Below the pieces are notes generated by a model. That model worked only from the letters and a program-made list of their open reading frames with translations. It searched no databases and was not told the origin of the DNA. A stretch of DNA of 64,000 bases from an uncultured Alphaproteobacteria bacterium (GTDB taxonomy: Bacteria; Pseudomonadota; Alphaproteobacteria; JALCBB01): positions 41,726-105,725 of the forward strand of contig OY279575.1 in assembly GCA_958267355.1 (NCBI GenBank). The letters are read 5' to 3'. This document shows, in pieces, positions 1-64,000 of the stretch (the first letter of the stretch is position 1; every line of letters starts with the position of its first letter). The position numbers and the translations under genes were made by a program.

Positions 1-1502
1 GCCGCCCTTAACTGCAGAACCTCCGCCCGCTTACGCCGCAACTCACTCAGAATTACATAAGAAGAAGCAAAAAACCCACCCAAGAGAAGATAAGCAAGAA
101 AAACCGTTGAAGCTGGCATATGCTTTTCCCCAGTAATTGAAGGATGCGCAACCCATCCAATGATTGCCGCGATTACGATAAAGCCAAACAGCAAAAAAGC
201 TTGAGCCCTTGCAGTATAAAACCTTAACTCTTTTTCCTTTCCCCTTTCGCTTGATGTACTCTGCTTCCAAAGTTGCCACCACTTTTCCATTTCACCTTCT
301 GCACTCTCCTTACCCTCCAGAAGCTCTTTAATCAATTCTTCCTGAGCTTCATATTCATCAAAAACTTTTGTTTGATTCTCTGCATCTTTCAACTGACCTT
401 CTAGTATGCTCTTCAGTTTAGTTTCCTGCTCCTCCAGTTTCTTTTTGAATTCTTCTTCGAATTTAGAAATGGATTTTTGATTTTCTTCTTGCACTTTTTC
501 TAGTGCACGACGAGAGTCCCCCGCTTGTGCGTCAAGTTGTTTCTTTACTTCTTCTCTAAGGAGTAATTCTTGTTTCTCCTGTTGCGTTTTTTCCTGCAAT
601 TCTGTTTGCTCTTTAATATCCCCAAGTTGAATTCGTAATTCGCTTCTGAAAGCTTCGGCAAATATTTGAATTTCTCTCTGGGCTATTGCTATTGCACGGC
701 CTTGATAGGCTGGAATATATTTATCATCTAGCTCAATTGCTTTGTTAAAATGAAAGATAGCGTTGCTGTGCTCACCTTTATTGTTGTAAGCCTCTCCTTG
801 ATGAGAGTAATATTTCGCCACTTTGGGACTTTTACGAATTGCTTCATCAAAATTTTCAATGGCGTCGTTGTATTCTTCTTCTTCGCTGTATACCAGTCCC
901 CGATAAAAATAATAATCTGCATTTACGGAGCTTAATGAAATTGCTGCGTCAAAATCTTTAATGGCGAGATGATACTTACCGTTATCATAATGCACTTTCC
1001 CTCGATCGAAATAATAATCCGCCTTTTCGCTGGCTATAAAGATCGCTTCACTTAAATCGTCAATTGCCCGTGTGTAATTTCCTTTTTTTGAGTATGCAAG
1101 TCCTCTTGCGGAATAGTAATTTGCATTCTTTGGGTGTTCCACAATTACCCTGTCATAATCTTTAATGGCTCGGTCGTACTCGCCTTCATTTACATATGCG
1201 AGAGCGCGGCGATAGTAGAGTTCGATGCTTTCAGGATATAGTTCGATCGCTTTATTGTAGTCTGTAATCGCAAATACATAATTTCCATTTTTGTTATATA
1301 TTGCTGCTCGCAAATTAAGGATATCAGCTCTAAGCCTCTTCGGACGTCGACTCTCAACAATGCTTATGTCCCCTTCATCTAAGATGTCTAGACACTTATT
1401 GAGAAGTGCAAAAGCACGTTCTCTCTCTCCGAAGATCTCCAAGAGATCTGATGCTCTTTGAAGGAGAACCCTCACCCGATTAATATATGAATCATCAGCC
1501 AT
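1..1502 (-). CDS. TPR-repeat / coiled-coil / membrane-anchored protein; C-terminus runs off the window (paralog of 1520..3025)
   Basis: Missing from the ORF track because it has no stop in the window. My translation from ATG at 1502 (MADDSYINRVRVLLQRASDLLEIFGERERAF...) stays open down to nt 1. It shows 34-aa units (AIxDYxKAIEL....YY.RG), then an E/K-rich coiled coil, then a hydrophobic segment (FLLFGFIVIAAIIGWV). Confidence 0.75.
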   Translation of the reverse strand, partial: MADDSYINRVRVLLQRASDLLEIFGERERAFALLNKCLDILDEGDISIVESRRPKRLRADILNLRAAIYNKNGNYVFAITDYNKAIELYPESIELYYRRALAYVNEGEYDRAIKDYDRVIVEHPKNANYYSARGLAYSKKGNYTRAIDDLSEAIFIASEKADYYFDRGKVHYDNGKYHLAIKDFDAAISLSSVNADYYFYRGLVYSEEEEYNDAIENFDEAIRKSPKVAKYYSHQGEAYNNKGEHSNAIFHFNKAIELDDKYIPAYQGRAIAIAQREIQIFAEAFRSELRIQLGDIKEQTELQEKTQQEKQELLLREEVKKQLDAQAGDSRRALEKVQEENQKSISKFEEEFKKKLEEQETKLKSILEGQLKDAENQTKVFDEYEAQEELIKELLEGKESAEGEMEKWWQLWKQSTSSERGKEKELRFYTARAQAFLLFGFIVIAAIIGWVAHPSITGEKHMPASTVFLAYLLLGGFFASSYVILSELRRKRAEVLQLRA

Positions 1503-1519
1503 GGCTATATCTTACACTC

Positions 1520-3025
1520 CTAACTAGGATTATTTCCTGTTACTTCTGCCGCGGCTTCTTTAGCCGCCGCGCTTGCAGCTTTTTCAATGATTTCATCAAT
1601 TCCTTCTTGGGTGTGGGATTCGCCTTCTTCATTTTTATCTTTGTTTTTACTTTTTTTAGAGTGGCGCGATTCCCTTATGCGCCAATCCAAGATGAATTCT
1701 GCAGGACTCTTCTCAGAGGCATGCATCATGAATTGTCGAGTCACTTTATACCTTTTTTCCTGATCATTAGGGAAAAAGAGCGGATATTGCGCCAATGTAC
1801 CTTTCCGAAAAGCGTCATGCTCTGCCGCGATATAATGCATCAGCTCTTTGCGTCTTCTGCGTATCTCACTCAGAACTAGGTAGAGAGAAGTAACAAAACC
1901 TACAAACAGAAAGTAGGCAGGGAGAATCTTTGCTGGTATAGAAATTTCCAGCGAATAGGTTGAGAAAACAGTGAAATAAGCAATATAGATAAATCCGATT
2001 AAGACTACGCCTTGGGTTAGGTAGGTTAATCTAGTTAAAATCTCTTCTTTTCTCTGTATAATTTCTCTCAACTCTTTTGCGCGTCCTTGATATTCTTTCG
2101 TAATCCTATCTTGATTAGCTATACTTTCCAGTTGGGTTGCCAACTGTTTTTCCATCTCTACTCTATATATTTCGGCAGACTTCTCGCCTTCTCTTTTTGC
2201 TATTGCCAATGCACGGTTGTGGTAGGCTTGAGTAAATGTTTTGTCTAACTCAATCGCCTTATCATAATCTTCTACAGCACGACCAAAATCGCCTTTATCA
2301 CCATATGCAGTGCCCCTATTATAGTAATAGCTCGGTTCTTTAGGATTTAATTCAATTGCTTTGTCATATTCTTTTATAGAAAGATCTTTTTTACCCATAT
2401 CATCGTATGCAGTGCCTCGATTGAAATAGTATCTTGGATCATTAGGATTTAATTCAATTGCTTTGTTATAGTCGTCAATAGCACGTTCATGTTCTCCTTT
2501 ATCGCCATAAACATTTCCACGATTGGAATAAAAATCAGGCTTTTGGGGATTTAGCTCAATCGCCTTATCATAATCTTTAATAGCGAGATCATATTCCCCT
2601 TTATTGCGATATGCAATTCCTCGATTAAAATAAAGGTTTTCTTCTTCAGGAGATAATTTACTTGCTGTGCTAAAGCTTTCAATAGCGAGGTCATGTTCGT
2701 TTATTGAGTTAAATGCACCCCCCAAATTTGAATGAAATTCCGCTTCATTAGGATTTATTGAAATTGCTTTACTAAAATCTTGCGTAGCAAATTTGTATTC
2801 ATGTTGTTCGTAAAACGCCAAGCCTCGACCATTATAAGCTGCAGCTCTAAGACTTTTAGCTTCTTCAAGCACAGTTTTTTGCAGATCATCCAAGCACTTG
2901 CTGAAAAGTGCGATTGCATTATCGTACCTTTCAGCTTTCAGCTCGTTATACCCAGCTTTCAAGTCTCTTTCAGCAAAAAGAACAACTGGGTTCACAGGAG
3001 TGGAATCTTTATCGTCATCAGCCAT
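1520..3025 (-). CDS. TPR-repeat / coiled-coil / 2-TM membrane protein
   Basis: 501-aa ORF with about 8 consensus-like TPR units (AIKDYDKAIELNPQKPDFYSNRGNVYGDKGEHER...), a coiled coil and two hydrophobic helices. N-terminus is MADD, as in the downstream paralog. AT-rich. Confidence 0.85.
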   Translation of the reverse strand: MADDDKDSTPVNPVVLFAERDLKAGYNELKAERYDNAIALFSKCLDDLQKTVLEEAKSLRAAAYNGRGLAFYEQHEYKFATQDFSKAISINPNEAEFHSNLGGAFNSINEHDLAIESFSTASKLSPEEENLYFNRGIAYRNKGEYDLAIKDYDKAIELNPQKPDFYSNRGNVYGDKGEHERAIDDYNKAIELNPNDPRYYFNRGTAYDDMGKKDLSIKEYDKAIELNPKEPSYYYNRGTAYGDKGDFGRAVEDYDKAIELDKTFTQAYHNRALAIAKREGEKSAEIYRVEMEKQLATQLESIANQDRITKEYQGRAKELREIIQRKEEILTRLTYLTQGVVLIGFIYIAYFTVFSTYSLEISIPAKILPAYFLFVGFVTSLYLVLSEIRRRRKELMHYIAAEHDAFRKGTLAQYPLFFPNDQEKRYKVTRQFMMHASEKSPAEFILDWRIRESRHSKKSKNKDKNEEGESHTQEGIDEIIEKAASAAAKEAAAEVTGNNPS

Positions 3026-3130
3026 GCTGGAATTCTACCGATTCAAAAGTGAAAAATCCATAAAGAATTTAGACAAAAAGCGGAGTTTTCCACAGGGGAG
3101 GGGTGGTTAAGCAACTTGAAGGGGAGGGGT

Positions 3131-3222
3131 TAATTAAACTCCTCGGGGAAGTGGCGGTATAAGGAAAGTACGGGGTTGGCGGTGGCTTGGCCGAGGCCGC
3201 AGATTGAAGCGTAAGTCATCGC
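3131..3222 (-). pseudogene. Detached duplicate of the 3' end of the NuoE/F-like gene (last ~30 codons plus stop)
   Basis: Reverse strand translates AMTYASICGLGQATANPVLSLYRHFPEEFN*. The intact gene end at 4817..4908 reads VMADASICGLGQAAANPVLSLYRHFPEEFS*. By hand count about 81% of ~90 nt are identical, and the differences are mostly synonymous. Confidence 0.7.
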
Positions 3223-3225
3223 TAC

Positions 3226-3906
3226 CTACTCCTTAAAGCCTTTGGATATTTTCTGGTTAAACGCAAGGGGATTATACCAGTAGCAGCCGATGCAGGTGTT
3301 TGTGTATTTGCGTCCGCCTTCGGTTTGTGAGACGGGATAGCCAAGGCGTGTAGCGTCAAAGCGCAAGCCTGTGGCTTTGCACTCTTTGCAGTATTGCCGC
3401 TTGGCGTCGTTTGCCGCTTTAGAAAGCGGTTGAAAGTCGGCTTCGCTCAGTTGGCTAGGGTCGGAGAAACGCGGGTCGTCGTGCCAGCGTCCGTTTTTGT
3501 GGTCGCACTCGGGTTTGCTGGTGCCTAGAACGACACAACGCCGCTCGCGAATGGCTTTGCCTATATGCGCAGGAATTCCCACCAAGGGATTTTCACGAAA
3601 TCCTTCTAACTTTACTGCGGCAATTCTGTTGTTTTCTTTTATGCGTTTTATTTTGTAGTAGCGTCCTAGCGAGCCGCCATCGGTGCGCGACCAAGAGCCG
3701 CCGTTGCCGAACCCTCTTTCCAACTTTGCGTATGCGCCGACAAACTCGGAGCGACTCACTACGCGACTGACTCCGTTTTTGTCGGGTTTTGCCAGTTTTA
3801 CGAAAAGGTAAGCGTAGCTACCTTCTTTAAAGCTCGGAGTCGCACCCTTACCGCCCTTTGCTAAGGCCTTTGTGCTTTTTCTCAAAGAGGGAGGTGTCTT
3901 TGACAT
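3226..3906 (-). CDS. Putative HNH / beta-beta-alpha-Me zinc-containing type II restriction endonuclease
   Basis: 226-aa ORF overlapping the 3' end of the methyltransferase gene. Contains an ECDHKNGRWHD motif plus CKEC and CIGC cysteine pairs. Family not identified. Confidence 0.5.
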   Translation of the reverse strand: MSKTPPSLRKSTKALAKGGKGATPSFKEGSYAYLFVKLAKPDKNGVSRVVSRSEFVGAYAKLERGFGNGGSWSRTDGGSLGRYYKIKRIKENNRIAAVKLEGFRENPLVGIPAHIGKAIRERRCVVLGTSKPECDHKNGRWHDDPRFSDPSQLSEADFQPLSKAANDAKRQYCKECKATGLRFDATRLGYPVSQTEGGRKYTNTCIGCYWYNPLAFNQKISKGFKE

Positions 3907-4717
3907 CGTTAACGCGTTGGCGTGAGGCTTCTACATATTTGGGGTCTATATCGCATCCTGCGAAGTTGCGGTTTAAGGCGATGGCGGCTTCGGCGGTGGT
4001 GCCGCTGCCAAGAAACGGATCAATAACTAGGTCTCCCGCGTGGCTATGGACTTCAACCAAAGCGCGAAACAGGTCTATCGGCTTCTGCGTCGGATGAACC
4101 CGCTTGCCATTATGGCGTGGTATCGGGTGTTCGTAGATGCCGCTGTTATATTTGCTGTTGAAAACGGGCTTGCCGCCTTTGACTCCGCTGACCGCGATTT
4201 CGCGGCTGTTAGAGAGATAGGTTGCACTCTGGTTGAGCGGCACGGGGTTGGTTTTTTGCCAGATAATCAGGCGGATCATCTTGAATCCTGCTTCTGCCAT
4301 AGCGTTGCGCAGGTCTGAGAGTTTCCACAGGTCGTACCAGATGATGGCAGTGCCGCCGTGGCGCAATACGCGGTACGATTCGTCGCATAAGGCGGCAAGG
4401 TCAATGGGTTTTGCGTCCCACGGGCCGAAATCCATGGAGACGGCGAATCGCTCCACGCTATTCTTGCCGATGTTTTTAAAGCCCGTCTCGCGGCTGATGG
4501 CGTAGGGTGGGTCAGTCAGCACAAGGTCAGTGCTTCCCTCGTCAAGCCCGCGCAAAAACTTTCTAAAGTCAGACTTACAGATACGCGGCTTGGCAATCTG
4601 CGGTCTAGAAATGCCATTGGTGCGCACTTGCCCTTGTATCTGGGCGCGTTGCTCTCTGACTTGCGCCTTGCCTTGTTTGTGGGCGGGCTTTTTAGAAGTG
4701 CGGACAGCTAACGACAC
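3848..4717 (-). CDS. N6-adenine/N4-cytosine DNA methyltransferase (beta class, DPPY)
   Basis: Motif IV LVLTDPPYA lies upstream of motif I VIDPFLGSGTTAEAA, the typical N6_N4 methylase order. Confidence 0.85.
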   Translation of the reverse strand: MSLAVRTSKKPAHKQGKAQVREQRAQIQGQVRTNGISRPQIAKPRICKSDFRKFLRGLDEGSTDLVLTDPPYAISRETGFKNIGKNSVERFAVSMDFGPWDAKPIDLAALCDESYRVLRHGGTAIIWYDLWKLSDLRNAMAEAGFKMIRLIIWQKTNPVPLNQSATYLSNSREIAVSGVKGGKPVFNSKYNSGIYEHPIPRHNGKRVHPTQKPIDLFRALVEVHSHAGDLVIDPFLGSGTTAEAAIALNRNFAGCDIDPKYVEASRQRVNDVKDTSLFEKKHKGLSKGR

Positions 4718-4816
4718 GAATCATTCTCCCTTCGTTCTGGCTGACCATACCACATTTTATTTTGATTCGGCTTATATAAACTTCTTAGGCAAAAATTTTT
4801 AAGCAAACTTTTCGGA

Positions 4817-6619
4817 TTAGGAAAATTCCTCAGGGAAGTGCCTATACAAAGACAGGACAGGGTTGGCGGCGGCTTGGCCGAGGCCGCAGATTGAAGCGTC
4901 TGCCATTACGGTGGCTAAGTCTTCTAGCAACTCTTTGTTCCAATCGCTTTGCAGTAGCAACTGTGAAATCTTTTCCGTGCCGTTGCGACACGGAGTGCAT
5001 TGTCCGCACGACTCGTCTTCAAAGAAGCGCATCAAGTTGCGCACTGCGGCGCGTAGATCATCTTGGTCTGACAGCACTACGACGGCACCAGAGCCGATGA
5101 AACAGCCGTGGGGTTGCAGGGTGTCAAAGTCTAGGGGTAGGTCAGCCAGGGAGGCGGGTAGAATGCCGCCTGAAGCTCCGCCGGGCAGGTAGCCGCGTAG
5201 TTTGTGTCCTGTTGCCATTCCGCCGCAGAATTCGTCTATCAGCTCGGTTAGGCTGATGCCAGCGGGAGCGCGTTTGACGCCGGGTTCGGCGACTCGTCCT
5301 GACACTGAGAAAAGGCGCAAGCCTGTGCGTTCGCGCCGTCCGTGGGAGGCAAACCAGCCGTCGGGCTGCTCTAAAATCTCAGGAAGCCACCACAGCGTTT
5401 CAACATTGTGGTTTAGAGTCGGCTTGCCCCACAGGCCGACTTCGGCGATAAATGGCGGACGGTGGCGGGGCAATCCGCGTTTGCCTTCAATGGACTCCAG
5501 CATGGCTGACTCTTCGCCGCAGATGTATGCGCCTGCTCCGCGTCTTACGACGAGCGGACAGTGTTTGTCTAATCCTGCTTTGCGTATTTCTGCCAGCTCA
5601 CGCGCCAGCAGGCTATGCAGCTCAGGATATTCATCGCGCAAATAGATATAGCCTGACTCACATCCTACTGCCCAAGCTGCAATCAACGCGCCTTCCAACA
5701 TACGGTGCGGAGTCTCGCTCAAGCAGTAGCGATCTTTAAAAGTGCCTGGCTCGCCTTCGTCGGCGTTAATCGTCAAGAGTGGAGGCAAGCCGTGTTTGTT
5801 TGCCGCATCGCGCACGGCTTGCCATTTGCGTCCTGCTGGAAAGCCTGCTCCGCCCAGTCCGCGCAAACCCGAGTCGGACAAACGCGCAATCATCGCTTCG
5901 GCTGTGTGCTTGCCTTGCAAACAAGCCCGTAGCAAGTTATATCCGCCTGCGGACTCGTAGGCGGCGAAGTCTTGTGCTTCTGCAGGAGCCGCTACATGAT
6001 GCACTCCGTGCACACCATTGCTGTGCTGTGCATCGCGGCTATTGCTGTGATTTGCGCTACCGCTATTGTTATTCCGTGCCAACGCGCTTGCTTTCTGCAG
6101 GACTTCTTCTGCTTTCCCTGCGGGGCAATTCTCGTGTCCGTAGGCAACAACAGGAGCGTCAGCACACCGCCCCATACAAGGCGCACGAACCACGCGCACA
6201 GTTTCGGGTGCATCGCGCTGTAAAGTTTCTAGCAGCGCGGCACTACCATTCATCTCGCAAGTCAGCGAGTCGCAGACCCGCAGAGTTAAAGCAGGAGCCG
6301 ACTCTCCGTCTTCTACGATTTCAAAGTGGGCGTAGAAGGATGCAACTTCGTATACCTCCGCCATGGGGATACGCAACAACTCGGCGAGCGCGACCAAGTG
6401 GCGGTTTTCGAGTTGTCCGTGTGCGTCTTGTATGCGGTGCAGGTATTCAATCAGCAGTGCGCGTTCGGGTGCTGTGTTTCCGAGCAGAGTCTGTATTTCT
6501 TGGCGGGCTTGCGGCTCGGTGTTGCGTCCGCGTGGAGCATGCAGGGCTTTGCGCCGTCCCGCCCCAGGGTGGATACGACGCGCCGTAGATGAACTGGCTT
6601 GGCTCACGGAAATCTCCAA
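4817..6619 (-). CDS. NAD-linked oxidoreductase, fused NuoE-like (2Fe-2S) and NuoF-like (FMN/NAD/4Fe-4S) domains; formate dehydrogenase beta / HoxF-like
   Basis: NuoE-like VASFYAHF..CDSLTC..CMGRC; NuoF-like GLRGLGGAGFPAGRKW and ESCGQCTPCRNG. A low-complexity insert (NNNSGSANHSNSRDAQHSNGVHGVHH) separates the domains. Confidence 0.8.
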   Translation of the reverse strand: MEISVSQASSSTARRIHPGAGRRKALHAPRGRNTEPQARQEIQTLLGNTAPERALLIEYLHRIQDAHGQLENRHLVALAELLRIPMAEVYEVASFYAHFEIVEDGESAPALTLRVCDSLTCEMNGSAALLETLQRDAPETVRVVRAPCMGRCADAPVVAYGHENCPAGKAEEVLQKASALARNNNSGSANHSNSRDAQHSNGVHGVHHVAAPAEAQDFAAYESAGGYNLLRACLQGKHTAEAMIARLSDSGLRGLGGAGFPAGRKWQAVRDAANKHGLPPLLTINADEGEPGTFKDRYCLSETPHRMLEGALIAAWAVGCESGYIYLRDEYPELHSLLARELAEIRKAGLDKHCPLVVRRGAGAYICGEESAMLESIEGKRGLPRHRPPFIAEVGLWGKPTLNHNVETLWWLPEILEQPDGWFASHGRRERTGLRLFSVSGRVAEPGVKRAPAGISLTELIDEFCGGMATGHKLRGYLPGGASGGILPASLADLPLDFDTLQPHGCFIGSGAVVVLSDQDDLRAAVRNLMRFFEDESCGQCTPCRNGTEKISQLLLQSDWNKELLEDLATVMADASICGLGQAAANPVLSLYRHFPEEFS

Positions 6620-6819
6620 ATCAAGGTGGCAGGCGAAGCAATAATTTGCCCCACTATAGCCCTTTTTTGCGGGGTTTTTATGTCTGCTTGTGTGGGCTTT
6701 GTGGCAGATCTGGCTTGCTAATTGCTAGGCGAGCCGCAAGTTGTTTTGCTGTGCTTTCCTGCTTGACAGGATTTCATCTAATTGCTATTGATATTCATTC
6801 GCAATAAGGAAACGCTAAA

Positions 6820-6900
6820 CCAAGCCCACAACAAGCCCACGGCAAGCCCCTAGCCAAGCCCACAGCAAGCCCCTAGCCAAGCCCCCAATAGCCCCCACCA
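6820..6900. repeat. Degenerate short tandem repeat (caagccc / ctagcc units) in a divergent promoter region
   Basis: Sequence reads caagcccacaacaagcccacggcaagcccctagccaagcccacagcaagcccctagccaagccccc. Confidence 0.7.
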
Positions 6901-6913
6901 TAGGAGCCGACAA

Positions 6914-7960
6914 ATGACAGCCAAACCCTACAAAAGACTTTTCTACACGTGCCTACTGGCTTTGCCCTTGACTTTGTGGGGCTTACTTGCTCCCCATCAG
7001 GTGCAGGCGCAGGAAGTGTTAAACATCTACAGCGGCAGGCACTATCCTGCGGACAAGATCTTGTACGAGCGGTTTGAAGCCCAGACGGGTATAAAAATCC
7101 GCACCTTGGAAGGCAAGACTTCGGTGTTGTTGGAGCGTCTAAAGTTAGAGCGCGAGAATAGTCCTGCTGACCTGTTCATCACGGTGGATGCAGGCAACTT
7201 GTGGCGAGCGGCGGAAGCGGATTTGTTTCAGCCTGTGTCTTCATCTGTTTTGACGAGTCGCATTCCTGAGAAGTATCGCAACCCTGAAGGCTTGTGGTTC
7301 GGATTTGCGACTCGCAATCGTATTGTTTTTTACAATCCTGCGCGGGTTCGTGTGCCGCCGACTTCGTGGCAGGATTTAGCCGACTCGCGTTTCAAGGGTA
7401 AGATTTGTGTGCGTTCATCGTCTAACATTTACAACTTGTCGCTCTTGGCTTCGTTCGTGGAGCTATGGGGTGAAGCGAAAGCTACTGAATGGGCGCAAGC
7501 CATTCGCGACAATATGGCACGCGATCCATCGGGCGGAGATACCGATCAGATACGTGCTGTTGCGGCGGGGGTGTGCGATTTGTCTATAGGCAATCACTAC
7601 TACTATGCGCGTTTGTTGGCGTCTGACAAGCCTGAAGACAGGGCTGTGACTGAAGTGGTTAAGCCTTTGTGGCTTGGCGAAAGCGATATGGGAGTGCATG
7701 CCAACATTTCGGGAGCGGGTGTATTACGTTCGGCAAAAAACAAGCGGGCGGCAATTCGTTACTTGGAGTTTTTAGCTACGGAAGACTCGCAATTGGTGTT
7801 TAGTGAGGCGAACAATGAATATCCTGTGGTTTTGGGTGTTGCGGTGGCTCCTGTGTTGGAGCGACTTGGAGTGCATAAGACGAGCGAGATTAATGTTTCG
7901 GTCTATGGAGAAAATCAGCCTATTGCGCAACGGCTGTATGACTCTGTGGGCTGGCCGTGA
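6914..7960 (+). CDS. Fe(3+) ABC transporter periplasmic substrate-binding protein (FbpA/AfuA-like)
   Basis: Signal peptide ending QVQAQE, then VLNIYSGRHYPADK..FEAQTGIKI..DLFITVDAGNLWRA, typical of iron(III)-binding proteins. Confidence 0.8.
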   Translation: MTAKPYKRLFYTCLLALPLTLWGLLAPHQVQAQEVLNIYSGRHYPADKILYERFEAQTGIKIRTLEGKTSVLLERLKLERENSPADLFITVDAGNLWRAAEADLFQPVSSSVLTSRIPEKYRNPEGLWFGFATRNRIVFYNPARVRVPPTSWQDLADSRFKGKICVRSSSNIYNLSLLASFVELWGEAKATEWAQAIRDNMARDPSGGDTDQIRAVAAGVCDLSIGNHYYYARLLASDKPEDRAVTEVVKPLWLGESDMGVHANISGAGVLRSAKNKRAAIRYLEFLATEDSQLVFSEANNEYPVVLGVAVAPVLERLGVHKTSEINVSVYGENQPIAQRLYDSVGWP

Positions 7961-7976
7961 GCCACCTGCGCCTTCA

Positions 7977-8330
7977 AGGACAAGACTAAACCAAGCTTTC
8001 TAGGACAAGATTAAAGCAAACTTTCTAGAACAAGATTAAAGCAGCTTTTTTAAGGCAAGTTTAAGCCGAGTCTTCTGCGACAAGTTAGAACAAGTTTTAC
8101 AGGTTAAGTTAAGCACAAATTTTCTGAACAGGTTTATACAAAACTTTTAAGGATAAGATTAAGCCAACTTTTCCATCAAGGACATAATTAAAGCAGCTTT
8201 TCTAAGGCGGGTTTATCAAACAAAAAAACAATTACAGATGAAAAAATAATTGCTAGCAAAAAAATAATTGCCAGCAAAAAACACTTGCCGATAAAGATTC
8301 CATCAAGGACATAATTAAAGCAGCTTTTAC
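7977..8330. repeat. Degenerate ~27-nt tandem repeat tract ending in two copies of the half-site ccatcaaggacataattaaagcagctttt
   Basis: Successive units such as ggacaagattaaagcaaactttcta / gaacaagattaaagcagctttttta / ggataagattaagccaacttttcca. Half-sites at about 8174-8202 and 8302-8330. Internal direct repeat aaaaaataattgcYagca x2. Confidence 0.7.
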
Positions 8331-10051
8331 GACAAGTGCTTGCGGGTGATCCGCATAAGTAGAGCGATTGGTAGTAATCCTGTTGCGACGATAAGCAAGG
8401 CGGGCAGGGCGGCATCGGCGAGTCGTTCGTCGTCGGCGAGAGACCAGGCTTGCACGGCGAGTGTTTCTACTCCGAAGGGACGAATGAGCAGAGTTGCGGG
8501 CAGTTCTTTTAGCACTTCTACGAAGACGATTAGTGCGGCGGTGAGCAGACTGGGTAGCAAGATGGGCAAGTGTACTGACAGCAGGGTTTGGAATTCTGTG
8601 CGTCCGAGTCCGCGGGCTGCATCGTCTAGGCTCGGACGAATGCGCACGAGTCCTGCGTCTATGGTTTCCAGTGCGATGGTGGAAAAGCGCACTAGATAGG
8701 CGAAGAGCAGACCGACGACGCTAAGGGTTAGCCACGAGATTTGCGAGTCCCAACCGAACCACAGCAAAATATGGTCTAAGCCGACGAAGACGGCGATGAC
8801 TCCGATGGCGATGACTGCGCCGGGTGTTGCGTATCCGAGTGACACGACTCGGGCGGCGAGTCTGCCGAGCGGATCGCCACTCTGCGGAGTTACCTGTGTT
8901 GCTCCCCGCCAGAAGGCGAGTGGGTCTGGCACGGCTGACGCTGCTCCACTGCGCAGGGCGTAGGCGATGAGCAAGGCAGGAGGCAAGATGAGCAGGGTAG
9001 CGGCGAGTCCTAGCGTGGCACTGGTGCGGGCGGCGGGGAGCAGATTTTCTATGACGAGCGGATCGTTCAGCCCTGTCCGCCAGGCGAGCCACAGCAGGGT
9101 CAGGGCGGGCAGGACAAATCCGAGCAGCGGAGGCAAGGCGCAGATGGCGGCGGCGGCGTAGGCTTTGCTGTTGCTGAGTCCGATGGCATTGGGAGCTTTT
9201 GAAGCCCGTCCAGCGACGAGCCGTTGTGGCTGTGCCAACTTTTCTGAAGCCATGAGCAAGGCTACCACTAACAAAAGCAGACACGACAGGCGGGCGGCGG
9301 CGGTTAGGTCACCGAAACCGAACCAAGCGCGGAAGATGGCGGTGGTCCAGGTTTGAACGCCGAGCAATTCTAGTGCGCCGTATTCGGCGAGAGTTTCCAT
9401 TAGTGCGAGTGCTACGCCAGCGACCAGAGCGGGACGGGCGATGGGCAGGGCGACTTTCCAAAACAGCGACCACGGAGATGCACCCAAGCACTGCGCGACT
9501 TCAAGCGTGTTGCGTCCTTGCCCAAGAAAGGCTTTGCGGGCGAGCAGATAAACATACGGATAGAGCGCGAGCGACAGCAAGCACACAGCTCCGCCAAGCG
9601 AGTGTAGCGGCGGCAAGACTTCTCCGTGCAGTTGAAAGATGCGGCGTAGAGCGTTTTGTATGGGCCCTGCTCCGTCTAGCAGCCACGACAAAGCCAGAGC
9701 CGCAATGTACGGAGGTACCGCCAAGGGCAGCACCAGCGTAACTTCCAACAAGCCGCGCAACGGGAAGCGATAGCGGGTCACCAACCAAGCGGGAGGTACC
9801 CCGAGCAACAGCACTCCACCAGCGACACCGAGTGCGAGCAGAGCTGTGTTGAGCGTCCAGAGCGGCAGTACGGTTTGCGTCAAGTGTGCCCAAGCTTGGC
9901 TTTCACTGTTGAGCGCGAGCACGACCACAGCGACCATCGGCAACGACAAGACTGCAGCAATTACGAGCGCAAGGTTTCGCAATCCCCGTGACCTTCGCCC
10001 CCGCGAGCGTACCTTCCCCCCCCACCACCTATAAGCAACTTCTGCTTGCAT
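8327..10051 (-). CDS. Fe(3+) ABC transporter permease (FbpB-like, duplicated transmembrane domain)
   Basis: 574-aa polytopic protein with two permease halves. Convergent with the binding-protein gene. Confidence 0.75.
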   Translation of the reverse strand: MQAEVAYRWWGGKVRSRGRRSRGLRNLALVIAAVLSLPMVAVVVLALNSESQAWAHLTQTVLPLWTLNTALLALGVAGGVLLLGVPPAWLVTRYRFPLRGLLEVTLVLPLAVPPYIAALALSWLLDGAGPIQNALRRIFQLHGEVLPPLHSLGGAVCLLSLALYPYVYLLARKAFLGQGRNTLEVAQCLGASPWSLFWKVALPIARPALVAGVALALMETLAEYGALELLGVQTWTTAIFRAWFGFGDLTAAARLSCLLLLVVALLMASEKLAQPQRLVAGRASKAPNAIGLSNSKAYAAAAICALPPLLGFVLPALTLLWLAWRTGLNDPLVIENLLPAARTSATLGLAATLLILPPALLIAYALRSGAASAVPDPLAFWRGATQVTPQSGDPLGRLAARVVSLGYATPGAVIAIGVIAVFVGLDHILLWFGWDSQISWLTLSVVGLLFAYLVRFSTIALETIDAGLVRIRPSLDDAARGLGRTEFQTLLSVHLPILLPSLLTAALIVFVEVLKELPATLLIRPFGVETLAVQAWSLADDERLADAALPALLIVATGLLPIALLMRITRKHLS

Positions 10052-10143
10052 TCCCTGCTAACCCCTAAACCTTGTCCCAACCCCCACCCCCCACTATAAT
10101 ACAAAACCCCACCCCCACCCCACCCCAACAGGAGAAGAGTCAA

Positions 10144-11319
10144 ATGAGTGAGACACAGGAAGGTGAAATAGGAAAAAATGAAGCCGCAAAAAACGAGCTT
10201 CAAAGCTTAGATTTAGACCTTACAGAACTGGTCACCTTTTTTGACAAGAAAGATGATAAAAGCCAAGGCCACGCGACTGCCTTGGTATCCATCTTTGGTG
10301 AGGAATTAGCGATTGCACTTCTACGTGTTTATTGCGAGGCACAAGGATACGGCTTTAAGGTATTAGAAAATCTGTGTAGCAGAAGAAAACAAAAAGGAAA
10401 TCGGTTAGACGCTTGGATTAGGGTTGATACGGAGAAGAAAGGCGGGCCTATCTATTATTTCCAAACAGAAATTAAAAATTGGAGTGCACACGCTATTGGC
10501 GGAGAAGACATAGACCTTTGCATAAAAGACAACAAGTGGAATGAAGTAAGATTTGAAAGATTTAAAAGTGAATTTAGGGCTTGCCATATTCCTGAGGGAA
10601 GTGAAAAATTGAAAGACATTGAGTTAAAGCGTGGAAAGGGTTTCACAGAAGAAGAGAAAAAAGAAAATATATGCGAATGGAAAAGAATTTTAAGAAGCAG
10701 CAAAAGTAAAATTTCTTACGAACCAAACAACCGTGCCTTAGGAAAAGTGATTTTAAATATGACAGAAGGTTTCAATAGGCGTAAACCTTTCATAAAAGAA
10801 TATGAAAAAGAATATACAAAGGAATATAGTTTCTCTGTAAGAAAGAAGAAAGGTAATCTTGTAGAAAGAGGGAAGTTCGTAAAAAAGAAAGGAGATGATG
10901 TCATAGAAGAAAGAAATTTATCTGAAGAAAAATCAGTTAAAATATGTCCGCTAATTTGCTACTGGTTTGCACTTTATCCGCGCCCAGAAGTAGGCGAATA
11001 TAAAGAAGCAATTGAATATGATGATATAGATGAATTTTTCCATTCAGATGAATTCTTTAACTTAAAGCTTCTCGGCAAGAACGATAGCAAGCTTCCCAAG
11101 AAAGGAAGGCGTGTGAGTGAAGATTTTGATCGGCTTTATGTTTTTTCTATGTCTAGCTTTGCAAGAAATTTGTTAAAGGGTGATTACCCTGAAATTGTAG
11201 TTACAGATTCCAAAAAAATTGAGATTAAGATGAAAGTTTTAGGGAAGCGACAAAAGTGGATTAACAAAATCTTCCCTGAAACCGACAAAGAGCCTAAAGA
11301 CCAAAGCCCAACCGAATAG
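10144..11319 (+). CDS. Lys/Glu-rich hypothetical protein with a PD-(D/E)xK-like nuclease motif
   Basis: ATG at 10144 is preceded by AGGAGA; the track ORF starts at 10072 inside a C-run. Motif: GEELAIAL ... RLDAWIRV ... YYFQTEIKNW (E...D...ExK). AT-rich. Confidence 0.5.
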   Translation: MSETQEGEIGKNEAAKNELQSLDLDLTELVTFFDKKDDKSQGHATALVSIFGEELAIALLRVYCEAQGYGFKVLENLCSRRKQKGNRLDAWIRVDTEKKGGPIYYFQTEIKNWSAHAIGGEDIDLCIKDNKWNEVRFERFKSEFRACHIPEGSEKLKDIELKRGKGFTEEEKKENICEWKRILRSSKSKISYEPNNRALGKVILNMTEGFNRRKPFIKEYEKEYTKEYSFSVRKKKGNLVERGKFVKKKGDDVIEERNLSEEKSVKICPLICYWFALYPRPEVGEYKEAIEYDDIDEFFHSDEFFNLKLLGKNDSKLPKKGRRVSEDFDRLYVFSMSSFARNLLKGDYPEIVVTDSKKIEIKMKVLGKRQKWINKIFPETDKEPKDQSPTE

Positions 11320-11329
11320 GGGGTAATCA

Positions 11330-11900
11330 CCCCCCTAACTGCCAAAGCTGGCTCGCCTTGGGGGAGCGTGAGATTAGTGGGATGATCTGGTCCCATTATG
11401 GAGACGAAGACCCACCGAGTGCCCGTAGGGCACGAGCGCGAGCGTAGCGGGCACCTTGCGGTGCGGCATTCGTGCCAGCCTTTGTTGCTTCCTCCAACCG
11501 CCACGCCCCATAGTTTCAGTGGAGGGTTAATTGAGCCGAAGCCCCTAATGGGGGGAGCGTAAGATTAGTGGGATTATCTGGCTCCTATTGTGGAGACGAA
11601 GACCCACCGAGTGCCCCGCGTGGCGAAGCTTGCCGAGCCACGCCAACGCGTCCGTTAGGACGCACAAAAAAGGGGCACGAGCGCGAGCATAGCGGAGTGA
11701 AACGAGCGGAGCGAAGCGGACGCTCGCGCTTGCGCGAGCAAAAGCACCCGCAAGGGTGCGTAAATTAAATGTTGCGAGAAAGCCCAACACTTACCCATTT
11801 TTCTGCGGCTTAGGAATCAGGGTAGTTAGAAGACGGGGAAGTAGCGGCTTGCCCAGCGGGGCAAAAGTGTCCGCAAGGGCACGTAAAAAGCAGGGGGAAT
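11330..11900. repeat. Non-coding tract (~570 bp) of GC-hairpin modules, including two tandem units (11361-11450 and 11552-11695)
   Basis: Starts with cccccctaactgccaaagctg. The units share ggggagcgtRagattagtgggatKatctgg...gagacgaagacccaccgagtgccc[loop]gggcacgagcgcgagc. Many perfect short stems with 3-4 nt loops, e.g. gcaccc-gcaa-gggtgc at 11744-11759. Confidence 0.8.
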
Positions 11901-12217
11901 TAGAAGGGTTATTGGAACAACTATAAGTGGTTTTTGTTGATTTTGCTAAATTTGCCATAAAGGAAAAAATAAATTTTCAAGTTTTTGCGAATTTGTCTAG
12001 AAATAGTTATCAACTTAAGGTATTTACGCACTTTCTTGTCATACTTTGGCAGAGCGGCACTTCAGGCTGTTCTAGTGGCATCTGCGTCAGGTTTTCAAGA
12101 CCCCGTAGGGCACAAACCCGTTCTGCTTGTTGTTCTGCTTAAGTGTGGCTCCAACCCCGAAGGAAGCTACCCGTCTGAAAGCCTTATCCAGAGGAACAAA
12201 GATGGTGCTACAGAAAA

Positions 12218-15145
12218 ATGCTCGCTCGTTCAACTTTTGGCGCAGGCCGCTGGCTTGGGCTGTGCAGTCTTGTTGTAATTTTTCTCGTCCTAGCGATACC
12301 CCATCAGGCGCAGGCTGAAGTTCCGCTCACCCTAGAAGGCGATACGCCGCTGGAAGTTTCCGCGCTTGATGGCACGGCTTCGGGGGGTGATGGTTTGGCT
12401 CTGCAACGCTATTTGCGGGGCGCCACGCAAAGTAAAGCTCTTAACTTCGCTGTCTCGCAACTTGAAAAGCAGGGACAAGTCTCGCTGGGTGAAAACTTTC
12501 GTCTGCGTTCGTCTTTGGTGTGGAGTAAATCTTTGCAGGGAGAATTAACTCTTTCTGTGCCTGTGCATCAGGGCAAGCACAATGCAACATTTCTGCAACC
12601 TTCGCTGTATCTTTGGCGGGGTAGGCACGAAGATTTTCAGGCGGGCAAAGATGATAACCGCCGAGATTTCTCGCTTGGGCTTGTCCATCGGCGGTTTGTG
12701 GATGAAAGCCGCAGCACGCAAGTCGGTTTCGCCAGTTTTTTTGACTATGGCAGCCACGGACACCAGAGACTTGGGCTTGGTGGTGAGTTGCGGCACCAGC
12801 AGACGACTCTAACCGCGCAAGTTTATTTGCCGCTCACAAAACACCGCACGGGTTTTGACAGGCGGCAGGAAATAACGCTCAAAGGTTATGCGCTTGGACT
12901 CAAGCAAGAACTCGGCGGACGGGTTTCGGCTGAAGCCAACTTTGTGCGTTGGCAAGTTGGTAGCAGTCGTGGGGCGGGAACTTCTATTGCTAGTGACTCA
13001 GGAAATTCGGCGGATCTGGCTTTGCGCTATCGGTTAAATCCGCATTTGGCGGTACTAGCAGGGTATGAAAAGCATTCGCTTTTGGTGAATGCTGGTAAGT
13101 CGGCACAGTTTGGTTTTGAATTTCAGCTGCCCCCCGTAGCGGACAAAAATTCGCAGTCGGCAAAAACGCTAGACCTGTGGAGTCCTGTTGAACGCGAAGG
13201 GCGAATTCTTGTGCATCGTGCCAAAGCCGAAGACAACTTTGAAGGCTCAACCGCCGACAAGGGTGTAACCACGGCTAGTGTGCCGCCTACTTTTGTGCTT
13301 CCGCCCTATACCAGTGTGCAGTTGCTTGCCACCGATGGCACGCTGTTGTCTGAGCGGGCTGCTATTGTGCGTCCGAGTGCGCAGGGGAGTAAGCAGATTA
13401 CCTTTCGCATTGTTTTTGACAAGGTGCCGCACAGCTTCGCCTATCAGTTGTTGCTAGAAGGAGAGGCAAAAATCCCTGATGATTACACCATCGCCGCGTT
13501 GTACCTGAATGATCTGCGTCTGCCGAGTGCCGAGCATTTTGTAATTCCTGCGTCAGAAGAAGAAACCTGGCTGGATATTGTCTTTAACATCATCGGCGCC
13601 GAAGACGCACCGCAAAAACGCGTGGTTCTGGTTTTGCGTCCGATTCACGCGGACTCCATCGGCACCACCGCCGCCGTCAGCACGTTGGATATTGCCCCGC
13701 AGGCTGTCCGCGCCCACTTTCTTCTCGCCGCCAAAGGTAAGAACAGCAACGCCACAAAAGTCATCGCCTTTCGTTTCAGCATCGTTGAGAAGACGCAGGG
13801 CAATAGTGCTACCCCTATTGCGATGGCGGCACAGCAAAACCATATTCTCTACGGAAAAAAACACAACGGCGACTCGCCCACAGGAAACCTGCCCGTTGCT
13901 GTCACCATCAAAGCCCACGCCCAGTATCTAAACCTTGGAGCAGACCAAACGCTCGGCGGTGGTGATGATGTCGCACTAAAATTTCCAGATGGAGTCCAGG
14001 CAATAGAAACCCATCTGCGGCTTATTGCGAGTAAGGGTACAGACCTGCAGAATTCGTTTAAGCTCTTAGACAAATTTTCAGAACTGAATCGCCTGCAAGA
14101 CAATTGCTACGAAATGCTTCTACAACGCAGTCAAGATGGCTACAGCTTCAGCAAAAACTTTCAAGTTGCCGCCCACCAAGTACGCCGCGATGGCGAAATG
14201 GTTACCCTAGAAATAGATCCGTTTCCCCTGCAAGAAAGTGTTGAATCGCTGTTTGCCAATCAAACGACTCCGCTTCTTGTGGTGGCGGGCAAGTCGGCAG
14301 TGCATCTAACTTTGCATACGCCCGAAGAAAACGCGGCTTTGCTTGAATTTGTTCCCTACACCAGAGAATACGAGCACTATGTAATACCGCAAGAACCCGC
14401 TCAAGGCGATGCACCCGTGATACTGCGTATTCCGTTTATCATCAGCTATGATCAGCCCCCCGCCGAAGGCTTTAAGCGCGATTATATCGTGCCAATCCAT
14501 ATCAAAAAACATCGCGGAATCTTCGGACGCGCCGAAATCAACAAAGACTTAATCGCCCTACAAAAAACCGTTGAAGTAAATATTGTTGGTGATGGTAGGT
14601 CTGGGCTTTTTACTAGCGAGTTTCCGATTGAACTCCTTGCCGATGATGACGCAGACGAGCCGCACGAGCTTTTCTTTGTCCGCTTCGGAACGCTTCCGCA
14701 AGGCTTCACCACCCACCAACGCGAAAAGGGCTATTTTATTCAGCCGCAAGGAATATCTCCGCCTGCGGTTTTTCTCTCAGCACCCGCAAGCGTAGAAGAA
14801 CCCACAAGCGGTACCAGCGATATCGTAGCGACTCTATCCTTGCTCGCCCGCCACCCTAAAGATATAGAAGTGCCGCTGAAAATCGGCACCAAATACGACT
14901 CAGCAAAACGCGGAAGCGATTACGAAGACACACGGCGGGCAGTGATTACCATTCCTGCGGGAGAGCTTTCCGCCAGCCACAGCATTAAGGTCAAGGCTGA
15001 CGACTTAGACGAAGACACAGAATTCGTCACCATCACCATCGCCCACAAGCCACAAAGCCGCTTTGTCGTGCCTTTGGATGCGATAAGCTCGCTTGTGGTT
15101 CAGATTACCGACTCGCCCACAGATCGGCACGCAGACGCTCCGTAG
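12218..15145 (+). CDS. Inverse-autotransporter (intimin/invasin-type beta-barrel) adhesin with a Calx-beta-like C-terminal domain
   Basis: Signal peptide (..IPHQAQAEV). HQRLGLGGELRH with alternating beta-strand pattern resembles the intimin beta-domain. C-terminal GSDYEDTRRAVITIPAGELSASHSIKVKADDLDEDTEFVTITI is Calx-beta-like. Confidence 0.65.
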   Translation: MLARSTFGAGRWLGLCSLVVIFLVLAIPHQAQAEVPLTLEGDTPLEVSALDGTASGGDGLALQRYLRGATQSKALNFAVSQLEKQGQVSLGENFRLRSSLVWSKSLQGELTLSVPVHQGKHNATFLQPSLYLWRGRHEDFQAGKDDNRRDFSLGLVHRRFVDESRSTQVGFASFFDYGSHGHQRLGLGGELRHQQTTLTAQVYLPLTKHRTGFDRRQEITLKGYALGLKQELGGRVSAEANFVRWQVGSSRGAGTSIASDSGNSADLALRYRLNPHLAVLAGYEKHSLLVNAGKSAQFGFEFQLPPVADKNSQSAKTLDLWSPVEREGRILVHRAKAEDNFEGSTADKGVTTASVPPTFVLPPYTSVQLLATDGTLLSERAAIVRPSAQGSKQITFRIVFDKVPHSFAYQLLLEGEAKIPDDYTIAALYLNDLRLPSAEHFVIPASEEETWLDIVFNIIGAEDAPQKRVVLVLRPIHADSIGTTAAVSTLDIAPQAVRAHFLLAAKGKNSNATKVIAFRFSIVEKTQGNSATPIAMAAQQNHILYGKKHNGDSPTGNLPVAVTIKAHAQYLNLGADQTLGGGDDVALKFPDGVQAIETHLRLIASKGTDLQNSFKLLDKFSELNRLQDNCYEMLLQRSQDGYSFSKNFQVAAHQVRRDGEMVTLEIDPFPLQESVESLFANQTTPLLVVAGKSAVHLTLHTPEENAALLEFVPYTREYEHYVIPQEPAQGDAPVILRIPFIISYDQPPAEGFKRDYIVPIHIKKHRGIFGRAEINKDLIALQKTVEVNIVGDGRSGLFTSEFPIELLADDDADEPHELFFVRFGTLPQGFTTHQREKGYFIQPQGISPPAVFLSAPASVEEPTSGTSDIVATLSLLARHPKDIEVPLKIGTKYDSAKRGSDYEDTRRAVITIPAGELSASHSIKVKADDLDEDTEFVTITIAHKPQSRFVVPLDAISSLVVQITDSPTDRHADAP

Positions 15146-15188
15146 GGCTTGTCTGTGGGGTTTGGTTGCAGTGCGGGTTTAGACTCCT

Positions 15189-16418
15189 TCACGCAGGGGC
15201 AGGACGCAGACGCTTCAAGGGGCGTTCATCTATCGGTAGATGCACAATCGTCGCGGCTATGCCAAAGAAAATCGCCGCATACCACATCGCGTCGTATGAG
15301 CCGAACCGATCGTATAGCCAGCCACCAAGCCACACGCCTGAAAAGCTTCCGACTTGGTGGCTAAAAAACACCACGCCGAATAGAGTCGCCAGATAACGCA
15401 CACCAAACACCTGCATAACAATTCCCGAAGTTAAAGGAACAGTCGCCAGCCAAAGTAATCCCATAGCGGCGGAGAAAAGCAGAATTGTTATCTCGTTCTT
15501 CGGCAAGACCAGCAACAACACAATCGCCACAGTACGCAAGAAATAAATGCCGCTTAACGATATGCGCTTGCTGTATTTTTGTCCGATGGCACCTGCCGCC
15601 ACCGAGCCGATAATGTTGAATAAGCCTATCAAAGATAGGGCAATGGCCCCGATGGCAGCAGGAAGCCCTAAGTCACGCACATAAGCAGGCATATGCACCG
15701 TGATGAAAGCAACATGAAAGCCACAGACAAAAAAGCCAAAAGTCAGCAGAATAAATCCGCGATGGTGCAAAGCTTCGCTCAAGGCTTCGCGCAAACTTTG
15801 ACTCGTCTTCTCGTCAGCAGGAGTCGGATCTGTCGCAGGAAACACATACACCAAAGCCACCATCAGCATTGTCATAGCGGCAAATCCGTATAGGCCTGTC
15901 TGCCAGCCAAAGCCGCCGATTAAGAAAAGTCCAAACGGAGAAAACAAAACCTGCCCCAACGAACCCGCCGCCGTACCAAGCCCCAAAGCCAACGAACGAT
16001 GCGACGGATCCATCACCTTCGCCAAAACCGAAATCGCAATAGAAAAAGACGAAAAACCAATTCCCGTACCTGTAAGCACTCCTGCTGTAAGCATAAGCAA
16101 GACAGGTGACTCCACATGCGCCATCAAGATCAAGCCAAGGGTATAGCAAACCGCTCCGAGCGCAATCACCCGCCGCGGACCAAACCTGTCAGACAATGCA
16201 CTCGCAATCGGTACAGTCGCACCCCACAACAAATTCTGCACCGCCAAGGCAAAAGCAAAGGGCTCACGCCCCCAGCCACGCGCTTCCGTCATCGGCGGCA
16301 AAAATAAACCCAACGCCGAACGGGGGCCAAATCCGAGTAGCGAAATTAAACACCCCGCCAAAATAATCAGGGCAGGAAGTCTCCAGCCCAAATCCGCTCG
16401 CCTGCCGCTATCAGCCAT
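15189..16418 (-). CDS. MFS transporter
   Basis: 409-aa protein with about 12 TM segments and a typical MFS loop (SDRFGPRRV). Confidence 0.8.
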   Translation of the reverse strand: MADSGRRADLGWRLPALIILAGCLISLLGFGPRSALGLFLPPMTEARGWGREPFAFALAVQNLLWGATVPIASALSDRFGPRRVIALGAVCYTLGLILMAHVESPVLLMLTAGVLTGTGIGFSSFSIAISVLAKVMDPSHRSLALGLGTAAGSLGQVLFSPFGLFLIGGFGWQTGLYGFAAMTMLMVALVYVFPATDPTPADEKTSQSLREALSEALHHRGFILLTFGFFVCGFHVAFITVHMPAYVRDLGLPAAIGAIALSLIGLFNIIGSVAAGAIGQKYSKRISLSGIYFLRTVAIVLLLVLPKNEITILLFSAAMGLLWLATVPLTSGIVMQVFGVRYLATLFGVVFFSHQVGSFSGVWLGGWLYDRFGSYDAMWYAAIFFGIAATIVHLPIDERPLKRLRPAPA

Positions 16419-16508
16419 AGAAACCCCCCAGAATTGCGCTCCATCAAACCATAAGCCAAACAGGAGAGATTAACCCCCGCCCAGATAAAGCAAACTTTCC
16501 TCCCACAC

Positions 16509-16735
16509 TGTAGGCAAAAGTGTAGGGCAAAGTGTAGGCAAATAGTGTTAGGGCAAATAGTGTAGGGCAAATCAAGGAGCAGAAAAGCCGCGTATCTCAC
16601 GCCTTAGCTGGCTCACACCCCGCCTAAGCCCCATCTAACCCTGCGGCTTACTCTCGGCTTATCCTGTGCCTTACTCTAGCCTTACCCTGTGGCTTGCCCT
16701 AGCCCCATCCTGCGGCTTGCCTTGAAATAAGTTGA
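16509..16735. repeat. Two degenerate short tandem repeat blocks (gtgtagggcaaa x5; cctgYggcttRcc-like units)
   Basis: Read directly. The second block is the reverse-strand relative of the 6820-6900 repeat. Confidence 0.7.
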
Positions 16736-16870
16736 AATTCAGGCTATTTATGGCGGTGATTCGCTACCTGCTCGGAGCAAATCGCTTCCTGACATAACCC
16801 GCCATCCGTGCCTTTCTTTGCTAATGGGCGCGTTTGAGCCGATTCTGTGAGCCGACTCCGCGATACGAAT

Positions 16871-18592
16871 ATGGGCAAAACCCGCAAAAAACCCTCGGAT
16901 TGGCTCATCGCCCTGCTCGCCTATGGCTGGTTCTACAGCACCCGAGCCACACGAACAGCGGGACGCACCATCGCTTGGCTCGCAGACATTCCGCGCAAAA
17001 TCGCCCGCGGATTGGCTTGGCTCAAATTCACCGCCTTCGCCTTTCTGCTCGTCTTCCTACGCGGACTATTGCTACGGCTTGGCTGGGTGCATCGTCCGCG
17101 TTGGCTGAACTGGCAAAACGGCTCGCTGGTCGCCACAGCAGGAATTCTGTTTCTTACGGGTTTCGCCTGGCAGAAAAGCCCCGAGTTTAAACCGCGTGAA
17201 GAAAGCCAATCGTTAATTCGCTCTTTTTCTTTGCAGTCTGACAGCGTGGAGTCTCCCGCGCGCTTGTTCAGCTGGCGGTTCGTTGAAACCGAAAGCCTAG
17301 CCAAGCTAGAAGTCTGGGAACAAGACCAACAACTGGTTATTTCCTTAGCCCGTGGCGATACCCTGTCGGGCTTGCTCGTCGAGTCTGGAATTGACCGCGA
17401 ACAAAGCGAAGCCATCGTAGAAGCTTTGCGTGAAGTGTACAATCCGCGCAAACTGCGGGCAGGACAGAGAATTGTTTTGCGTCCTGTGGCGGGTGAGTCT
17501 TCTTCTTTGCGCACACTTGTCTTTGACCCTGAGCCAACTGTGCGGGTTACTGTCCGCCACGACGCGGCTGGAAATTACATCGCCGAACGCTCAGAAAAAA
17601 TCTGGTCAGTCGACTCACACTGGGCAGAAGGAGAAATTCGCTCGTCCCTGTACTTGTCCGCCGTTGATGCCAAGGTACCCCTGCCCGTACTGGCACGGAT
17701 GATCCACATCTTCAGCTTCACCGTAGACTTCCAACGCGATATTCGCCCTGGCGATAGCTTCGCCCTGTTCTACGAAACCTGGACAGACGATCAAGGCAGC
17801 ACCATCGGCAACGGCGATTTACTCTACGGCGAGTTAATCTTGCGCGGTAAGCGGCATGTCGTTTGGGCGTACAATGATCCGAACGAAGGCATTGAATACT
17901 TTGACAGCGAAGGCAGATCTTCGCGCAAAGGACTTATGCGCACTCCGATTGATGGTGCGCGTTTGTCTTCCAGCTACGGAATGCGCAAGCACCCAATTCT
18001 CGGCTACAACAAGATGCATCGCGGCGTAGATTTTGCCGCACCAACAGGCACACCGATCTACGCCGCAGGCAGTGGCACAATCGAAGCCGCCGGACGCAAC
18101 GGCAGCTACGGGCATTATATCCGTATTCGCCACGCGGGTTCATACAAAACCGCCTACGCCCACTTGAGTAGTTACGCCGCAGGAATCAAACGCGGTGCAA
18201 AAGTCAGCCAAGGACAGGTAATTGGCTTTGTCGGCTCAACGGGTCGCTCTACGGGGCCACACCTACACTACGAGATAATTTTAGACGGCAAGCAAGTCAA
18301 TCCGTCACGGGTGGATCTGCCAAGCGGACGCAATCTTCGCCTCGCCGAACTAAAAGTCTTTGACCAAGAACGCGCCCGCACCTTCGCACGAATCCAAAAA
18401 ACGCGGGGCGACAAAAAGATTACTTCGCTGAAAGCCTGTGAAGCCGCTCTGTTGCGGTGTGAAAATGCACCGCCACCACGTTTGGCGATTGTTGCTCCGA
18501 ACTATGATCTTCCACCGACTGGCCCTGGTGGCTGGCCTTCTGTTGCTCCACCGATTAAGCCTCCGCAAAAGGTAGCGGGGGCAAGTGAGTAA
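16871..18592 (+). CDS. M23 family (LytM-type) metallopeptidase with N-terminal membrane anchor
   Basis: HRGVDFAAPTGTPIYAAGSGTI ... GSTGRSTGPHLHYE. ATG at 16871 is in frame with the track ORF start at 16847. Confidence 0.85.
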   Translation: MGKTRKKPSDWLIALLAYGWFYSTRATRTAGRTIAWLADIPRKIARGLAWLKFTAFAFLLVFLRGLLLRLGWVHRPRWLNWQNGSLVATAGILFLTGFAWQKSPEFKPREESQSLIRSFSLQSDSVESPARLFSWRFVETESLAKLEVWEQDQQLVISLARGDTLSGLLVESGIDREQSEAIVEALREVYNPRKLRAGQRIVLRPVAGESSSLRTLVFDPEPTVRVTVRHDAAGNYIAERSEKIWSVDSHWAEGEIRSSLYLSAVDAKVPLPVLARMIHIFSFTVDFQRDIRPGDSFALFYETWTDDQGSTIGNGDLLYGELILRGKRHVVWAYNDPNEGIEYFDSEGRSSRKGLMRTPIDGARLSSSYGMRKHPILGYNKMHRGVDFAAPTGTPIYAAGSGTIEAAGRNGSYGHYIRIRHAGSYKTAYAHLSSYAAGIKRGAKVSQGQVIGFVGSTGRSTGPHLHYEIILDGKQVNPSRVDLPSGRNLRLAELKVFDQERARTFARIQKTRGDKKITSLKACEAALLRCENAPPPRLAIVAPNYDLPPTGPGGWPSVAPPIKPPQKVAGASE

Positions 18593-19523
18593 TCTTTCCG
18601 AAGCCGAACAGCAGACCCGCCTGCGCATTCTGCGTGGCTTTCTATGCGGAGTTGGTGCCTTCGCCTTCTGGGGATTTTTCCCGCTTTACATCTATCTGCT
18701 AAAAGACCGCGTCTCGGTGGGTGAGCTGATTGCCCATCGTATTGTCTGGTCGGGGCTTTTGGCTCTTGCGATTGTTGCGTGGCGGAATCGCCTGTCTGAT
18801 TTCTTTCACGAAACTTTTACGCCTGCGAATTTTATTTTGCTGTTTATCTCGGCGGCTTTGCTTGTGACCAACTGGTATGTCTATGTCTATGCGATTTTTA
18901 TTGAAGCAGTTTTAGAAGTTTCGCTTGGCTATTACCTTTTGCCTTTGCTGATGGCGTTTTTGGGCTTTGTGGTCTTGCGCGAGCCACTGCGGCGTTTGGA
19001 AGTTTTGGCGATTGTGATTTCCGCGATTGGTATCGGAGCCCTTGCCTATTCAGAAGGCAGACTGCCGTGGATTTCGCTAGCGGTGGGTATATCGTTTGCC
19101 ATCTACGGAATGATGCGCAAGCGGATGAAGCCCAAGCCGCTTGAAGGGATCTGTGGCGAGATGATTATTGCGACTCCGTGTGCTTTGACTTGGATTGTTG
19201 CTTTGCATCTTTTTGGCGAGAATAAATTTCTCACGCCAGGAAATGCAGATCTTTCTTGGTTGCTTTTGGGTTTGAGTGTTGCAAGTGTTTTGCCTTTGGT
19301 TTTGTTTTATGCGGCGAATAATGTTTTGCGTTATGTTACGCTTGGCTTTATGAGTTATATCGGTCCGAGTCTGATTTTTCTGGTTGCGACTTTTATTCTC
19401 AAGGAGCCATTCACGCCTGTGCTGGGCTTTACCTTTCTGTGTATCTGGATTGCCCTTATTATTTTCTCTTGGTCGGGCTTGCGTAAGATGACTGCCAAGC
19501 CGCTTGCACCTGGGCCGAGATAG
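18585..19523 (+). CDS. rarD: EamA/RarD family permease
   Basis: 312-aa protein with 10 TM segments and a RarD-like N-terminus. GTG start overlaps the upstream gene by 8 nt. Confidence 0.7.
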   Translation: MSNLSEAEQQTRLRILRGFLCGVGAFAFWGFFPLYIYLLKDRVSVGELIAHRIVWSGLLALAIVAWRNRLSDFFHETFTPANFILLFISAALLVTNWYVYVYAIFIEAVLEVSLGYYLLPLLMAFLGFVVLREPLRRLEVLAIVISAIGIGALAYSEGRLPWISLAVGISFAIYGMMRKRMKPKPLEGICGEMIIATPCALTWIVALHLFGENKFLTPGNADLSWLLLGLSVASVLPLVLFYAANNVLRYVTLGFMSYIGPSLIFLVATFILKEPFTPVLGFTFLCIWIALIIFSWSGLRKMTAKPLAPGPR

Positions 19524-19675
19524 AGTCCGAGATAGAGTTGGAGATAAAGCTTGAAGGTACGGTACCAAGGCAAGGTGGTGCGACAAGGCAAAAAATTTTG
19601 CTGTGCTACACTCTAAGCCTTGCTAACAATTCATAAAGCCACACAAAGCCACATAAAAACAAGTGAGACGAAAAA

Positions 19676-19987
19676 ATGCCCGAACAACTGCCCGAAGCTG
19701 TGCGTGAGAAGCTAGAAGCGGCGGCGTTTCGTAGGCTGGTCGCGCACTTTCAGGAACACACAGAAGTGCAGAACATTGACCTGATGACTCTGTCAGGGTT
19801 TTGTCGCAATTGTCTATCCAAGTGGTATCAGGAAGCCGCTGCACAAGAAGGCGTAACCCTGTCTAAAGAACAAGCCCGCGAAATCATCTACGGTATGCCC
19901 TACGGCTTGTGGAAAGAACGCTATCAAACAGAAGCGACTCCTGAGCAACAAGCTATCCTTGCCGCTCGCCACGCCGCAAAAGAATAA
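19676..19987 (+). CDS. DUF1244 family protein
   Basis: 103 aa; KLEAAAFRRLVAHFQEHTEVQNIDLMTLSGFCRNCLSKWY is typical of DUF1244. Confidence 0.75.
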   Translation: MPEQLPEAVREKLEAAAFRRLVAHFQEHTEVQNIDLMTLSGFCRNCLSKWYQEAAAQEGVTLSKEQAREIIYGMPYGLWKERYQTEATPEQQAILAARHAAKE

Positions 19988-20000
19988 AACGCGAAAGAAT

Positions 20001-20137
20001 AAAAAAGCTGCTTTGCAATTGTCCTTGATGAATTTTTATGAATTGTTTTTATCTCTCGTTGGGAGATTAATTCCCTACCCCTGAATAGGAATATTTCTTA
20101 ACCCTGAAAAAGCCGCTTTGCAATTATCCGCAAACGA
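20001..20137 (+). repeat. ~133-bp dispersed intergenic element, copy 1
   Basis: aaaaagctgctttgcaattgtccttgatgaatttttatgaattgtttttatctctcgttgggagattaattccctacccctgaataggaatatttcttaaccctgaaaaagccgctttgcaattatccgcaaa. Near-identical to 20248-20380 and 24019-24152. Confidence 0.9.
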
Positions 20138-20247
20138 ATTTTTTGTGTGAATTATATTTAAGCAGTGATAGATTCAGCTTTCGTGCTATTAAACATATCT
20201 ATAAGACAAGCCTAAAGACTCAAACCATAAAACCACATAAAAGACAC

Positions 20248-20380
20248 AAAAAGCTGCTTTGCAATTGTCCTTGATGAATTTTTATGAATTGTTTTTATCT
20301 CTCGTTGGGAGATTAATTCCTTACCCCTGAATAGGAATATTTCTTAGCCCTGAAAAAGCCGCTTTGCAATTATCCGCAAA
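20248..20380 (+). repeat. ~133-bp dispersed intergenic element, copy 2
   Basis: Near-identical to copy 1, about 110 bp downstream of it. Confidence 0.9.
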
Positions 20381-20484
20381 TCCACTTCGTGAGAAAAGAA
20401 TTTTCTAGCCTGTTCTGTAAAAATAGAATTTTAACTCCAAGCAGAAAAAACTTGCCAAAAAAGCCAATTTACAATTTGTCCGCA

Positions 20485-21156
20485 CTAACCCGACTCGGAC
20501 TCCAAAGTCACGCCAAAAGTCTCAGCAAAAGTCTTAGCCAAAACTTCATCAATACGAACCCGCGAAGTTTCAGCTCCCAAAGCTTCAAGCGAAGTCACGC
20601 CATACCCCGCCAAGCCACAGGGAACAATACCCGCAAAATGCTCCAAGTTCGGAGCCACATTTAATGCCACACCATGATACGCAATCCACTTGCGAACCCG
20701 AACCCCCAAAGCCGCTATCTTTTCTTCACTGCCATCAGCACAGGTAACCCACAAGCCAATCCGCCCCGTGCGCGACTCAGCCCGCACTCCAAGCTCGGCA
20801 AGCGCAGACTTCAACCAAGTCTCCAAAGCGCAAACATACGCCCGCACATCACGCTGGCGAGTGCGCAAGTCCAAGACCACATAGCAAACCCGCTGGCCTG
20901 GGCCGTGGTAGGTCCAGCGTCCGCCGCGTCCGCTACGGTGGGTAGGCAAGTCGTGGTTCAGCAGCTCCGCGTCATCGGCACTGGTGCCCGCCGTGTATAA
21001 GGCAGGGTGTTCCAAGAACCACAGAAGCTCAGGCGCAGTGCCCGCTAAGATTTCCGCCACCCGCGACTCCATCGCCGCCACCGCCTGCGGATACCCCTGC
21101 AACTCAGCAGAGTGGCGCACAGCCACAGCAGATAACGCGAATTTCTCTTTTTGCAT
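20485..21156 (-). CDS. lipB: Octanoyltransferase (lipoate-protein ligase B)
   Basis: RGGRWTYHGPGQ and KIAALGVRV motifs. Confidence 0.9.
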   Translation of the reverse strand: MQKEKFALSAVAVRHSAELQGYPQAVAAMESRVAEILAGTAPELLWFLEHPALYTAGTSADDAELLNHDLPTHRSGRGGRWTYHGPGQRVCYVVLDLRTRQRDVRAYVCALETWLKSALAELGVRAESRTGRIGLWVTCADGSEEKIAALGVRVRKWIAYHGVALNVAPNLEHFAGIVPCGLAGYGVTSLEALGAETSRVRIDEVLAKTFAETFGVTLESESG

Positions 21157-21179
21157 AATCGCCTATAGTTTAGAAGCCT

Positions 21180-22697
21180 ATGAACACTCCTGACCAGCAT
21201 AGCCACGAAACCCGTGATTTCGCCAGTGCCATCGCGCCCGAATGGCTGGAGCAGCTTGTCGCGGCTCTAGACGAAATTCAAGAAGCACAAGAAGCACAAG
21301 AAGCACAGGCAGACCCAGAAACCACCACAGACACAGACGCAGGCGCAGGCACAGGCACAAGCGCAGACGCAGACGCAGAAGCGGAAAGCCAAGCCGCCAC
21401 CACGCCAACTTTGCCTCCCGAGCTGCTAGATGATTTGCACGGATTTCATCCGGGCGAAGCGGCTTATGTCTATCAATCGCTCAACGCTGACGAGCGCAAA
21501 TTGCTCCTGCAGTTGGCGGGAGATAAATTTCCCGCCGCCACGCTCGCCTGGCTAGACGACTCGCTTGTCGCCCAAGCCGCGTCTGATTTGGGCGAAGCCG
21601 CTGTGATTGCCGCGCTTGCCTCCTTGGATAGCGACGACGCGCTGGCGGTTTTTGAAAACCTAGACGAAGACGCACGCGATGATCTGCTGACTCGTTTGCC
21701 TCCGCGGGTGCGTAAGCATATTCAGCAGGCGATGGTGTTTCCTGAAGACTCGGCAGGACGATTAATGCAAACCGAAGTCCCTGTCGTGCCCCGCTCTTGG
21801 ACAGTCGGACAAACCATTGATTGGATGCGCGCTTTCCGCAAAGAGTTAACCGACGACTTTTACGAGCTGATCGTTGTAGACGCACACTATAAACCCATTG
21901 GGCGGACTCCATTGTCGCGGATTTTACAAGCTCCACGCCCCACACCCCTAACCGAGCTTTTTACCGCACGAATTCATTCGCTTTCCGCTTCGGCACACCA
22001 AGAAGATGTTGCACGAACTTTCAAGCAATACGCTTTGGTTACGGCTCCTGTTGTAGATAGGGAAGGAAGACTGCTCGGCGTCATCACCGCAGATGATATC
22101 GTAGAAGTCATTGAAGAAGAGCTGTCAAAAGATATGATGCGACTCGGCGGAGTACAAGATGGCGGGCTGTTCGGTGATCTCTTAGTGACAATGCGCGCCC
22201 GTGTGCCGTGGCTGATACTAAACTTTGGCACGATTTTAATTGCCGCTTCGGTCATTGACGCGTTTTCGGAAACCATTGAAGGCTACATTGCCCTTGCTGT
22301 CTTGTTGCCGATTGTCGCGAGCATTGGCGGCAATGCAGGTACGCAAAGTTTGACTGTGGCAGTGCGTGGCTTGGCGCAACGGCTCTTAGAGCGGCCACAA
22401 CGTTGGCGTTTTTTGCGCCGCGAGTTGTTGATAAACTTGTTGAATGGCGTGGTCATGGCGGCTCTGGTCGGCGGACTGTCAGCCGTGTGGTTTCATGCTC
22501 CCCTGTTGGGGCTTGTCGTGGCTTTGGCTCTGCTGGTGAATATTGTAACCGCAGGCTTTGCAGGAGCCTTGATTCCGATTGTTCTGCAACGGCTGGGTGT
22601 GGATCCTGCTGTTGCGTCAGGCGTGTTTGTCACCACCATCACCGACACAGTCGGATTTTTCTCGCTTTTGGCTTTGGCAACGCTTATCTTTCTTTAA
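21180..22697 (+). CDS. mgtE: Magnesium transporter MgtE with an acidic low-complexity N-terminal extension
   Basis: MgtE N-domain, CBS pair and C-terminal TM domain (GNAGTQS). The N-terminus carries QEAQEAQEAQ and TDTDAGAGTGTSADADAEAES repeats. Confidence 0.9.
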   Translation: MNTPDQHSHETRDFASAIAPEWLEQLVAALDEIQEAQEAQEAQADPETTTDTDAGAGTGTSADADAEAESQAATTPTLPPELLDDLHGFHPGEAAYVYQSLNADERKLLLQLAGDKFPAATLAWLDDSLVAQAASDLGEAAVIAALASLDSDDALAVFENLDEDARDDLLTRLPPRVRKHIQQAMVFPEDSAGRLMQTEVPVVPRSWTVGQTIDWMRAFRKELTDDFYELIVVDAHYKPIGRTPLSRILQAPRPTPLTELFTARIHSLSASAHQEDVARTFKQYALVTAPVVDREGRLLGVITADDIVEVIEEELSKDMMRLGGVQDGGLFGDLLVTMRARVPWLILNFGTILIAASVIDAFSETIEGYIALAVLLPIVASIGGNAGTQSLTVAVRGLAQRLLERPQRWRFLRRELLINLLNGVVMAALVGGLSAVWFHAPLLGLVVALALLVNIVTAGFAGALIPIVLQRLGVDPAVASGVFVTTITDTVGFFSLLALATLIFL

Positions 22698-22722
22698 ATT
22701 TTCTTGGGTTAGGCTTTTTCTT

Positions 22723-23172
22723 ATGGCACTGCATCTTATCAAGCTTTCGGTTGGCAGTGAAAGCGTGTCATCCTTGGCGGAGTGGCAAGCCACGCACCGC
22801 ACAGCCAACGGCGTAGCGTGGCACGGAACGCGCATGGCTCCCAAGCGTAAAGACGAGCTGCTAGCGGGCGGCTCAATCTATTGGGTGATTCAGGGCCTGA
22901 TTCAAGCCCGCCAAGAATTGCGTGATATTGTTCCTGTGGTCCGCGATGATGGTACGCGGGCGGTGCGGTTTGTTTTTGCCCCGCCGCTTATTCGTGTGGC
23001 TCCGCGTCCGTGTCGTGCTTTTCAGGGGTGGCGGTACTTCGCCTCTGAAGAAGCCCCGCCCGACCTGGACGAAGCCGCCGTAAAAGCCACAGCGACAGGC
23101 AAGGCAGTGCCTTCCCAGCAGGAGACAAACCCGCAGATCCTGCGCGAGCTACGCGATATGGGTTTGTTGTAG
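22723..23172 (+). CDS. DUF1489 family protein
   Basis: ATG at 22723 gives MALHLIKLSVGSESV...GGSIYWVIQG. The longer track ORF (22579) overlaps the mgtE end. Confidence 0.7.
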   Translation: MALHLIKLSVGSESVSSLAEWQATHRTANGVAWHGTRMAPKRKDELLAGGSIYWVIQGLIQARQELRDIVPVVRDDGTRAVRFVFAPPLIRVAPRPCRAFQGWRYFASEEAPPDLDEAAVKATATGKAVPSQQETNPQILRELRDMGLL

Positions 23173-23207
23173 ACTGCTACCAAAGCCATTCAATCAAAGG
23201 AAACCCC

Positions 23208-24011
23208 GTGCCAAGCATTTCTGACAAAACGCCTATGCCCGTGCCACGCAAGCTTGCCTATGTGGTTTCGTCTGCGGCTAAGGCACAGGAAGTCTATGCC
23301 GACTACAAGACGCGCTACGGCGAAGTGCCACAGGCAGAAGCCGATGCTGTGGTGGTTCTGGGCGGCGATGGCACGATGCTAAGAGCTTTGCACGCAGGAT
23401 TAGAACAAGAAAGCCCTGTTCCTGTGTTTGGAATTAATTGCGGTACCTTGGGCTTTTTGTTAAATCCTTTTGTTGATACCGATTTGCCGCAACGGATTGC
23501 CGAAGCACGGCGTTTGAAGTTGCGTCCCTTACGGATGATTGCAACTGATATTCACGACAAGAAACACAAGTTTTCGGCGTTTAATGAAGTGACTTTGTTT
23601 CGCCGTCATCGCAATCCGATTTCGGTGCGGATTTTAGTCAATGGCGAAGAACAGCTTGATGCACTGATTTGCGATGGAGTCTTGGTGGCGACTCCTGCGG
23701 GCTCTTCTGCCTACAACTATTCGGCACACGGACCGATTGTGCCAATGGATAGCAAGTTGCTGGCGGTGACTCCGATATCGCCGTTTCGTCCGCGGCGGTG
23801 GCGGGGGGCTTTGCTACCGCATCGGGCGAAGATTGCCTTTGAAGTTAATGATCCAGTCCGCCACGAGACCAACGCCACGGCTGACTTTCACGAAGTGGAG
23901 TCGGTCAAGGCACTGTCGGTGGTGGAAGACAGAAAAACTTTTGTGCCGTTGCTGTTTGACCCAGACGCACACCTATCCGAGCGCATTTTACGCGAGCAGT
24001 TCAGCTTCTAG
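23208..24011 (+). CDS. nadK: NAD kinase
   Basis: VVVLGGDGTMLRA and GINCGTLGFL motifs. Confidence 0.9.
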   Translation: MPSISDKTPMPVPRKLAYVVSSAAKAQEVYADYKTRYGEVPQAEADAVVVLGGDGTMLRALHAGLEQESPVPVFGINCGTLGFLLNPFVDTDLPQRIAEARRLKLRPLRMIATDIHDKKHKFSAFNEVTLFRRHRNPISVRILVNGEEQLDALICDGVLVATPAGSSAYNYSAHGPIVPMDSKLLAVTPISPFRPRRWRGALLPHRAKIAFEVNDPVRHETNATADFHEVESVKALSVVEDRKTFVPLLFDPDAHLSERILREQFSF

Positions 24012-24018
24012 CAGGGTT

Positions 24019-24152
24019 AAAAAAGCTGCTTTGCAATTGTCCTTGATGAATTTTTATGAATTGTTTTTATCTCTCGTTGGAAGCTTAATTTCCTACCCCT
24101 GAATAGGAATATTTTCTAGCCCTGAAAAAGCTGCTTTGCAATTGTCCGCAAG
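24019..24152 (+). repeat. ~133-bp dispersed intergenic element, copy 3
   Basis: Near-identical to 20001-20137. Lies between the convergent nadK and uvrB genes. Confidence 0.9.
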
Positions 24153-24234
24153 CAAAACTTGGTTTGCGGATTAACTTTACTTAGCTGTATAGAATTATCT
24201 TACCTTGCGGTTTGCGGATTCACTTTACTTGGCT

Positions 24235-26415
24235 TTAGCTTCTAGCGGCTTGTTTGACTCTTTTTCTGGCACGGGGCGCACCGCGTTTTGCTCCCTTCAC
24301 GCCGCCACGATAGCCCGCACCAAGATCGCCCGTGCCATCCCACGCACGGCGACTACTAATCTCTAAGTCGCTTTCCTGCAAACGCTTAATCTCATCGCGT
24401 AGCTCCGCCGCCTTTTCAAATTCTAAGTCCTGTGCCGCCGAGTGCATTTCTGCCTCCAAAACTTCCAAGACTTCAGACAAAGACTTGCCCTGCAACTCCT
24501 CGCGCTCGCTCGCACCCAAGCTGACAGTCACATGGTCAGCCGCAAAAACGCTTTCCATAATGTCTTCTACACCCTTGCGGATCGTCTCAGGCGTAATCCC
24601 ATGCTTCTTGTTGTAGGCAAGCTGCTTTTCACGCCGCCGTGCCGTTTCTTCTAACGCCGCTCGCAACGAACGGGTTTCCTTGTCACCAAAAAGCAAAACC
24701 TTGCCATCTACATGACGCGCCGCACGGCCAATTGTCTGAATCAATGACCGCGTACTGCGCAAGTAGCCTTCTTTGTCTGCGTCTAGTATGCACACCAAAG
24801 CACATTCGGGAATATCTAAACCTTCGCGCAGTAGATTAATACCCACCAGCACATCAAACGCACCAAGCCGCAAGTCACGGATGATTTCAATCCGCTCTAG
24901 CGTGTGAATGTCGGCGTGAATATAACGCGCCCGAATACCCGCTTCGTCTAAGTATTCGGTCAGGTTTTCCGCCATACGCTTCGTCAAAGTCGTTATCAAC
25001 ACTCGATTGCCCGCCGCCACCTGCTCGCGCACCGCCGCTAAGATTTCGTCAATCTGGTTTTCCGTCGGACGCACTTCGCAAATCGGATCGGTCAAGCCCG
25101 TCGGACGCACCAGCTGCTCCGTCGGCTTGCTGGCGGTGTGTTCTAGCTCCCACGGACCTGGCGTGGCAGAAACATAAATCGTTTGCGGACGCATCGCCTG
25201 CCACTCTTCAAACTTCAACGGACGATTATCCTTACAGGCCTGCAGACGAAAGCCGTAGTCCGCCAAAGTAGATTTACGGGCAAAGTCTCCCTTGTACATT
25301 CCGCCCAGCTGTGGAACGGTGATGTGGCTTTCATCCACAAATAGCAAAGCATCAGACGGCAAATATTCAAACAAAGTCGGCGGCGGCTCGCCAATTGCAC
25401 GCCCCGATAGATACCGCGAGTAATTTTCTATCCCCGCACAAGTGCCCGCCGCTTCCAGCATTTCAAGGTCAAAGCTCACCCGCTGTTCAAGCCGTTGCGC
25501 TTCTAACAACTTGCCACGCTGTTTGAACTGCGCCAGCTCTGTCTTTAAGTCTTCACGAATTGCCTCCAAGGCTTGCCCCAAAGTTGGACGCGGCACAATA
25601 TAGTGGCTATTCGCGTACAACTTGATTTCTTCCATAGCTTCGTACCGCTCGCCCGTGAGTGGGTCAAATTCACACAAAGACTCAACTTCGTCTCCGAAAT
25701 ACGAAACCCGCCAAGCCCTGTCAGACAAGTGCGCAGGAAAAATTTCTAAAGTATCACCGCGCAAACGAAAAACACCACGGCGGAAATTTCCATCATTACG
25801 GCTGTACTGCAAAGACACCAGCCGCTCAACCACTTGGTTCAAACCGCGCTTTTCTCCTGTCTTTAGGGTGAAGACCATTTCGGCGTAGGTCTCGGGCGAG
25901 CCCATTCCGTAGATGCACGACACCGAAGCGACAATCACCACATCGCGCCGCTCAAACAAAGCCCGTGTCGCCGCGTGGCGCATACGATCAATCTGCTCGT
26001 TAATAGATGCTTCCTTCTCTACATAGGTATCACTGCGCGGAACATAGGCTTCAGGCTGATAATAGTCGTAGTAGCTGACGAAATACTCCACTGCGTTGTT
26101 GGGAAACAGCGTGCGCATTTCCGCAAAAAGCTGTGCCGCCAGAGTCTTGTTCGGAGCCAAAATAACCGCAGGCCTGCCCGCCGTCGCAATGACATGCGCC
26201 ATGGTGAAGGTTTTGCCTGAGCCTGTGACTCCCATCAGCACTTGGTCTTTGGCGTTGGCGGCTATGCCTTGCAGGAGCGACTTAATCGCTTCAGGCTGAT
26301 CTCCGCTCGGACGCACATCAGAGACCAGAGCAAAGGGGCGCATTTCGCTTCCGACCAGACGCTTACGCGCTGCTGAAAGTCTATCCAGGTATTCTTGGTA
26401 CTCGTTGTCGCGCAT
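24235..26415 (-). CDS. uvrB: Excinuclease ABC subunit B
   Basis: GVTGSGKTFT Walker A, helicase motifs and a UVR domain (EFEKAAELRDEI). Confidence 0.95.
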   Translation of the reverse strand: MRDNEYQEYLDRLSAARKRLVGSEMRPFALVSDVRPSGDQPEAIKSLLQGIAANAKDQVLMGVTGSGKTFTMAHVIATAGRPAVILAPNKTLAAQLFAEMRTLFPNNAVEYFVSYYDYYQPEAYVPRSDTYVEKEASINEQIDRMRHAATRALFERRDVVIVASVSCIYGMGSPETYAEMVFTLKTGEKRGLNQVVERLVSLQYSRNDGNFRRGVFRLRGDTLEIFPAHLSDRAWRVSYFGDEVESLCEFDPLTGERYEAMEEIKLYANSHYIVPRPTLGQALEAIREDLKTELAQFKQRGKLLEAQRLEQRVSFDLEMLEAAGTCAGIENYSRYLSGRAIGEPPPTLFEYLPSDALLFVDESHITVPQLGGMYKGDFARKSTLADYGFRLQACKDNRPLKFEEWQAMRPQTIYVSATPGPWELEHTASKPTEQLVRPTGLTDPICEVRPTENQIDEILAAVREQVAAGNRVLITTLTKRMAENLTEYLDEAGIRARYIHADIHTLERIEIIRDLRLGAFDVLVGINLLREGLDIPECALVCILDADKEGYLRSTRSLIQTIGRAARHVDGKVLLFGDKETRSLRAALEETARRREKQLAYNKKHGITPETIRKGVEDIMESVFAADHVTVSLGASEREELQGKSLSEVLEVLEAEMHSAAQDLEFEKAAELRDEIKRLQESDLEISSRRAWDGTGDLGAGYRGGVKGAKRGAPRARKRVKQAARS

Positions 26416-26468
26416 CGTCTGCTAGTATAGCCCCTTGGCGCGGTTTCTTCTCGGAGCTTAGATGCATC

Positions 26469-27833
26469 TTGGCTGACTTTGATTTTGACCTTTTTGTCGT
26501 TGGCGGTGGCTCGGGAGGGGTACGGGCAGCACGGCGGGCGGCGAGCTTGGGGGCACGGGTTGCGCTCGCCGAACGCGGAGCTTTGGGCGGCACTTGCGTC
26601 AACATTGGCTGTGTGCCGAAGAAACTGTTTCACCACGCGAGCGCGGTGTCGCATCAAGTGCAGGATGCGCAGGGTTTCGGCTGGACAGACTCCAGTCGCG
26701 GCGTTTTTGATTGGCAGACTTTGCTGGCGAATAAAAACGCTGAAATTGCACGGCTCAATGGAGCCTATGAAACGACTCTTGCTAAGGCGGGGGTAAGGCT
26801 TCTGCGTGGCTCGGCGGCTTTGGCAGGAGCGCAAGAAATTCGCCTGCAGTCTGAAGGTAGCGAGTCGCGTTTTACGGCGGAGCGAATTTTGCTTGCCACA
26901 GGCGTTGTGCCAATGCGTCCGAAGGTACAGGGTGGTGTGCCGCCTGGCTGGGTGTCGGATGATCTGTTTCACCTGCAGGCTTTGCCTGAAAGTCTGGTGA
27001 TTTTCGGTGGCGGCTATATCGCCTGTGAGTTCGCAGGAATTTTTCACGGACTGGGTGTGCAGACGACTCTTATCCATCGTAGCGAGCGGTTAATGCGGGG
27101 CTTTGATTTAGACGCAGTTCAGTTGCTGATTGCCCAGTACGAAAAAAGTGGCTTGCGGGTTCTGCTGGAAAGCCCTGTTGAGTCGGTTGCGCAGGTGGGT
27201 GAGTCTTATGAAACGCGGCTGGCAGGGGGTAGGAAGCTAACCAGTGCGGCTGTGCTATGGGCAACGGGGCGGACTGGCAATACGCAGGGCTTGGGGCTTG
27301 AAGCTGTGGGTGTAGAAACGGGTGCGGAGGGCAAAGTGCTTGTAGATGCTGCCTATCGCACTTCTGTGGCTTCTATTTTTGCTTTGGGTGATTTGGCGTC
27401 TCGCGGGATTGAGCTAACACCTGTGGCGATTGCTGAAGCTGAAGTTTTTGTGCGGCAGGTTTTTGGTTCGGGTGCAGAGCCTTTGGATTATAGCTTGGTG
27501 GCGAGTGCTGCTTTTACCAGTCCGCCTGTTGCTCGGGTGGGTTTGCTGGAAGAAGAAGCAAGGCTTAAGTACGGAGATGAATTGCGGGTTTGGCAGACGC
27601 GGTTTAATCCGTTGCGCTTGGCGTTATCGGAGCGTAGCGAGCCTGTGTTTATGAAGCTTTTGGCTGAGCCCAAGGCGGAGCGAATTGTCGGAGTGCATCT
27701 ATTCGGCGAAGAAGCCCCTGAGTTGATTCAGGTCTTGGCGGCGGCTTTGACGGCGGGAGTCACCAAGGCTGATTTGGACAAGACGATAGCGGTGCATCCG
27801 ACTGTGGCGGAGGAATTGGTGACACTTGGCTAG
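26469..27833 (+). CDS. gor: Glutathione-disulfide reductase
   Basis: FDLFVVGGGSGGVRAARRAA..GGTCVNIGCVPKK redox-active disulfide, with a C-terminal dimerisation domain containing HPT.AEE. Confidence 0.85.
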   Translation: MADFDFDLFVVGGGSGGVRAARRAASLGARVALAERGALGGTCVNIGCVPKKLFHHASAVSHQVQDAQGFGWTDSSRGVFDWQTLLANKNAEIARLNGAYETTLAKAGVRLLRGSAALAGAQEIRLQSEGSESRFTAERILLATGVVPMRPKVQGGVPPGWVSDDLFHLQALPESLVIFGGGYIACEFAGIFHGLGVQTTLIHRSERLMRGFDLDAVQLLIAQYEKSGLRVLLESPVESVAQVGESYETRLAGGRKLTSAAVLWATGRTGNTQGLGLEAVGVETGAEGKVLVDAAYRTSVASIFALGDLASRGIELTPVAIAEAEVFVRQVFGSGAEPLDYSLVASAAFTSPPVARVGLLEEEARLKYGDELRVWQTRFNPLRLALSERSEPVFMKLLAEPKAERIVGVHLFGEEAPELIQVLAAALTAGVTKADLDKTIAVHPTVAEELVTLG

Positions 27834-28036
27834 GGGGATTTGCTTTAGGGCTGGGTTCTTTAACGCGGCTTTAATCATGTCCTTGATGGACAAAAAAATG
27901 TTTTGCTAAAAGGGCAGGAAAAATATATTGCAACAGAAAGAAAAGAAAAATCTAATCGCGTAATTAACTTGCGTTAAGGGCTTGGAGCATAAAGCCAGTT
28001 GAATCGTGTGCTTTTGTTATGTTTTTAATTGCGGCT

Positions 28037-29494
28037 TTAATCGCGCCAGAAGGAAGGGAAAAACAAAACCAAAATCGCGTACAACTCAAGCCTGCCAAGA
28101 ATCATAAAGACCGACAAAACCCACTTGATTGGGTCAGACAGGCTTGCATAGTTCCCCAGCGGGCCAATCAACGGACCATAAGCAGGGCCTATATTGGCAA
28201 TCGCAGAAATCGCTCCTGATATGGCACTGACCGAATCCAAGCCCAGAGTCGCCAAGATCATCGCGCAAACCAAAATGCTTAACATATACAAACCAAACAA
28301 AGCCAAAACCGACAAAAGCAAACTTTCGCTAACGGGCTTTCCGTCATAGCGCACCAGATGCACTGCCTGTGGCTCATACAAGCGGTGAAACTGCGTACGC
28401 AAAGCAGACAGCAAGAGACGAATACGAAACACCTTCAAACCCGAACAAGTGGAGCCACTGCATCCGCCTGTAATCATCAAAAAGGCAAGCAATAGCATTG
28501 GCAATGCACCCCAAGTGTCATAGGCGGCTGTGGTATAGCCCGTGCCTGTCATCATAGAAACCGTATTGAACGCAACGGGACGAATTGCCTGACCGAGTGA
28601 TAGCCCTGCATCGTAAATCCGCCAGGCTATCAAAAGTGCAACTGAGATGAACAGGGTCATAAACATCCAGCGGATTTGCCCGTCTTTGGTTAAAGCGCCC
28701 ATTCCTGTACCCGTAAGCGCGCGCAAAAACTGAATAAACGGACAAGCCCCCGCCAACATCAAAAGAATTAACACCAACTCAATGGCTCCCGACTCAAAAT
28801 GCGCTACCGAACGATCGTAGTTAGAAAATCCGCCTGTCGCCACCGAAGTCATCGCATGGACAATCGCATCCAGCGGGCGCAAACCCAGCAAAGCCAAAAG
28901 CACTCCGCCGACAATGGTAATCGCGACATAGACTCCGACAATCCGCGCACCCAAGTTCAGCGTGCCAAGCCTGCCCGTTTCGTCCAGACTTTCACTCGGA
29001 CGCACCGACTGCATGCCACCCACCCGCAGTTCAGGCAAAACAAAAACCGCCACCACGACAAGCCCGACTCCGCCAAGCCACTGCAGCATTCCACGCCATA
29101 GCAAAAGTCCGGGCGATAGATCTTCCAAGCCCGTCAGGACAGTCGCGCCCGTTGTCGTAATACCCGAAGCCGACTCAAAAAACGCATCCGAAAACGATAA
29201 AGCCGTATCAGAAAACAAAAAAGGCAAAGCTCCAAAAAGCGAAATCGCCAGCCACGAGCTGGTCACCATAATCAACGATTGGCGGGGCGATAAAACGCTC
29301 CGTGCCTCGCGCGTTGTCAGAATCAGAGATATCGCAATAAACAGAGTCGCCGCCGCCGCACTAGCAAAAACCTTCCAGTTCGGATCATGCGCCAGCGCAT
29401 CAGCAAGCGCAGGAATACCCATCGCCGTCGCCAAAATCGCCAGCAACACGCCCACGCTAAACAACACAGGACGAAAATTCACATAGCGCACCAT
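28037..29494 (-). CDS. trkH: Potassium uptake protein TrkH
   Basis: 485-aa polytopic protein with repeated TrkH selectivity-loop motifs (TTTGAT, ATGGFS, MTGTGY, GGCSGST). Confidence 0.85.
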   Translation of the reverse strand: MVRYVNFRPVLFSVGVLLAILATAMGIPALADALAHDPNWKVFASAAAATLFIAISLILTTREARSVLSPRQSLIMVTSSWLAISLFGALPFLFSDTALSFSDAFFESASGITTTGATVLTGLEDLSPGLLLWRGMLQWLGGVGLVVVAVFVLPELRVGGMQSVRPSESLDETGRLGTLNLGARIVGVYVAITIVGGVLLALLGLRPLDAIVHAMTSVATGGFSNYDRSVAHFESGAIELVLILLMLAGACPFIQFLRALTGTGMGALTKDGQIRWMFMTLFISVALLIAWRIYDAGLSLGQAIRPVAFNTVSMMTGTGYTTAAYDTWGALPMLLLAFLMITGGCSGSTCSGLKVFRIRLLLSALRTQFHRLYEPQAVHLVRYDGKPVSESLLLSVLALFGLYMLSILVCAMILATLGLDSVSAISGAISAIANIGPAYGPLIGPLGNYASLSDPIKWVLSVFMILGRLELYAILVLFFPSFWRD

Positions 29495-29537
29495 ACAAAT
29501 TGCTCTACCATCTATGCCGCAAGACGCCAGAAAACCA

Positions 29538-30557
29538 TCAAGAAAATAACAAAGCCGACAGGGCTTGGCGATACTGCTGGGTCAGCGGATCTTTCTCTCC
29601 CCAAGCTTCAAAATACTTAACCAACAGCTTGCGCGGCTCTTGGTCATTCCAGTTGCGATTGCGCTCTATGATTTCAAGCAGAGTTTTTGCCGCTTCTTCA
29701 CGCTCGTCAGCCGCGTGAAGCTCCCGCGCAAGTGCCAAGCGGGCTTCTAGGTCATCGTCGTTGGCGGCGATACGCTTACGCATATCGGCGATTAACTCGT
29801 GGTCAACATAAGTCGCGGCTTCAGCCAGCTCTAAACGCGTATGCAGTGCTTTCAAGGTCTCACCATCGCGCAACTTCTCAGGCAAGGAATCTAAAAACTT
29901 ACGTGCCGCTTCTGTCTGCTTCGCGTCTAGCAAGCTGTTTAAATGCTCGCGCACCGCTTCGTCAGCCCGTGCCGACTCTCTATCTTCTTGCCAAGCCGAC
30001 AGGAAAAGCTCTGCCGCTGTTTCGTGCTGGGTATCTTCACGCGCCGCGTAGCCTTCGTTCATCAAGATTTCAATCGGATCGCCTTCGTCGGCGGTGGCTC
30101 CACTGCCACGGATGAGCCGCTCAACAAACTGCTTAATCTGACTTTCAGGCAATGCACCCTGAAACGCATCTACGGGCTGTCCTTGATAGAACGCATAGAC
30201 TGTCGGCACAGACTGCACCCGCAACTGCTGGGCAAGTTCTTGGTTCTGGTCTATGTCAATTTTCACCAAGCGGATTGCACCCCGATGGGCATTAACCACC
30301 GACTCCAAAATCGGCGTGAGCTGCTTGCACGGCTCGCACCACGGAGCCCAAAAATCAACCAAAACTGGATGTTGACGCGATGCTTCCATAACATCTGCCA
30401 TAAAAGTCGCAGTTGAACCCTCGCGGATCCAATCGCTCTTGCCGCCACCATTCGCGCCACCAGCACCGCCAGCACCACCCGTGCCGCCACCAGCACCACC
30501 TGTGCCATTTGCTCCGCCGCTTGCCGCAGGAGCCCCGCTTTCGTCCAAGATTGCCAT
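29538..30557 (-). CDS. Thioredoxin-domain protein with C-terminal TPR-like domain (YbbN/CnoX-like) and a Gly-rich N-terminal tract
   Basis: VLVDFWAPWCEPCKQL thioredoxin motif. N-terminal GGANGTGGAGGGTGGAGGAGGANGGG. Confidence 0.8.
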   Translation of the reverse strand: MAILDESGAPAASGGANGTGGAGGGTGGAGGAGGANGGGKSDWIREGSTATFMADVMEASRQHPVLVDFWAPWCEPCKQLTPILESVVNAHRGAIRLVKIDIDQNQELAQQLRVQSVPTVYAFYQGQPVDAFQGALPESQIKQFVERLIRGSGATADEGDPIEILMNEGYAAREDTQHETAAELFLSAWQEDRESARADEAVREHLNSLLDAKQTEAARKFLDSLPEKLRDGETLKALHTRLELAEAATYVDHELIADMRKRIAANDDDLEARLALARELHAADEREEAAKTLLEIIERNRNWNDQEPRKLLVKYFEAWGEKDPLTQQYRQALSALLFS

Positions 30558-30575
30558 TGTGTTTTGTCCTTCTAT

Positions 30576-33500
30576 TTAGGCGGCGGTTTCCTTCGCCACT
30601 TCTTCCAACGCGGATTCTATCGCTTCTAAGGCAGGTTTTGCTCCTGCCGTGTTAGGCCCGCCCCCTTGGGCGAAATCATCGCGCCCGCCACCGCCTGTGC
30701 CGCCAAGGGCTTCACTCCCCCGCCGCACCAAGTCAATCGCCGAGATACGCGGAGTTAAGTCTTTGGTGACACTGACCACCAGCGAAGCCCTGCCTTCATT
30801 CACCGACACAATTGCCGCCACCCCTGACCCCAAATCCCCCTTAATCTTATCCGCCATCGGCCGCAACTCCTTCGCAGGAATATCCTTAACTTCTTTGGCT
30901 ATAAGATGAAAATCACCAATTGCCTTGCCCTTTGCATCTTTTTCTGCACATGCATGGTTTAATTCAGAAAGGAATTGTTTACGAAATTCGTCACTAGGAT
31001 TCATTGAAATTGCTTTTGCAAAATCTGAAATAGCAAGATCATACTCACCTTTTTTTCGATAGACTCCACCGCGCAAAGAGTAAGCGTGCGGCTCTTCACT
31101 ATTTATAGCGATAGCCTTGTTAAAATCTTCAATAGCACGATCATATTTACCTTCCACTGAATACATAGCCCCGCGATATATATAAGGCAACAGATGGGTG
31201 TCGTTTAATGAAATTACCATACCAAAGTCCTTAATAGCGTGTTCAAAATCTCTCTTTTGCATATAGGAATTACCACGAGCAAAATAAAACGAAAGTTCTT
31301 CTCCTTTTAAGGAAATTGCCTTATCAAAATCTTCAATGGCACGATCGTGTTTGTCCTTTTCTTGATACAAAGAGCCCCTATCAAAGTAAAATTGTGGATT
31401 ATCGCTTTCCAGTGAAATTGCTTTACTATAATCTGCAATAGCAGAATCATATTCGCCTTTTTCGTAATATGCCTGCCCCCGCTCATAGTACGTTCCAGAC
31501 CCCTTATCGCCAAGCTGAATCGCCTTATTATAATTTGCTATGGCTTCATCTATCTCCCCCTGCTCTTTATAAATCGCACCCCGTTTGGAATACAGATGGG
31601 GATTTTCTGCATCCAATGAAATTGCTCTGTCCAGATACGGAATAGCATATTCAGGAAAGCCCCAATCAATTTGATCATCCGCTACGCTACTAACTTCCGC
31701 AACCAAGTCGCGACGGGCTTTTTCCAAGTCACGTTTTAGAGCCTTGTTTTCTTCGGTTAGAGCCATAGCACGAGCAGTTATTTCTTCACGCGAAGTAGTG
31801 AATATATCTGCAACTTCGGTAACGCGACTTTCCTGTTCGCGTAAGTAGTATATGGCGGCTTGGTCAGCCACAGCGGTGATGCGGCGGATACCTGCCGCGA
31901 GTGACTCTTCTTTGATGATGTGCATAAGGCCTATATCGCCCGTGCGGCGGACATGGGTACCGCCACAAAGTTCGGTTGAGAAATAGCCCGCAGGTTTTGC
32001 CCTGTCTGTGTTACCCATTGAGACGACTCGCACTTCGTCTCCGTATTTTTCGCCGAACAGGGCTAGTGCGCCCGCGCGTTCTACGGCTTCTTCGGGTTGC
32101 ATCAGACGAGTCTGCACTTCGCGATTGGCACGGATATTCGCATTCACTTCGTCTTCTATGGCTTCCAACTGCTCTTTGCCAACAGGCTTCGGATGTGAAA
32201 AGTCAAAGCGCAATCTATCTTCGGCGACAAGTGAGCCCTGCTGGGTTACATGGTCTCCCAAGACGCGGCGTAAAGCTTCGTGGAGCAAATGTGTCGCCGA
32301 GTGGTGACTCCGCAAACGCGCCCGCCGCTCGCCGTTAACCTGCATTTCTAAAGTATCACCTTCACGCAAACTGCCCGATACGATTTCGGCTTTGTGTAGG
32401 TGCAAACCCGCTCCGCGTTTTTGCGTGTCGGTGATTGTCAGGGTTAAGTCTGAACCCATCGCCGTGCCTTTGGCTGTGCCTGTATCGCCTTCTTGTCCGC
32501 CCGACTCGGCGTAAAACGGAGTCTGATTACACAAAAACTCGCACGACTCTCCCGCCTTGGCTTGGTCTAGCGGCTCGCCATCGCGCAGAAGCTTTGTCAC
32601 CACCGACTCCGCCCGCTCAGTTTCGTAGCCCAAAAACTCGCTTGCCCCCAACTGCTCAGAAAGCTCTAGCCAAATCGCCGAAGTGGCTTCTTCTCCCGAG
32701 CCACCCCAAGCGGCTCGCCCTGCCGCACGCTGGGCTTCCATTGCCGCGTCAAAGCCCGCCGTATCAACTGTTCGGTTTTGTCCGCGTAGAATATCTTGCG
32801 TCAGGTCAAGCGGAAAACCATAGGTGTCATACAAGCGAAACGCCGCTTCACCCGACAGCAACTCACCTTCACCCAACTTGTCGGTTTCACCTTCCAGCAC
32901 CTTCAAGCCACGAGCCAGCGTTTCACCAAAACGCGACTCTTCGTTTTGTAAAGTGTCAGTAATCAGTGCTTCCGCTCGCCCCAGCTCGCCGTACGCTTCA
33001 CCCATTTCGGCAATCAAAGTCGGCACCAAGCGGTAAAGCAACGGCTCTTCAGTACCCAACAGGCGGATATGCCGCATCGCCCGCCGCAAAATACGCCGCA
33101 GCACATAACCCCTTCCCTCGTTGGAAGGCAAGACTCCTTCGGCAATCAAGAACGCCGAAGCCCGCAGGTGGTCAGAAATAACGCGGTGCGAAACCCCGCC
33201 ATTGTCGGTGGCAGTGGTTTCAACACCGCTCAAGTCCGCTACCTTGTTGATGAGCGGCGTGAAAAGATCAGAGTCAAAGTTATCGTGACTGCCCTGCAAA
33301 AGTGCCGAAATACGCTCTAAGCCAATGCCCGTGTCAATGCAAGGCTTGGGTAAGGGATTTTGTCCGCTCGCGTCGCGTTCGTACTGCATGAAGACAAGAT
33401 TCCAAATCTCAACAAATCTGTCTCCGCCTTCATCGGAAGCCCCGGGTGGTCCGCCTGTGAATTCGGCTCCGTAATCGTAGAAGATTTCAGCGCACGGACC

Positions 33501-34019
33501 ACACGGGCCCGTATCTCCCATCGCCCAGAAGTTGTCGTCGGTGGCAATGCGGATAATCTTAGAGTCAGCAAAGCCCGTGACTTTTTTCCAGATCTTAAAG
33601 GCTTCATCATCGTCAGCATAGACCGACACCAAAAGCCGCTCGGAATCTACGCCCCACTCCTTAGTGATTAAATCCCACGCCAGCGGAATTGCCAGCTCCT
33701 TGAAGTAATCGCCAAACGAGAAGTTACCCATCATCTCAAAAAAAGTATGATGGCGCGTGGTGTAACCCACATTTTCTAAGTCGTTGTGCTTGCCGCCAGC
33801 CCGCAGACACTTCTGCACAGTGACCGCCCGCGGATGCGGCGGCTTTTCCAGCCCCGTGAAGATGTTTTTGAACTGCACCATCCCCGCCGAGGTGAAAAGC
33901 AGAGACGGATCATTACGCGGCACCAAAGACGACGAGGGCAAAACCGCGTGGTCGTGGCGGGCGAAGTAGTCCGTGAAATGACGGCGGATTTCTTTAGCCG
34001 TGGCGTGGGTGGCAGTCAT
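30576..34019 (-). CDS. alaS: Alanine--tRNA ligase carrying an internal array of ~7 TPR units
   Basis: Likely start is ATG at 34019 ([19 protein letters not shown]); the track ORF starts at 34076. Catalytic, editing (HSATHLLH) and C-Ala ([13 protein letters not shown]) domains are present. The TPR block maps to about 30930-31690. Confidence 0.9.
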
Positions 34020-34169
34020 AGCGGAAGCAGGGTGATTCTGCGGCTTGGCGACAGGAGCAAAACCTTGCAGAATCATACAGACAAACCTGCCCGCCGACTA
34101 GCCCCGCCTGAGTCTGTGGGCTTTGCCTATCCTTGGCTATCCTTGGCGAGTCTTGCTGTTTAAGTAGCC

Positions 34170-34203
34170 AGCGGGCTGACTCGGGGGGAGGAGTCAGCCC
34201 GCT
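34170..34203 (-). terminator. Perfect 13-bp stem-loop between recA and alaS (no T-run); possible attenuator or processing site
   Basis: agcgggctgactc-ggggggag-gagtcagcccgct. Confidence 0.35.
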
Positions 34204-34260
34204 CGCATCTTGTGGCTTGGCACTGCTGAGAAGTGCCAAGGCGGTAGGGTGTGCGGGTGC

Positions 34261-35556
34261 TTAGCCCTTTGCTTTCGGAGCTGACTTTGCCGCTCCGTTT
34301 TTTGTGCCTGTGCCTGTGTCTGTTCCTGTGCCTGTGTCGGCTGTGTTTGCTGTGTCTGCTCCCCCTGCTCCCCCTGCTTCGGCAGGAGCTTCAGCAACGG
34401 CAATGGGCGTATCTGCGGCTCCGACTGGAGCTTCATCTTCCTTTGCCCCTGTGCTGGCAAGATCGCCGAGCATAGCTTCTTCTAGGGCTCGGGCGTGGGC
34501 ACGGATTTCTTGCTCTAACCGTTGCGCCGCCTGTTGGTTCTGCGCCAAGAACTGGCGGGCGTTTTCGCGCCCTTGTCCGAGTCGTTCGCCTTTGTATGAA
34601 AGCCACGCGCCTGATTTTTCTACCAGCCCTGCGGCGATACCAAGGTCAAGCAGCTCGCCAAGCTTGGAGACTCCCCTGCCGAACATAATATCAAACTCCA
34701 CAGTGCGGAACGGCGGAGCCAGCTTGTTCTTCACCACCTTGACCCGCGTGCGATTGCCGATGAATTCGTCTTTCTCCTTAATGGAGCCAATACGGCGAAT
34801 ATCCAACCGCACCGAAGAGTAAAACTTCAAAGCGTTGCCGCCGCTAGTCGTCTCAGGACTACCAAACATCACGCCGATTTTCATACGAATCTGGTTGATA
34901 AAGATAACCAAACAGTTAGACCGCGAAATCGTAGAAGTAAGCTTACGCAAAGCCTGACTCATCAGACGGGCTTGCGAGCCAGGCAACTGGTCTCCCATTT
35001 CGCCTTCTAGCTCACTCTTAGGCACCAGAGCCGCCACCGAATCGACAACCAGCACATCAATGGCTCCACTGCGCACCAGCGTGTCAGCGATTTCTAGGGC
35101 TTGCTCTCCTGCGTCTGGCTGGGAGACCAACAAGTCCTTCAAATTCACGCCCAACCGCCCCGCATAGATCGGGTCAAGCGCATGCTCGGCATCTACGAAG
35201 GCACAGGCTCCGCCTGCCGCCTGAGCCGCCGCCACAACATGGAGAGCCAAAGTCGTCTTACCCGAAGACTCAGGACCAAAAATCTCCACCACCCTGCCGC
35301 GTGGCAAGCCGCCGACGCCCAACGCCAAGTCAAGTCCAATAGACCCCGTAGGAATCGACTCAATCTGCACCGCCTGACGCTCGCCAAGCCGCATAATTGA
35401 CCCCTTACCAAACGAACGCTCAATCTGCTGTAAGGCAGCATCTAACGCCTTACCCTTCTCGCGGTCGTTGTCCTGCTTGCCATCAGGATTATCGCTATTA
35501 CGCACTGAAGCCTTCACTGCCTTGCCTCCGACTACTTTTAGAGCTGGACTTGCCAT
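34261..35556 (-). CDS. recA: Recombinase RecA with N-terminal extension and a low-complexity C-terminal tail
   Basis: [12 protein letters not shown] Walker A and full RecA core. Tail reads ...[34 protein letters not shown]. Confidence 0.95.
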
Positions 35557-35759
35557 GGTATCTCTCCTTATAGAGCGGGAATTGCCCGCTGACTGCCAAA
35601 AACCGCCGAAAGCTCTGGAAAATGCGAAAATATCCCCCCAGCGGCGTTATATACTACTTATGTTCTCTTTTTGCTCTCTTGTCAAGAACATTTAGCAAAC
35701 TTATTTTTAACGCTATAACCCTTTGAATTAAAGCCCATTCCCCCCGAATCCCCACCACT

Positions 35760-36000
35760 TTTCCACAAGACAGGCAGAACACCCCCTACAGGACAAGCCC
35801 TGCGGGGCAAGCCGCGTATCCCCCGTCTTCGTCTCAAAAATGGGCAGTGGCTCAATTAGCCCCCCCCATTGAAATTATGGGGCGTGGCGGTTTGGCTCAA
35901 TTAGCCCTTCATTGAAACTATGGGGCGTGGCGGTTGGAGGAAGTAATAACGCTTGGCACGAATGCCGCACCGCAAGGTGCCCGCAAGGCGGACGCAAGGT
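35760..36000. repeat. GC-hairpin module tract, inverted relative of parts of 11400-11860, with an internal 44-bp tandem duplication
   Basis: 35893-35975 is the reverse complement of 11455-11537 (ggctcaattag...ggggcgtggcggttggaggaag...cacgaatgccgcaccgcaaggtgcccgc). ggctcaattagcc..attgaaaYtatggggcgtggcggtt occurs twice in tandem. Confidence 0.8.
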
Positions 36001-36001
36001 G

Positions 36002-36931
36002 CTAGGGGGCTTGGGATTTGGGTTTTGGGGGGTAGAGTTTTGGGTTAGGGATATTACCTCCGTCTACATAGATGGAGCTTGGTTCTTTCTTAGGCTTGTC
36101 GGGTTTCTTTTCGTAGGGGTTGCTCCAATCCATGCCGGCGTAGCGGTCTTCGGCTTCTACACGCAGCGCAATCTTCTTCTCGTGTGAAGAACTATTATCT
36201 ATCAAACGGCGGGTAGAACGGTAGTCTTCGGTCTCGCTGTACTCTTTGATATGTTCGTCAGGGGATAGATACGCCTGAGCTCGGTCGATTAGCTCTGCCA
36301 TAGTCGCGTCATCAACGATTTTCTTTCCCGCTACAACTTGTTCTACCAGCTCGCAGAACTGGGTCAGCTCGCGGATCATCTCGGTGCGGCGTATCGCTTC
36401 TTCTCGCCGCAGGTTTCGGCGGGGGGCTATGGTTTGTTTTTTATCAAAGGTTTCAGGCTCTACGAGCTTTCCGCGGGTGCGCATATTCTCTAAGGCTTCA
36501 GTTAGCCTGTTCATCGTCTCGGTCGTAATCTCTTGGTGGTGTTTGCGCTCTTGGTCGGTTAAACCTTCAGGCATAGGATTGAGCCGCAATAACTCTAGGT
36601 TAAACATTATGAGCTGGCGTTCATCGCGTCTTCGTTGGGCGTTAAAAGCCCTGCCTAAAGCCCGTTCCTTGGCGTTGGTTTCGTCTTCTTCCTGTATGGA
36701 GCGTTGGAGGGAAAGCAGGGCTTTAACCTCGTCTTCTAGCTTGTCGTTGAGCTGGGGCAGGAGTTGGGCAAGGTTAGCCCTGCGGACTTCAGCACTTTTG
36801 TCCGCCTGCCCTGCGTAGTGGTTGGCTAGGGATTCCGTCAGCAGTTCGGGGTCAAGGGCGGATAGGTATTGGCGCACTTCCTGCAGCTTGGCGGCTGTCG
36901 TTGGCTGGTCGGCTGGGCGAGTGCTGTGCAT
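36002..36931 (-). CDS. Hypothetical charged/coiled-coil protein
   Basis: 309-aa ORF with no recognisable motif. A C-run leader (ccccaaacccccaacc) lies just upstream of the ATG on the coding strand. Confidence 0.5.
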   Translation of the reverse strand: MHSTRPADQPTTAAKLQEVRQYLSALDPELLTESLANHYAGQADKSAEVRRANLAQLLPQLNDKLEDEVKALLSLQRSIQEEDETNAKERALGRAFNAQRRRDERQLIMFNLELLRLNPMPEGLTDQERKHHQEITTETMNRLTEALENMRTRGKLVEPETFDKKQTIAPRRNLRREEAIRRTEMIRELTQFCELVEQVVAGKKIVDDATMAELIDRAQAYLSPDEHIKEYSETEDYRSTRRLIDNSSSHEKKIALRVEAEDRYAGMDWSNPYEKKPDKPKKEPSSIYVDGGNIPNPKLYPPKPKSQAP

Positions 36932-37099
36932 GGGGTAATCCTTCGGTTGGGGGTTTGGGGGCTAATAGAGTTGCGAAATCTCCTATATAGGAAATGAGCC
37001 ATTTTCAGGCAGATTCAAATTTTTTACGGATTTTTGGGGCAAAAAAAGAGATAAATCGGGCGCAAATCTAGACTCACAGCCAAAAAATAAATTTAAAAA

Positions 37100-37897
37100 T
37101 AAATTTCCTGTGGCCTTCCCACCCATCCCCCCCAAGGTTTGCTTCGCGTCCTACGGACGCTCGCAACCCTTGACCCCCCTTTGCCCTGTGCCTGCCTACG
37201 GCAGACACAGCCCCTAGGGGGGTGTTAATTAGATAGTCCCCCTCTATATACAAAAAAAACAAAAAGAAAAAATGTAGAGAAATAAGGCCTGTTGCCTTCG
37301 CGCCCATAGGGGGGTGGCTAATTAATCAACCGTGTTCTTAAAAATAAAAAAATAAGATTAGTAATGTCTACGATCAATCAGCAAGCTTCGCCACGCGTGC
37401 CCGCTCGGCACTTCGTGCCTTCGCGCCCCTAGGGGGGTGAATTCCCTAATCAGCCCATATTTCTAAAAACTAAAAAAACATAAAGAAAGAAAATAAAAAA
37501 TCTTCGTAGGGTAAATTTTGAAACCTCTACCCACCCATCCCCCCCTAACTTTGCTTCGCAAAGTTAGACCCCCCTTTGCCCTCGCCACACTTCGTGTGGC
37601 TCGCCCCTAGGGGGGTGTTAATTAGATAGTCCCCTCTATATAAAAAAGAAAAACATAGGGAGAGGTAAAGAGAATAAAAGCAGAGAATAAAGACAGCAAA
37701 CCAAAGCGGGCGACTGCCCCCCTGTAAGGGGGGTAGGAGACAGCTTTGGCAGTTAGGGGGGAATATTCTCTACTTTTAAAAAAACGCCCCTGCGGGGCGT
37801 TCCCTCGCGCACTTCGTGCGCGCCCACCCCACCCCCCAAAATTTGCTACGCAAATTTTGACCCCCTCCGTCCCGAGGGGGTAATAGCTCTTGCATTT
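37100..37897. repeat. ~800-bp non-coding array of GC-hairpin modules separated by A-rich spacers
   Basis: cccacccatccccccc-[hairpin]-gaccccc modules at 37118, 37529 and 37823. Palindrome-containing box gcccctaggggggtg at 37211, 37303, 37425 and 37604. A ctaactgccaaagc-type element (reverse orientation) at 37701-37761. Confidence 0.85.
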
Positions 37898-39427
37898 CTA
37901 GGGGATTGTTGTTTTGTCCTCTGCTTTCAACGCGGCCTCCTGTTCTTTTATTTCTCGAAATAGTCTATACGCTCGGATGAGAGAATAAGCCAGAAAAGGA
38001 GACGCAATGAGAACTGTTAGAAGTGCTCCAACGACTGCTCCGATAAAAGCTTCATTAAAAAGCAACACAGAAAATCCGATAAATGCTCCCATAAGAGCCA
38101 TATAGATAATCCAATAGGGAGCTATAATTAGGGTTGCTGTGAGAGTGAAGCCAAGAGGTAATCTAAAGGCACTAGGAAAAGCCCCACGGAGGACTGTGCA
38201 GAAAATTCCTATAAGTGCTCCGACAAAAGACCCGAAAGGGATTCCGTGAAAAGCTTCGAGAAAAGAACCATTGAAGAGAGAGGCAATCAATGCGCCAATG
38301 AAAGCACCAATATAAATTCCAATGAAAGAACCAAAAATAAGTCCAAATACGTTCACTCCCATAATCTTGAGAAAATCAGAAGGAGCGAAAGGAAGAACCA
38401 TAATGGCTCCCGCAAGAGCTCCGATAGTGGCTCCGATTAAAGCTTCAAAAAGAACTTCCGAAAGAACTTCAAGAATAGCTCCAGAAACAGCAAAGATTAA
38501 CACTCCAAAAATAGCTCCAGAGAAAGCCCCAGAAGAAAGTCTAAGGAGAGCTTTATCATCAATGTCATAAATACTATAAGGTCTAAACATTTCAACAAGA
38601 AATCCTATCAAAGCCCCAAAGGGAGCTCCATAGAGAGCTACACGAAAAGCACCTTCAAGACCTCTATCAAGAGCATTCCGATCAAGTCCTAAAGGCAAAG
38701 CCGCATTGAGACTTAAAAAGAGAGCCCCAAAGATAGACCAAAAGATTGCCGAATTTATTATTCCCCTTAAATTCGTTCTATAAAGATAATCAGAGCTGTT
38801 GGCTTTGGTAACGATCCTTTCGATTGCCTCACCAAGAATTCCAAGAATGGCCCCTAGGAAAGCTCCAGTAAGAGTTGCTATTAAAATTCCGATAGGAGCT
38901 CCATTAAAGTTCGCAATAATTATTCCTGAGAGTGCACCGTAGAAAGCCGCTACGATAACTCCAAAAAAAAGATGTAAAAAAGGTTGCGGAAAAGCCTTTT
39001 TAGAAGGGCTCTTGAAAAAATAATCGAAAAGCCAGTAACAAAGCCATGCAGAAATCGCAATAAATATTCCTTTTATAGCTCCAGCAGACGCTCCGAAAAA
39101 AAGCGCAATGAGAATTCCAGAAACAGCCATAAAGATAGCCCCAATAGCTGACGCTGAAAAAATGAAACTAGTGAATGAAGGTTTTTTCTTAGAGGGGTCT
39201 TCGAACTCAATTTCAAAAGCAAAGACAATTCCTACAAAAACACCAAAAATTGCACCCAATGAAGCCCCTAGGGCATACAATCTACGATAATTTTCCCACG
39301 CCTTAAAAATTTCTGTAAAAATCTCTTCTACCCAGTTCGTAGCAAAAATTCCGATGAGCCAATTCGTGATGAAAATTCCAGTAAGAATCCCAGCAATAAT
39401 TCCTCGGAGGATTATCTTGAGGCGCAT
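37898..39427 (-). CDS. Polytopic membrane protein built of reiterated glycine-zipper (GxxxGxxxG) segments
   Basis: Likely start is ATG at 39427 (MRLKIILRGIIAGILTG). Many segments like GAFLGAILGILG, GAPFGALIGFL, GSFIGIYIGAFIGALI and GAFIGAVVGALL. AT-rich. The upstream part of the track ORF is translation of a G/C-run leader. Confidence 0.7.
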   Translation of the reverse strand: MRLKIILRGIIAGILTGIFITNWLIGIFATNWVEEIFTEIFKAWENYRRLYALGASLGAIFGVFVGIVFAFEIEFEDPSKKKPSFTSFIFSASAIGAIFMAVSGILIALFFGASAGAIKGIFIAISAWLCYWLFDYFFKSPSKKAFPQPFLHLFFGVIVAAFYGALSGIIIANFNGAPIGILIATLTGAFLGAILGILGEAIERIVTKANSSDYLYRTNLRGIINSAIFWSIFGALFLSLNAALPLGLDRNALDRGLEGAFRVALYGAPFGALIGFLVEMFRPYSIYDIDDKALLRLSSGAFSGAIFGVLIFAVSGAILEVLSEVLFEALIGATIGALAGAIMVLPFAPSDFLKIMGVNVFGLIFGSFIGIYIGAFIGALIASLFNGSFLEAFHGIPFGSFVGALIGIFCTVLRGAFPSAFRLPLGFTLTATLIIAPYWIIYMALMGAFIGFSVLLFNEAFIGAVVGALLTVLIASPFLAYSLIRAYRLFREIKEQEAALKAEDKTTIP

Positions 39428-39965
39428 TGGTGAAGTCTCCTTGCTTTTGGGGATACTAACAAAAAGCCCGTCTAAACGGGGGATTAGGGTGGCGTTTGGG
39501 GGGGTGGTAGGTGGGGTAGGGGGTTTGGGCGGTCTTTTCGGGGGTTTTGGGCAGGAATTTGGGGGTTGGGGCTTGACATAACCCGTCAAAGGGCTAGGAT
39601 GGCGGGGCTTCCTTTTGGGAGGCTTTAGCGAAAAGCGAAATGAAGCACAGGGGCTGTGGGCCTGCGGGCTGGCTCGCCTCATATGCTTTTTTTGTGTGTT
39701 TTTTGTCGCTTTCGCGCGCGCCAGCTCTTGACCATTGTACATAACGGAGAAGATACGTGGGCAGCGATCTGTAGAGCCGTTGAGTCGTAACACTTTCGGG
39801 TGCGGCGACTTGGCAAAAAATATGGGTCACGCAACGCGTATTTTCGTAAGATTTTTACGCAAATATCACGTTGCTTATGTTGCGGACGGCTTTGTCGTCC
39901 GCAGCGAAGCGAGCGTGACCTGTCAAACGTTTGTTTGCTCGTATCCAACGAGTAAGCCAACAATC

Positions 39966-41468
<1,503 letters not shown>

Positions 41469-41723
41469 GGGGTTGGGTATTCTGGGGTTTGGCTATGCTT
41501 GGGTCTTGACTGACTCGGGCTTGCTTGAGTTTTGATTGACTTGAGCTTTTAGCTTGAACTTTGGCACCTGACTTTAAAGAATTGCTGACTTTGTCTTACT
41601 TGAATGGCTTGGTGCTTTTTACGGAGCACTTGGGTCTTTTTTGTGAGACGAGCGAGGCATAAAAAACCTGCTCGACAGTTCGCTGTCCTCGTACCTTCTC
41701 CGTTGTGCCTACTCAAGACCCCC

Positions 41724-41753
41724 AAAAGCCGCCCCCCAAGGCGGCTTTTCTTT
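41724..41753 (+). terminator. Intrinsic terminator-like hairpin plus T-run downstream of 16S
   Basis: aaaagccgcc-ccccaa-ggcggcttttctttg. Nearly the same hairpin as the one after 5S. Confidence 0.6.
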
Positions 41754-41883
41754 GTCTCGTCGGGGGCAATTTGGCTCTACCCAGTCAAATTGCTGAAAAT
41801 TAGCCAATTTACGCTGAATTTCTGTGTGCAGCCCCTACATATGGGGGTTTAACATTAGAGTGTTAACAAATCAGAAGGGCAAA

Positions 41884-41962
41884 TAAGTAACATTTTTCCT
41901 CCTTTTTGTTACTTAATCTCTTGTAAGTAACATTTATGTTAGTTAAATTCATTTAAGTAACA
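41884..41962 (+). promoter_or_regulatory. Four copies of the 9-mer TAAGTAACA (three direct, one inverted) upstream of the Fic gene; putative operator array
   Basis: Direct copies at 41884-41892, 41925-41933 and 41954-41962. Inverted tgttactta at 41907-41915. Confidence 0.5.
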
Positions 41963-41991
41963 AAAACCACGAAATTCGTTAGTTAGCCAAA

Positions 41992-43176
41992 ATGGACAAA
42001 AAACACAAAAAACAAAGAATTGGGAATTATGTAAGGAGCTCTGCCTCTGACACGGTGAGCTATCTGGCTTACATTCCCAGCCCGCTCCCACCAGACCCGC
42101 CACTGGATATGGCAGATCTTGCTCCTCTTTTAGAGCGAGCCCATATCGCCATCGGGCGCTTGGACAGTATGATCGATCCACTATCAGACTTTTCTTCGGC
42201 TTTGCGCACATACTTTATCCGTAAAGAAGCTGTTTCATCCTCTCAAATTGAAGGCACGCAATCGACCCTCTCTGATGTATTGGTGTATGAAGCAGGTGAC
42301 AAAAAATTAAACACGCCTATTGAGGACGCTATAGAAACTTTACGCTATGTTTATGCTATGGAATATGGATTAAAACGCATAAAAGATATTCCCATATCGC
42401 TACGTTTGATTAGGGAAGTTCATAAAAAATTAATGACTGATACACGTGGTCAAAATAAGCAGCCTGGTGAATTTCGAAAAAGCCAAAACTGGATTGGCGG
42501 GTCAAAACCAAGTAATGCCGATTTTGTGCCGCCGCCACCGAACCATGTGATGGATGGGTTAGATAATCTAGAAAAATTCCTCAATGACGAAAGAACGGAT
42601 CTGCCTGTTTTAGTCAAGGCTGCGATCACGCATGTACAGTTTGAAATTATTCACCCATTTCTTGATGGAAACGGCCGTTTAGGCCGATTGCTTATTATTT
42701 TCATATTGTGTGCGGAAGATATTCTTAAGCAACCTGTTCTAGGTTTAAGTTCATATTTAAAAACCAACCATAAGGGTTATTACAATCATCTCCAATCTGT
42801 TCAGGAAAAGGGCGATTGGGAGGCGTGGATTGAATTTTTCCTAACAGGTGTCATTGAAACAGCTGAACAGGCAATAGAGACTATGCAGGCAATCCGAACA
42901 CTCTTTGCGGCAGATAATGATAAAATAAGCAAACGCGGAAGATCAGCAGCAAGCGTTTTTAAGATACATGCCCACTTGGAAAAATATCCAATGACTACGA
43001 CACGGAAAATAAAAGAAGACACAGGTCTGTCGTTGCCGACTGTCCTGCGCGGATTAGAAACTCTGAAAACTTTAGATATTGTTAAAGAACCTGAAGTCAA
43101 ATCGAGAAACAGGGTCTTCATTTATAAAAAATACCTTTCTCTTCTAAACGAAGGCACAGAGCCTTTGCCAAGGTAG
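41992..43176 (+). CDS. Fic family protein (AMPylase-type) with N-terminal inhibitory motif and C-terminal wHTH-like region
   Basis: HPFLDGNGRLGR Fic motif. SSQIEG matches the (S/T)xxxE(G/N) auto-inhibition helix. Confidence 0.85.
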   Translation: MDKKHKKQRIGNYVRSSASDTVSYLAYIPSPLPPDPPLDMADLAPLLERAHIAIGRLDSMIDPLSDFSSALRTYFIRKEAVSSSQIEGTQSTLSDVLVYEAGDKKLNTPIEDAIETLRYVYAMEYGLKRIKDIPISLRLIREVHKKLMTDTRGQNKQPGEFRKSQNWIGGSKPSNADFVPPPPNHVMDGLDNLEKFLNDERTDLPVLVKAAITHVQFEIIHPFLDGNGRLGRLLIIFILCAEDILKQPVLGLSSYLKTNHKGYYNHLQSVQEKGDWEAWIEFFLTGVIETAEQAIETMQAIRTLFAADNDKISKRGRSAASVFKIHAHLEKYPMTTTRKIKEDTGLSLPTVLRGLETLKTLDIVKEPEVKSRNRVFIYKKYLSLLNEGTEPLPR

Positions 43177-43309
43177 GAGGTGGGGCAGACAAAAGAAAAA
43201 ACCGACACTAGGTGATTTTTGCTATCGATGCGCCAAAATGAACCAAAATGAAAAAGCCCTCCCTTAAGACGATCGGCTTTTTATTTAGCCCCCCAACCCC
43301 CTCGAGCGA

Positions 43310-43482
43310 AGCCCGCGGGGGCGTTTTTTAAGAGTAGAGAATATTTACCCCCCCCTAACTGCCAAAGCTGTCTCCTGCCCCCCCGCGCAGATCGTCTTGC
43401 GTCACGCGGAGCGGATAGCAAGCGAGATGCGCAAAAGTGTTGCGCAAGCGACACGAAAAGGCGGGGCAGTCGCCACCTTTGG
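43310..43482 (+). repeat. ctaactgccaaagc-type hairpin element with an expanded loop, preceded by a terminator-like hairpin
   Basis: Reads gcccgcgggggcgtttttt, then agtagagaatatt..cccccctaactgccaaagctgtctcctgccccccc, then about 78 nt of nested hairpins, then ggggcagtcgccacctttgg. Confidence 0.8.
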
Positions 43483-43601
43483 GGCAAAGTATGGGGGTTA
43501 GGCAGGCGTGAATCGGCTTGATTTCCGCCATTAATTCTACCCTTGCGGGAGGTACATATTTCGTCTTTAATTTAGAACCATTACTACTTTAGGGGGGATA
43601 T

Positions 43602-45947
43602 ATGAAGCAGTTTCTTCTAATTCTATCGGTAACGTTGTCGCTGTTGCTGTCAGCGCAGATGGTTTCTGCTCAAACCGATGAAGAGCCCAAAGAAATTACG
43701 GATGCAGAAGTTGAAGAGGCCAAAGAGTCGTTTAAAGATTTTTTGAAGTCTCTGGAGGATTCCCTGAAAGAAGCTGCTAAGGAAATTGAAGACTCCGAAG
43801 AATTTCAAGAGCTCAAAAAATCTGTCAAGGAGGTAGAAGATACAGAAGAATTTCAAGAGTTGAAAGAAGCCATAAAAAATTATGAAGACGAAGATGATTG
43901 GGACAAGATCAAAGAAGCGGCAAAAAAGCTTGAAGACTCCGACAAGGTGGAGGAGATCAAGGCGCAAGCAAAAGATGTTGAAGATTCTGAAGAGGTTCAA
44001 GGGCTGAAGGAAACGGTTAAGGGTATTGATGACAGCGAGCAGTTTCAAAAACTCAAGCGGGCGGTAAAAAATATTGAAAACTCGCAGGAGCTCCAAGAGT
44101 TAAAAGAAATTGCAAAAAATCTTGAAGACTCCGAGGCATTTCAAGAGCTCAAGGAAGTTGTCAAAAATCTTGAAGACATTGAAGATTTGCCAAGGCTCCA
44201 GCAGGCGATCAAAGATCTTGAAGACGCAGAAGAATTAAAGCAGCTGAAGGCTGCAGCAAAAGATCTCGATGACTCGGCGGAAGTCCAGACGCTGAAAGCG
44301 ACCATCGTTGAGACCGCTAACGAGCTCGGAGACCTTGAAGATCCCTTGCGTGCCACCACCGCCACAACGCAAAGCGCGGCGCAGACTGCAGAATCAACAA
44401 CACAAGAGGCAACAAACCAAGAGGCACAAGAATTTGCGAACCAAGATTCCGATGAGAACACAGAGGAAGACATTTTAGAATTTCTTGATGAAATTGAGTA
44501 CGAAGCAATTTCTAACTTTGTGACTCGTGGAGAATACGAAGCACTCACGACGAAGCAGCGGAAAAAGCTTACACAACTTGCGATTCAAGCGAAATTCTGG
44601 GGTGATAATCCTGAAAAGCTTGCGAAAATTCGTGGGGAATTTTCGGAAATCATAAACTCTGTTGCGGGTGCGCAAGCGGTGGCAGATTCCTCTGAGAAGC
44701 TGACGCTTGAAGATATAGAGGGGCTTTTTTCTCCTGGGGAATTTGAGACTCTTCCAGAGGCGGCGCAGGACAAATTTTTCAATCTTACATTCCGATTGGG
44801 ACTTGTTGAAGAGGACTCTGAAGCGTATCAAAAGATTTTGCGTGAGTTGATAGCTCTTGCGGAGTCTCCTTATGATGCGGCGACTACGGAGATTACAGAT
44901 GAAGACAGGCAAGAATTTGCTGAAGACTTTTTGGGTGCCTTGGGCAGAGAGTTGGGTAGGGGGCTTGGAGAATATTTAGCTTCTCCTGAAGTTCAAGAGA
45001 GTATATTGGCGACTGACGATACCGCTACGGATGATGCGGGCGACACTTCGGAGTCTTCTACGCCTCTTCCTTATACGGAGGGGTATGATTTTTATCCTGA
45101 AGAAGAGGAGTCATCTGACAGTTTAAATTTCTTTTGGGGGTTGATTGCTTTTGTAATAATTTATTTTGTTCCTTCAATTTTTGCGTCTCTGCGGCGGTCG
45201 CGTGCGAGCACGCCGCTTCTTATTGCTAATATTCTTGCGGGCTGGACGATTATTGGTTGGGTGATTTGTCTGTTCTGGGCAGTTTTCTCTGGTCGCGCCC
45301 CGAAAAATGAAACCAAGAATGAAACCAAAAATGAAGCCAAGAATGAAACAAAGGACGAGAAACTTGCACAAAGCGAAAGCAACATAAATCAGATCAACGA
45401 AAAACCTGAAGACAAGAAAGATCGCGGCGAGAAGAGTCAAGATGGGTCTGTTAAAACTGCACGCAAGAAGGGTGCGGTGGCGGAGTTTCTGATTACACTT
45501 CTTATTACTTTGGCTTTATTTTTGGTTGTGTATTCTATATTTTTGCTTGATATTCCAGGATCGATGGGGGATTATTTGTTGAATTATGTGTTGTATGGCG
45601 TGATGTATTTTACGCCGACATTTTTTGCGTATTATAACAAGACAAAAACATGTGGCTGGTTGTTTGTTGTTAACGCTCTTGCGGGTTGGACAATTATTGG
45701 TTGGTTTGTCTGTTTTGCTTGGGCGTTTTTCTCCCATCGCGAGGTGGGAGGCGAGCAAAACGCAGTGGGTAGCCAAGAGCAGCAACACGGATTTCTTTAT
45801 AGCTGGTTGTTTCTTCAAGACCCTGAAGAAATGAAGGAATGGAAAAAAGCGGTGAAAGAATTCATAGATGCTAAAAATGAGGCTATGAATGATGGCGGCG
45901 GAAATGGTAATGGCGGTGGGGGCGGCAATGGCGGCGGTGGCGGTTAA
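43602..45947 (+). CDS. Secreted/membrane protein: signal peptide, ~12 acidic 16-aa repeats, two superinfection-immunity-like TM hairpins, KNET repeats and a Gly/Asn tail
   Basis: MKQFLLILSVTLSLLLSAQMVSAQ. Repeat unit EDSEEFQELKxxVKxx. YFVPSIFASLRR..LAGWTIIGWVICLFWAVF and YFTPTFFAYYNK..LAGWTIIGWFVCFAWAFF. Confidence 0.7.
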   Translation: MKQFLLILSVTLSLLLSAQMVSAQTDEEPKEITDAEVEEAKESFKDFLKSLEDSLKEAAKEIEDSEEFQELKKSVKEVEDTEEFQELKEAIKNYEDEDDWDKIKEAAKKLEDSDKVEEIKAQAKDVEDSEEVQGLKETVKGIDDSEQFQKLKRAVKNIENSQELQELKEIAKNLEDSEAFQELKEVVKNLEDIEDLPRLQQAIKDLEDAEELKQLKAAAKDLDDSAEVQTLKATIVETANELGDLEDPLRATTATTQSAAQTAESTTQEATNQEAQEFANQDSDENTEEDILEFLDEIEYEAISNFVTRGEYEALTTKQRKKLTQLAIQAKFWGDNPEKLAKIRGEFSEIINSVAGAQAVADSSEKLTLEDIEGLFSPGEFETLPEAAQDKFFNLTFRLGLVEEDSEAYQKILRELIALAESPYDAATTEITDEDRQEFAEDFLGALGRELGRGLGEYLASPEVQESILATDDTATDDAGDTSESSTPLPYTEGYDFYPEEEESSDSLNFFWGLIAFVIIYFVPSIFASLRRSRASTPLLIANILAGWTIIGWVICLFWAVFSGRAPKNETKNETKNEAKNETKDEKLAQSESNINQINEKPEDKKDRGEKSQDGSVKTARKKGAVAEFLITLLITLALFLVVYSIFLLDIPGSMGDYLLNYVLYGVMYFTPTFFAYYNKTKTCGWLFVVNALAGWTIIGWFVCFAWAFFSHREVGGEQNAVGSQEQQHGFLYSWLFLQDPEEMKEWKKAVKEFIDAKNEAMNDGGGNGNGGGGGNGGGGG

Positions 45948-46000
45948 TAGAGAAAATGGGTATCTTTCCGCACGGGCGGTTTCTCACGATAAGGAGGGCG

Positions 46001-46930
46001 ATGAAAATGGGGCGTAGAAAATTTTTAAAGTCTTTAAAACGCTCCTTGAAGAAGGCGGCGAAGGAGGTAGAAGACTCGGACGAATTCCAAAAGCTCAAGA
46101 AGTCCGCGAAAGACTTGGAAGACTCAGACGAGTTTCAAGAGTTTAAAGAGACCGCGAAGAATGTTAAGTCCTCCGAGGATTTGAAAAAGCTCAAGCAGGC
46201 GGGCAAAAGGCTTGAAGACTCCGAGGCGGCAGAAGAGTTCAAGCAATCCGCCAAGAATGTAGAAGACTCAGAAGAATTCCAAAACCTAAAAGAAATGGTC
46301 AAAAACATTGAAGACACCCAAGAGTTCAAAGAGCTCAAAAAGACTGCCAAAAATCTACAATATCTCTACGATTTGCAGAGGCTTCAGGCGACGATCAAAG
46401 ATTTTGAAAACACGGCTGAAGTGCGGGGGCTTAGAAGGGCGGTCAAGGATATTAAAGCCACCAAAGAATTCAAGGAGCTTAAAGAAATCGCCAGAAATCT
46501 TAAAAACCTTGACGACTTGCGACGGCTTCGTGATGCTGTCAAAAAGCTTGAAGACTCTGCGGCGGTGCAGAAGCTTAAAGTTGCTGCCAAAAAGGTTGAA
46601 GATTCTGCAGAAGTGCAAAAGCTGAAGCAGGTTGCCAGTCGGGTTGAGGACAGCCAAGAGTTTCAAAAGTTTAAAGCGATTGCCAAAAACCTTGAAAGCT
46701 TTGACGATCTGGAAAAATTACAAGCGGCGGCGAAAACTCTTGAGGACTCTGCTGAGGTCCAGGGGCTTAAGCAGGTGGCGAAAGATATAGAAGACTCCAG
46801 CGAAGTGCAAGAGCTGAAGCAAGCCGCTAAAGATCTTGAAGACTCTGCTGAAGTGCAAGAAATTAAACAGGCTGCGAAAAGCCTTGAAGACTCTGCTGAG
46901 GTGCGAGAGTTGAAAGAAAGAGTGCAGTGA
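46001..46930 (+). CDS. Protein made almost entirely of ~18 copies of the same 16-aa acidic repeat
   Basis: AAGGAGG lies 5 nt upstream of ATG at 46001 (track ORF starts 45956). Repeats read EDSDEFQKLKKSAKDL / EDSAEVQELKQAAKDL and similar. Confidence 0.7.
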   Translation: MKMGRRKFLKSLKRSLKKAAKEVEDSDEFQKLKKSAKDLEDSDEFQEFKETAKNVKSSEDLKKLKQAGKRLEDSEAAEEFKQSAKNVEDSEEFQNLKEMVKNIEDTQEFKELKKTAKNLQYLYDLQRLQATIKDFENTAEVRGLRRAVKDIKATKEFKELKEIARNLKNLDDLRRLRDAVKKLEDSAAVQKLKVAAKKVEDSAEVQKLKQVASRVEDSQEFQKFKAIAKNLESFDDLEKLQAAAKTLEDSAEVQGLKQVAKDIEDSSEVQELKQAAKDLEDSAEVQEIKQAAKSLEDSAEVRELKERVQ

Positions 46931-47032
46931 GAGACGAAAAGTAGTAAAGGCTAGTGTTCGCGAAATTTTTGGTATGTGATATGCTGTATGGCTGTGCTAT
47001 CTTGTGCGGGCACTTTTAGAGAGGATTTTGAG

Positions 47033-47455
47033 ATGAAAGGCACTTTATTGACTTTGCTGTTTTCGGCGTTCCTGCTGGCGGGAGTGGCGGTGCTTACTAC
47101 CTTTGGTTTTACGGCGGCTGAGCCTGTGATGGCGCACGAGGTGCATTTCTCCACTGAAGGAGACGGGCACGGCGGCAGTTGGTCGGTTCGTGTTGATGAG
47201 GGGAAGTGGTCGGGCCACTGGCCGCGCAATAAACCTGTGGTTGCGGTCTTGGTGATGTTTTTTGTGCTGGCGGTCTTTTCGTCGGTGTATTTTTTGCCGA
47301 CTCTGCTGGCTTTCGGACGCAGAATGCACTACCGCGTGCCGCTGTTTGTGGTCAATATCTTTTTCGGCTGGACATTCATCGGCTGGGTCTTCTGCATGGC
47401 CTGGGCATTCTGGCCTGATAGGGACGAGCGCAACGAGAAAGCAGAACAAGGATAA
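47033..47455 (+). CDS. Small membrane protein with a superinfection-immunity-like TM hairpin
   Basis: MKGTLLTLLFSAFLLAGVAVL...YFLPTLLAFGRRMHYRVPLFVVNIFFGWTFIGWVFCMAWAFW. Confidence 0.65.
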   Translation: MKGTLLTLLFSAFLLAGVAVLTTFGFTAAEPVMAHEVHFSTEGDGHGGSWSVRVDEGKWSGHWPRNKPVVAVLVMFFVLAVFSSVYFLPTLLAFGRRMHYRVPLFVVNIFFGWTFIGWVFCMAWAFWPDRDERNEKAEQG

Positions 47456-47563
47456 GTCTTTTCTGCTTTGTAGGCTTTGTAGGGTTATAGATATTTTTCC
47501 TGCAGCGGCGTTTTTTGTATTATACTACCTCTACGAGAAGAGTAGCGGCGGAGCGCGGGACAC

Positions 47564-48004
47564 ATGAAAAAAATGAAAAAAATTGCTATAAAGAGTTCTA
47601 TCTTTGCCTTTTTCCTAACGCTATTGGTGGATCTAATTATCTTTGTTGTTGCGCTTGATGTCCCAAGTAGAATCATGCATTTCTATTCTATTGATGTTAT
47701 AGATTATTCTCTCGAGGTGGCAGATCTAGAAGATTTTGTGCCTCCTGAGCCTGAACCGTATTTTCTGTCTTATCTTAAGAGGGGATTTGTTATTTGCCTT
47801 TTGGTTTTTCTTTACTTTCAGCCGACATTTTTTGCCTATATAAATAAGGTGCGCTCGCGCAGGCGGATACTGCTTGCGAATGTATTTTTGGGCTGGACGA
47901 TTGTCGGCTGGTTTGTCTGTTTTTTCTGGGCTTTTTCGCTCAACCGCGATAGCCGCCCTGACCGCGACAGCGACCAAGCCGCCCCTTCCCCCTCAACTTC
48001 GTAA
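47564..48004 (+). CDS. Small membrane protein with a superinfection-immunity-like TM hairpin
   Basis: YFQPTFFAYINKVRSRRRILLANVFLGWTIVGWFVCFFWAF. Confidence 0.65.
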   Translation: MKKMKKIAIKSSIFAFFLTLLVDLIIFVVALDVPSRIMHFYSIDVIDYSLEVADLEDFVPPEPEPYFLSYLKRGFVICLLVFLYFQPTFFAYINKVRSRRRILLANVFLGWTIVGWFVCFFWAFSLNRDSRPDRDSDQAAPSPSTS

Positions 48005-48076
48005 GGTAGCGGCCACCCTTCACGCCCGCGGTGTTTTTCCTGTATGCTGGGCTTTCTGTGCCTACGCACAAAGGAG

Positions 48077-48153
48077 GGGCCTGTAGCTCAGCTGGTTAGA
48101 GCGCACGCTTGATAAGCGTGAGGTCGGAGGTTCAAGTCCTCCCGGGCCCACCA
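48077..48153 (+). tRNA. tRNA-Ile (anticodon GAU)
   Basis: gggcctgtagctcagctggttagagcgcacgcttGATaagcgtgaggtcggaggttcaagtcctcccgggcccacca. Folds as a cloverleaf by hand, with encoded CCA. Confidence 0.95.
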
Positions 48154-48178
48154 CCGCCACGAGAAGGCAAGTAAAAGG

Positions 48179-50488
48179 TTAGTTAGCAGACTCGGTTGCT
48201 TGTTGGGCGGTTGAGACTTCGGCTTTGGGGCGGAAGGCTTGCCACATGAAGAGGGCGAAGGCGAAGACTCCCCAGGCGAAGACGACATCGCCTGGCACCC
48301 GCAGCCAGACCAGCGTTTCAATCAGCGGACTATGCAACAGCTCGGGCGAGCGGGCGGCTTGGTAGCCATCGCGGATGCTCACCCAAGTTTGAATCAGTCC
48401 TTGCGGAAGCAACGACAAGAAGGTCATCAAAAGCAAGCCGATGTTGAATGACCAGAAGGCTTGTTTGAGAAGGCCGTTGTTCCAGCGGCGCACATCGGTG
48501 AGTCCGCGCATGCAGTACAGGGTCAAGCCGAGTCCGAGCATGCCGTAGACACCGAACAAAGCGGCGTGTCCGTGGTTGGCGGTGGTGTTGAGTCCTTGCA
48601 TGTAGTACAGCGCAATCGGCGGATTAATCAAAAAGCCGAAGACGCCTGCGCCGAGAAAATTCCAGAACAGCACGGCGGCGAAGAACATAAACGGCCAGTA
48701 GTAGGTGTCTTCCCAGTCTAGGCCCGTTGTGTGCTTGCGCCGACTCCAGGCTTCAAAGCCGACGACGAGCAGGGGCACGACTTCTAGTGCTGAAAAAGTC
48801 GCCCCGACAGCAAGCACAGCTGTCGGAGTGCCTGTGAAGTACAAGTGGTGAAAGGTGCCAAGCACTCCGCCGAACAAGAAGATGATGGTGGCGAATAGCA
48901 CCATTACGGTCGCGACCGAAGCCCGCACCAATCCCATACGCACGAAGAGCAACGAGATGATCGCCGTGGCAAAAACTTCAAAGATGCCTTCTACCCAAAG
49001 GTGCACTACCCACCACCGCCAGTATTCGGCGAGGGCGATGTGGGTGTGTTGTCCGTAGAAAAGCCCTGCTCCGTAGAGCAGCCCGATGGCGATGGAAGAC
49101 ACCACCACCAAAAATATCAGCGAGCGGCCGACTTCGGGTTTGGTTAGGGCAGGCCACAAGCCACGCAAGACCAGTCCGAGCCACAAGAGCAAGCCGATAA
49201 ACAGGTAGATCTGCCAAAAACGCCCAAGGTCAATGTATTCGTAGCCTTGGTGTCCGAACCAATAGCTCGCGGTCAGAGACGAGAAAAGCCGATGCACCGC
49301 CGCCCATTCGCCGAAAAACGAACCCACAACAATAAGTAGCAAACTAAAGAACAGAAAGTTTACGCCGAACCGTTGAAACTTCGGCTCTTTGCCGCCGAGT
49401 AACGGCGCAACATACAAGCCACAGGCAAGCCACGCTGTTGCAATCCAAAAGACCGCCAGCTGCGTGTGCCAAGTGCGCGTCACAACATACGGAAAGTATT
49501 CAGCCAAAGGTAAGCCATAGACTCCTTGCCCTTCAACGCCGTAGTGGGCGGTGACAATGCCGCACAAGACCTGCAAGACGAACAAGGCGGCGACGATCCA
49601 AAAGAACTTGGCGGTCGCGCGCATAGACGCAGTCGGCACGACAGACGCGAGTCGGTCTTCTTTTGCGTAACCGTCTTCGGGTTCGCTGTCTTGCCGCCAG
49701 ATGTCAAACTGCTGGGCGTAGTACCAGACGATGGCTCCGATCCCTGCGAGCAGGAGCAAGATGGAAATCAGGCTCCACAACAAAGTCGGAGGAGTCGGCG
49801 TGTTATCAACCAAAGGTTCATGCGGCCAGTTGCTGGTGTAGGTGACTTCCTTGTCAGGACGGTTCGTCGTCGCCCCCCAAGCCGTCCAAAAATAAAACGC
49901 CGACAAGGCGCGGGCTTCGTCAGGCTCTAGATAGGCAAGAGCCGAAAAGGCATATTCTTCACGCAGGTGTTCGGCTTCTGCACTTCCGCCCGTATACAAG
50001 TCTAAGTAGTGCTGCTGAGTCTCGGCAATCGCTTGCGCACGGGCAACAGAAACCGTGATGGTCTTGGTCGCCGCATCGTATTCATTGCGGCGCATTTCTT
50101 TCGCCAGCCGCGCCCGATTGAGCGTATCGGTTTCTTCAGCCGAATTGCCAATACGAAACCTCTGGTTGTAAATGGCAAGCAACGCCGAAGCCTCGCGATG
50201 CAGCCAATCGGCAGACCAATCAGGAGCCAAATATCCGCCGTGCCCCCAAATTGAACCTTGTTGCATGCCGCCGATGGACTGCCAGACGGCTTGTCCGTGC
50301 TGAATATCTTCGCGTGTGTAGATGGTTTCGCCACTCTGCGCCCGCACAACCTCAGGTATAGGCGGAGCTTCACGGTAAATCTCCCGTCCGAGCAGCAGCA
50401 GCACGCTGAACATCACGACCATCCCGACTGCCAGGATGATCCACAAGCGGCGAATAGAAAAAGTGCTTTGATAGGATGCGGTACTCAT
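48179..50488 (-). CDS. norB: Quinol-dependent nitric oxide reductase, single-subunit qNOR type
   Basis: 769 aa: N-terminal TM plus periplasmic extension fused to a 12-TM heme-copper oxidase-like core with conserved His ligands (HLWVEG, HHLYF, HGHAALFG). Confidence 0.8.
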   Translation of the reverse strand: MSTASYQSTFSIRRLWIILAVGMVVMFSVLLLLGREIYREAPPIPEVVRAQSGETIYTREDIQHGQAVWQSIGGMQQGSIWGHGGYLAPDWSADWLHREASALLAIYNQRFRIGNSAEETDTLNRARLAKEMRRNEYDAATKTITVSVARAQAIAETQQHYLDLYTGGSAEAEHLREEYAFSALAYLEPDEARALSAFYFWTAWGATTNRPDKEVTYTSNWPHEPLVDNTPTPPTLLWSLISILLLLAGIGAIVWYYAQQFDIWRQDSEPEDGYAKEDRLASVVPTASMRATAKFFWIVAALFVLQVLCGIVTAHYGVEGQGVYGLPLAEYFPYVVTRTWHTQLAVFWIATAWLACGLYVAPLLGGKEPKFQRFGVNFLFFSLLLIVVGSFFGEWAAVHRLFSSLTASYWFGHQGYEYIDLGRFWQIYLFIGLLLWLGLVLRGLWPALTKPEVGRSLIFLVVVSSIAIGLLYGAGLFYGQHTHIALAEYWRWWVVHLWVEGIFEVFATAIISLLFVRMGLVRASVATVMVLFATIIFLFGGVLGTFHHLYFTGTPTAVLAVGATFSALEVVPLLVVGFEAWSRRKHTTGLDWEDTYYWPFMFFAAVLFWNFLGAGVFGFLINPPIALYYMQGLNTTANHGHAALFGVYGMLGLGLTLYCMRGLTDVRRWNNGLLKQAFWSFNIGLLLMTFLSLLPQGLIQTWVSIRDGYQAARSPELLHSPLIETLVWLRVPGDVVFAWGVFAFALFMWQAFRPKAEVSTAQQATESAN

Positions 50489-50728
50489 AGCTCCTCCTTG
50501 GGGCGTGTGCCCTGCTAAACTGAGTTTTGATGCATTCCCCCATAGTACAACCTCGCCCCACGAACCGCAAACCTGACTGCAAGCCCTACCTTTCTGCTAT
50601 CCTCGGCTGGGCGCACCTAGCCCGATGGTCACGGTGCGACCATTTTTGAGCGTTGCCGTGAGGGTTGGCGTGAGGGTTGTAAGTCCACCGCGTGGCTATA
50701 TGGGCTATTGTGTAGAAGGAGAGATTTC

Positions 50729-50804
50729 GGGGCCGTAGCTCAGCTGGGAGAGCGCCTGCTTTGCAAGCAGGAGGTCAGGGGTTCGAGCCCCCTCGGCTCC
50801 ACCA
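50729..50804 (+). tRNA. tRNA-Ala (anticodon UGC)
   Basis: ggggccgtagctcagctgggagagcgcctgctttGCAagcaggaggtcaggggttcgagccccctcggctccacca. G3:U70 pair present, with encoded CCA. Confidence 0.95.
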
Positions 50805-50881
50805 TTTCATCTTATTTAGAATCATGCTATACTATTGGTTGCATTTAGAAATCCACAAAATCGCCTAAAGCAAGGAGAAAC

Positions 50882-51349
50882 ATGACGGAAAACAGGAATG
50901 AATATAGGCTAACCCAAGAAATTATAGCTCTCTCTAGAGCTTCTGATTGGGATCGTGCGAAGCTTGAATGGATTTTGGAAGGTGTCTATATGGCGGACGA
51001 GCCTGAGACTTGCCTATGTGGCCATTTCCCTATTATCGAGATATGTGGCTTGAGAAATTTATATAACGACAATTATACAGAAGTAGGTAATGTCTGCGTT
51101 AAGAAGTTTTTGGGGTTGCCTTCGGATAAAATTTTTAGATCTGTTAAGAAAGTGCGAAAAGATGAAGAAAAATCATTAAATGCAGAGACGATACAATATG
51201 CTTACAACAAAGGATGGATGAGTATATGGGAGAGAGATTTTAGTATGGATACAATCCGAAAACTAAAGCCGAGTCTTAAACAGCTTGCTAAACGCGTTGA
51301 AATTAACCGAAAAATAATGCGAAATATGAGAAGAGGGGGTGGTAACTAG
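50882..51349 (+). CDS. Hypothetical small Cys-containing protein
   Basis: 155-aa ORF with AGGAGA RBS. Motif CLCGHFPI...GNVCVKKF suggests a metal-binding knuckle. Family not recognised. Confidence 0.5.
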   Translation: MTENRNEYRLTQEIIALSRASDWDRAKLEWILEGVYMADEPETCLCGHFPIIEICGLRNLYNDNYTEVGNVCVKKFLGLPSDKIFRSVKKVRKDEEKSLNAETIQYAYNKGWMSIWERDFSMDTIRKLKPSLKQLAKRVEINRKIMRNMRRGGGN

Positions 51350-51607
51350 AAAGGGTGCGCATAGCCCCAAAAAGTAAGGAATCTCCCTATCAAGCCTGAT
51401 ATAGGGTGGGGGTGGAATTTGGCGAGAATTGGGGGAGGAGCTCTGTATGGGGGGGGAATCCAAGGCTTTTTCGGGCGGGGCAAGCCCGCCGCTCAAAGCC
51501 TTGCTTGTCTCTATATATATTAGGAGAGGGGTTTGAATCCCCTAAAAATTGGCAGATTCGCTGAAGAGGTTGCGAATCGGTCAGTACAAACGGATATTGG
51601 GGGCACT

Positions 51608-53245
51608 ATGGAAAACAAACTCTACTATGGTGATTGCTTGACAATCATGCGGGACATGCCACCAGAAAGCGTGGACATGATTTATCTCGACCCCCCGTTT
51701 AATTCCAACCGTAGCTATAACGCTATTTACAAGGACGAAACAGGCCGTCCTTTGCCAGACCAAGTAGAAGCCTTTTGTGATTTATGGACGCTTGATGATG
51801 AGCGCGAGCGAGCTATCAGGAATGTTCCAATGCTTATGCGTGAGGCTGGAATAGATGATCCTGTCGTAGAATTTTGGCGGGCTTGGATTAGTGCTCTTCG
51901 TGACGCGCAGCCGCGTTTGGCGGCCTACCTTTCCTATATGACTGAGCGCTTACTGCCCATGCGCACCCTTCTCAAGCCAACAGGAAATATATATTTGCAC
52001 TGCGACCCGACAGCGGCGCATTACATTAAGGTAATGATGGATACAATTTTTGGCCACAAAAATTTTCGCAACGAAATTGTTTGGCATTATGATGGCTCGC
52101 AGAGGCCGAGTCGTAAAAGGTTTGGTTCAAAGCACGACACAATTTTGCGTTACTCAAAGACGGATAGGTATTTTGCCAATAGCAAAGGTATTGCTCCATT
52201 TCAGATAGTGATTTCCAAGGAATTAGAAACGCCTAAGAAATTAAAGGACAAGGGCTATCAACAGCTAGACGATGGAAGGTATTACTACACAACTCCACGA
52301 GGCGATTATACGGACGCAAGTATTGCTAGGCTTGATAAAGAAGATCGCATTGAGCGCACATCTTCAGGAAAGGTTCGTATTCGCTACTTTTTAACCAGAG
52401 ATAAAGATGGGAATCTTGGGCGTGATAAACAATTACATGATGTTTGGCATGATATACACTCAGTAAGTCATGCTGGTGGTAATGAAAAATTAGGTTATGC
52501 AACGCAAAAACCATTGGCGTTGCTTGAACGGATTATTAATGCCAGCGTAAATCCTGGTGACACTGTTCTCGACCCTTTTTGTGGTTGTGCAACAACAATT
52601 GAAGCAGCACACAATTTAGAATGTAAGTGGATAGGAATTGATATCGCGATACATGCAGTTAAGCGAGTTTCCACTGTGCGCTTGCGCGATAGATTAGGGC
52701 TTGTTGAAGGTGAGGATTATGAGATTCTTGGTGTTCCCATGACGCTTGAAGGTGCCCAAGATTTGTGGGAGCGAGATAGTTATCATTTCCAAAAATGGGC
52801 TGTGGAACAAATTGATGGATTTGTTGCGGCTCGCAAGACGGCTGATGGTGGTGTTGATGGTCGCCTATACTTTGAGGTGCCAGGTGAAAAAGATCTGCAA
52901 AGTATGGTTTTGGAAGTTAAGGGAGGGGCGAATGTGGGTATTGGTGATGTTCGCGCGCTTCGAGGAGTGTTAGAGCGCGATAGTGCTTCTATGGCAGGGT
53001 TGATTATTATGGGAGACTTAGGCTCACAACAGCAGGCTAATTTTTTACGTGAAATGGCAAGTGCTGGAGATTTGATAGTAAAAACCGATAAAGCTGAGTA
53101 CACCTATCCACGCATGCAATTGCTGACAATTCCTGAAATTCTGGACGGAAAGAGATTTTCCACGCCAAGTGTTGTTGGTCGTGGTGAAAGAACTCCGATA
53201 TTGCCAGGTGTAGGAGTGAGGCGGAGTCGTCGTACATCAAAATAA
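51608..53245 (+). CDS. DNA methyltransferase (DPPF, beta class) fused to a C-terminal Mrr-like PD-(D/E)xK nuclease-fold domain
   Basis: ATG at 51608 (MENKLYYGDCL). Motif IV YLDPPFNSN, motif I VLDPFCGCATT. C-terminal ADGGVDGRLYF...VLEVKGG resembles the Mrr catalytic motif. Confidence 0.8.
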   Translation: MENKLYYGDCLTIMRDMPPESVDMIYLDPPFNSNRSYNAIYKDETGRPLPDQVEAFCDLWTLDDERERAIRNVPMLMREAGIDDPVVEFWRAWISALRDAQPRLAAYLSYMTERLLPMRTLLKPTGNIYLHCDPTAAHYIKVMMDTIFGHKNFRNEIVWHYDGSQRPSRKRFGSKHDTILRYSKTDRYFANSKGIAPFQIVISKELETPKKLKDKGYQQLDDGRYYYTTPRGDYTDASIARLDKEDRIERTSSGKVRIRYFLTRDKDGNLGRDKQLHDVWHDIHSVSHAGGNEKLGYATQKPLALLERIINASVNPGDTVLDPFCGCATTIEAAHNLECKWIGIDIAIHAVKRVSTVRLRDRLGLVEGEDYEILGVPMTLEGAQDLWERDSYHFQKWAVEQIDGFVAARKTADGGVDGRLYFEVPGEKDLQSMVLEVKGGANVGIGDVRALRGVLERDSASMAGLIIMGDLGSQQQANFLREMASAGDLIVKTDKAEYTYPRMQLLTIPEILDGKRFSTPSVVGRGERTPILPGVGVRRSRRTSK

Positions 53246-53749
53246 ACTCACGGATTAGGGTGAGCCTAAAGCCACCCCCGAATGGGGCAGGGGCAGGGCT
53301 AAATTCCTCTGAAAATTGGCAGATTCGGGGGGGATTTTGGGGGCAACGCTTGACAACTTGGGGTGCGGGGGGCATTTTATGGCTAGCGGGAGGCTCATAG
53401 AAGGGTCTTCTGTTTCTTTATCTATTCTGCTTTTGCTGGGTTTAGGCGTGGCGGTTGCTTTTGGCGGCGGCACGGACTCGGTGCGGGCTCGTTCGGGCTC
53501 GGCGGATTGTTCTTGCTTATCGTGAAGAGTCTGACCACAGGTGCGAGCCGCGAAAAAAGGCTCGCATCTATGAAGTGCAGATGGATTTGCGCGAGCACTG
53601 CGGTTCCTCGTGGCGAGCGAGCGCGAAGACAATGCCATCTGTATCTTTTTCTAAATATCTTCCATTCACGAAGACTGAGCGGAGCGCGCAAGCAAGCAAG
53701 CAAGCAAGCAAGCGAGGCGGTCCGTGCGGTTCGAGTGGATGCGTTGAGA

Positions 53750-56499
<2,750 letters not shown>

Positions 56500-56743
56500 T
56501 TTCTTTTTCTCGCGCGCGCGTTTTTGTGTGCGTGAGGTGCATTCACCCGTTCCGCACGGCCTGCCTTGGCAGTCCAAAGCGAAATGGAATGGAAGATGTG
56601 AAATGAAAGATAAAGCGCAAAATCTAAAGCGTGGAAGATAAAGCGTGAAAGATGAAGCGTGGAAGATGAAGCGAAAGCTAGCTATAGAGCGTCCGCTTTT
56701 TTCTTGTGGTCAAACTCTTCTAGTTTTGTGGAGGGATTAGTTG

Positions 56744-56859
56744 GTTTGGTGGCTATGGCGGGAGATTAACACCCGATTCCATTCCGAACTCGGCAGTGAA
56801 AGCTCCCCGCGCCGATGGTACTCCGTCTTAAGGCGTGGAAGAGTAGGTCGCCGCCAAAC
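56744..56859 (+). rRNA. rrf: 5S ribosomal RNA
   Basis: gtttggtggctatggcgggag...ccgaactc...gtaggtcgccgccaaac, with an extended flanking stem gggattag/ctaatccc. Confidence 0.9.
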
Positions 56860-56891
56860 CTTCTAATCCCCCCACTTTTACCCCCCACTTT

Positions 56892-56918
56892 AAAGCCGCC
56901 CCCACAGGCGGCTTTTTC
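56892..56918 (+). terminator. Intrinsic terminator after 5S
   Basis: aaagccgcc-cccaca-ggcggctttttcc. Confidence 0.7.
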
Positions 56919-56945
56919 CTTTAATCGCGGTAGGTTGTTTTCTAA

Positions 56946-57275
56946 ATGAATCGTGAACAGATTATCGGAATGATTGTTGGTGCCGCCATTGGAACTCTTC
57001 TTGGTGTTCTTGTCGGAGGCTATATCGGGCTTAATCTTCTCCCACTTACAAAAGGGTTTGAAACTTTTATGATCGCTCGTGTTAGTGTTTTGCTTGCGGG
57101 GGCTCTTTTAGGGGGAGTTATGGGTGCCTGTATTATGACTTTTATTGGAATTCGTTCAGGTGCGAGCAGAGTGATTCAATTGGCGGTTTTTGCTATTGAT
57201 ACATTGGGTTATCCTGCGACTATTCTTATGCTTTTATTTTCTGTCACTTTATTTGTTGTTTTTCTGTTTTCTTAG
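56946..57275 (+). CDS. Small glycine-zipper membrane protein
   Basis: 109 aa; MIVGAAIGTLLGVLVGGYIG and 3-4 hydrophobic helices. Confidence 0.5.
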   Translation: MNREQIIGMIVGAAIGTLLGVLVGGYIGLNLLPLTKGFETFMIARVSVLLAGALLGGVMGACIMTFIGIRSGASRVIQLAVFAIDTLGYPATILMLLFSVTLFVVFLFS

Positions 57276-57326
57276 TTTTTAACTCACTATTTTTTATTAT
57301 TCTTTCTCAAAAGTAAGGAATAACTG

Positions 57327-57467
57327 ATGAATTGGAACCAAACCTCTGCTGAAGCTTTCATAGGTGGCGTCATCGGTGCTCTTATCGGTTCTTGCGGTGG
57401 AGTCCTCACCGTGATTATCGTTCGAGATCGCTCTGGTTTGAGGCTTTGGTCTAGGGGTTTCCCTTAA
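57327..57467 (+). CDS. 46-aa glycine-zipper membrane peptide (below the ORF-track cutoff)
   Basis: My translation: MNWNQTSAEAFIGGVIGALIGSCGGVLTVIIVRDRSGLRLWSRGFP*. AAGGAA lies upstream. Confidence 0.35.
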   Translation: MNWNQTSAEAFIGGVIGALIGSCGGVLTVIIVRDRSGLRLWSRGFP

Positions 57468-57527
57468 AACGAATCGCTTTGATTTGTGTTTAAATAGAGC
57501 AGAGTAGAGTCACCAAAGGGGAAAGCC

Positions 57528-58400
57528 ATGGCGAGCTTGGAGCGTATCCAAACCCTAGAAACTGCGTCTAGGGCTAAGAAAAAGCCTGAATGGGCGGACA
57601 AGGTGTATTTCGGCGATTGTCTTGAGGTGATGCAGGATTTGCCGAGCAACAGCATTGATCTGATTGTCACTTCGCCTCCCTATGCTGACGCGCGCAAGCA
57701 CACCTACGGCGGAGTGCATCCCGACAAATATGTAGACTGGTTCTGCGAGCGGGCCGAGGAGATGCATCGCATATTGTCTCCGACGGGTTCGTTTATTCTC
57801 AACATCAAAGAAAAGGCCCGCGAGGGAGAGCGACACACTTATGTTTTAGATTTGATTCTCGCTTTAAAGCGCGAGGTGGAATTTCGTTGGGTAGAAGAAT
57901 ATGTATGGCACAAGACGACGGCGGCGCCGGGCAAGTGGCGCTACCGCTTCCGCGACTCGTGGGAGCGGCTTCTGCACTTTTCTAAAACCCCTGACTTGAA
58001 GATGAATCAGGACGCGGTGAAAGTTCCTGTTGGCGATTGGACTGCCAAGCGGCTTGCCAATATGAGCGAGCGTGATAGAAGCCGCCAAGAGTCGGGCACG
58101 AAGTCAAAGGTTGGACGGCGGATTGCGAACTGGGAGGGCAAAGCTACGGTGTATCCGACGAATGTTTTGCATAGGTCTCCTGTGGCGCATAACACGGGGC
58201 ACAGTGCGGCGTTTCCTGAGTGGCTGCCTGATTTTTTTATTAAGCTCTTCACCGACGAAGGAGATATTGTCTTAGATCCGTTTCTTGGTTCGGGCACTAC
58301 CTACCGCGTTGCGAAGGCTTTGAATCGCGTTCCTGTTGGCATAGAGATGAACCAAGAAACCAAAATGGACTTAGGCGATGTCCCTCTCTTGGATCGATAA
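57528..58400 (+). CDS. DNA methyltransferase, beta class with SPPY motif (probably N4-cytosine)
   Basis: IVTSPPYADARK (motif IV) lies upstream of VLDPFLGSGTT (motif I). Confidence 0.8.
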   Translation: MASLERIQTLETASRAKKKPEWADKVYFGDCLEVMQDLPSNSIDLIVTSPPYADARKHTYGGVHPDKYVDWFCERAEEMHRILSPTGSFILNIKEKAREGERHTYVLDLILALKREVEFRWVEEYVWHKTTAAPGKWRYRFRDSWERLLHFSKTPDLKMNQDAVKVPVGDWTAKRLANMSERDRSRQESGTKSKVGRRIANWEGKATVYPTNVLHRSPVAHNTGHSAAFPEWLPDFFIKLFTDEGDIVLDPFLGSGTTYRVAKALNRVPVGIEMNQETKMDLGDVPLLDR

Positions 58401-59043
58401 CGAAATTTTACAGTCTCATATAGAAACGCTTATTGAGTCTGCACAAAATTCTTTAGCGCAGGCGCAGGAGCGGCGGCATAGCCATGTGGTAGATCCGTTT
58501 TCGTCTTTATCCATTGCGGTGGCGGCTCAGGTTAAGGACTCTTCTGAATTAAACAGGCTGCAGGATACAGAAGCTGCTTTACGCGGTATGAGCAACGCTC
58601 TTGGAGCATTTCATCAAGGCGTTTTAGGCTCTATTGAAGGTTGGAAAAACCACGATGCGGGCTATGACTTAGAGTGTCCGAGTAGAAAAATTTTGGCGGA
58701 AGTAAAAAACAAGCACAACACGATGAATGCAGCCACACGACGCGATGTAGAAGGTGAATTGAATACAGCCCTCCGTCAAAAGTCTGGTTCTTGGACGGGG
58801 TATCTGGTAATTATAATTCCTAAGAAGCCTGAACGCTACGAAAGGCATATAGAGGGTAAAGCAAGTGGCGTGAAAGAAATTGACGGAACTTCGTTCTACT
58901 ACTTGGCGACAGGAGACCCAAACGCCATCCACGATCTTTTTGACTTCTTGACTGAATACCTGATTACAAACCAGCAGTTGCCAGAAGAAATTGCCACGCA
59001 CTGCCGAGCCATCCTAGAAACTAGCCTCCCCCCAAGAGCTTAA
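58378..59043 (+). CDS. Putative type II restriction endonuclease (PD-(D/E)xK)
   Basis: Overlaps the methylase stop by 23 nt. GYDLECPSRKILAEVKNKHNT fits a D...ExK catalytic motif. Confidence 0.6.
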   Translation: MSLSWIDNEILQSHIETLIESAQNSLAQAQERRHSHVVDPFSSLSIAVAAQVKDSSELNRLQDTEAALRGMSNALGAFHQGVLGSIEGWKNHDAGYDLECPSRKILAEVKNKHNTMNAATRRDVEGELNTALRQKSGSWTGYLVIIIPKKPERYERHIEGKASGVKEIDGTSFYYLATGDPNAIHDLFDFLTEYLITNQQLPEEIATHCRAILETSLPPRA

Positions 59044-59052
59044 TCACTCTAC

Positions 59053-59120
59053 ACCCCCCCCTAACTGCCAAAGCTGTCTCGTGCCCCCCCTTACAGGGGG
59101 GGCAGTCGCCCGCTTTGGTT
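59053..59120 (+). repeat. ctaactgccaaagc-type hairpin element, compact form
   Basis: cccccccctaactgCCAAAGCtgtctcgtgCCCCCCC-ttaca-GGGGGGGcagtcgcccGCTTTGGttt. Same architecture as 37701-37761 (reverse) and 43350-43482. Confidence 0.85.
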
Positions 59121-59180
59121 TGGGTGTTTTGCGGGGCGCATTCGCTCATCAAGCCATCAAGCCATTAGCCCATCAACGCA

Positions 59181-61151
59181 TTAGCCCATTGGGCCGCCGT
59201 CGTCGCGGGTGATGGCGATGACGGAAGAGCGCGGTACAGAGTTGCCTGCGTCTGGCCAGTGGCTTTCGCCGTTGCCTTCGCCTGGATGTTGAACTCCGAC
59301 AAACATGGTGCGTAGGTCAGAGCTCCAAGTAGCGCCTGTGATTTCGCACTCTTTTGGGCCGACGAGAAAGCGTTTTATTTCGCCGCTGGCGGGGTTGGCG
59401 AAGAGCATTTGGTTGTTGCCTTGGCTTGCGTAGTCGCCTTCGTTTGAGTAGTTGCCATCGGTTTGGATCCAGAGTCCGCCTTGGGTGTCAAATGAGATTC
59501 CGTCTGGTGAGTTGAAGTGGTTGTCTTGGGTTATGTTTGCTGAGCCTGCGTAGGCGTCGCTATGCACTGACGGATTGCCTGCGGTTACGAACAGGTCCCA
59601 GGCGAAGGTTTCGGCTCCGTGGTCGCCGCCTGCTGGACGCCAACGCACGATTTGTCCGTAGTTATTTTTTTCGCGTGGGTTTGGCCCGTTGGTTGGAGTT
59701 GGGTCTCCGCCTGCGTTGGGTTTTACGCCGCGATTTTTGTTGTTGGTGAGAGCGCAATAGGCTTCGCTTGCTCGCGGATTGACGGTTACCCATTCGGGTC
59801 TATCCATGGTTGTGGCTCCGACTTTGGAGGCGGCAATTCGGGCGAAGATGCGGTTTTCGGCGTCTGACATACCTGTGGTTTCGGGAGTTAAATCCATCCA
59901 CTTGCCTTTGCCGTTGTCGTCAAAGATGGCGACGGCGAGGGTTCCTTCGGCGAGCAGCTCGCTGTTGTCGGCACTAGGATTGTATCGTCCTGAAGAGACG
60001 AAGCGGTAGAGAAATTCGCCGCGTTCGTCGTCGCCGAGATACACGACTGCGTGTCCGTCAGCGGAGAGTGCGAAAGCGGCGTTTTCGTGTTTAAAACGCC
60101 CGAGAGCCGTGCGCTTTTTGGGGGCTGATTGTGGGTCAAAGGGGTTTATTTCTACGATCCAGCCTGCGCGATGGGACTCATTCGGGTGCTTGGCGATATC
60201 AAACCGCTCGTCAATGCGTGCGAAGTTGTAGCCCCAATCTTCGTGTCCGATGCCGTAGCGTTTCCACTCGGGCGTGATGGCGAGGTCAGGATCAGAGGAC
60301 AAGAAATAGCCGTTGAAGTTTTCTTCGCAGGTAAGGTAGGTGCCCCAAGGGGTTTGTCCGTTGCCGCAGTTGTTCCAAGTGCCGAGAGCCAGCGTGCCTG
60401 AGGGGTCAGCTTCGGTGCGCAGGAGTGCATGGCCGCGGGCGGGACCTGTTAGGCTCATCGGCGTGGCGGGCGTAATCCGCCGATTATACGGAGAGTCAAT
60501 TACAGCACGCCATTGTCCGTTGTTTGTGGCAACTTCTACGATGCTGACTCCGTGTGAAGCCATAACCTTGCGCACATCGTCGTCGTTGGCGGGCAATCCG
60601 TCTGGACGATTTCCCGTGATGATTTCTAAGTTGGCGTATTCGTTATTGACGACAAGCAGTTGTGTATTGCCCCGAGAGAAAAAACTCATACCATCGCAGT
60701 TGTCGCCAAAGGCGCGTTCTTGGCTGGCTCCGTTTCCGCGTGTGTTGTGGTTGAAGTCTGGAGTGCTGCTCCACATGGGGTCACCCCAGCTGATGACGCG
60801 GTGCCACGAGAATCCTTGTGGCAAAGTGATGGTATCGGCGGTGCTGGTTTGGATGGGTTTGAAATCCAACCATCCGTGTCCTGAGGCGAGAGCTGAGCGC
60901 ACGGCTCCTGTGCTGTTTGCAACGCTACGGACAAAAGCAGCAGCTCCGACTGCGGCGGCTCCGCCGAGAAAAGAGCGGCGGGCGTAGCGGCGTTCGCAGA
61001 TGACAGAAAAATCGCTTGCTTCGGGACGTGGATCGCGCAGTTCATCAAACTCATCAAAGGACAAACGCGCCTTGCGCAAGCTTTTATGTTTCTTACCTTG
61101 GACTGTAGGTGTCAGGGTAGTTGTCAGGGTAGTTGTCAGAGTGGAGGTCAT
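59181..61151 (-). CDS. phoX: PhoX-type (DUF839) alkaline phosphatase with Tat signal
   Basis: RRSFLGGAAAVGAAAF twin-arginine signal and GTWNNCGNGQTPWGTYLTCEEN. N-terminal TTLTTTLTPT repeat. Confidence 0.8.
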   Translation of the reverse strand: MTSTLTTTLTTTLTPTVQGKKHKSLRKARLSFDEFDELRDPRPEASDFSVICERRYARRSFLGGAAAVGAAAFVRSVANSTGAVRSALASGHGWLDFKPIQTSTADTITLPQGFSWHRVISWGDPMWSSTPDFNHNTRGNGASQERAFGDNCDGMSFFSRGNTQLLVVNNEYANLEIITGNRPDGLPANDDDVRKVMASHGVSIVEVATNNGQWRAVIDSPYNRRITPATPMSLTGPARGHALLRTEADPSGTLALGTWNNCGNGQTPWGTYLTCEENFNGYFLSSDPDLAITPEWKRYGIGHEDWGYNFARIDERFDIAKHPNESHRAGWIVEINPFDPQSAPKKRTALGRFKHENAAFALSADGHAVVYLGDDERGEFLYRFVSSGRYNPSADNSELLAEGTLAVAIFDDNGKGKWMDLTPETTGMSDAENRIFARIAASKVGATTMDRPEWVTVNPRASEAYCALTNNKNRGVKPNAGGDPTPTNGPNPREKNNYGQIVRWRPAGGDHGAETFAWDLFVTAGNPSVHSDAYAGSANITQDNHFNSPDGISFDTQGGLWIQTDGNYSNEGDYASQGNNQMLFANPASGEIKRFLVGPKECEITGATWSSDLRTMFVGVQHPGEGNGESHWPDAGNSVPRSSVIAITRDDGGPMG

Positions 61152-61378
61152 AGTCTTTACTCCTAATGTTTGTGTGTGCCTGTGCGGTTTGTCTAGTATA
61201 CACCATTGAATTGACTTTCTGCCTATGCCTTGTGCCCGCCCACCTTAAGTTGCTCTTGTAAGCTATTGTGCGCACTACTGTTTCGTACCCGTCCGTTGCT
61301 ACTTATCGCCCCCAACCCCCAACTCGGGCGGCTTTTTTGTACAAAACACCTCTTACTTACATTCTATTTTTTGAGAGA

Positions 61379-61500
61379 GGCTCTATTACCCCCTCGGGAC
61401 GGAGGGGGTCGCGTTGCCGAAGGCAACGCGGGGGGTGGGGCGGGCGCACTTGCCGCAGGCAAGTGCGAGGGAACGCGCCCGCAAGGGCGCAAAAAAGTCC
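61379..61500 (+). repeat. GC-hairpin module of the ggggggtggggYggg-core type, inverted relative of 37785-37890
   Basis: See finding: same flanks and core as 37785-37890, with three hairpins replaced by different perfectly paired stems. Confidence 0.85.
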
Positions 61501-61552
61501 AAGCCTATGCAGGGCAAGTCGCTACCTAGCCCCCCTTTTTTTGAAGGAGTTT

Positions 61553-64000
61553 TTATCTCCAATTGTCTTTAAAGTCGCTCTCCAACCCTTTAATTTTATC
61601 TGGCAAATTTTCACCTGAACAGGTGAGTCCTAAAAATGTTGCTGCTCTTGTTGCGCCGACATAAAGGTATTTATCAAATAAATCTGGATTCTCTTCCGCG
61701 AGCTTATCAATATTGACAAAGAACACGGCTTCAAACTCAAGACCTTTTATGTACTGAGCATCAACGACTCTTATTTCTTTATCTTTACCAAGATTTTTAC
61801 CATCGTGACATGCAACAGCATTTAAATTATGCTCGAACAAATAATTGTTTAAGGAATCGGTAAGAGGGTCAACCTCCTCCTTGGATGAGACGAGAACAGC
61901 CGTTGTTGGGACAAAATTTATTTCCTTCTCAATTTCACAAATACGTTCAGTGAGCCACTGAGCAACCCCCTCGAGTTTATCCAAGCTTTTTCCGATTACA
62001 GGACGAACACCCTCACTGTTGATTTCACTCGGAATCTCCATGGTTCTGAGATCGCCGTGGCTAATTTTCACGAGACTGTATGCAAATTCTCGTAATTGTC
62101 TACTGTGCCGATAGGTAATTTGAAATGACCTCTTGTCTAATTTTGGCAAAGCCCAGTTAAGTTCCTCTGGTGTTTTACAACCCCATGCGGTTATGCGTTG
62201 ATTGAAGTCTCCGCAAGCAGAGAAAGATTGAATTTGCGGATTTGAAAGCGCAGACATACAAGCGATTTGAATCGGCGAGAAGTCGGTTACTTCATCCACG
62301 ATAATTTGATTGCGCGACAGGTCTCTAATTTTCTTCAAGCCTGGATACTTACGATCATCTGCATCTCTAAAAATGTCATAATTCTCAAGCAGAGTGGCAC
62401 CCTTGCCAAGAATGGCTAAGAGCATTAAGTCAATTTCAAATACAGAGATTTGGTTTTCGCCAAAGCTTTCGGATTTATACCACACCCCTTTATTTTTTCT
62501 GTCTCTCCTAAATTGCCTGTACCTTGACGGAATCCCTCGCGTATATATACGAAGCGGGTTCAAAAATTTTCTAGCATGGGTTTGAATGTACAGACTTTCA
62601 CCAATGATTTGCAGGGTTTCTTCATCGGGTTTGCGATCGCCTAACCAATCAGCTATGTGCGCAGTGCGACTCCCCTTTCTTGGGTTTCTTTTCGTATATC
62701 TGGCACGAGCGATTGAACGAATAGCCCCTCTATAGGCATTGGCGGCGGCTTCATGTCCAAAAATCTCTTCTTCCTCATCTTCGTCTGGTTCAAGATTCGG
62801 ATTGCTCTCAGCAGCTTGTTGTTCTTTATCAAATTTTTGAATTAATTCAGCTAAGGAATTTAGAAAATTTGCGTCCGCATTCACTTGGCGATTGAGCACA
62901 GGTTCGATTTTATTCTTAGTCAGCTCTCTCTCATAAGAAAGTCGTTTTTCTATATCTTGTTCGCAATCGCCGATTTCACGAAGCAACGAAACATTTATTT
63001 TTCCGTTGGCAGTGGGGAGAATATCCAACAACTTGCTTCCTATTCTAGAGACTTCTGGTTCTTTATGGTCGGCGAGATTTTGTGCAGAGGTGCGAATTTC
63101 TTTCATAAACATTTCTGTTTGAAATGAATCAAAGTCCTCGAACCAAGCAATTTGCTTTGAGAGGGTTTCTTCCTTAAGGGGGGAATTTATTTCCCCGAAG
63201 AAGGAGTTTATGTCTCTGATAAGAAAATTTATATCCTTGCACACAAATCCTCTTGTCTCATTACTTTTTCTTAAAATATTAAATTCATCTCGTGCTAAAT
63301 CCCGTGCATGCTCAAACCAAGTTCGCACTTGAAAGCTTGAGGCAGCAACGCCTTCTCGAGCATAGGTTTCTTGTAGGTACATTCTCAGCAATTCTGTAGG
63401 AGCGAATGTAAGCCAGCTCCTCTCGTGCTCTGTGCTTTCTGCAAACCGAGCCCTTTTAATTATTCCTTCTTCGCGCTCGTCAAGGTGCTCTGTACTTGTT
63501 TTTTGGTTAAGACGATGAATTAAGGTTGTCGTTTTTCCCGTACCAGGCGGACCGAAAATAACCAGTTCTGTGTTGAGTGGAAGGCGAAAAATTTCATCTT
63601 GATTACGATCCAAAATTGATTGGACACGCAAACCAACCTTTTTCAATCGGTCACGATTAATTCCTTGCGTAATATTCTCGCTTTCAATTTCTTTTTTAAC
63701 TTCTCTGCCATCTTCTAAAGCAGGAATTTCTGCCCCTTTCGGAGGCAGGGCACGAAGGGATGTAATTGTAAGCGCAGGAAAGCCTTTCTTGTAGAACTTT
63801 GTGGGTGTAGAGTCCCAATCTTCTGCGCGAACAGGATTTAATTCAGCCTTTTCTAAAACTAAGAAAGTTTTAGTATCACCCTTTATATTTACATCAATTT
63901 CTTCTCCTGCCTTGGCAGAGGCAATGCGCCCCATATTCCCCCCATAGGCAGTAAAACCCTGAACCCCCTCCACCTTTGTTCCAGGAGAAGGAGCACTACC
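61553..64000 (-). CDS. SF1 (UvrD/PcrA-like) helicase-family ATPase with unknown N-terminal region; N-terminus runs off the window
   Basis: Walker A VIFGPPGTGKTTT, Walker B IIVDEVTDFSP, C-terminal IKGLEFEAVFFV and LYVGATRAAT. The frame stays open from 63973 to 64000. AT-rich. Confidence 0.75.
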   Translation of the reverse strand, partial: GSAPSPGTKVEGVQGFTAYGGNMGRIASAKAGEEIDVNIKGDTKTFLVLEKAELNPVRAEDWDSTPTKFYKKGFPALTITSLRALPPKGAEIPALEDGREVKKEIESENITQGINRDRLKKVGLRVQSILDRNQDEIFRLPLNTELVIFGPPGTGKTTTLIHRLNQKTSTEHLDEREEGIIKRARFAESTEHERSWLTFAPTELLRMYLQETYAREGVAASSFQVRTWFEHARDLARDEFNILRKSNETRGFVCKDINFLIRDINSFFGEINSPLKEETLSKQIAWFEDFDSFQTEMFMKEIRTSAQNLADHKEPEVSRIGSKLLDILPTANGKINVSLLREIGDCEQDIEKRLSYERELTKNKIEPVLNRQVNADANFLNSLAELIQKFDKEQQAAESNPNLEPDEDEEEEIFGHEAAANAYRGAIRSIARARYTKRNPRKGSRTAHIADWLGDRKPDEETLQIIGESLYIQTHARKFLNPLRIYTRGIPSRYRQFRRDRKNKGVWYKSESFGENQISVFEIDLMLLAILGKGATLLENYDIFRDADDRKYPGLKKIRDLSRNQIIVDEVTDFSPIQIACMSALSNPQIQSFSACGDFNQRITAWGCKTPEELNWALPKLDKRSFQITYRHSRQLREFAYSLVKISHGDLRTMEIPSEINSEGVRPVIGKSLDKLEGVAQWLTERICEIEKEINFVPTTAVLVSSKEEVDPLTDSLNNYLFEHNLNAVACHDGKNLGKDKEIRVVDAQYIKGLEFEAVFFVNIDKLAEENPDLFDKYLYVGATRAATFLGLTCSGENLPDKIKGLESDFKDNWR

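Follow-up and report, generated by a model that had tools for sequence, protein, structure and literature searches.

Comparison of a two-gene restriction-modification (R-M) unit and its surroundings with related loci indicated that, of the two copies of a redox gene end that flank the unit, the detached (orphan) copy is the native one, and that the tail now attached to the redox gene is foreign and arrived together with the R-M unit. The structure is probably that of an R-M unit of the long-target-duplication class that homologous recombination later carried from one lineage to another, the crossover on the right falling within a 40-nt core common to both gene ends. The analysis was made on a stretch of 64 kb (the window), which matched the public contig L081 with 0 mismatches in 11,906 nt, and on a comparison set of 10 related loci from the same metagenome. 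The features of the locus are collected in Table 1.

Table 1. Features of the R-M locus, in positions of the window
Feature	Position	Strand	Remarks
NuoE/NuoF-fusion flavoprotein gene	4817..6619	-	FdsB-like (beta subunit, NAD-dependent formate dehydrogenase); assigned from Pfam and homologues
Core of the attached copy, 40 nt	4860..4899	-	encodes (D)ASICGLGQAAANP; the gene's final strongly conserved block
'S' tail of the expressed gene, final 14 codons and stop	4817..4859	-	…VLSLYRHFPEEFS*; judged foreign, having come with the R-M unit
Spacer, 99 nt	4718..4816	-	AT-rich, cassette-owned; 95/99 identical to the L083-lineage spacer
M, beta-class N6-adenine (N6/N4) DNA methyltransferase, 289 aa	3848..4717	-	DPPY and FLGSG motifs; PF01555
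R, type II restriction endonuclease of the NlaIII/IceA1 family (His-Me/HNH finger), 226 aa	3226..3906	-	PF05315
Right cassette junction, GTAGCG	3220..3225	-	from R stop to orphan ATG; recurs in L086
Orphan copy, 29-codon ORF	3130..3219	-	MTYASICGLGQATANPVLSLYRHFPEEFN*; hybrid of cassette-like start, core and native tail
Native intergenic DNA, C-run leader	3015..3129	-	CCCCTCCCC…; trails the gene stop in empty-site strains and the orphan here

The redox gene had been described as NuoE/F-like in the first-pass annotation, and this was borne out by matches to the Pfam families 2Fe-2S_thioredx, Complex1_51K, SLBB and NADH_4Fe-4S. Its scores fell under the NCBIfam cut-offs for NuoF, and homologues at 58-62% identity carry source names of formate dehydrogenase beta or flavoprotein subunits. 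The open reading frame encodes 600 aa, gene callers placing the start at 6607 (596 aa).

Judged from sequence, the unit between the gene ends is a complete two-gene type II R-M system, in which a DPPY N6-adenine methylase (M) is paired with a His-Me nuclease of the NlaIII/IceA family (R), the start of R overlapping the end of M by 59 nt. M matched PF01555 with 116 bits, and its best solved relative was PDB 5HEK/5HFJ, 'Adenine specific DNA methyltransferase (DpnA)' (E = 7e-27). R matched PF05315 (ICEA) with 138.8 bits (cut-off 24), a family that has been placed in the His-Me/HNH superfamily (PMC5714182); the fold assignment for R (ββα-metal, His-Me finger) was taken from the same source. The HNH-type endonuclease and the DPPY methylase proposed earlier agree with these family matches. 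Eight residues of R (D135, H136, N166, C124, C173, C176, C205 and C208) were invariant among 35 homologues, and the closest homologues found outside the clade were at most 58% identical and bore no names. A sequence search of the PDB with R returned no solved relative, and R had no matching NCBIfam model. When its AlphaFold2 model (mean pLDDT 82) was compared with the PDB using Foldseek, the best matches all had E values of at least 1, and the HNH nuclease Cap5 (8fmf) first appeared at rank 50, below significance. Both M and R are under purifying selection (dN/dS against L083 of about 0.02 and about 0.1, respectively). The specificity predicted for the pair is probably CATG; in the window this tetramer had an observed/expected ratio of 0.64, a mild depletion that several other 4-mers exceeded. 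The close match of the spacer to that of the L083 lineage was found even though the flanking genes are only ~84% identical. The spacer presumably carries the promoter for M and R as well as a ribosome-binding site, GGGAG, ahead of the GTG with which M starts; no promoter was detected in it by a consensus sigma-70 scan.

A repeat search of the window returned a gapless direct repeat of 93 nt (3127-3219 and 4814-4906) with 81% identity, its two copies lying 1687 nt apart. Read by codons on the minus strand, what is duplicated amounts to 29 codons and the stop (90 nt), the attached copy spanning 4817-4906. The earlier claims that the gene end is present twice, that its copies are about 81% identical and that M and R lie exactly between them all held, but the coordinates given for the orphan needed adjustment by 1-3 nt, and the near-perfect core, put at 41 nt, proved to be 40 nt with one mismatch (orphan counterpart 3173-3212). 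The core pattern occurred exactly twice in the 64-kb window, with no occurrence expected from 100 shuffles. Two amino-acid differences had been counted in the part of the copies aligned at first, a count that was correct for that part; over all 29 codons there are four (A2T, D3Y, A13T and S29N). Codon-level comparison of the copies gave 11 synonymous and 6 non-synonymous substitutions (pS 0.54 against pN 0.09), and the differences are thus mostly synonymous, as had been proposed.

On the right-hand side, the ATG of the orphan is only 6 nt from the stop of R. The same junction was found in L086 and a homologous one, GGTAGTCGTT, in L083, and the junction in L087 is GGTAGCC, followed directly by the ATG of a TPR gene. 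The repeat-bounded unit has TPR, iron ABC-transporter and rpoD genes as neighbours, and when every gene up to 8 kb to either side was annotated with Pfam, no recombinase, integrase or transposase gene turned up in the unit or beside it.

The native copy could be recognised by alignment with relatives that lack the R-M unit. Two such loci, L082 and L091, have flanks ~98% identical to those of the window and a single gene end; a scan of one genome per species had yielded redox-gene relatives of only 51-59% identity, too distant to reveal an empty site. The 'N' tail of the orphan (3130-3172) was identical to both empty-site alleles at 45/45 positions, as were the first 35 nt past the orphan stop to the empty-site strain, giving 0 changes in 80 nt including the tail. 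From the orphan into the flank (3015-3212, 198 nt) the identity to L082 was 89% over 207 alignment columns. The N tail is accordingly the lineage's own original gene end. The orphan carries four differences from the native allele, three of which fall in its first 7 nt (3213-3219, ATGACTT), a clustering for which we estimate a chance probability of p ~0.004; these 7 nt look cassette-derived, and the clustering fits a right-hand crossover within the core. The orphan itself is a non-functional relic of 29 codons, contiguous with native intergenic DNA and displaced 1687 nt downstream. It is not part of another gene in the genome, although in a public gene call it figures as a protein of 29 aa with an NADH_4Fe-4S match.

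The attached tail gave the opposite picture. It differs from the empty-site allele at 13/45 positions, 10 of the changes being synonymous and the other three lying in the final codon, against a difference of ~2% between the window and L082 over 3.1 kb (64/3,099 aligned positions); the excess over the rest of the gene is significant (Fisher p = 1.6e-11). Because the orphan tail and the 35 nt downstream of it match the empty-site allele and the attached tail does not, it is the attached tail that is foreign. This agrees with the first-pass suggestion, which had not said which copy was native, that one copy came in with the R-M unit rather than by simple duplication. The S tail runs continuously into the cassette spacer, M and R in three carriers, the window, L086 and L087. 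All seven strains of a clade with star-like flanks (97.7-98.4% identity) were identical up to the 3' edge of the core (…AACCC) and diverged immediately beyond it. In searches for the donor of the S tail, the S-tail pattern and the cassette spacer each had 0 matches in JGI metagenome contigs, and BLAST against 80 distant loci returned nothing above 77.5% identity. An assembly chimera was ruled out, as the structure recurred with two assemblers, on separate contigs (L081 and L086) and in the runs of other samples.

The same R-M cassette was present at the same site in the L083 lineage, in which the NuoEF protein is 86% identical. Synonymous divergence between this cassette and that of the window (dS 0.33 for M and 0.17 for R) is well below that of the flanking genes (0.58-0.86), and the cassette was therefore exchanged laterally after the lineages split. 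The orphan of L083 is continuous with the native downstream DNA of that lineage and has been decayed by a 64-nt CT-rich insertion. The cassette adjoins three native tail or flank types: N (in the window), that of L083, and a flank with type III R-M (L088, L092 and L093). Further strains had M frameshifted, R deleted, the orphan lost or this junction occupied by a type III R-M system. The left edge of the foreign sequence varies among carriers, the pattern expected from variable homologous crossovers: in L083 and L088 S-type sequence is confined to the last codons, and in the window a donor-like patch lies ~130 nt upstream of the stop, which is common to L083 and absent from L086 and L087. At this patch L082, L091, L086 and L087 retain an outgroup-like state.

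These observations can be accommodated as follows. The R-M unit occupies a variable island that starts inside the last 15 codons of the FdsB-like NuoE/F gene, and the cassette has on its left side its own version of the gene tail (the S tail and the 99-nt spacer) and on its right side the beginning of another copy of that gene end. The flanking direct repeats would have been gained in some earlier host through insertion with long target duplication, and the unit would later have passed between co-living related lineages by ordinary homologous recombination. One crossover, on the left, would fall in the redox gene and the other, on the right, in the 40-nt core, whose nucleotide sequence is conserved because the ICGLGQ iron-sulfur motif is encoded there. 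A homology arm of 40 nt is short for RecA-type recombination. As a result, the expressed gene ends in 14 foreign codons, which alter only the final residue of the peptide (N to S). Since the attached tail matches the target at 32/45 positions and the orphan at 45/45, the primary duplication did not take place in this lineage, and the structure was imported.

Other histories were weighed against this reading. The 98% clade could have inherited the R-M unit and both gene ends from its ancestor, so that empty sites reflect loss, by recombination between the repeats or replacement by an R-M-free allele, and the window represents retention rather than recent gain. In favour of this, the three carriers have R-M units that are 97.5-98.7% identical (1.3-2.5% different), about as diverged as the flanks, and recombination between the repeats would restore exactly the N allele of the empty site; given the star-like flanks, a gain in this strain is indistinguishable from an old polymorphism with loss in its sisters. 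We consider an ancestral unit unlikely, as the orphan tail has no changes in 80 nt, whereas that of L083 is heavily decayed, and as four of the strains (L082, L091, L086 and L087) are outgroup-like at the upstream patch. It would in any case affect only the timing: the attached tail is foreign all the same, because the N tail is nearer to the tails of the outgroups L083, L088 and L085 (4-8/45 differences) than is the S tail (8-13/45).

Alternatively, a circle excised between the two gene-end copies might re-enter a naive chromosome by one Campbell-type crossover within the 40-nt core. This would correspond to 'release and reinfection' in the virus-like life cycle of R-M systems put forward by Kobayashi's group. 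That hypothesis is published, and where it is dealt with in PMC2853133 its authors report no experimental evidence so far of either release or reinfection. Such an event would yield one hybrid with a native 5' and a cassette 3' part and another with a cassette 5' and a native 3' part, and both copies do resemble reciprocal hybrids about a shared core; one cassette beside three different native flanks is also in its favour. A circular form entering in this way would leave the same footprint as two crossovers, and no circular or 'goes back' joint between the repeats was seen in the public runs, which were examined as assembled contigs that cannot resolve circular, tandem or deleted joints of this kind. 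Against it, the donor-like patch lies outside the duplicated 90 nt, and a circle with 90 nt of homology would not move it, so that we regard this route as quite unlikely. It is just as doubtful that the core serves as a recombinase-free 'docking site', at which cargo units (type II or type III R-M, TPR) each arrive with a private gene tail and the R-M circle can re-enter any lineage by a single crossover; if this were true, the locus would document from nature both release and reinfection as parts of the virus-like life cycle.

Duplication of the target in situ when the unit inserted, with mutations later driving the copies apart, is the default model for this class, whose repeats as given in PMC2853133 are near-identical, but it was rejected as barely credible: it is contradicted by the Fisher test and by an attached tail that would need ~29% divergence next to a gene with ~2%, every change outside the final codon is synonymous, and the copy expected to be unconstrained, the orphan, is the one that has not changed. 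Site-specific integration by a trans-acting integrase with its attachment site in the 3' end of the gene, as in tRNA and gene-end islands, was likewise rejected as extremely improbable: direct repeats at a gene 3' end and a replacement tail do recall the attL/attR of integrative elements, but the repeats enclose M and R alone, with no tyrosine or serine recombinase at either end, integrase and transposase genes are absent from the unit and its neighbours, the boundary of the foreign sequence is not constant among carriers, and cargo that is unrelated (type III R-M, TPR genes) is attached to the gene elsewhere in its last codons.

R-M insertion with long target duplication goes back to Nobusato et al. 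2000, a work cited by Furuta, Abe and Kobayashi (2010, NAR 38:2428; PMC2853133), by whose criteria members have R and M inside an insert of <20 kb, repeats of >30 bp, no mobility gene and a single-copy empty site in a relative. Here, R and M alone lie between repeats of 90-93 nt with a period of 1687 nt that duplicate the 3' end of a host gene, no mobility gene was found, and L082 and L091 provide the one-copy empty site, so that the earlier assignment to this class (PMC2853133) stands; relatives without the unit have one gene end and not two. The cases given in the same paper include repeats overlapping a gene 3' end, in H. influenzae, and repeats that differ little either from one another or from the target (e.g. 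44/46 and 417/423). The present locus departs from this near-identity, in that the empty site is matched at 45/45 positions by the orphan tail and at 32/45 by the attached one. The two copies share only 81% identity because the upstream copy has a tail from another lineage, and on the favoured reading of imported structure the locus would therefore record later spread by homologous recombination and not the primary duplication.

At the level of Pfam families, the unit also resembles iceA1–hpyIM of Helicobacter pylori and NlaIII of Neisseria lactamica (CATG), in which a PF05315 nuclease is adjacent to an adenine methylase. The H. pylori locus undergoes allelic replacement (iceA1/iceA2), and its nuclease is often decayed; the M-only and broken-M variants described above parallel that decay. 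Unlike those systems, the present unit is found in an uncultured bacterium, on a circular contig of 1.86 Mb and in another genomic context. As in chromosomal defence hotspots, the cargo between core genes differs by strain, with type II R-M, type III R-M and TPR proteins as alternatives between the redox gene and rpoD in co-occurring strains, and the boundaries of exchange lie in a conserved flanking gene. In contrast to the usual hotspot, the left boundary is inside coding sequence, and for this reason each type of cargo supplies its own version of the host gene's final 2-15 codons, the tails having N, S, K or E at their end.

That R-M systems move without an integrase has been deduced for the most part by comparing two genomes in which the repeats are near-perfect. 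At the site described here, a single metagenome supplies a full allelic series: empty, intact in two lineages, with a decayed or a lost orphan, with M frameshifted or R deleted, and with a rival type III system. For annotation, it is of value that a relic of 29 codons is called as a gene. As a well-documented worked example of a known integrase-free route the locus leaves current understanding unchanged; the series shows a duplicated gene end acting later as a homology arm for spread to relatives, and a host gene that can come to express a foreign, synonymously recoded tail.

A repeat search returned a gapless direct repeat of 93 nt (81% identity, copies 1687 nt apart), formed by the end of the NuoE/NuoF-fusion (FdsB-like) redox gene and an orphaned second copy of that end, and its 40-nt near-identical core occurs exactly twice in the 64-kb window, where none would be expected by chance. 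The locus (see table) was as the first-pass annotation had described it, except that the coordinates given there for the orphan were off by 1-3 nt.

Layout of the redox gene end and the restriction-modification (R-M) unit, in minus-strand order
Feature	Position	Strand	Remark
NuoE/NuoF-fusion gene, 600 aa	4817-6619	-	first in order
Spacer, AT-rich, 99 nt		-	between redox gene and methylase gene
Methylase gene (M), 289 aa	3848-4717	-	
Nuclease gene (R), 226 aa	3226-3906	-	59-nt overlap with M
Junction GTAGCG, 6 bases		-	between R and 29-codon ORF
Orphan, 29-codon ORF	3130-3219	-	repeats redox gene end

The methylase matched PF01555 and shows the motifs DPPY and FLGSG; among solved structures its nearest relative is PDB 5HEK/5HFJ, which bears the name 'Adenine specific DNA methyltransferase (DpnA)'. 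The nuclease matched PF05315 ICEA (NlaIII/IceA1 family; 138.8 bits), a family placed in the His-Me/HNH class (PMC5714182), and its D-H, N and five Cys residues were invariant across 35 homologues. No significant PDB neighbour was found for its AlphaFold2 model (pLDDT 82), so the assignment of a His-Me fold follows the family classification. Low dN/dS values (0.02 for M and 0.11 for R) indicate purifying selection on both genes. A 168-nt contig from a marine metatranscriptome run matched the M/R overlap region (window 3783-3949) at 100% identity, and the unit may thus be transcribed in nature, DNA carry-over being the alternative source. The redox gene resembles that for the flavoprotein subunit of NAD-dependent formate dehydrogenase and scores under the NuoF equivalog cut-offs.

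The window is identical to L081, a 1.86-Mb circular HiFi contig of ENA sample ERZ19433661, which also contains related genomes and contigs; together these make up an allelic series at the redox gene end. Seven loci have flanks 97.7-98.4% identical among themselves (the 98% clade). Two of these (L082 and L091) lack the R-M unit and have a single gene end; L086 carries the unit with R intact and M one nucleotide short in a GGG run (L086:5190-6059); L087 carries it with the orphan absent; L089 shows a third tail, with a TPR gene behind it; and L090 has a near-identical tail adjoining a type III R-M system. The redox gene of L090 (L090:3516-5357) is broken by +2 and +1 insertions, and these, like the deletion in M of L086, reflect either true decay or homopolymer errors of HiFi reads, the contigs being of low coverage. 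Outside the clade, a lineage at 86% redox protein identity (L083 and L084) has the same type II unit in the same place, a variant of it (L088, L092 and L093) has lost R and adjoins a type III system, and a lineage at 80% identity (L085) lacks the unit. The joint of the R-less variant was also present in contigs from two runs of other studies, under other organism labels.

Within the 98% clade all seven loci are identical as far as …GCCGCCGCCAACCC, beyond which there are three tail types: N (…EEFN) at empty sites, S (…EEFS) alongside the type II unit and K/E alongside other cargo. Between the attached S tail and N, 13 of 45 positions differ, ten by synonymous changes and three making up the final codon; because the preceding 3.1 kb differs by only about 2% between the window and L082 (64/3,099 aligned positions), the S tail stands out as a separate tract (Fisher p = 1.6e-11). 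The last 45 nt of the orphan and the following 35 nt match the N allele exactly, and N tails are closer to the outgroup tails (4-8 differences) than S tails (8-13). These two observations identify the orphan as the original gene end of the lineage, still attached to native intergenic DNA; the expressed redox gene ends in imported sequence, continuous with the cassette. The earlier proposal that one copy had arrived with the R-M unit is thereby borne out, and the alignment it suggested with relatives lacking the unit matched the orphan to the empty-site allele of L082 and L091. The orphan of L083 likewise aligns with the native end and downstream region of its own lineage, in decayed form with a 64-nt CT-rich insertion.

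Between the window and L083, synonymous divergence reached 0.33 in M and 0.17 in R, against 0.58-0.86 in the flanking permease, binding-protein and redox genes, and only 4/99 positions of the non-coding spacer differed; because the values for the unit fall below those of the flanking genes, it has moved between the two lineages since their split. The left edge of the foreign sequence varies among carriers: the window and L083 have in common a patch, some 130 nt before the stop, that is absent from L086 and L087, and L083 and L088 keep S-type sequence only in the final codons. The units are themselves mosaic, a patch of 13-14 differences in R separating L087 from the window and L086. No recombinase gene was found near the unit. 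The variable boundaries and mosaicism point to homologous recombination and away from a site-specific enzyme.

The simplest route would start from a donor already bearing gene–core–S tail–M–R–core′, with a first crossover inside the redox gene and a second between core′ and the single core of the recipient. This would yield exactly the hybrid orphan observed, which has four differences from the native allele, three of them in its first 7 nt, the remainder being native. Gain of the unit in this strain and its loss from the sisters would leave the same pattern, since the units of the carriers are as diverged as their flanks and recombination between the repeats would restore the N allele; an old presence in the clade, with loss from the sisters, is the less probable reading. 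A circle that had excised and re-entered by one Campbell-type crossover would leave the same footprint as two crossovers and is improbable; a donor-like patch outside the 90-nt repeat counts mildly against it.

Between the redox gene and rpoD lies a hotspot for defence and variable genes. Type III systems (Mod and Res, opposite strand) adjoin the same gene end at L088:6829-11629, L090:5364-10129 and L092:6867-11559, in L088 and L092 behind an R-less methylase copy and 24 nt left over from the orphan tail. In L087 (6681-6700, compared with window 3213-3225) the ATG of a TPR gene lies exactly at the position of the orphan ATG, behind the same AAGGAG…GTAGC junction; a 10-nt string, ATGGCAGACG, is common to codon -29 of the redox gene and the start of this TPR gene, and is a plausible microhomology for a deletion or fusion in L087. 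The native leader past the gene stop is a C-run (CCCCTCCCC…). After the orphan (window 3-3025) there are two neighbouring low-GC (35-42%) TPR/coiled-coil/membrane protein genes, the sister-strain counterparts of which are entirely different (about 67% identity or unrelated).

Across the window (1-64000) several 4-base palindromes are strongly avoided relative to Markov expectation (observed/expected 0.09 for CCGG, 22 vs 236; ACGT 0.22, TCGA 0.26, GGCC 0.28; CATG only 0.64), which suggests long exposure to restriction systems of CCGG, ACGT, TCGA and GGCC specificities. The rRNA operon is unusually stretched or split: about 12 kb, with two tRNA genes (48077 and 50729) and other DNA, separate the 16S gene (39966-41466) from the 23S-5S genes (53748-56859) downstream.

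Judged by the operational criteria of Furuta et al. (2010; PMC2853133), the locus belongs with R-M insertions with long target duplication, as the first-pass annotation had it, with the difference that the local target is not the source of both repeats; what it records is therefore secondary spread of a unit of this class. To that class the locus adds a resolved population series and, on an expressed host gene, a tail that is foreign and synonymously recoded.

Follow-up and report, generated by a model that had tools for sequence, protein, structure and literature searches.

Genes and repeats of the window

The window analysed here is a 64-kb stretch of DNA drawn from contig hifiasm.ptg000096c (1,859,045 bp) of the ENA metagenome assembly ERZ19433661. 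At 10144..11319 on the + strand it carries orf391, a gene of GC 0.36 whose product has no family match and contains a D...ExK-like motif. The gene is preceded by a promoter-like site, TTGTCC-17-TATAAT (10072..10100, +), which is conserved in all three strains compared below, and by a (CCCCA)n-type C-run tract (10107..10126, +), which stands directly 3′ of the −10 box, ahead of the ribosome-binding site, and has a strain-dependent repeat number. On the 3′ side follows a mosaic repeat tract (11320..11900, +) that comprises a stop-codon hairpin (11319-11334), the 5′ arm of a repeat termed module A (11330-11359), two copies of module B (11360-11424 and 11551-11616), module E (11451-11545), and small hairpins with GCAA, GTAG, GTTA, or TTGC loops.

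Besides the window, the comparison drew on a second locus of this genome and on loci totalling about 150 kb from two sister strains, s103 (hifiasm-meta.s103.ptg000112c, 1.87 Mb) and s104 (s104.ptg000113c, 1.90 Mb), both assembled from the sample that yielded the query strain; these loci were mostly aligned pairwise, DNA piece by piece. For s104, contig atg000083l encodes the same PhoX protein (P0127), and the PhoX relatives named in databases come from Rhodospirillales-type alphaproteobacteria, at about 65% identity. In a cluster look-up, orf391 and orf509 were strain-private at 90% identity, Fic and Eco47II were each common to one other strain besides the query, and the core proteins adjoining variable genes were common to all strains.

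The slot of orf391, between permease and IAT, holds a 353-aa gene in s103 and genes of 303 aa and 222 aa in s104, where an extra membrane-protein gene is found besides a shortened tract. The 353-aa and 303-aa proteins are 47-49% identical to orf391 and share motifs with it. By these alignments, orf391 is a hypervariable allele at a fixed locus, and neither an unrelated insert nor the foreign cassette that a first-pass annotation of this DNA had proposed. Its motifs (RLDAW ... YYFQTEIKNWSAHA) suggest a strongly diversifying nuclease of the PD-(D/E)xK type. Upstream, conservation across strains reaches the start codon and includes the promoter-like site, with divergence starting at or just after the C-run tract; because that C-run leader lies within conserved upstream DNA and differs only in repeat number, it belongs to the backbone and not to a cassette. 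Downstream, similarity between the query and s103 resumes about 12 nt past the stop codon with the opening C-run of module A, and the tract itself changes with the strain, from two units of about 190 nt in the query to one in s103 and only the last ~150 nt in s104. The counterparts of orf391 lie at L003 4859-5920 and L004 4997-5908, in flanking DNA that is nearly identical between strains.

Hairpin tracts adjoin strain-variable genes

Perfect GC-rich hairpins, defined by a stem of at least 6 bp and a loop of 3-7 nt, number 40 in the window, and 23 of the 40 fall in intergenic DNA, which amounts to 9.1 kb (14%). They form clusters at 11319-11864, 35574-35980, 37146-37881, 43289-43482, 59082-59104, and 61388-61490. 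Runs of at least five C or G are also distributed unevenly, with 70 in the 9.1 kb of intergenic DNA vs. 56 in 54.9 kb of coding DNA. Each tract is a patchwork of repeated modules, which recur from locus to locus. The tract 3′ of orf309 (35780..36001, −) contains two copies of module E and small hairpins. Between orf309 and orf509 (37100..37897), tandem units of about 200 nt with CCCCTAGGGG palindromes are accompanied by module A (37701-37764, −) and module C (37783-37881). The Fic 3′ tract (43289..43500, +) opens with a canonical terminator hairpin and T-run (43300-43325), followed by a module A (43348-43482) whose tip holds a 70-nt nest of hairpins, while module C, here four hairpins plus CCCGCCCCACCCCCC, lies 3′ of the helicase gene (61379..61500, −).

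The first-pass annotation had placed such tracts 3′ of low-GC genes. The clusters themselves were confirmed, but low GC does not predict them. No tract follows either TPR gene, the superinfection-immunity genes, the 570-aa methylase, or orf109, all of them low in GC. Of the genes listed as low-GC examples, 36002-36931 is not one (0.53), and the Eco47II endonuclease has a GC content of only 0.46. In the window the predicting criterion is strain variability. Among long intergenic regions (at least 150 nt), GC hairpins occur in 8 of 10 that adjoin variable genes vs. 0 of 10 between core genes (Fisher p = 7e-4), and tracts are found only beside genes that differ in presence or sequence between the sister strains. 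Core-gene intergenic regions of similar length (150-500 nt) lack GC hairpin modules and carry a distinct AT-rich 133-bp repeat. In the core-core gaps at 19994-20409, 24012-24181, and 7974-8342, an AT-rich repeat of 133-170 bp is present together with tandem units of 25-27 nt.

C-run leaders, described earlier for several of these genes, were scored as two or more runs of at least four C on the coding strand within 80 nt upstream. By this measure they precede 5 of 17 variable genes vs. 1 of 21 core genes (p = 0.07), and G runs likewise precede core units, namely the 16S promoter, the 23S promoter, and PhoX. The leaders are patchy and are part of conserved flanks, and a general C-run leader is not supported. 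A doubled cccctcccc box reported at 3093-3130 proved to be a single, weak CCCCTCCCC.

One reading of the tracts is that they act as transcription terminators or insulators, protecting core genes and rRNA against transcription that runs on from newly acquired genes. Canonical hairpins with T-runs are indeed found in some tracts (43300-43325, 37783-37801 on the − strand, 41724-41749, and 56892-56915), and tracts separate accessory genes from PhoX, the rRNA genes, or IAT. However, only a few hairpins combine a GC stem with a T-run on the transcribed strand, as an intrinsic terminator would, and most have no T tail on the strand of the gene. Terminator-like sites are not enriched over shuffled sequence (16 vs. 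11.7 ± 3.3, and 3 vs. 3.5 ± 2.3), which leaves the expression insulation put forward in the first-pass annotation unsupported, and module A comes after an existing canonical terminator and would therefore be redundant in this role. We consider the terminator reading highly improbable. RNA runs yielded repeat fragments and divergent alleles only, with no usable transcript ends at the tracts.

Variable slots and their cargo

Five slots between conserved genes differ in content among two or three sister strains of the one sample. Apart from permease/IAT, these include the slot between RecA and 16S, compared between the query and s103 only, in which orf309 and orf509 (37898..39427, −; GC 0.41) stand in the query and an HNH endonuclease, a C5 methylase, and two small ORFs on the other strand stand in s103. 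In the slot between qNOR or tRNA-Ala and 23S, the query encodes orf155 and a methylase, s103 encodes MT-A70, MunI, and three ORFs, and s104 encodes a 545-aa methylase and a UvrD-like helicase. Between 5S and PhoX, orf109, a methylase, and an Eco47II-type endonuclease in the query correspond to a 692-aa gene, a methylase, and a 206-aa gene in s103 and to six small ORFs in s104. The slot between SBP_bac_3 and PhoX contains helicase alleles in the query and s103, and three unrelated ORFs in s104.

The cargo is mostly of defence type, with three restriction-modification pairs, SoFic, GmrSD, the nuclease-like orf391, UvrD-like and GajB/HelD-like helicases, and a GNAT toxin pair. The SoFic-type Fic gene (41992..43176, +; PADLOC E = 3.7e-114) lies between 16S and 23S. 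Mobility genes were not seen. As the first-pass annotation had noted, the 64 kb hold no integrase or transposase: Pfam finds no such domain on any window ORF of at least 100 aa, and none is present in the gene tables of the ~150 kb of sister-strain loci.

Several features of the surrounding genes were observed alongside. The rRNA operon (39966-56859) is split by about 12 kb of protein genes, in the order 16S, SoFic, four superinfection-immunity-type genes, tRNA-Ile, qNOR (on the other strand), tRNA-Ala, orf155, methylase, 23S, and 5S; 23S has its own promoter-like site. In s103, 23S directly follows tRNA-Ala, with the variable genes on the far side of the tRNA gene. In-frame 48-nt tandem repeats (motif ...LEDSEE.QELK...) at 43770-44297 and 46052-46915 form much of a 781-aa and a 324-aa protein, beside superinfection-immunity domains. 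Elsewhere in the window, an IceA-type endonuclease and a methylase, absent from the sister strains, lie between 81%-identical copies (3127-3219 and 4814-4906) of the last ~93 nt of a NuoE/F-like gene; the pair represents a restriction-modification insertion in which a long piece of the target gene's end has been duplicated.

Structure and distribution of module A

Module A is a composite hairpin of 70-180 nt, made up of a C-run, TAAC, TGCCAAAGCTGTCTC, a variable tip, and GGGGCAGTCGCCNNCTTTGGTTTG. A consensus from the alignment of 15 copies gives a 5′ part of 5-13 C, TAAC, and TGCCAAAGCTG(T/G)CTC(C/G)T(G/A)C(C/G)CCC, with GGGGCAGTCGCCNNCTTTGGTTTG as the 3′ part, and the tip is CTTACAGG, a GTGCTGGACGCAC hairpin, or the 70-nt hairpin nest. 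As single-stranded DNA it is predicted to form two stems, CCAAAG/CTTTGG and GCCCC/GGGGC, separated by an unpaired loop of about 9x9 nt and capped by the variable tip, with z-scores of −1.7 to −4.5; the sequence of the unpaired loop is better conserved than the stems. The simple form (59054..59124, +) reads C8-TAAC-TGCCAAAGCTGTCTCGTGCCCCCCC-TTACA-GGGGGGGCAGTCGCCCGCTTTGGTTTG and is present at its site in all three strains, where homology stops at the end of the C-run. The C-run is C8 here (59054-59061) and C13 in an s104 copy (L129 6676-6688), and the repeat number of the (CCCCA)n tract at 10107-10126 varies as well; these differences look like slippage at homopolymer tracts.

Module A has sharply defined ends, beyond which the sequences on either side sort into unrelated classes. 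The copies are scattered in either orientation, with 12 of 17 no more than 180 nt downstream of a co-oriented gene and the other 5 facing gene starts. At some loci module A stays in place while neighbouring genes change, in either orientation, and it is therefore not simply a site carried by cassettes.

Searches outside the lineage found no counterpart. The 22-nt 3′ arm gave one match in JGI metagenome contigs, within an ORF and without the other arm, and hence no true copy. A scan of genome contigs with a 16-nt pattern returned only chance matches in unrelated organisms among the matches listed, and Rfam reported nothing on the tracts at the gathering threshold; the E-value threshold added only a sub-threshold whalefall-1 match, at 16.7 bits vs. 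a cut-off of 37.

Strain similarity ends at module A and at C/G runs

At five junctions, the ends of module A match the points at which strains diverge to the base. In the PhoX 3′ flank, the three strains are alike from the PhoX stop codon to module A and split exactly at the end of the C-run into three gene sets. In the SBP_bac_3 5′ flank, s103 and s104 likewise diverge at the end of a module A, and the joint in the orf391 3′ flank lies at a module A end as well. Conserved flanks are 98-100% identical up to the borders.

The remaining case is a gene unit that occupies two loci. The methylase and the Eco47II-type endonuclease (57430..59043, +) have their own promoter-like region, and the unit starts at CGCTCTGGTTTGAGG. 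Copies about 98% identical, module A included, are found in the 5S/PhoX slot of the query and at a different locus in s104, beyond a conserved SBP_bac_3...S8-peptidase block. The block common to both copies begins with CGCT(C/T)TGGTTTGAGG, which in s104 is directly 3′ of another module A, and terminates at the 3′ end of its own module A, so that the unit is bordered by the end of the preceding site and the end of its own. CGCTYTGGTTTG is common to both joints. Strain alignment had been named as the check on the cassette idea, and it did bring out cassette-sized differences with borders in the modules, at the PhoX 3′ and SBP_bac_3 5′ flanks and at this unit.

The s104 locus is an array in which S8, a partial module A, GmrSD, module A, the methylase/Eco47II unit, and module A follow one another with all copies co-oriented. 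Upstream of GmrSD in s104 (L129 2790-2910), far from the rRNA genes, lies part of the 5S 3′ end together with its C-boxes and a terminator, which points to recombinational shuffling of segments between these loci.

Further borders coincide with C/G-run boxes that adjoin the promoter or terminator of a conserved unit. In the RecA 5′ flank, the conserved border (35778) is just after the box CCCCCCGAATCCCCACCAC. A G-run tract, which is a C-run leader on the strand of orf509 (39470..39571, +), ends at a conserved-DNA border directly before the 16S promoter TTGACA (39573), and another border lies directly before the 23S promoter-like site. Strains diverge directly after two C6 boxes and the 5S terminator (56868..56921, +), and in the PhoX 5′ flank a CCCCCAACCCCC box (61309..61320, +) separates the conserved PhoX promoter region from strain-variable DNA. 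Of eight borders scored, seven have a C/G run of at least 5 no more than 15 nt away (binomial p = 1.6e-4 with the background set at 0.22, the value for all intergenic DNA, and p = 8.5e-3 with a stricter 0.40). The border in the qNOR 5′ flank has neither module nor run.

Could the modules simply accumulate at such places? As selfish repeats of the REP/BIME/MITE type, they would gather where insertions are tolerated, for instance at gene ends and in long stretches between genes where the DNA is newly acquired or changes quickly, with no part in gene movement and the coincidence with borders as a by-product. The gain and loss of whole modules in tracts between strains, the nesting of hairpins within the tips of other hairpins, and the restriction of module A to this lineage would all be expected of such elements. 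This reading accounts for module turnover and nesting but not for the joints: five independent gene-content borders coincide with module A ends, and one gene unit travels with its module A. The module-free core intergenic regions also speak against it, as does the lack of a target-site duplication, which together with terminal inverted repeats marks a MITE, at the flanks of the 15 aligned copies. We think it distinctly unlikely.

The base-exact joints, and the unit that takes its module A along, also agree with a site-specific system resembling integrons, in which module A would be an attC-like site, folded as single-stranded DNA, at the 3′ end of each cassette. The recombinase would then be unlinked or be the host XerC/D, and cassettes would insert into module A copies already in place or into secondary sites across the chromosome. 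Consistent with this, the mobile unit consists of its genes and one right-hand module A, with the left border abutting the previous module A and CGCTYTGGTTTG at both joints; the s104 array is co-oriented; most module A copies (the 12 of 17 noted above) lie shortly downstream of a co-oriented gene; the predicted fold has two paired boxes, a conserved unpaired loop, and a highly variable tip, with 13 of 15 copies reading GTT at the 3′ joint; and defence and toxin-antitoxin genes are typical cargo of chromosomal integron cassettes. Several observations run the other way. Of 15 copies, only 8 have AAC in the 5′ box, and the R box pairs imperfectly. Module A occurs singly at scattered places and in both orientations, with five copies facing gene starts, the cassettes bear their own promoters, and at the PhoX and SBP_bac_3 sites module A is conserved backbone. 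No integrase was found in the 64 kb or the sampled sister loci, and Alphaproteobacteria are reported to lack integrons (bioRxiv 10.1101/2022.02.06.479319). On balance we regard an integron-like origin of the joints as unlikely. We also doubt its fuller version, in which module A would be the site of a chromosome-wide system that moves defence cassettes among dispersed single docking sites by means of an unlinked, possibly novel recombinase; if true, it would place a cassette system in a class reported to have none.

A dispersed gene family next to module A

Together with a promoter and leader of about 170 nt, orf309 (36002..37110, −) forms a unit that is dispersed over the 1.86-Mb query genome in at least five near-identical copies; the leader includes the C-run GCCCCCAAACCCCCAAC. 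At 90% identity the family has 59 members across strains, and only 11 clusters were found among 1.8 billion proteins. It is lineage-restricted. A family member is downstream of module A at 5 of 5 loci examined. Copies at 36002-37110 of the window, L007 5001-5930, L009 5001-5927, and L129 7557-8495 each have the same promoter and C-run leader.

The predicted fold of orf309 is all-helical, at moderate confidence (pLDDT 69), and the family has no invariant Tyr, His, or Ser. It is therefore not an obvious candidate for a missing recombinase. It could be an accessory factor of an integron-like cassette system.

A model for cassette exchange

The tracts are pieces of a lineage-private repeat mosaic of small GC hairpins, C/G-run boxes, and module A. 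In the window this mosaic occurs only at the edges of slots between conserved genes, and co-occurring sister strains differ in the content of those slots. A gene unit with its 3′-side module A behaves like an exchangeable cassette, with the two ends of module A as the joints. The cassette layout is supported within limits, as orf391 is allelic, C-run leaders are patchy, and terminators are not enriched; the cassette idea of the first-pass annotation is partly supported, in the sharper form of strain-variable defence slots that are joined at one hairpin module.

We lean, at slightly better than even confidence, towards exchange by general recombination. Under this model the general recombination of the cell would perform the exchange, and an enzyme encoded by the element would be unnecessary. 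Crossovers would fall both in the conserved genes that flank a slot and in the dispersed modules, the latter serving as portable homology, and illegitimate joins would arise at the ends of hairpins and at C/G runs. The parallel would be the minimal mobile elements of Neisseria with their flanking mosaic repeats, as these are thought to move. The modules may promote exchange rather than merely mark its places.

Some of the evidence counts against general recombination. With conserved arms of only about 35 and 24 nt, module A offers little length for efficient homologous recombination, and the left joint of the methylase/Eco47II unit in the query genome has only 12 nt of similarity. In addition, sharp ends and a loop more conserved than its stems are more typical of a site recognised by a protein. 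No crossover inside a module A was found, and the tip of the Eco47II-linked copy in the window matches neither candidate parent.

If the module A joints hold genome-wide, this population shuffles its defence genes by way of one hairpin module, without visible mobile-element machinery. Three complete, nearly identical genomes from one sample would then be a clean natural system for the turnover of defence islets, for which general recombination at structured repeats and a site-specific enzyme still to be found are the candidate routes. Such a genome-wide result would also test integron-like cassette logic outside the groups known to bear integrons.

Comparison with known systems

REPs are 20-40 nt long with a conserved 5′ tetranucleotide, occur in hundreds of copies, and flank the gene for RAYT, a transposase; this proposed enzyme is encoded far from most of them by a single-copy gene. 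To our knowledge, they do not bound gene-content polymorphisms. Like REPs and BIMEs with RAYT in enterobacteria and Pseudomonas, the modules described here are non-coding palindromes arranged in mosaics with a preference for gene 3′ ends, and small hairpins with GCAA and GTAG loops are present in the tracts. Unlike a REP, module A is a composite of 70-180 nt with a conserved unpaired loop.

In the attC sites of integrons, an unpaired spacer separates two paired boxes and the terminal structure varies; AAC/GTT is the defining core (PMC5027507). The architecture of module A is analogous, while its spacing departs from the canonical one (PMC5027507). As with integron cassettes, including those of CALINs, which are arrays or single attC sites lacking an integrase, one or more genes are followed by a structured 3′ site, joints coincide with the end of the preceding site, arrays keep to one orientation, and the cargo comprises defence and toxin-antitoxin genes. 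The AAC/GTT core of the attC R box (RYYYAAC ... GTTRRRY) is only partly present: the 5′ side reads (T/A)AAC in 8 of 15 copies and AAT, AAG, CAT, or CAC in the rest, and the 3′ GTT of 13 of 15 copies occurs as GTTTG, which does not fit GTTRRRY. Unlike in integrons, neither an integrase nor an attI platform is in view, copies are scattered in both orientations, and units have their own promoters.

The closest likeness is to the minimal mobile elements of Neisseria, in which different whole-gene cassettes stand between two conserved genes and are incorporated by homologous recombination (PMC3082526). As in these elements, with their NIMEs/dRS3 and Correia elements, slots between conserved genes hold strain-specific whole-gene cassettes, here in five slots, of which that of orf391 departs from the pattern by holding divergent alleles of one gene and not different genes. 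Restriction-modification cargo is common to both, mosaic repeats stand at the edges, and mobility genes were not seen in the window or the sister loci; homologous recombination would be the shared route if our preferred model is correct. The systems differ in that borders here are base-exact at the ends of one hairpin module and not inside the conserved flanking genes, in that one unit has also moved to a different slot, and in that the repeats are unrelated in sequence and the host is an alphaproteobacterial symbiont with a small genome. To call the system undescribed as a concept, as the first-pass annotation did, is thus too strong, since the Neisseria elements embody the same idea.

Follow-up and report, generated by a model that had tools for sequence, protein, structure and literature searches.

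A TPR array in the C-Ala hinge of an alphaproteobacterial alanyl-tRNA synthetase, present, shortened or absent among co-resident strains

The alaS gene of this uncultured alphaproteobacterium carries a TPR array in frame within the C-Ala domain of its alanyl-tRNA synthetase (AlaRS), and the array is probably, judging by the sequences compared here, a genuine and translated insertion. The enzyme has 1147 amino acids (AAs), 252 more than the 895 encoded by the alaS of a 98%-identical strain that lacks the insert. The array sits in the C-Ala hinge, with the pair of dimerising helices on one side and the globular, tRNA-elbow-binding subdomain on the other (the roles of the helical and globular C-Ala subdomains are taken from PMC10036535). 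The relevant features of the window (the whole 64-kb stretch of DNA that was analysed) are as follows, with residues in the 1147-AA numbering.

30576..34019, minus strand: alaS coding sequence, 1147 AAs plus stop (ORF list, TIGR00344, start from the alignment of homologues)
32328..33992, minus strand: class II aminoacylation and tRNA-recognition domains, residues 10–564 (Pfam PF01411, E 8e-204)
31878..32033, minus strand: tRNA_SAD motif region of the editing domain, residues 663–714 (Pfam PF07973)
31665..31862, minus strand: long-type helical (coiled-coil) C-Ala subdomain, helices 720–739 and 744–785 (AF2 secondary structure)
30887..31857, minus strand: allele-specific AT-rich block, residues ~722–1044, 971 nt (blastn breakpoints against the insert-free allele L001; GC3)
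30924..31658, minus strand: TPR solenoid, residues 788–1032 (Pfam TPR_1, 102-nt periodicity, AF2, Foldseek)
30579..30929, minus strand: globular C-Ala (DHHA1-like) subdomain, residues 1031–1147 (Pfam PF02272, PDB 3g98)
39966..41466: 16S rRNA gene
50729..50804, plus strand: tRNA-Ala(UGC), the AlaRS substrate (ARAGORN and direct reading of the sequence)

Our analysis of alaS shows a single intact open reading frame on the minus strand (30576..34076), which encodes 1166 AAs when counted from its first ATG; alignment with homologues makes M20 (position 34019) the likely start, and hence the product 1147 AAs long. The whole protein scores 907.2 bits with the NCBIfam alaS equivalog TIGR00344, whose cut-off is 457. 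In the 1166-AA numbering, Pfam finds tRNA-synt_2c (PF01411) at 29–583 (E 7.9e-204, positions 1–551 of the 552 in the profile), tRNA_SAD at 682–733 and DHHA1/C-Ala at 1058–1158, with six stretches of TPR_1 ahead of the last of these. The aminoacylation and editing domains are unaltered and strongly conserved; Foldseek aligns the predicted model with catalytic fragments of the E. coli AlaRS at 54–55% identity, and the editing metal-site motifs (H572, H573, H577, H580, C685 and H689) are invariant across the alignment of homologues. The long alaS is the only AlaRS detected for the strain's ~1.86-Mb genome, and the tRNA-Ala(UGC) gene in the window has the canonical G3:U70 pair. The helical and globular subdomains of C-Ala are both present (Pfam, AF2 and the alignment with 3g98), but the contiguity they have in the prototype enzyme is broken by a TPR array of ~245 AAs. 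The array starts after the helices at 720–785 and ends just ahead of the residues aligned with PDB 3g98 (the A. aeolicus C-Ala), whose alignment begins at about residue 1031. The sequence-only reading, which placed it in frame after the coiled coil and ahead of the globular C-Ala, holds on this point.

That reading had counted about seven TPR units. The tandem array of 34-residue units is there, but it consists of a half unit (F788–N806), six exact 34-AA units (807–1010, at 30990..31601) and a cap helix (1011–1032). The six Pfam TPR_1 (PF00515) stretches are matched with E 1.5e-46, the units have the consensus xxxYxxRGxxYxxKGxxDxAIxDFxKAISLxxxx, and a repeat search finds five to six copies in the DNA at an exact spacing of 102 nt; Tandem Repeats Finder called no repeats in the array because the units are too diverged. 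In the AF2 model the region has 14 helices with pLDDT 88–96, and the predicted array superimposes on a consensus TPR protein of eight repeats (PDB 9qhc) with an rmsd of 1.9–2.0 Å and a TM score of 0.83–0.86. It is thus predicted to be a helix-turn-helix superhelix of tandem 34-residue repeats closed by a C-terminal capping helix. Structure prediction gives the fold of the solenoid but not how it projects from the enzyme, as the inter-domain geometry of the model is unreliable (pTM 0.38).

The DNA that differs between alleles is not the TPR array alone, and it extends beyond the 30930–31690 given by the sequence-only reading. Alignment with orthologues, in particular the insert-free allele L001 of the 98%-identical strain, places the breakpoints at 30887 and 31857, and the 971 nt between them stand in place of 215 nt of L001. 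This block contains the TPR array together with a deeply diverged form of the AlaRS helical subdomain, and it reaches into the globular C-Ala far enough to include its initial strand (to about residue 1044). The long-type helical subdomain is 86% identical in nucleotide sequence to that of a lineage-B long allele, but only 51% identical (about 43% in AA sequence) to the short-type linker, whereas the last 300 nt of alaS are 97% identical to the short allele. Both breakpoints lie in conserved alaS sequence, and the block's ends are homologous to alaS. The insert is, as had been claimed, visibly AT-richer than the rest of the gene, with a GC content of 0.33–0.39 at 30900–31500 against 0.53–0.60 in the flanks, and its GC3 is 0.30 for the TPR part and 0.37 for the linker, compared with 0.60 for the alaS core. 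AT-rich island genes of the window have a GC3 of 0.30–0.38, like the block, and the composition is consistent with a foreign origin. The block's coding frame is free of stop codons, whereas the remaining five frames have 12–38 apiece, and no promoter-like site for a separate TPR-C-Ala product was found on the coding strand.

Repeat searches found no direct or inverted repeats flanking the block, and its borders show no recombinase or repeat signals. Further copies of the block were absent from the 64-kb window and from the related loci; with neither flanking repeats nor, in this sequence, additional copies, an insertion of the MITE or Rickettsia palindromic element type is not supported.

Three classes of alaS allele are present in the one sample: short (895 AAs, no TPR), medium (about 3.5 TPRs, 1038–1039 AAs) and long (about 6.5 TPRs). 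All three occupy the same syntenic locus, recA-alaS-trx-trkH, and every class is found in both lineages A and B, whose alaS cores are 85% identical. In this sample (ENA ERZ19433661) each class is represented on a closed contig: the long one on hifiasm.ptg000096c (1.859 Mb), the medium one on hifiasm-meta.s61.ptg000063c (1.841 Mb) and the short one on hifiasm-meta.s103.ptg000112c (1.870 Mb). Within a lineage the core (nt 1–2150) is 98% identical, and windows adjoining the block are up to 100% identical; the insert-free alleles of the sister strains encode ordinary 895-AA enzymes. Between lineages the block is 78–89% identical in nucleotide sequence, values that bracket the 85% of the core, while TPR units 1–5 of the lineage-A and lineage-B long alleles are only about 50–60% identical, and on these sequences the two arrays may not be strictly orthologous. 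We infer that this part of alaS is a hypervariable segment subject to recombination, and that the block represents one of its three allele classes, which segregate among co-resident strains.

The alaS core has a dN/dS of 0.05 between lineages (dN 0.039). For the TPR part of the medium alleles of lineages A and B the ratio is 0.22 at an unsaturated dS of 0.29, and for the long alleles it is about 0.27 with dS saturated; in addition, three lineages and two insert classes have all kept the 34-AA register and the consensus positions. By these substitution ratios (about 0.22–0.27) the TPR part appears to be under purifying selection. The ratios are not proof that the TPR array has a function of its own, because the open frame may be kept only since the globular C-Ala downstream must be translated, and the consensus residues may do no more than guard against misfolding.

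Searches for relatives, donors and precedents gave little. Among the GTDB species representatives scanned (80 genome loci) the best relative is at most 62% identical and none carries the insert; a scan of JGI metagenomes (80 loci) gave only AlaRS tails of about 40% identity, also without it. No AlaRS of >66% identity other than these alleles was present in a collection of 5.8 billion proteins. Pfam found no TPR in nine of the longest AlaRS representatives (980–1078 AAs) among the best 150, and a protein search with the C-terminal 426 AAs was so swamped by generic multi-TPR proteins that the known sister alleles were not listed, which makes it uninformative on other TPR-bearing AlaRSs. No PADLOC anti-phage defence family matched the AlaRS, and a literature search for TPRs in AlaRS or any other aaRS returned nothing relevant. 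The claim that no AlaRS of this architecture has been described is therefore in keeping with our limited surveys and the literature. The only match to a query made of linker plus cap, locus P0241, was considered as a donor or silent cassette and rejected; it is a frameshifted short allele of the same locus on an error-ridden contig.

The sequence-only reading also proposed that the insert's repeats match those of the stand-alone TPR genes at 1–3025 of the window. The identity is only 37–41% and the kinship is generic, since it is no better than that to TPR proteins of unrelated phyla (28–46%) or to the counterpart array of the lineage-B long allele (42%). The resemblance between the MADD that begins those proteins and the VADD that begins the insert is a coincidence; sister long alleles read HERAEEQ or RERAEEQ at this position.

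Could the structure be something other than a protein domain carried by the mature enzyme? An abrupt change of GC content within a gene might resemble a chimeric join of alaS and a TPR gene, but the identical long alaS lies on a circular HiFi contig of 1,859,045 bp, and the exact protein has been read on two contigs. Separate assemblies also gave colinear long alleles for lineages B and C and medium ones for A and B. The frame is intact, as are the 34-AA register and the homology to alaS on either side of the block. An assembly or sequencing artefact is in our judgement extremely improbable. In-frame foreign DNA in an essential gene is also the classic setting of an intein, and the block might in principle be removed before the enzyme matures, whether as intein or intron or through bypassing of the segment. 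Pfam sees only TPR families in the insert; these account for the whole of it, and no Hint or homing-endonuclease family is found at E<=0.01. A scan of the window with Rfam at gathering thresholds gave only rRNAs and two tRNAs, and no group I or group II intron. These results, together with a canonical solenoid that is confidently predicted to fold and appears to be under purifying selection, leave hardly any likelihood for removal.

More weight goes to the idea, which we regard as rather doubtful but far from negligible, that the insert is a functionless passenger: selfish or accidental foreign DNA in a permissive hinge that drifts among strains by recombination and persists since any break in it would also remove C-Ala. 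It is altogether missing from strains whose alaS is 98% identical, its composition is like that of the flexible AT-rich islands, and the TPR part changes much more quickly than the core (dN of 0.48 against 0.039). The A. aeolicus AlaRS is reported to charge a minihelix without C-Ala, and a natural mini-AlaRS without C-Ala has been described (both from work cited in PMC10036535). Against this stand the dN/dS of 0.22–0.27 and the exact 34-AA register and consensus kept in three lineages and two insert classes. The medium and the long class, moreover, both survive in lineages A and B, which would be unexpected if they were slightly deleterious. Pilin-like switching, in which silent partial copies of the alaS 3' end are swapped into the expression site by gene conversion, would account for each lineage having its own version of every class; it also fits the three classes in both lineages with block identities bracketing the core's 85%, and breakpoints in conserved alaS sequence on both sides. 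But copies of the short or medium block are absent from the 64-kb window and about 100 kb of related loci, the sole candidate fragment is the error-ridden P0241 contig of the same locus, and the borders are without recombinase or repeat signals, so that such cassettes seem quite unlikely.

The reading we prefer is that of an allelic exchange. The earlier suggestion of a foreign TPR module captured within alaS agrees with the composition, but the block holds a diverged AlaRS helical subdomain and a C-Ala strand as well, and the event in this background therefore looks like allelic replacement within alaS and not a bare TPR insertion. Most likely an AT-rich long allele, with its own diverged helical subdomain, entered by homologous recombination between alaS alleles; its island-like composition and that subdomain favour this over the new arrival of a TPR gene. 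The TPRs would first have been captured earlier and elsewhere. Because nearly identical strains lack it, the array would appear to be dispensable for the charging of tRNA-Ala, and yet it would be maintained as a folded protein. As modelled, it would form a rigid superhelix whose concave face is a binding groove, and it might either tether a putative protein partner to AlaRS or alter the reach of the globular C-Ala. Its likeliest role would be that of an accessory protein-binding or spacer module. A bolder proposal, which we put forward only as an improbable one, is that the hinge is a long-lived, balanced multi-allelic locus, preserved in the two co-resident lineages under frequency-dependent selection or programmed gene conversion, and that the TPRs give AlaRS a second, non-translational job such as the capture or sensing of a host, phage or toxin protein. 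If that were true, this would be the first AlaRS to have gained a new domain with a function, and among aaRSs it would be the first to show allelic variation of an antigen-like kind.

Whatever its role, strains about 98% identical in alaS with 0, about 3.5 or about 6.5 repeats are matched natural controls, and this repeat series offers a way to test how aminoacylation and editing depend on the spacing and tethering of C-Ala. That a single community has all three classes in each of two lineages also prompts one to ask which processes preserve or reshuffle structural variants of a housekeeping enzyme that the cell cannot do without. Even if the TPRs are only a tolerated passenger, they illustrate how core genes can take up AT-rich DNA for repeat proteins from the flexible gene pool.

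Among known proteins, the best PDB matches to the insert in sequence and fold are engineered consensus TPR proteins (9qhb, 8bu0, 2fo7 and 9qhc, with rmsd of about 2 Å). These and the bacterial multi-TPR proteins are stand-alone, whereas the alaS array is embedded in an enzyme; the neighbouring TPR genes at 3–3025 encode a signal peptide or transmembrane segment, and the alaS array has neither. Rickettsia palindromic elements are short palindromic repeats that occur in many dispersed copies, in frame in protein-coding genes. Like the alaS insert they are foreign DNA tolerated in frame in essential genes of a reduced-genome alphaproteobacterium, where they add a surface segment; the insert differs in having no terminal or palindromic repeats, in having no other copies in the available sequence, and in forming a complete folded domain. 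Many eukaryotic aaRSs have recruited domains appended at the N- or C-terminus for non-translational functions (PMC10036535), and the long alaS may be analogous in that a non-catalytic interaction module has been added with catalysis unaffected. On the other hand, the host here is a bacterium, the TPR array is internal, and it segregates as absent, medium and long forms.

Of the prototype AlaRS, all four domains are present, with C-Ala interrupted, as are the alaS score, the invariant editing H/C motifs and the G3:U70 pair of tRNA-Ala; what sets the long alaS apart is the ~245-AA TPR solenoid inside C-Ala and the deeply diverged, AT-rich helical subdomain. Other exceptions to the prototype are a mini-AlaRS that has neither the editing domain nor C-Ala, and the enzyme of Nanoarchaeum, which is split (PMC10036535). 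They show that the C-terminal architecture can vary while alanylation is kept, but they represent losses or splits, whereas the long alaS is the gain of a new domain. AlaRS has been described as never having recruited a new domain (PMC10036535), and to this rule the long alaS is a natural counter-example.

The alaS gene of the window is a single unbroken minus-strand ORF (30576..34076), and alignment with homologues makes M20 (34019) its probable start, giving an alanyl-tRNA synthetase (AlaRS) of 1147 amino acids. It exceeds the curated NCBIfam cut-off (907 bits vs 457) and has the catalytic domain, editing motifs and both subdomains of C-Ala, the C-terminal domain, that mark the family; the contiguity of C-Ala is interrupted. 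The product contains the following (1147-aa numbering):

AlaRS catalytic domain (Pfam, E 8e-204)
tRNA_SAD editing motif (Pfam)
TPR_1, six stretches (Pfam, E 1.5e-46)
residues 788-806, half a TPR unit
residues 807-1010, six TPR units, each of exactly 34 aa
residues 1011-1032, capping helix
DHHA1/C-Ala domain, C-terminal (Pfam)

At the DNA level the repeats have an exact spacing of 102 nt over five to six copies. The sequence-only reading had described an in-frame TPR array within AlaRS and proposed a domain search; the one ORF, the NCBIfam score and the Pfam domains listed here all uphold it. The tRNA-Ala(UGC) of the window has the canonical G3:U70 pair.

An AlphaFold2 model (26-sequence alignment; mean pLDDT 74, and a pTM of 0.38 that makes relative domain placement unreliable) has long helices at 720-739 and 744-785, fourteen helices at 789-1030 (pLDDT 88-96) and, directly after these, a beta-alpha globular domain at 1032-1146. 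Foldseek matches the TPR part to 9qhc, a consensus TPR superhelix of 8 repeats solved by crystallography (rmsd 1.9-2.0 Å, TM 0.83-0.86), and its top PDB sequence matches are engineered consensus TPR proteins. Alignment with 3g98, a solved C-Ala fragment of A. aeolicus, begins at about residue 1031, right behind the cap helix. In prokaryotic C-Ala the helical subdomain serves dimer formation and the globular subdomain the tRNA elbow (PMC10036535). Taken with the positions of 3g98 and the modelled domains, this two-part organization places the insert, an in-frame and confidently predicted TPR superhelix, exactly between the helices for dimerisation and the module that targets the tRNA elbow.

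Close relatives are few, and every one comes from the window's own sample (5.8 billion proteins searched). They form two main lineages and a third known from one poor contig, and all copies share the locus recA-alaS-thioredoxin/TPR_20-trkH-pyr_redox-uvrB. The core of alaS in lineage B is 85% identical in nucleotides to that of lineage A, which includes the window (dS 0.80, dN/dS 0.05); lineage C, whose sole source is a low-quality 14-kb contig (L005), is 77-78% identical. There are three length classes, each found in both A and B:

Length classes of alaS
short, no TPR, 895 aa: A, L001 (1.87-Mb circular contig); B, L004
medium, ~3.5 TPR units, 1038-1039 aa: A, L003; B, L167 (1.84-Mb circular contig)
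long, ~6.5 TPR units, 1147-1153 aa: A, the window; B, L002

L005 has a colinear long allele interrupted by four or more frameshifts, clustered in the AT-rich TPR part; sequencing error is likely here, since further genes on the contig are likewise broken. Both it and L168 (13.8 kb), also from ERZ19433661, carry the recA-alaS-trx-trkH locus, several genes of which contain numerous frameshifts; these are likely low-coverage HiFi consensus errors, though pseudogenisation in a minor lineage may be responsible. In the three lineage B loci (L002, L004 and L167) an additional spacer, roughly 500-650 nt long, separates alaS from the thioredoxin/TPR_20 gene and in two of them (L004 and L167) includes a called ORF of 55-59 aa; in lineage A this spacer is absent and the two genes are 18 nt apart. 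Upstream of recA (window 35767-39572 vs L001 462-4325, and L003), co-resident strains with 98% identity elsewhere diverge: two ORFs (36002-36931 and 37898-39793) occupy this place in the window, and a DNA_methylase and HNH-like gene pair occupies it in L001 and L003.

Comparison with the short allele of L001 defines the variable segment. Identity is 98-99% to about residue 722, absent until about 1045, and about 97% thereafter; a 971-nt block (30887..31857) stands in place of 215 nt. The block holds the TPR array, an alternative AT-rich helical subdomain (43% aa and 51% nt identity to the short type) and the first globular C-Ala strand. Medium alleles are the short allele with a clean insertion of ~430 nt at the same site. 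The survey of related genomes that had been proposed thus finds the insert absent, medium or long among same-sample relatives, and the window's block is very probably one allele of a multi-class polymorphic alaS segment. Outgroup AlaRS linkers, compared by eye, are closer to the short-type than to the long-type linker, an indication that it was the short form that came down by vertical descent.

GC falls to 0.33-0.39 within the TPR insert from 0.53-0.60 on either side. This is not solely an amino-acid effect, because GC3 is also low (TPR part 0.30, linker ahead of it 0.37, vs 0.60-0.61 in the remainder of alaS), and the AT-richness noticed from the sequence alone is real. Adjoining core genes have GC3 values of 0.55-0.57 and genes of the AT-rich islands 0.30-0.38. 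The coding frame of the block has no stop codons and the other five frames have 12-38 each; apart from alaS, no GC-normal ORF in the window has such an internal AT-rich block.

That the TPR-in-AlaRS architecture is real seems to us practically certain. An assembly artefact is rejected, as the identical 1166-aa product is encoded on a 1,859,045-bp circular HiFi contig (ENA sample ERZ19433661; at least two contigs carry it) and related insert-bearing alleles were independently assembled on other contigs of that sample. Excision, also raised beforehand as a challenge, fares no better: a Hint or endonuclease domain is absent from the Pfam matches of the insert and Rfam detects no intron in the window, so the insert is neither intein nor intron and is not excised. 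It also has no promoter-like site on the coding strand. A MITE/RPE-type insertion is rejected, since the block lacks flanking repeats, direct or inverted, and has no further copies in the window or related loci. Switching of alaS alleles from silent cassettes likewise finds no support here, as neither the window nor the related loci contain silent copies of other allele classes; the single candidate fragment proved to be an error-ridden contig of the same alaS locus.

The window as a whole is a mosaic of core DNA (~0.52-0.60 GC) and islands (~0.33-0.45 GC) whose cargo includes TPR/membrane proteins, Fic, a methyltransferase, a UvrD/GajB-like helicase and orphan ORFs (those at 10072-11319 and 37898-39793 have no Pfam match). 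Its rRNA operon is split by ~12 kb of protein-coding genes between 16S and 23S:

1-3025, 10072-11319, 37898-39500, 41500-47000, 50882-53245, 61553-63973, low-GC islands
3-1511 and 1520-3025, minus strand, two tandem AT-rich genes, TPR arrays then a hydrophobic lysine-rich tail (the first extends past the window edge)
39966-41466, 16S rRNA (split operon, 39966-56859)
41992-43176, SoFic-type Fic protein, AT-rich island
43602-45947, 781-aa protein with Imm_superinfect repeats, AT-rich island
48077-48153, tRNA-Ile
48179-50488, opposite strand, GC-normal norB-like gene
50729-50804, tRNA-Ala
51533-53245, DNA methyltransferase, AT-rich island
53748-56505, 23S rRNA
56745-56859, 5S rRNA

The array had been thought kin to the stand-alone TPR genes at 1-3025, partly because these begin MADD and the insert VADD. 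It is 37-41% identical to them, no closer than to TPR proteins of unrelated phyla (28-46%) or the lineage B array (42%), and sister long alleles have HERAEEQ or RERAEEQ at the VADD position; a specific link is therefore rejected. What insert and stand-alone genes have in common is that they are AT-rich, as the flexible gene pool is. The idea of a captured foreign TPR module survives in part: composition makes a foreign, flexible-pool origin of the block probable, but the block also holds an AlaRS helical subdomain and C-Ala strand.

The unsaturated comparison between medium alleles of the two lineages bears on the age of the insert:

Medium alleles, A vs B
core: dS 0.82, dN 0.041, dN/dS 0.05
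whole insert: dS 0.30, dN 0.076, dN/dS 0.25
TPR part of insert: dS 0.29, dN 0.064, dN/dS 0.22

From these ratios the TPR appears constrained at the protein level, though far more loosely than the core of the enzyme. The blocks, including the long-type linker (dS 0.28), appear younger than the A/B split, which suggests exchange between the lineages after divergence; part of the low dS might stem from composition bias in AT-rich DNA. Between the long alleles of A and B, nucleotide identity is only ~50-60% for TPR units 1-5 (43% aa over the array) and 86% for the adjoining linker; the array has therefore diversified or been partly replaced.

Strong purifying selection acts on the enzyme core, which is intact. 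The insert would be translated as part of AlaRS and is presumably not needed for alanylation; strains ~98% identical in alaS lack it. According to work cited in PMC10036535, an AlaRS fragment without C-Ala charges a minihelix efficiently and a natural mini-AlaRS exists. The TPR may be an accessory module presenting its concave groove to a putative protein partner, or alternatively a rigid spacer altering the reach of globular C-Ala. A specific binding function, as opposed to a merely tolerated passenger, is conceivable but somewhat doubtful.

AlaRS has no insert in any of 80 species representatives from the Alphaproteobacteria (62% identity at best) or at any of 80 JGI metagenome loci. A scan of 1.84 billion proteins gave a best 150 of AlaRS representatives (41-66% identity), and nine of the longest of these, when checked, had no TPR. 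The literature also yielded no TPR-bearing AlaRS, so the expectation that this architecture was undescribed holds within these limited surveys. By the same surveys, enzyme and repeat domain, each ordinary in itself, are joined here in a combination and position new to the literature, and it is also unusual that a three-class alaS polymorphism is common to two lineages in one sample.

Follow-up and report, generated by a model that had tools for sequence, protein, structure and literature searches.

A conserved C-run/G-run hairpin scaffold with a variable, covarying stem in intergenic DNA of an uncultured alphaproteobacterium

Described hairpin repeats and the family in the window

The closest described systems are the REP, BIME and REPIN repeats of Escherichia coli, Pseudomonas and Stenotrophomonas, which are mobilised by RAYT/TnpA-REP. 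They are short G+C-rich intergenic palindromes of strain-variable presence, found as singletons, as inverted doublets whose spacer measures 20-100 nt, and in clusters forming mosaics with linker motifs. Their subfamilies show complementary stem changes and self-complementary loop inserts (PMC3733652). REPs are often transcribed, and the alphaproteobacterial CGTC REPs are reported to lack a dedicated transposase (PMC3733652). In Sinorhizobium and Rhizobium, a high-copy repeat (328 records) is built as an inverted doublet of CCTTCTCCCC-GCAA-GCGGGGAGAAGG, a single T, GGCC-GGCA-GGCC and GGATGAGGGG. We take this repeat to be RIME, the Rhizobium-specific intergenic mosaic elements.

The window, that is the whole 64,000-nt stretch analysed, contains hairpin elements that share these REP and BIME features. 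Their scaffold unit consists of a hairpin with a C-run arm and a G-run arm (H0), one or two bases (usually TC), a second hairpin in a slot, and a G-run motif. The slot hairpin is closed by C-G round a GNA triloop, and its stem varies freely provided it pairs. Units occur singly or as inverted doublets with a short spacer, and are joined with GNA/GNRA hairpins, a motif termed M4 and A/T-rich linkers into mosaics. REPs are short imperfect palindromes (20-40 nt) repeated many times between genes, and H0 and the slot hairpins likewise recur in the window, in the loci of related strains and in metagenome loci. The differences are that the family lacks the unpaired GTAG tag and any clear CGTC tag at the palindrome end, that its conserved part is the C-run/G-run hairpin plus G-run, that the adjoining slot hairpin is far more variable than REP-family stems, and that no RAYT was found with it in the roughly 150 kb of the lineage screened. 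The slot hairpin is flanked by GGGGTC or GGTC before and G6 after, and H0 by A and T; GTAG occurs by chance only, inside some loops. Membership of the CGTC REPs (stems of 8-9 bp from A/T, loops of 4-5 nt, CCA tail) was rejected, the fit being loose for the slot hairpins of the window and absent for GC-rich relatives.

The rhizobial repeat has the same order of parts, namely a C-rich/G-rich hairpin, one base, a short GC hairpin and then GGATGAGGGG (compare GGGGGGGATGGGTGGG here), and its host is likewise an alphaproteobacterium. Intergenic mosaics of large palindromes in inverted arrangement were found in both. A covariance model of the scaffold, R1, gave no match at E <=1 to a 40 kb S. meliloti stretch containing the rhizobial repeat, so the kinship with RIME is one of architecture only. 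Taken together, we consider that the elements probably form a dispersed family of repeats of the REP/BIME/REPIN kind (RIME in rhizobia), which are small, palindromic, intergenic and non-coding. The sequence-only reading had assigned them to no known repeat family. This was right in that no curated RNA family matches, but they are built like intergenic mosaic elements of the REP/BIME/REPIN and RIME types, and stems that change on both sides, like self-complementary inserts in loops, do not set them outside known kinds of repeat (PMC3733652). At threshold, Rfam returned only rRNA and tRNA in the window and no matches in 20 metagenome loci; between 36900 and 37950 the best sub-threshold score was HSUR (25.4 bits, cut-off 50, E 2.2) and the best by E-value were Whalefall-1 (16.1 bits, E 0.39) and Atu_C8 (20 bits, cut-off 50, E 0.45).

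Three further systems bear comparison. Integron attC sites are likewise conserved in structure and variable in sequence, fold as single-stranded DNA and adjoin exchangeable accessory genes, but the elements here show neither the R''/L''-L'/R' core sites (GTTRRRY / RYYYAAC) nor the extrahelical-base pattern, their cores being G/C runs; no integrase was found in their surroundings, they have several hairpins and G-runs each, and there is no regular pattern of a single copy for each cassette. Organelles, too, have small GC-rich hairpin modules that move into AT-rich intergenic DNA and into each other, namely yeast mitochondrial GC clusters, double-hairpin elements and the sponge mitochondrial RHE (PMC2800124); these differ in being organellar and family-specific in sequence, with no C-run/G-run scaffold with a slot described. 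Intrinsic (Rho-independent) terminators are likewise GC hairpins whose loops are stable and whose stems may have any sequence, and one hairpin of the window, followed by seven T, lies directly downstream of a gene. However, a T-tract is present at 1 of more than 15 hairpins, and elements also lie upstream of or antisense to genes.

Elements in the window and their genomic setting

Two elements, A1 (37783..37890, minus strand) and A2 (61383..61495, plus strand), align when the first is reverse-complemented, as the sequence-only reading had described. They share ctattaCCCCCTCgggacgGAGGGGGtc, ggggggtgggg[t/c]ggg and agggaac, and their three hairpins have different stems that pair perfectly in both copies: AAAATTTGC-gta against GCGTTGCC-gaa in hairpin 1, CGCGCAC-gaa against GCACTTGCC-gca in hairpin 2, and CGCCCC-gca against GCGCCC-gcaa in hairpin 3. 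In A1 (DNA fold -35.4 kcal/mol, z -6.8; R1 60.7 bits), H0 (ACCCCCTC-gggacg-GAGGGGGT, 37860-37881) is followed by the slot hairpin H1 (CAAAATTTGC-gta-GCAAATTTTG, 37837-37859), the G-run core (GGGGGGTGGGGTGGG, 37823-37837), H2 (CGCGCAC-gaa-GTGCGCG, 37806-37822), the linker AGGGAAC, H3 (AACGCCCC-gca-GGGGCGTT, 37783-37801) and the T7 run. The corresponding parts of A2 (fold -41.4 kcal/mol, z -6.0; R1 46.3 bits) are H0 (61388-61409), the slot hairpin (CGCGTTGCC-gaa-GGCAACGCG, 61410-61430), the core (GGGGGGTGGGGCGGG, 61430-61444), H2 (CGCACTTGCC-gca-GGCAAGTGCG, 61445-61467), AGGGAAC and H3 (GCGCCC-gcaa-GGGCGC, 61475-61490). A degenerate partner arm of A2 may lie at about 61523-61560 on the minus strand. 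The partner of A1 is a convergent scaffold at 37715..37769 (plus strand; R1 19.2 bits and a regex scaffold match), reading CCCCCC-tgtaa-GGGGGG, then M4 (TAGGAGACAGCTTTGGCAGTTA), then GGGGGG, and the two form an inverted doublet of about 175 nt. M4 is exact in four copies in the window. A terminator consensus scan made no call within A1, A2, B1 or B2 (the last two described below), and found one terminator-like site between B1 and B2 (37284-37298); H3 of A1 with its T7 probably went uncalled because a G.T extension of the stem consumes the T-run.

For a related pair, B1 and B2 (37118-37250 and 37529-37642), conserved cores with different, perfectly paired hairpins had also been claimed. The cores are 100% identical over 32 nt and the hairpins do differ; perfect pairing did not hold throughout, as each of the two hairpins of B1 has one mismatch. 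B2 (37532..37617, minus strand; R1 48.6 bits, fold z -6.6, alignment) has the scaffold of A1, but the loop of its H0 (CCCCCCT...AGGGGGG) contains a nested hairpin, GCCACAC-gaa-GTGTGGC; its slot hairpin is CTAACTTTGC-gaa-GCAAAGTTAG and its G-run GGGGGGGATGGGTGGG. B1 (37120..37224, minus strand; R1 35.5 bits, fold z -6.1) has the scaffold of B2 with other stems, and the mismatched stem of its first hairpin, the slot hairpin (AAGGGTTGC...GCAAACCTT), encloses a second hairpin, GCGTCC-gta-GGACGC, in its loop. Between B1 and B2, the motif scan, the hairpin scan and the sequence itself gave two partial B-like fragments (CCCATAGGGGGGTG... and CCCCTAGGGGGGTG...; 37290..37455, minus strand) with the hairpin GGCAC-gaa-GTGCC.

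Further copies are spread over the window. Overlapping scaffolds on both strands (59046..59134; R1 28.7 bits on the minus and 24.9 bits on the plus strand) surround TGCCCCCCC-ttac-AGGGGGGGCA, with M4 in the slot, between convergent Eco47II-like and PhoX genes. At 43289..43385 (plus strand), a partial copy of the 3' part of A1 (hairpin, T-run and AAGAGTAGAGAATATT) is fused to an M4 scaffold; it is 98% identical to that of the sister strain except for the lengths of its G/C runs and one stem base. A mosaic of the same module types (11319..11900) has M4 at 11330-11350, the GNA/GNRA hairpins GTGCCC-gta, GCACC-gcaa (reverse complement) and GCGTCC-gtta, and two occurrences, with different stems, of the scaffold CAAAAG-[stem]-GCAA-[stem]-GTAAA. 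An inverted copy (88%) of 11442-11545 lies at 35860..35990, contains the hairpin GCACC-gcaa-GGTGC and adjoins a strain-specific segment (35800-39519).

On one strand, every loop of A1, A2, B1 and B2 reads C-GNA-G or C-GNRA-G. Folding of the four elements as single-stranded DNA gave z scores of -6.0 to -8.3 against dinucleotide shuffles, and 0/200 shuffles folded as well. The window has 18 perfect hairpins with a stem of at least 5 bp closed by C-G round a GNA/GNRA loop, where shuffles have 3.8, and the long ones are concentrated in few intergenic regions. A2 was recovered on independent contigs of several strains, including L094 and L095, and is identical among them except for G5/G6 run length, which argues against an assembly artefact. 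With these values, and with the family also present in unrelated metagenomes, chance similarity or artefact is a negligible explanation.

The host is an uncultured, symbiont-like alphaproteobacterium (chromosome 1.86 Mb, 50% GC), placed in the class by its RecA. An organellar or chloroplast origin, raised by the very long rRNA spacers, was dismissed, as the spacers hold ordinary bacterial genes and RecA is alphaproteobacterial. In the window and in the strain loci all hairpin elements lie between ORFs, in strain-variable intergenic DNA, with accessory genes of restriction-modification (R-M), Fic and GmrSD type nearby; defence-system annotation of the neighbouring genes returned weak GajB-like helicase matches only. 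Orientation relative to the neighbouring genes is mixed: A1, B1 and B2 run in the sense direction, A2 runs antisense to the genes on either side, and a further copy, B3, sits within a divergent promoter region. GC skew suggests that replication diverges near 38-40 kb. An oriC within the element-rich spacer was rejected, as a DnaA-box cluster was not found and a sister strain lacks the region.

Recurrence and covariation of the scaffold outside the genome

A metagenome scan with the pattern GGGGTC-N7-GCGNAGC-N7-GGGGGG returned 87 stretches. About 45 of these had the full context, [A-C5-6-loop-G5-6-T]C[hairpin]G6, and fell into at least eight sequence groups on contigs of 42-70% GC; matches without full context had only 0-3/7 complementary positions. 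The same architecture recurs in many unrelated bacteria. Inverted doublets that combine a filled arm with an empty one (G6-CA-G6) were common, for example in loci L101, L114 and L105, and tandem arrays of the scaffold were also seen.

The slot stem covaries strongly. The search pattern fixed the loop G and A and three of ten stem pairs; at the seven pairs left free, 89.3% of cells were paired across 28 distinct members, many of them from one organism, compared with 65.6% in shuffles (0/500 as high). Changes on both sides of the stem numbered 76, against 22 in shuffles, and slid registers gave 23-52% pairing. One position of the stem is a conserved G.A/A.G mismatch. The earlier proposal that structure is kept rather than sequence is thereby upheld in a wider family, since pairing survives many both-sided changes in a stem that the search left unconstrained.

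R1 was built from these 28 metagenome members and recovered all window copies; it also detected B3 and the M4 scaffolds. Its best score in 1.41 Mb of other alphaproteobacterial DNA was 21.6 bits. At the recA loci of two relatives (RecA 87% and 82%), the conserved element motifs and any excess of GNA hairpins were absent, and R1 gave 12.3-bit matches only (E 0.2). M4 had 0 matches in the metagenome scan, viral contigs gave 0 matches, BLAST of a GC-rich doublet against plasmids gave no match, and a literature search for the literal element sequence or JAESGK01 found nothing. The copies of the scaffold examined in the host lineage were about ten only.

These results define an uncatalogued repeat scaffold of C-run/G-run hairpin, variable GNA hairpin and G-run, absent from Rfam and present both in a symbiont-like alphaproteobacterium of 50% GC and in bacteria whose GC content is 42-70%. 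It is a clean natural case of non-coding DNA in which structure is kept and sequence is free. Since its frame is fixed, the variable module can be aligned easily. The scaffold could help to separate selection on the fold, hairpin-templated mutation and cassette exchange between copies, which are usually confounded. It could also reveal the enzyme that moves REP-like elements without a RAYT, a question that the alphaproteobacterial CGTC REPs pose as well (PMC3733652).

Exchange between copies and competing explanations

At the orthologous B3 site, hairpin 1 is TAACTTTGC-GAA-GCAAAGTTA in strains L089 and L094 and AAAATTTGC-GTA-GCAAATTTT in L095, the latter being the allele of hairpin 1 in A1. 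Between these co-occurring strains the hairpin differs at 5/21 alignment columns (four substitutions and one indel), compared with 2.6-2.7% divergence in the flanks. Replacement of the B3 hairpin by the allele of another copy indicates that, in at least some of the swaps, copies exchanged hairpin cassettes with one another. The swapped stems noted in the sequence-only reading do keep their pairing, but at least in part reflect exchange of pre-existing hairpin alleles rather than compensatory evolution in situ. On a larger scale, 35800-39519, with A1, B1 and B2 inside, is replaced in a sister strain by about 480 nt of other hairpin mosaic. Hairpins nested in hairpin loops are found in the B-type H0 and in B1 H1, and in L095 an insert of about 70 nt lies in the loop of GCCCGC-GCAA-GCGGGC. 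No orthologous site in the sample was filled in one strain and empty in another, and no target-site duplication was found.

Under the REP-like reading, copies would spread and be rearranged at the DNA level, with gene conversion or short-patch recombination between them using the conserved G/C-run cores as homology, and a single-strand-specific transposase may be involved too. Pairing would be kept because the folded hairpin itself matters. GNA triloops are very stable in DNA rather than RNA, which points to single-stranded DNA as the folded form, with a transcript still possible. Individual modules may be co-opted, as H3 of A1 with its T7 resembles a terminator of the upstream membrane-protein gene. 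The sequence-only reading had suggested seeking a RAYT/IS200-like or other recombinase, but none linked to the elements turned up in the window or in roughly 150 kb from the lineage: Pfam scans found no transposase among the 30 largest window ORFs and no integrase or other recombinase in about 71 kb of the host genome or in the strain loci, a screen for HUH+Y motifs in the 150 kb was negative, and the window has no Y1-like ORF. The only RAYT seen, at metagenome locus L121, was rejected as a link to the scaffold, being flanked by a different REP.

Selection could alternatively act on a transcript, the elements being a structured RNA family (sRNA or cis-regulatory/3'-UTR element) with the G-runs as RNA motifs, possibly G-quadruplexes. 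Such a family would account for the strong covariation, in which a position shows several types of pair, for the GNRA tetraloops that occur, for the position of A1 directly 3' of a stop codon, in sense and ending in a hairpin and T7, and for the frequent transcription of REPs (PMC3733652). The seven G.U-compatible cells on the G-rich strand also fit, although slot-stem mismatches of G.T (7) and A.C (4) do not discriminate between RNA and DNA or between strands. The inconsistent orientation relative to neighbours, the lack of an upstream promoter sequence common to A1 and A2, the inverted doublets, tandem arrays and presence/absence between strains, the predominance of GNA triloops and the lack of an Rfam match make an RNA family unlikely. 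We regard it as similarly unlikely that the hairpins are mutational products, in which both arms change at once through snap-back synthesis or template switching during replication or the repair of breaks, and hairpin loops are preferred break points. Template switching is documented as creating and maintaining hairpins (PMC8794818). Nearly every stem in the host lineage is perfect, loops contain further hairpins, a perfect stem is gained or lost between strains through a single base change, and in L094 about 120 nt of the 5S 5' region are directly duplicated, with four unrelated hairpins as a block between the two copies. Against this, the same hairpin alleles recur in different copies, the slot always occupies the same position of a scaffold that is conserved between unrelated taxa, and the imperfect stems of GC-rich relatives keep a specific G.A/A.G mismatch that a copying mechanism would erase.

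A recombinase recognising the folded single strand would equally conserve structure and not sequence, and the elements would then be attC-like sites delimiting exchangeable gene cassettes. B3 and A2 flank a UvrD-like helicase cassette in the same orientation; strain L093 has other genes instead, with breakpoints adjoining M4 and a C-run motif, and the R-M, Fic and GmrSD-type neighbours are of the accessory kind. More weakly, divergence of replication near 38-40 kb would make the G-rich strand of A1, B1 and B2 (minus) and of A2 and B3 (plus) the lagging-strand template, but there is no DnaA-box cluster to fix the origin. As A1, B1 and B2 lie within the variable segment rather than at its ends, and as no attC core sites were seen, nor any recombinase in about 71 kb of the host genome or in the strain loci, we consider attC-like sites very improbable. 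Also unlikely is that the scaffold is the substrate of a system acting on single-stranded DNA, in which the gap between G-runs would be a dedicated slot that acquires and exchanges hairpin cassettes and the elements would mark junctions of exchangeable accessory or defence gene cassettes. Cues to this are the empty and filled arms, the hairpins in hairpin loops and the alleles moving between copies; if true, it would parallel, at the level of hairpins and in several bacterial phyla, the attC/cassette dynamics of integrons.

Whichever process formed them, elements at strain-variable junctions with length-variable homopolymers matter for assembly, strain typing and the prediction of sRNAs and terminators.

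Hairpin elements in the window

The copies of the hairpin element in the window fall into an A type (A1, 37890-37783, minus strand; A2, 61383-61495, plus strand) and a B type (B1, 37118-37250, and B2, 37529-37642, both minus strand). A1 opens with H0, a hairpin with C-run and G-run arms (ctattaCCCCCTC-gggacg-GAGGGGGtc), and the slot hairpin H1 (AAAATTTGC-gta-GCAAATTTT), followed by GGGGGGTGGGGTGGG, CGCGCAC-gaa-GTGCGCG, AGGGAAC, CGCCCC-gca-GGGGCG and TTTTTTT; the last hairpin and the T7 run lie directly after a stop codon and probably act as a terminator. A2 has the cores of A1 with three different perfect stems, as the sequence-only reading had described. The same had been claimed of B1 and B2, which do share a core (100 % identity over 32 nt) and carry different hairpins, but pairing is not perfect in B1, each of its two hairpins having one mismatch. 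An extra hairpin is nested in the loop of B1's first hairpin.

Read on one strand, all loops are C-GNA-G or C-GNRA-G, so that a G-rich 'sense' strand can be assigned, which is minus in A1, B1 and B2 and plus in A2. Folded as single-stranded DNA, the elements gave z-scores of -6.0 to -8.3, with four separate hairpins in the A type and, in the B type, a nested pair of hairpins and a third one. Perfect hairpins of the GNA/GNRA loop class numbered 18 in the window compared to 3.8 in dinucleotide shuffles, and the long ones were all confined to a handful of intergenic stretches. The hairpin pattern in the window is not due to chance. A GNA triloop closed by C-G is an exceptionally stable motif in DNA, and the preponderance of such triloops favours a role for the fold in single-stranded DNA.

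Covariation and the wider family

Metagenomes were scanned with the pattern GGGGTC-N7-GCGNAGC-N7-GGGGGG, in which 14 stem positions are unconstrained. It matched 87 stretches, about 45 of which had every part of the architecture (A-C5-6-loop-G5-6-T, C, hairpin, G6, ATTT...), representing at least eight sequence groups on contigs of 42–70 % GC. The free positions were complementary at 5–7 of 7 in these members versus 0–3 of 7 in matches lacking the upstream C/G hairpin. A metagenome scan for M4, a short motif accompanying the scaffolds, gave zero matches. In one organism of 66–68 % GC, found in several metagenomes, the elements are arranged as inverted doublets of a filled arm with a 21-nt hairpin (G5-TC-hairpin-G6) and an empty partner (G6-CA-G6), and tandem arrays with a 126-nt period are also present.

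Covariation of the slot helix was strong among 28 distinct members, many of them from one organism and the search pattern having fixed the loop G and A and three of ten stem pairs: pairing was 89.3 % compared to 65.6 % in column shuffles (0 of 500 as high), both-sided changes numbered 76 compared to 22, and slid registers paired at 23–52 %. One helix position is a conserved purine–purine mismatch (G.A or A.G). R1, a covariance model of the slot scaffold made from these members, scored A1, B2, A2 and B1 at 60.7, 48.6, 46.3 and 35.5 bits respectively, and also picked up B3, a B-type copy outside the window, and M4-bearing scaffolds at 59046-59134 and 37715-37769; other alphaproteobacterial DNA (1.41 Mb) reached 21.6 bits at best. 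The A, B and M4 units therefore form one family, and A1 with 37715-37769 is an inverted doublet. A covariance model, as proposed in the sequence-only reading but built here from metagenome members, recovered the window copies, and the both-sided changes agree with that reading's view that structure rather than sequence is kept.

No curated RNA family matched: neither the window nor 20 metagenome loci contained anything at an Rfam gathering score. Across 36900-37950, the best sub-threshold score was HSUR (25.4 bits, cut-off 50, E 2.2) and the best E-values were Whalefall-1 (16.1 bits, E 0.39) and Atu_C8 (20 bits, cut-off 50, E 0.45).

Strain variation and exchange of stems

The window carries genes of an ordinary bacterial chromosome (recA, alaS, uvrB, trkH, lipB, mgtE, rRNA genes) and is part of a 1.86 Mb HiFi metagenome contig. 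Its RecA is 63–77 % identical (most 70–77 %) to those of Rhodospirillales/Hyphomicrobiales-type Alphaproteobacteria, and none of the cultured relatives in this comparison is close. Several closely related strains are present together in the same sample, and the hairpin elements sit in strain-variable DNA. The 3.7 kb at 35800-39519, holding A1, B1 and B2, is swapped in sister strain L082 (9250-9736) for another hairpin-rich mosaic of about 480 nt, the surroundings being otherwise 94–99 % identical. This segment also encodes a 309-aa charged protein and a Gly-zipper-like membrane protein beside the repeat cluster, and MRLK... at about 39427 is the probable start of its annotated 631-aa ORF.

Three strains share A2 unchanged except for a G5/G6 run, and a fourth (L093) has neither A2 nor the adjacent UvrD-like helicase gene, on the far side of which B3 lies, just past the window's right end. 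The helicase gene (903 aa, weak GajB-like matches; L089 6440-9800, window 61352-64000 and beyond) is a replaceable cassette relative to L093, bounded by identically oriented copies, B3 and A2, and its breakpoints adjoin M4 and a C-run motif; GmrSD is encoded nearby in L095. Homopolymer lengths vary between strains (window 43178-43601 compared with L082 5090-5530, and A2 in L094 and L095), with G5/G6, G7/G8 and G8/G9 differences and one C-run longer by one base in spacers otherwise 98 % identical.

At the orthologous B3 site, L089 and L094 carry TAACTTTGC-GAA-GCAAAGTTA and L095 carries AAAATTTGC-GTA-GCAAATTTT, so that 5 of 21 alignment columns differ (four substitutions and one indel), fully compensated, while the flanks diverge by 2.6–2.7 % only. 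The L095 hairpin is the exact hairpin-1 allele of A1, and at least some 'swapped stems' are thus cassette exchange rather than stepwise compensatory evolution. The simplest reading would be gene conversion, a short-patch exchange between copies for which the identical G/C-run cores provide the homology. The overall interpretation of the sequence-only reading is partly supported, covariation bearing out its structural part.

Modules also occur within the loops of other modules. The hosts are H0 in B-type copies, H1 in B1 and, in L095, GCCCGC-GCAA-GCGGGC, whose loop holds an insert of some 70 nt. At least four different stems were found in a second scaffold, CAAAAG-stem-GCAA-stem-GTAAAAA. At L094 16040-16400, about 120 nt of the 5S 5' region are directly duplicated, and four GNA/GNRA hairpins with unrelated stems lie between the two copies, a hint that repair or replication junctions give rise to some hairpins. 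The hairpin block there parts a partial 5S rRNA duplicate from the intact 5S gene.

Relation to known repeats and neighbouring features

As to kind, the earlier view that the element matches no known repeat family (REP/BIME and others) was not supported as it stood, the anatomy being that of REP/BIME/REPIN. In a published survey, REPs fall into heterogeneous subfamilies whose stems change in complementary fashion and whose loops may hold self-complementary inserts (up to 27 bp); dimers have 20–100 bp spacers, and CGTC REPs, which have no dedicated transposase, prevail in Alphaproteobacteria (PMC3733652). Unlike REPs, the window elements have no defining GTAG or CGTC tag. The suggested search for a RAYT/IS200-like enzyme yielded a single RAYT, the Y1 transposase tied to REPs, in metagenome locus L121, where it goes with a REP different from the scaffold; the window encodes none, nor any other transposase or recombinase. 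The L121 gene (4883-5452, from the 66–68 % GC organism) has inverted TGTGGGAGCGGCGGAAGCCGCGATGAA REP copies on either side.

A high-copy Sinorhizobium/Rhizobium repeat, confirmed in 328 plasmid/chromid records, has its parts in the same order as the window elements and likewise forms an inverted doublet ([CCTTCTCCCC-GCAA-GCGGGGAGAAGG]-T-[GGCC-GGCA-GGCC]-GGATGAGGGG). [quoted passage not shown] A look-alike near recA in two Mesorhizobium species (L019 7605-7654, L027 7682-7731) consists of CCCCCC-TTGC-GGGGG, a short GGCA-loop hairpin and GGGGGG, with one stem pair compensated between the species (G-C versus T-A).

We consider that the elements probably represent a new REP/REPIN/RIME-like mosaic family, in which a conserved C-run/G-run scaffold carries a structurally constrained, sequence-free and exchangeable hairpin module. 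The mixed orientations of the elements, their doublets and their presence or absence between strains make a structured-RNA family unlikely. It is also doubtful that the hairpins are purely mutational products of template switching, as the same hairpin alleles recur and the mismatch is conserved in relatives. The position of B3 and A2 at the flanks of the replaceable helicase cassette would suit attC-like cassette junction sites, but a recombinase was looked for and none was found, making this reading very improbable.

GC skew and gene orientation change sign at about 36–40 kb, which suggests that replication diverges there; a search of the window for a DnaA-box cluster came back empty. To the left and right of the switch alike, the A and B elements have their G-rich strand on the presumed leading-strand sequence. 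At 39966-56859, rRNA genes are scattered among protein genes in the order 16S, terminator-like hairpin (41727-41750), Fic, Imm_superinfect repeat proteins, tRNA-Ile, qNor (opposite strand), tRNA-Ala, N6/N4 methylase, 23S and 5S. The adjacent superinfection-immunity-domain genes (43602-47455) contain long arrays of a 48-nt (16-aa) repeat, EDSEEFQELK-like. The alanyl-tRNA synthetase gene (30576-34076) carries a TPR-repeat fusion (1166 aa), compared to 895–1038 aa with fewer or no TPR units in more distant relatives. A separate intergenic repeat family (TCAAGGACATAATTAAAGCAGCTTTT plus a 170-nt unit; 7974-8342, 19994-20409, 24012-24181 and 27857-27893) is unrelated to the hairpin scaffold, and a 93-nt direct repeat, 81 % identical (3127-3219 and 4814-4906), lies at the starts of neighbouring minus-strand ICEA-like and NuoF-like genes.
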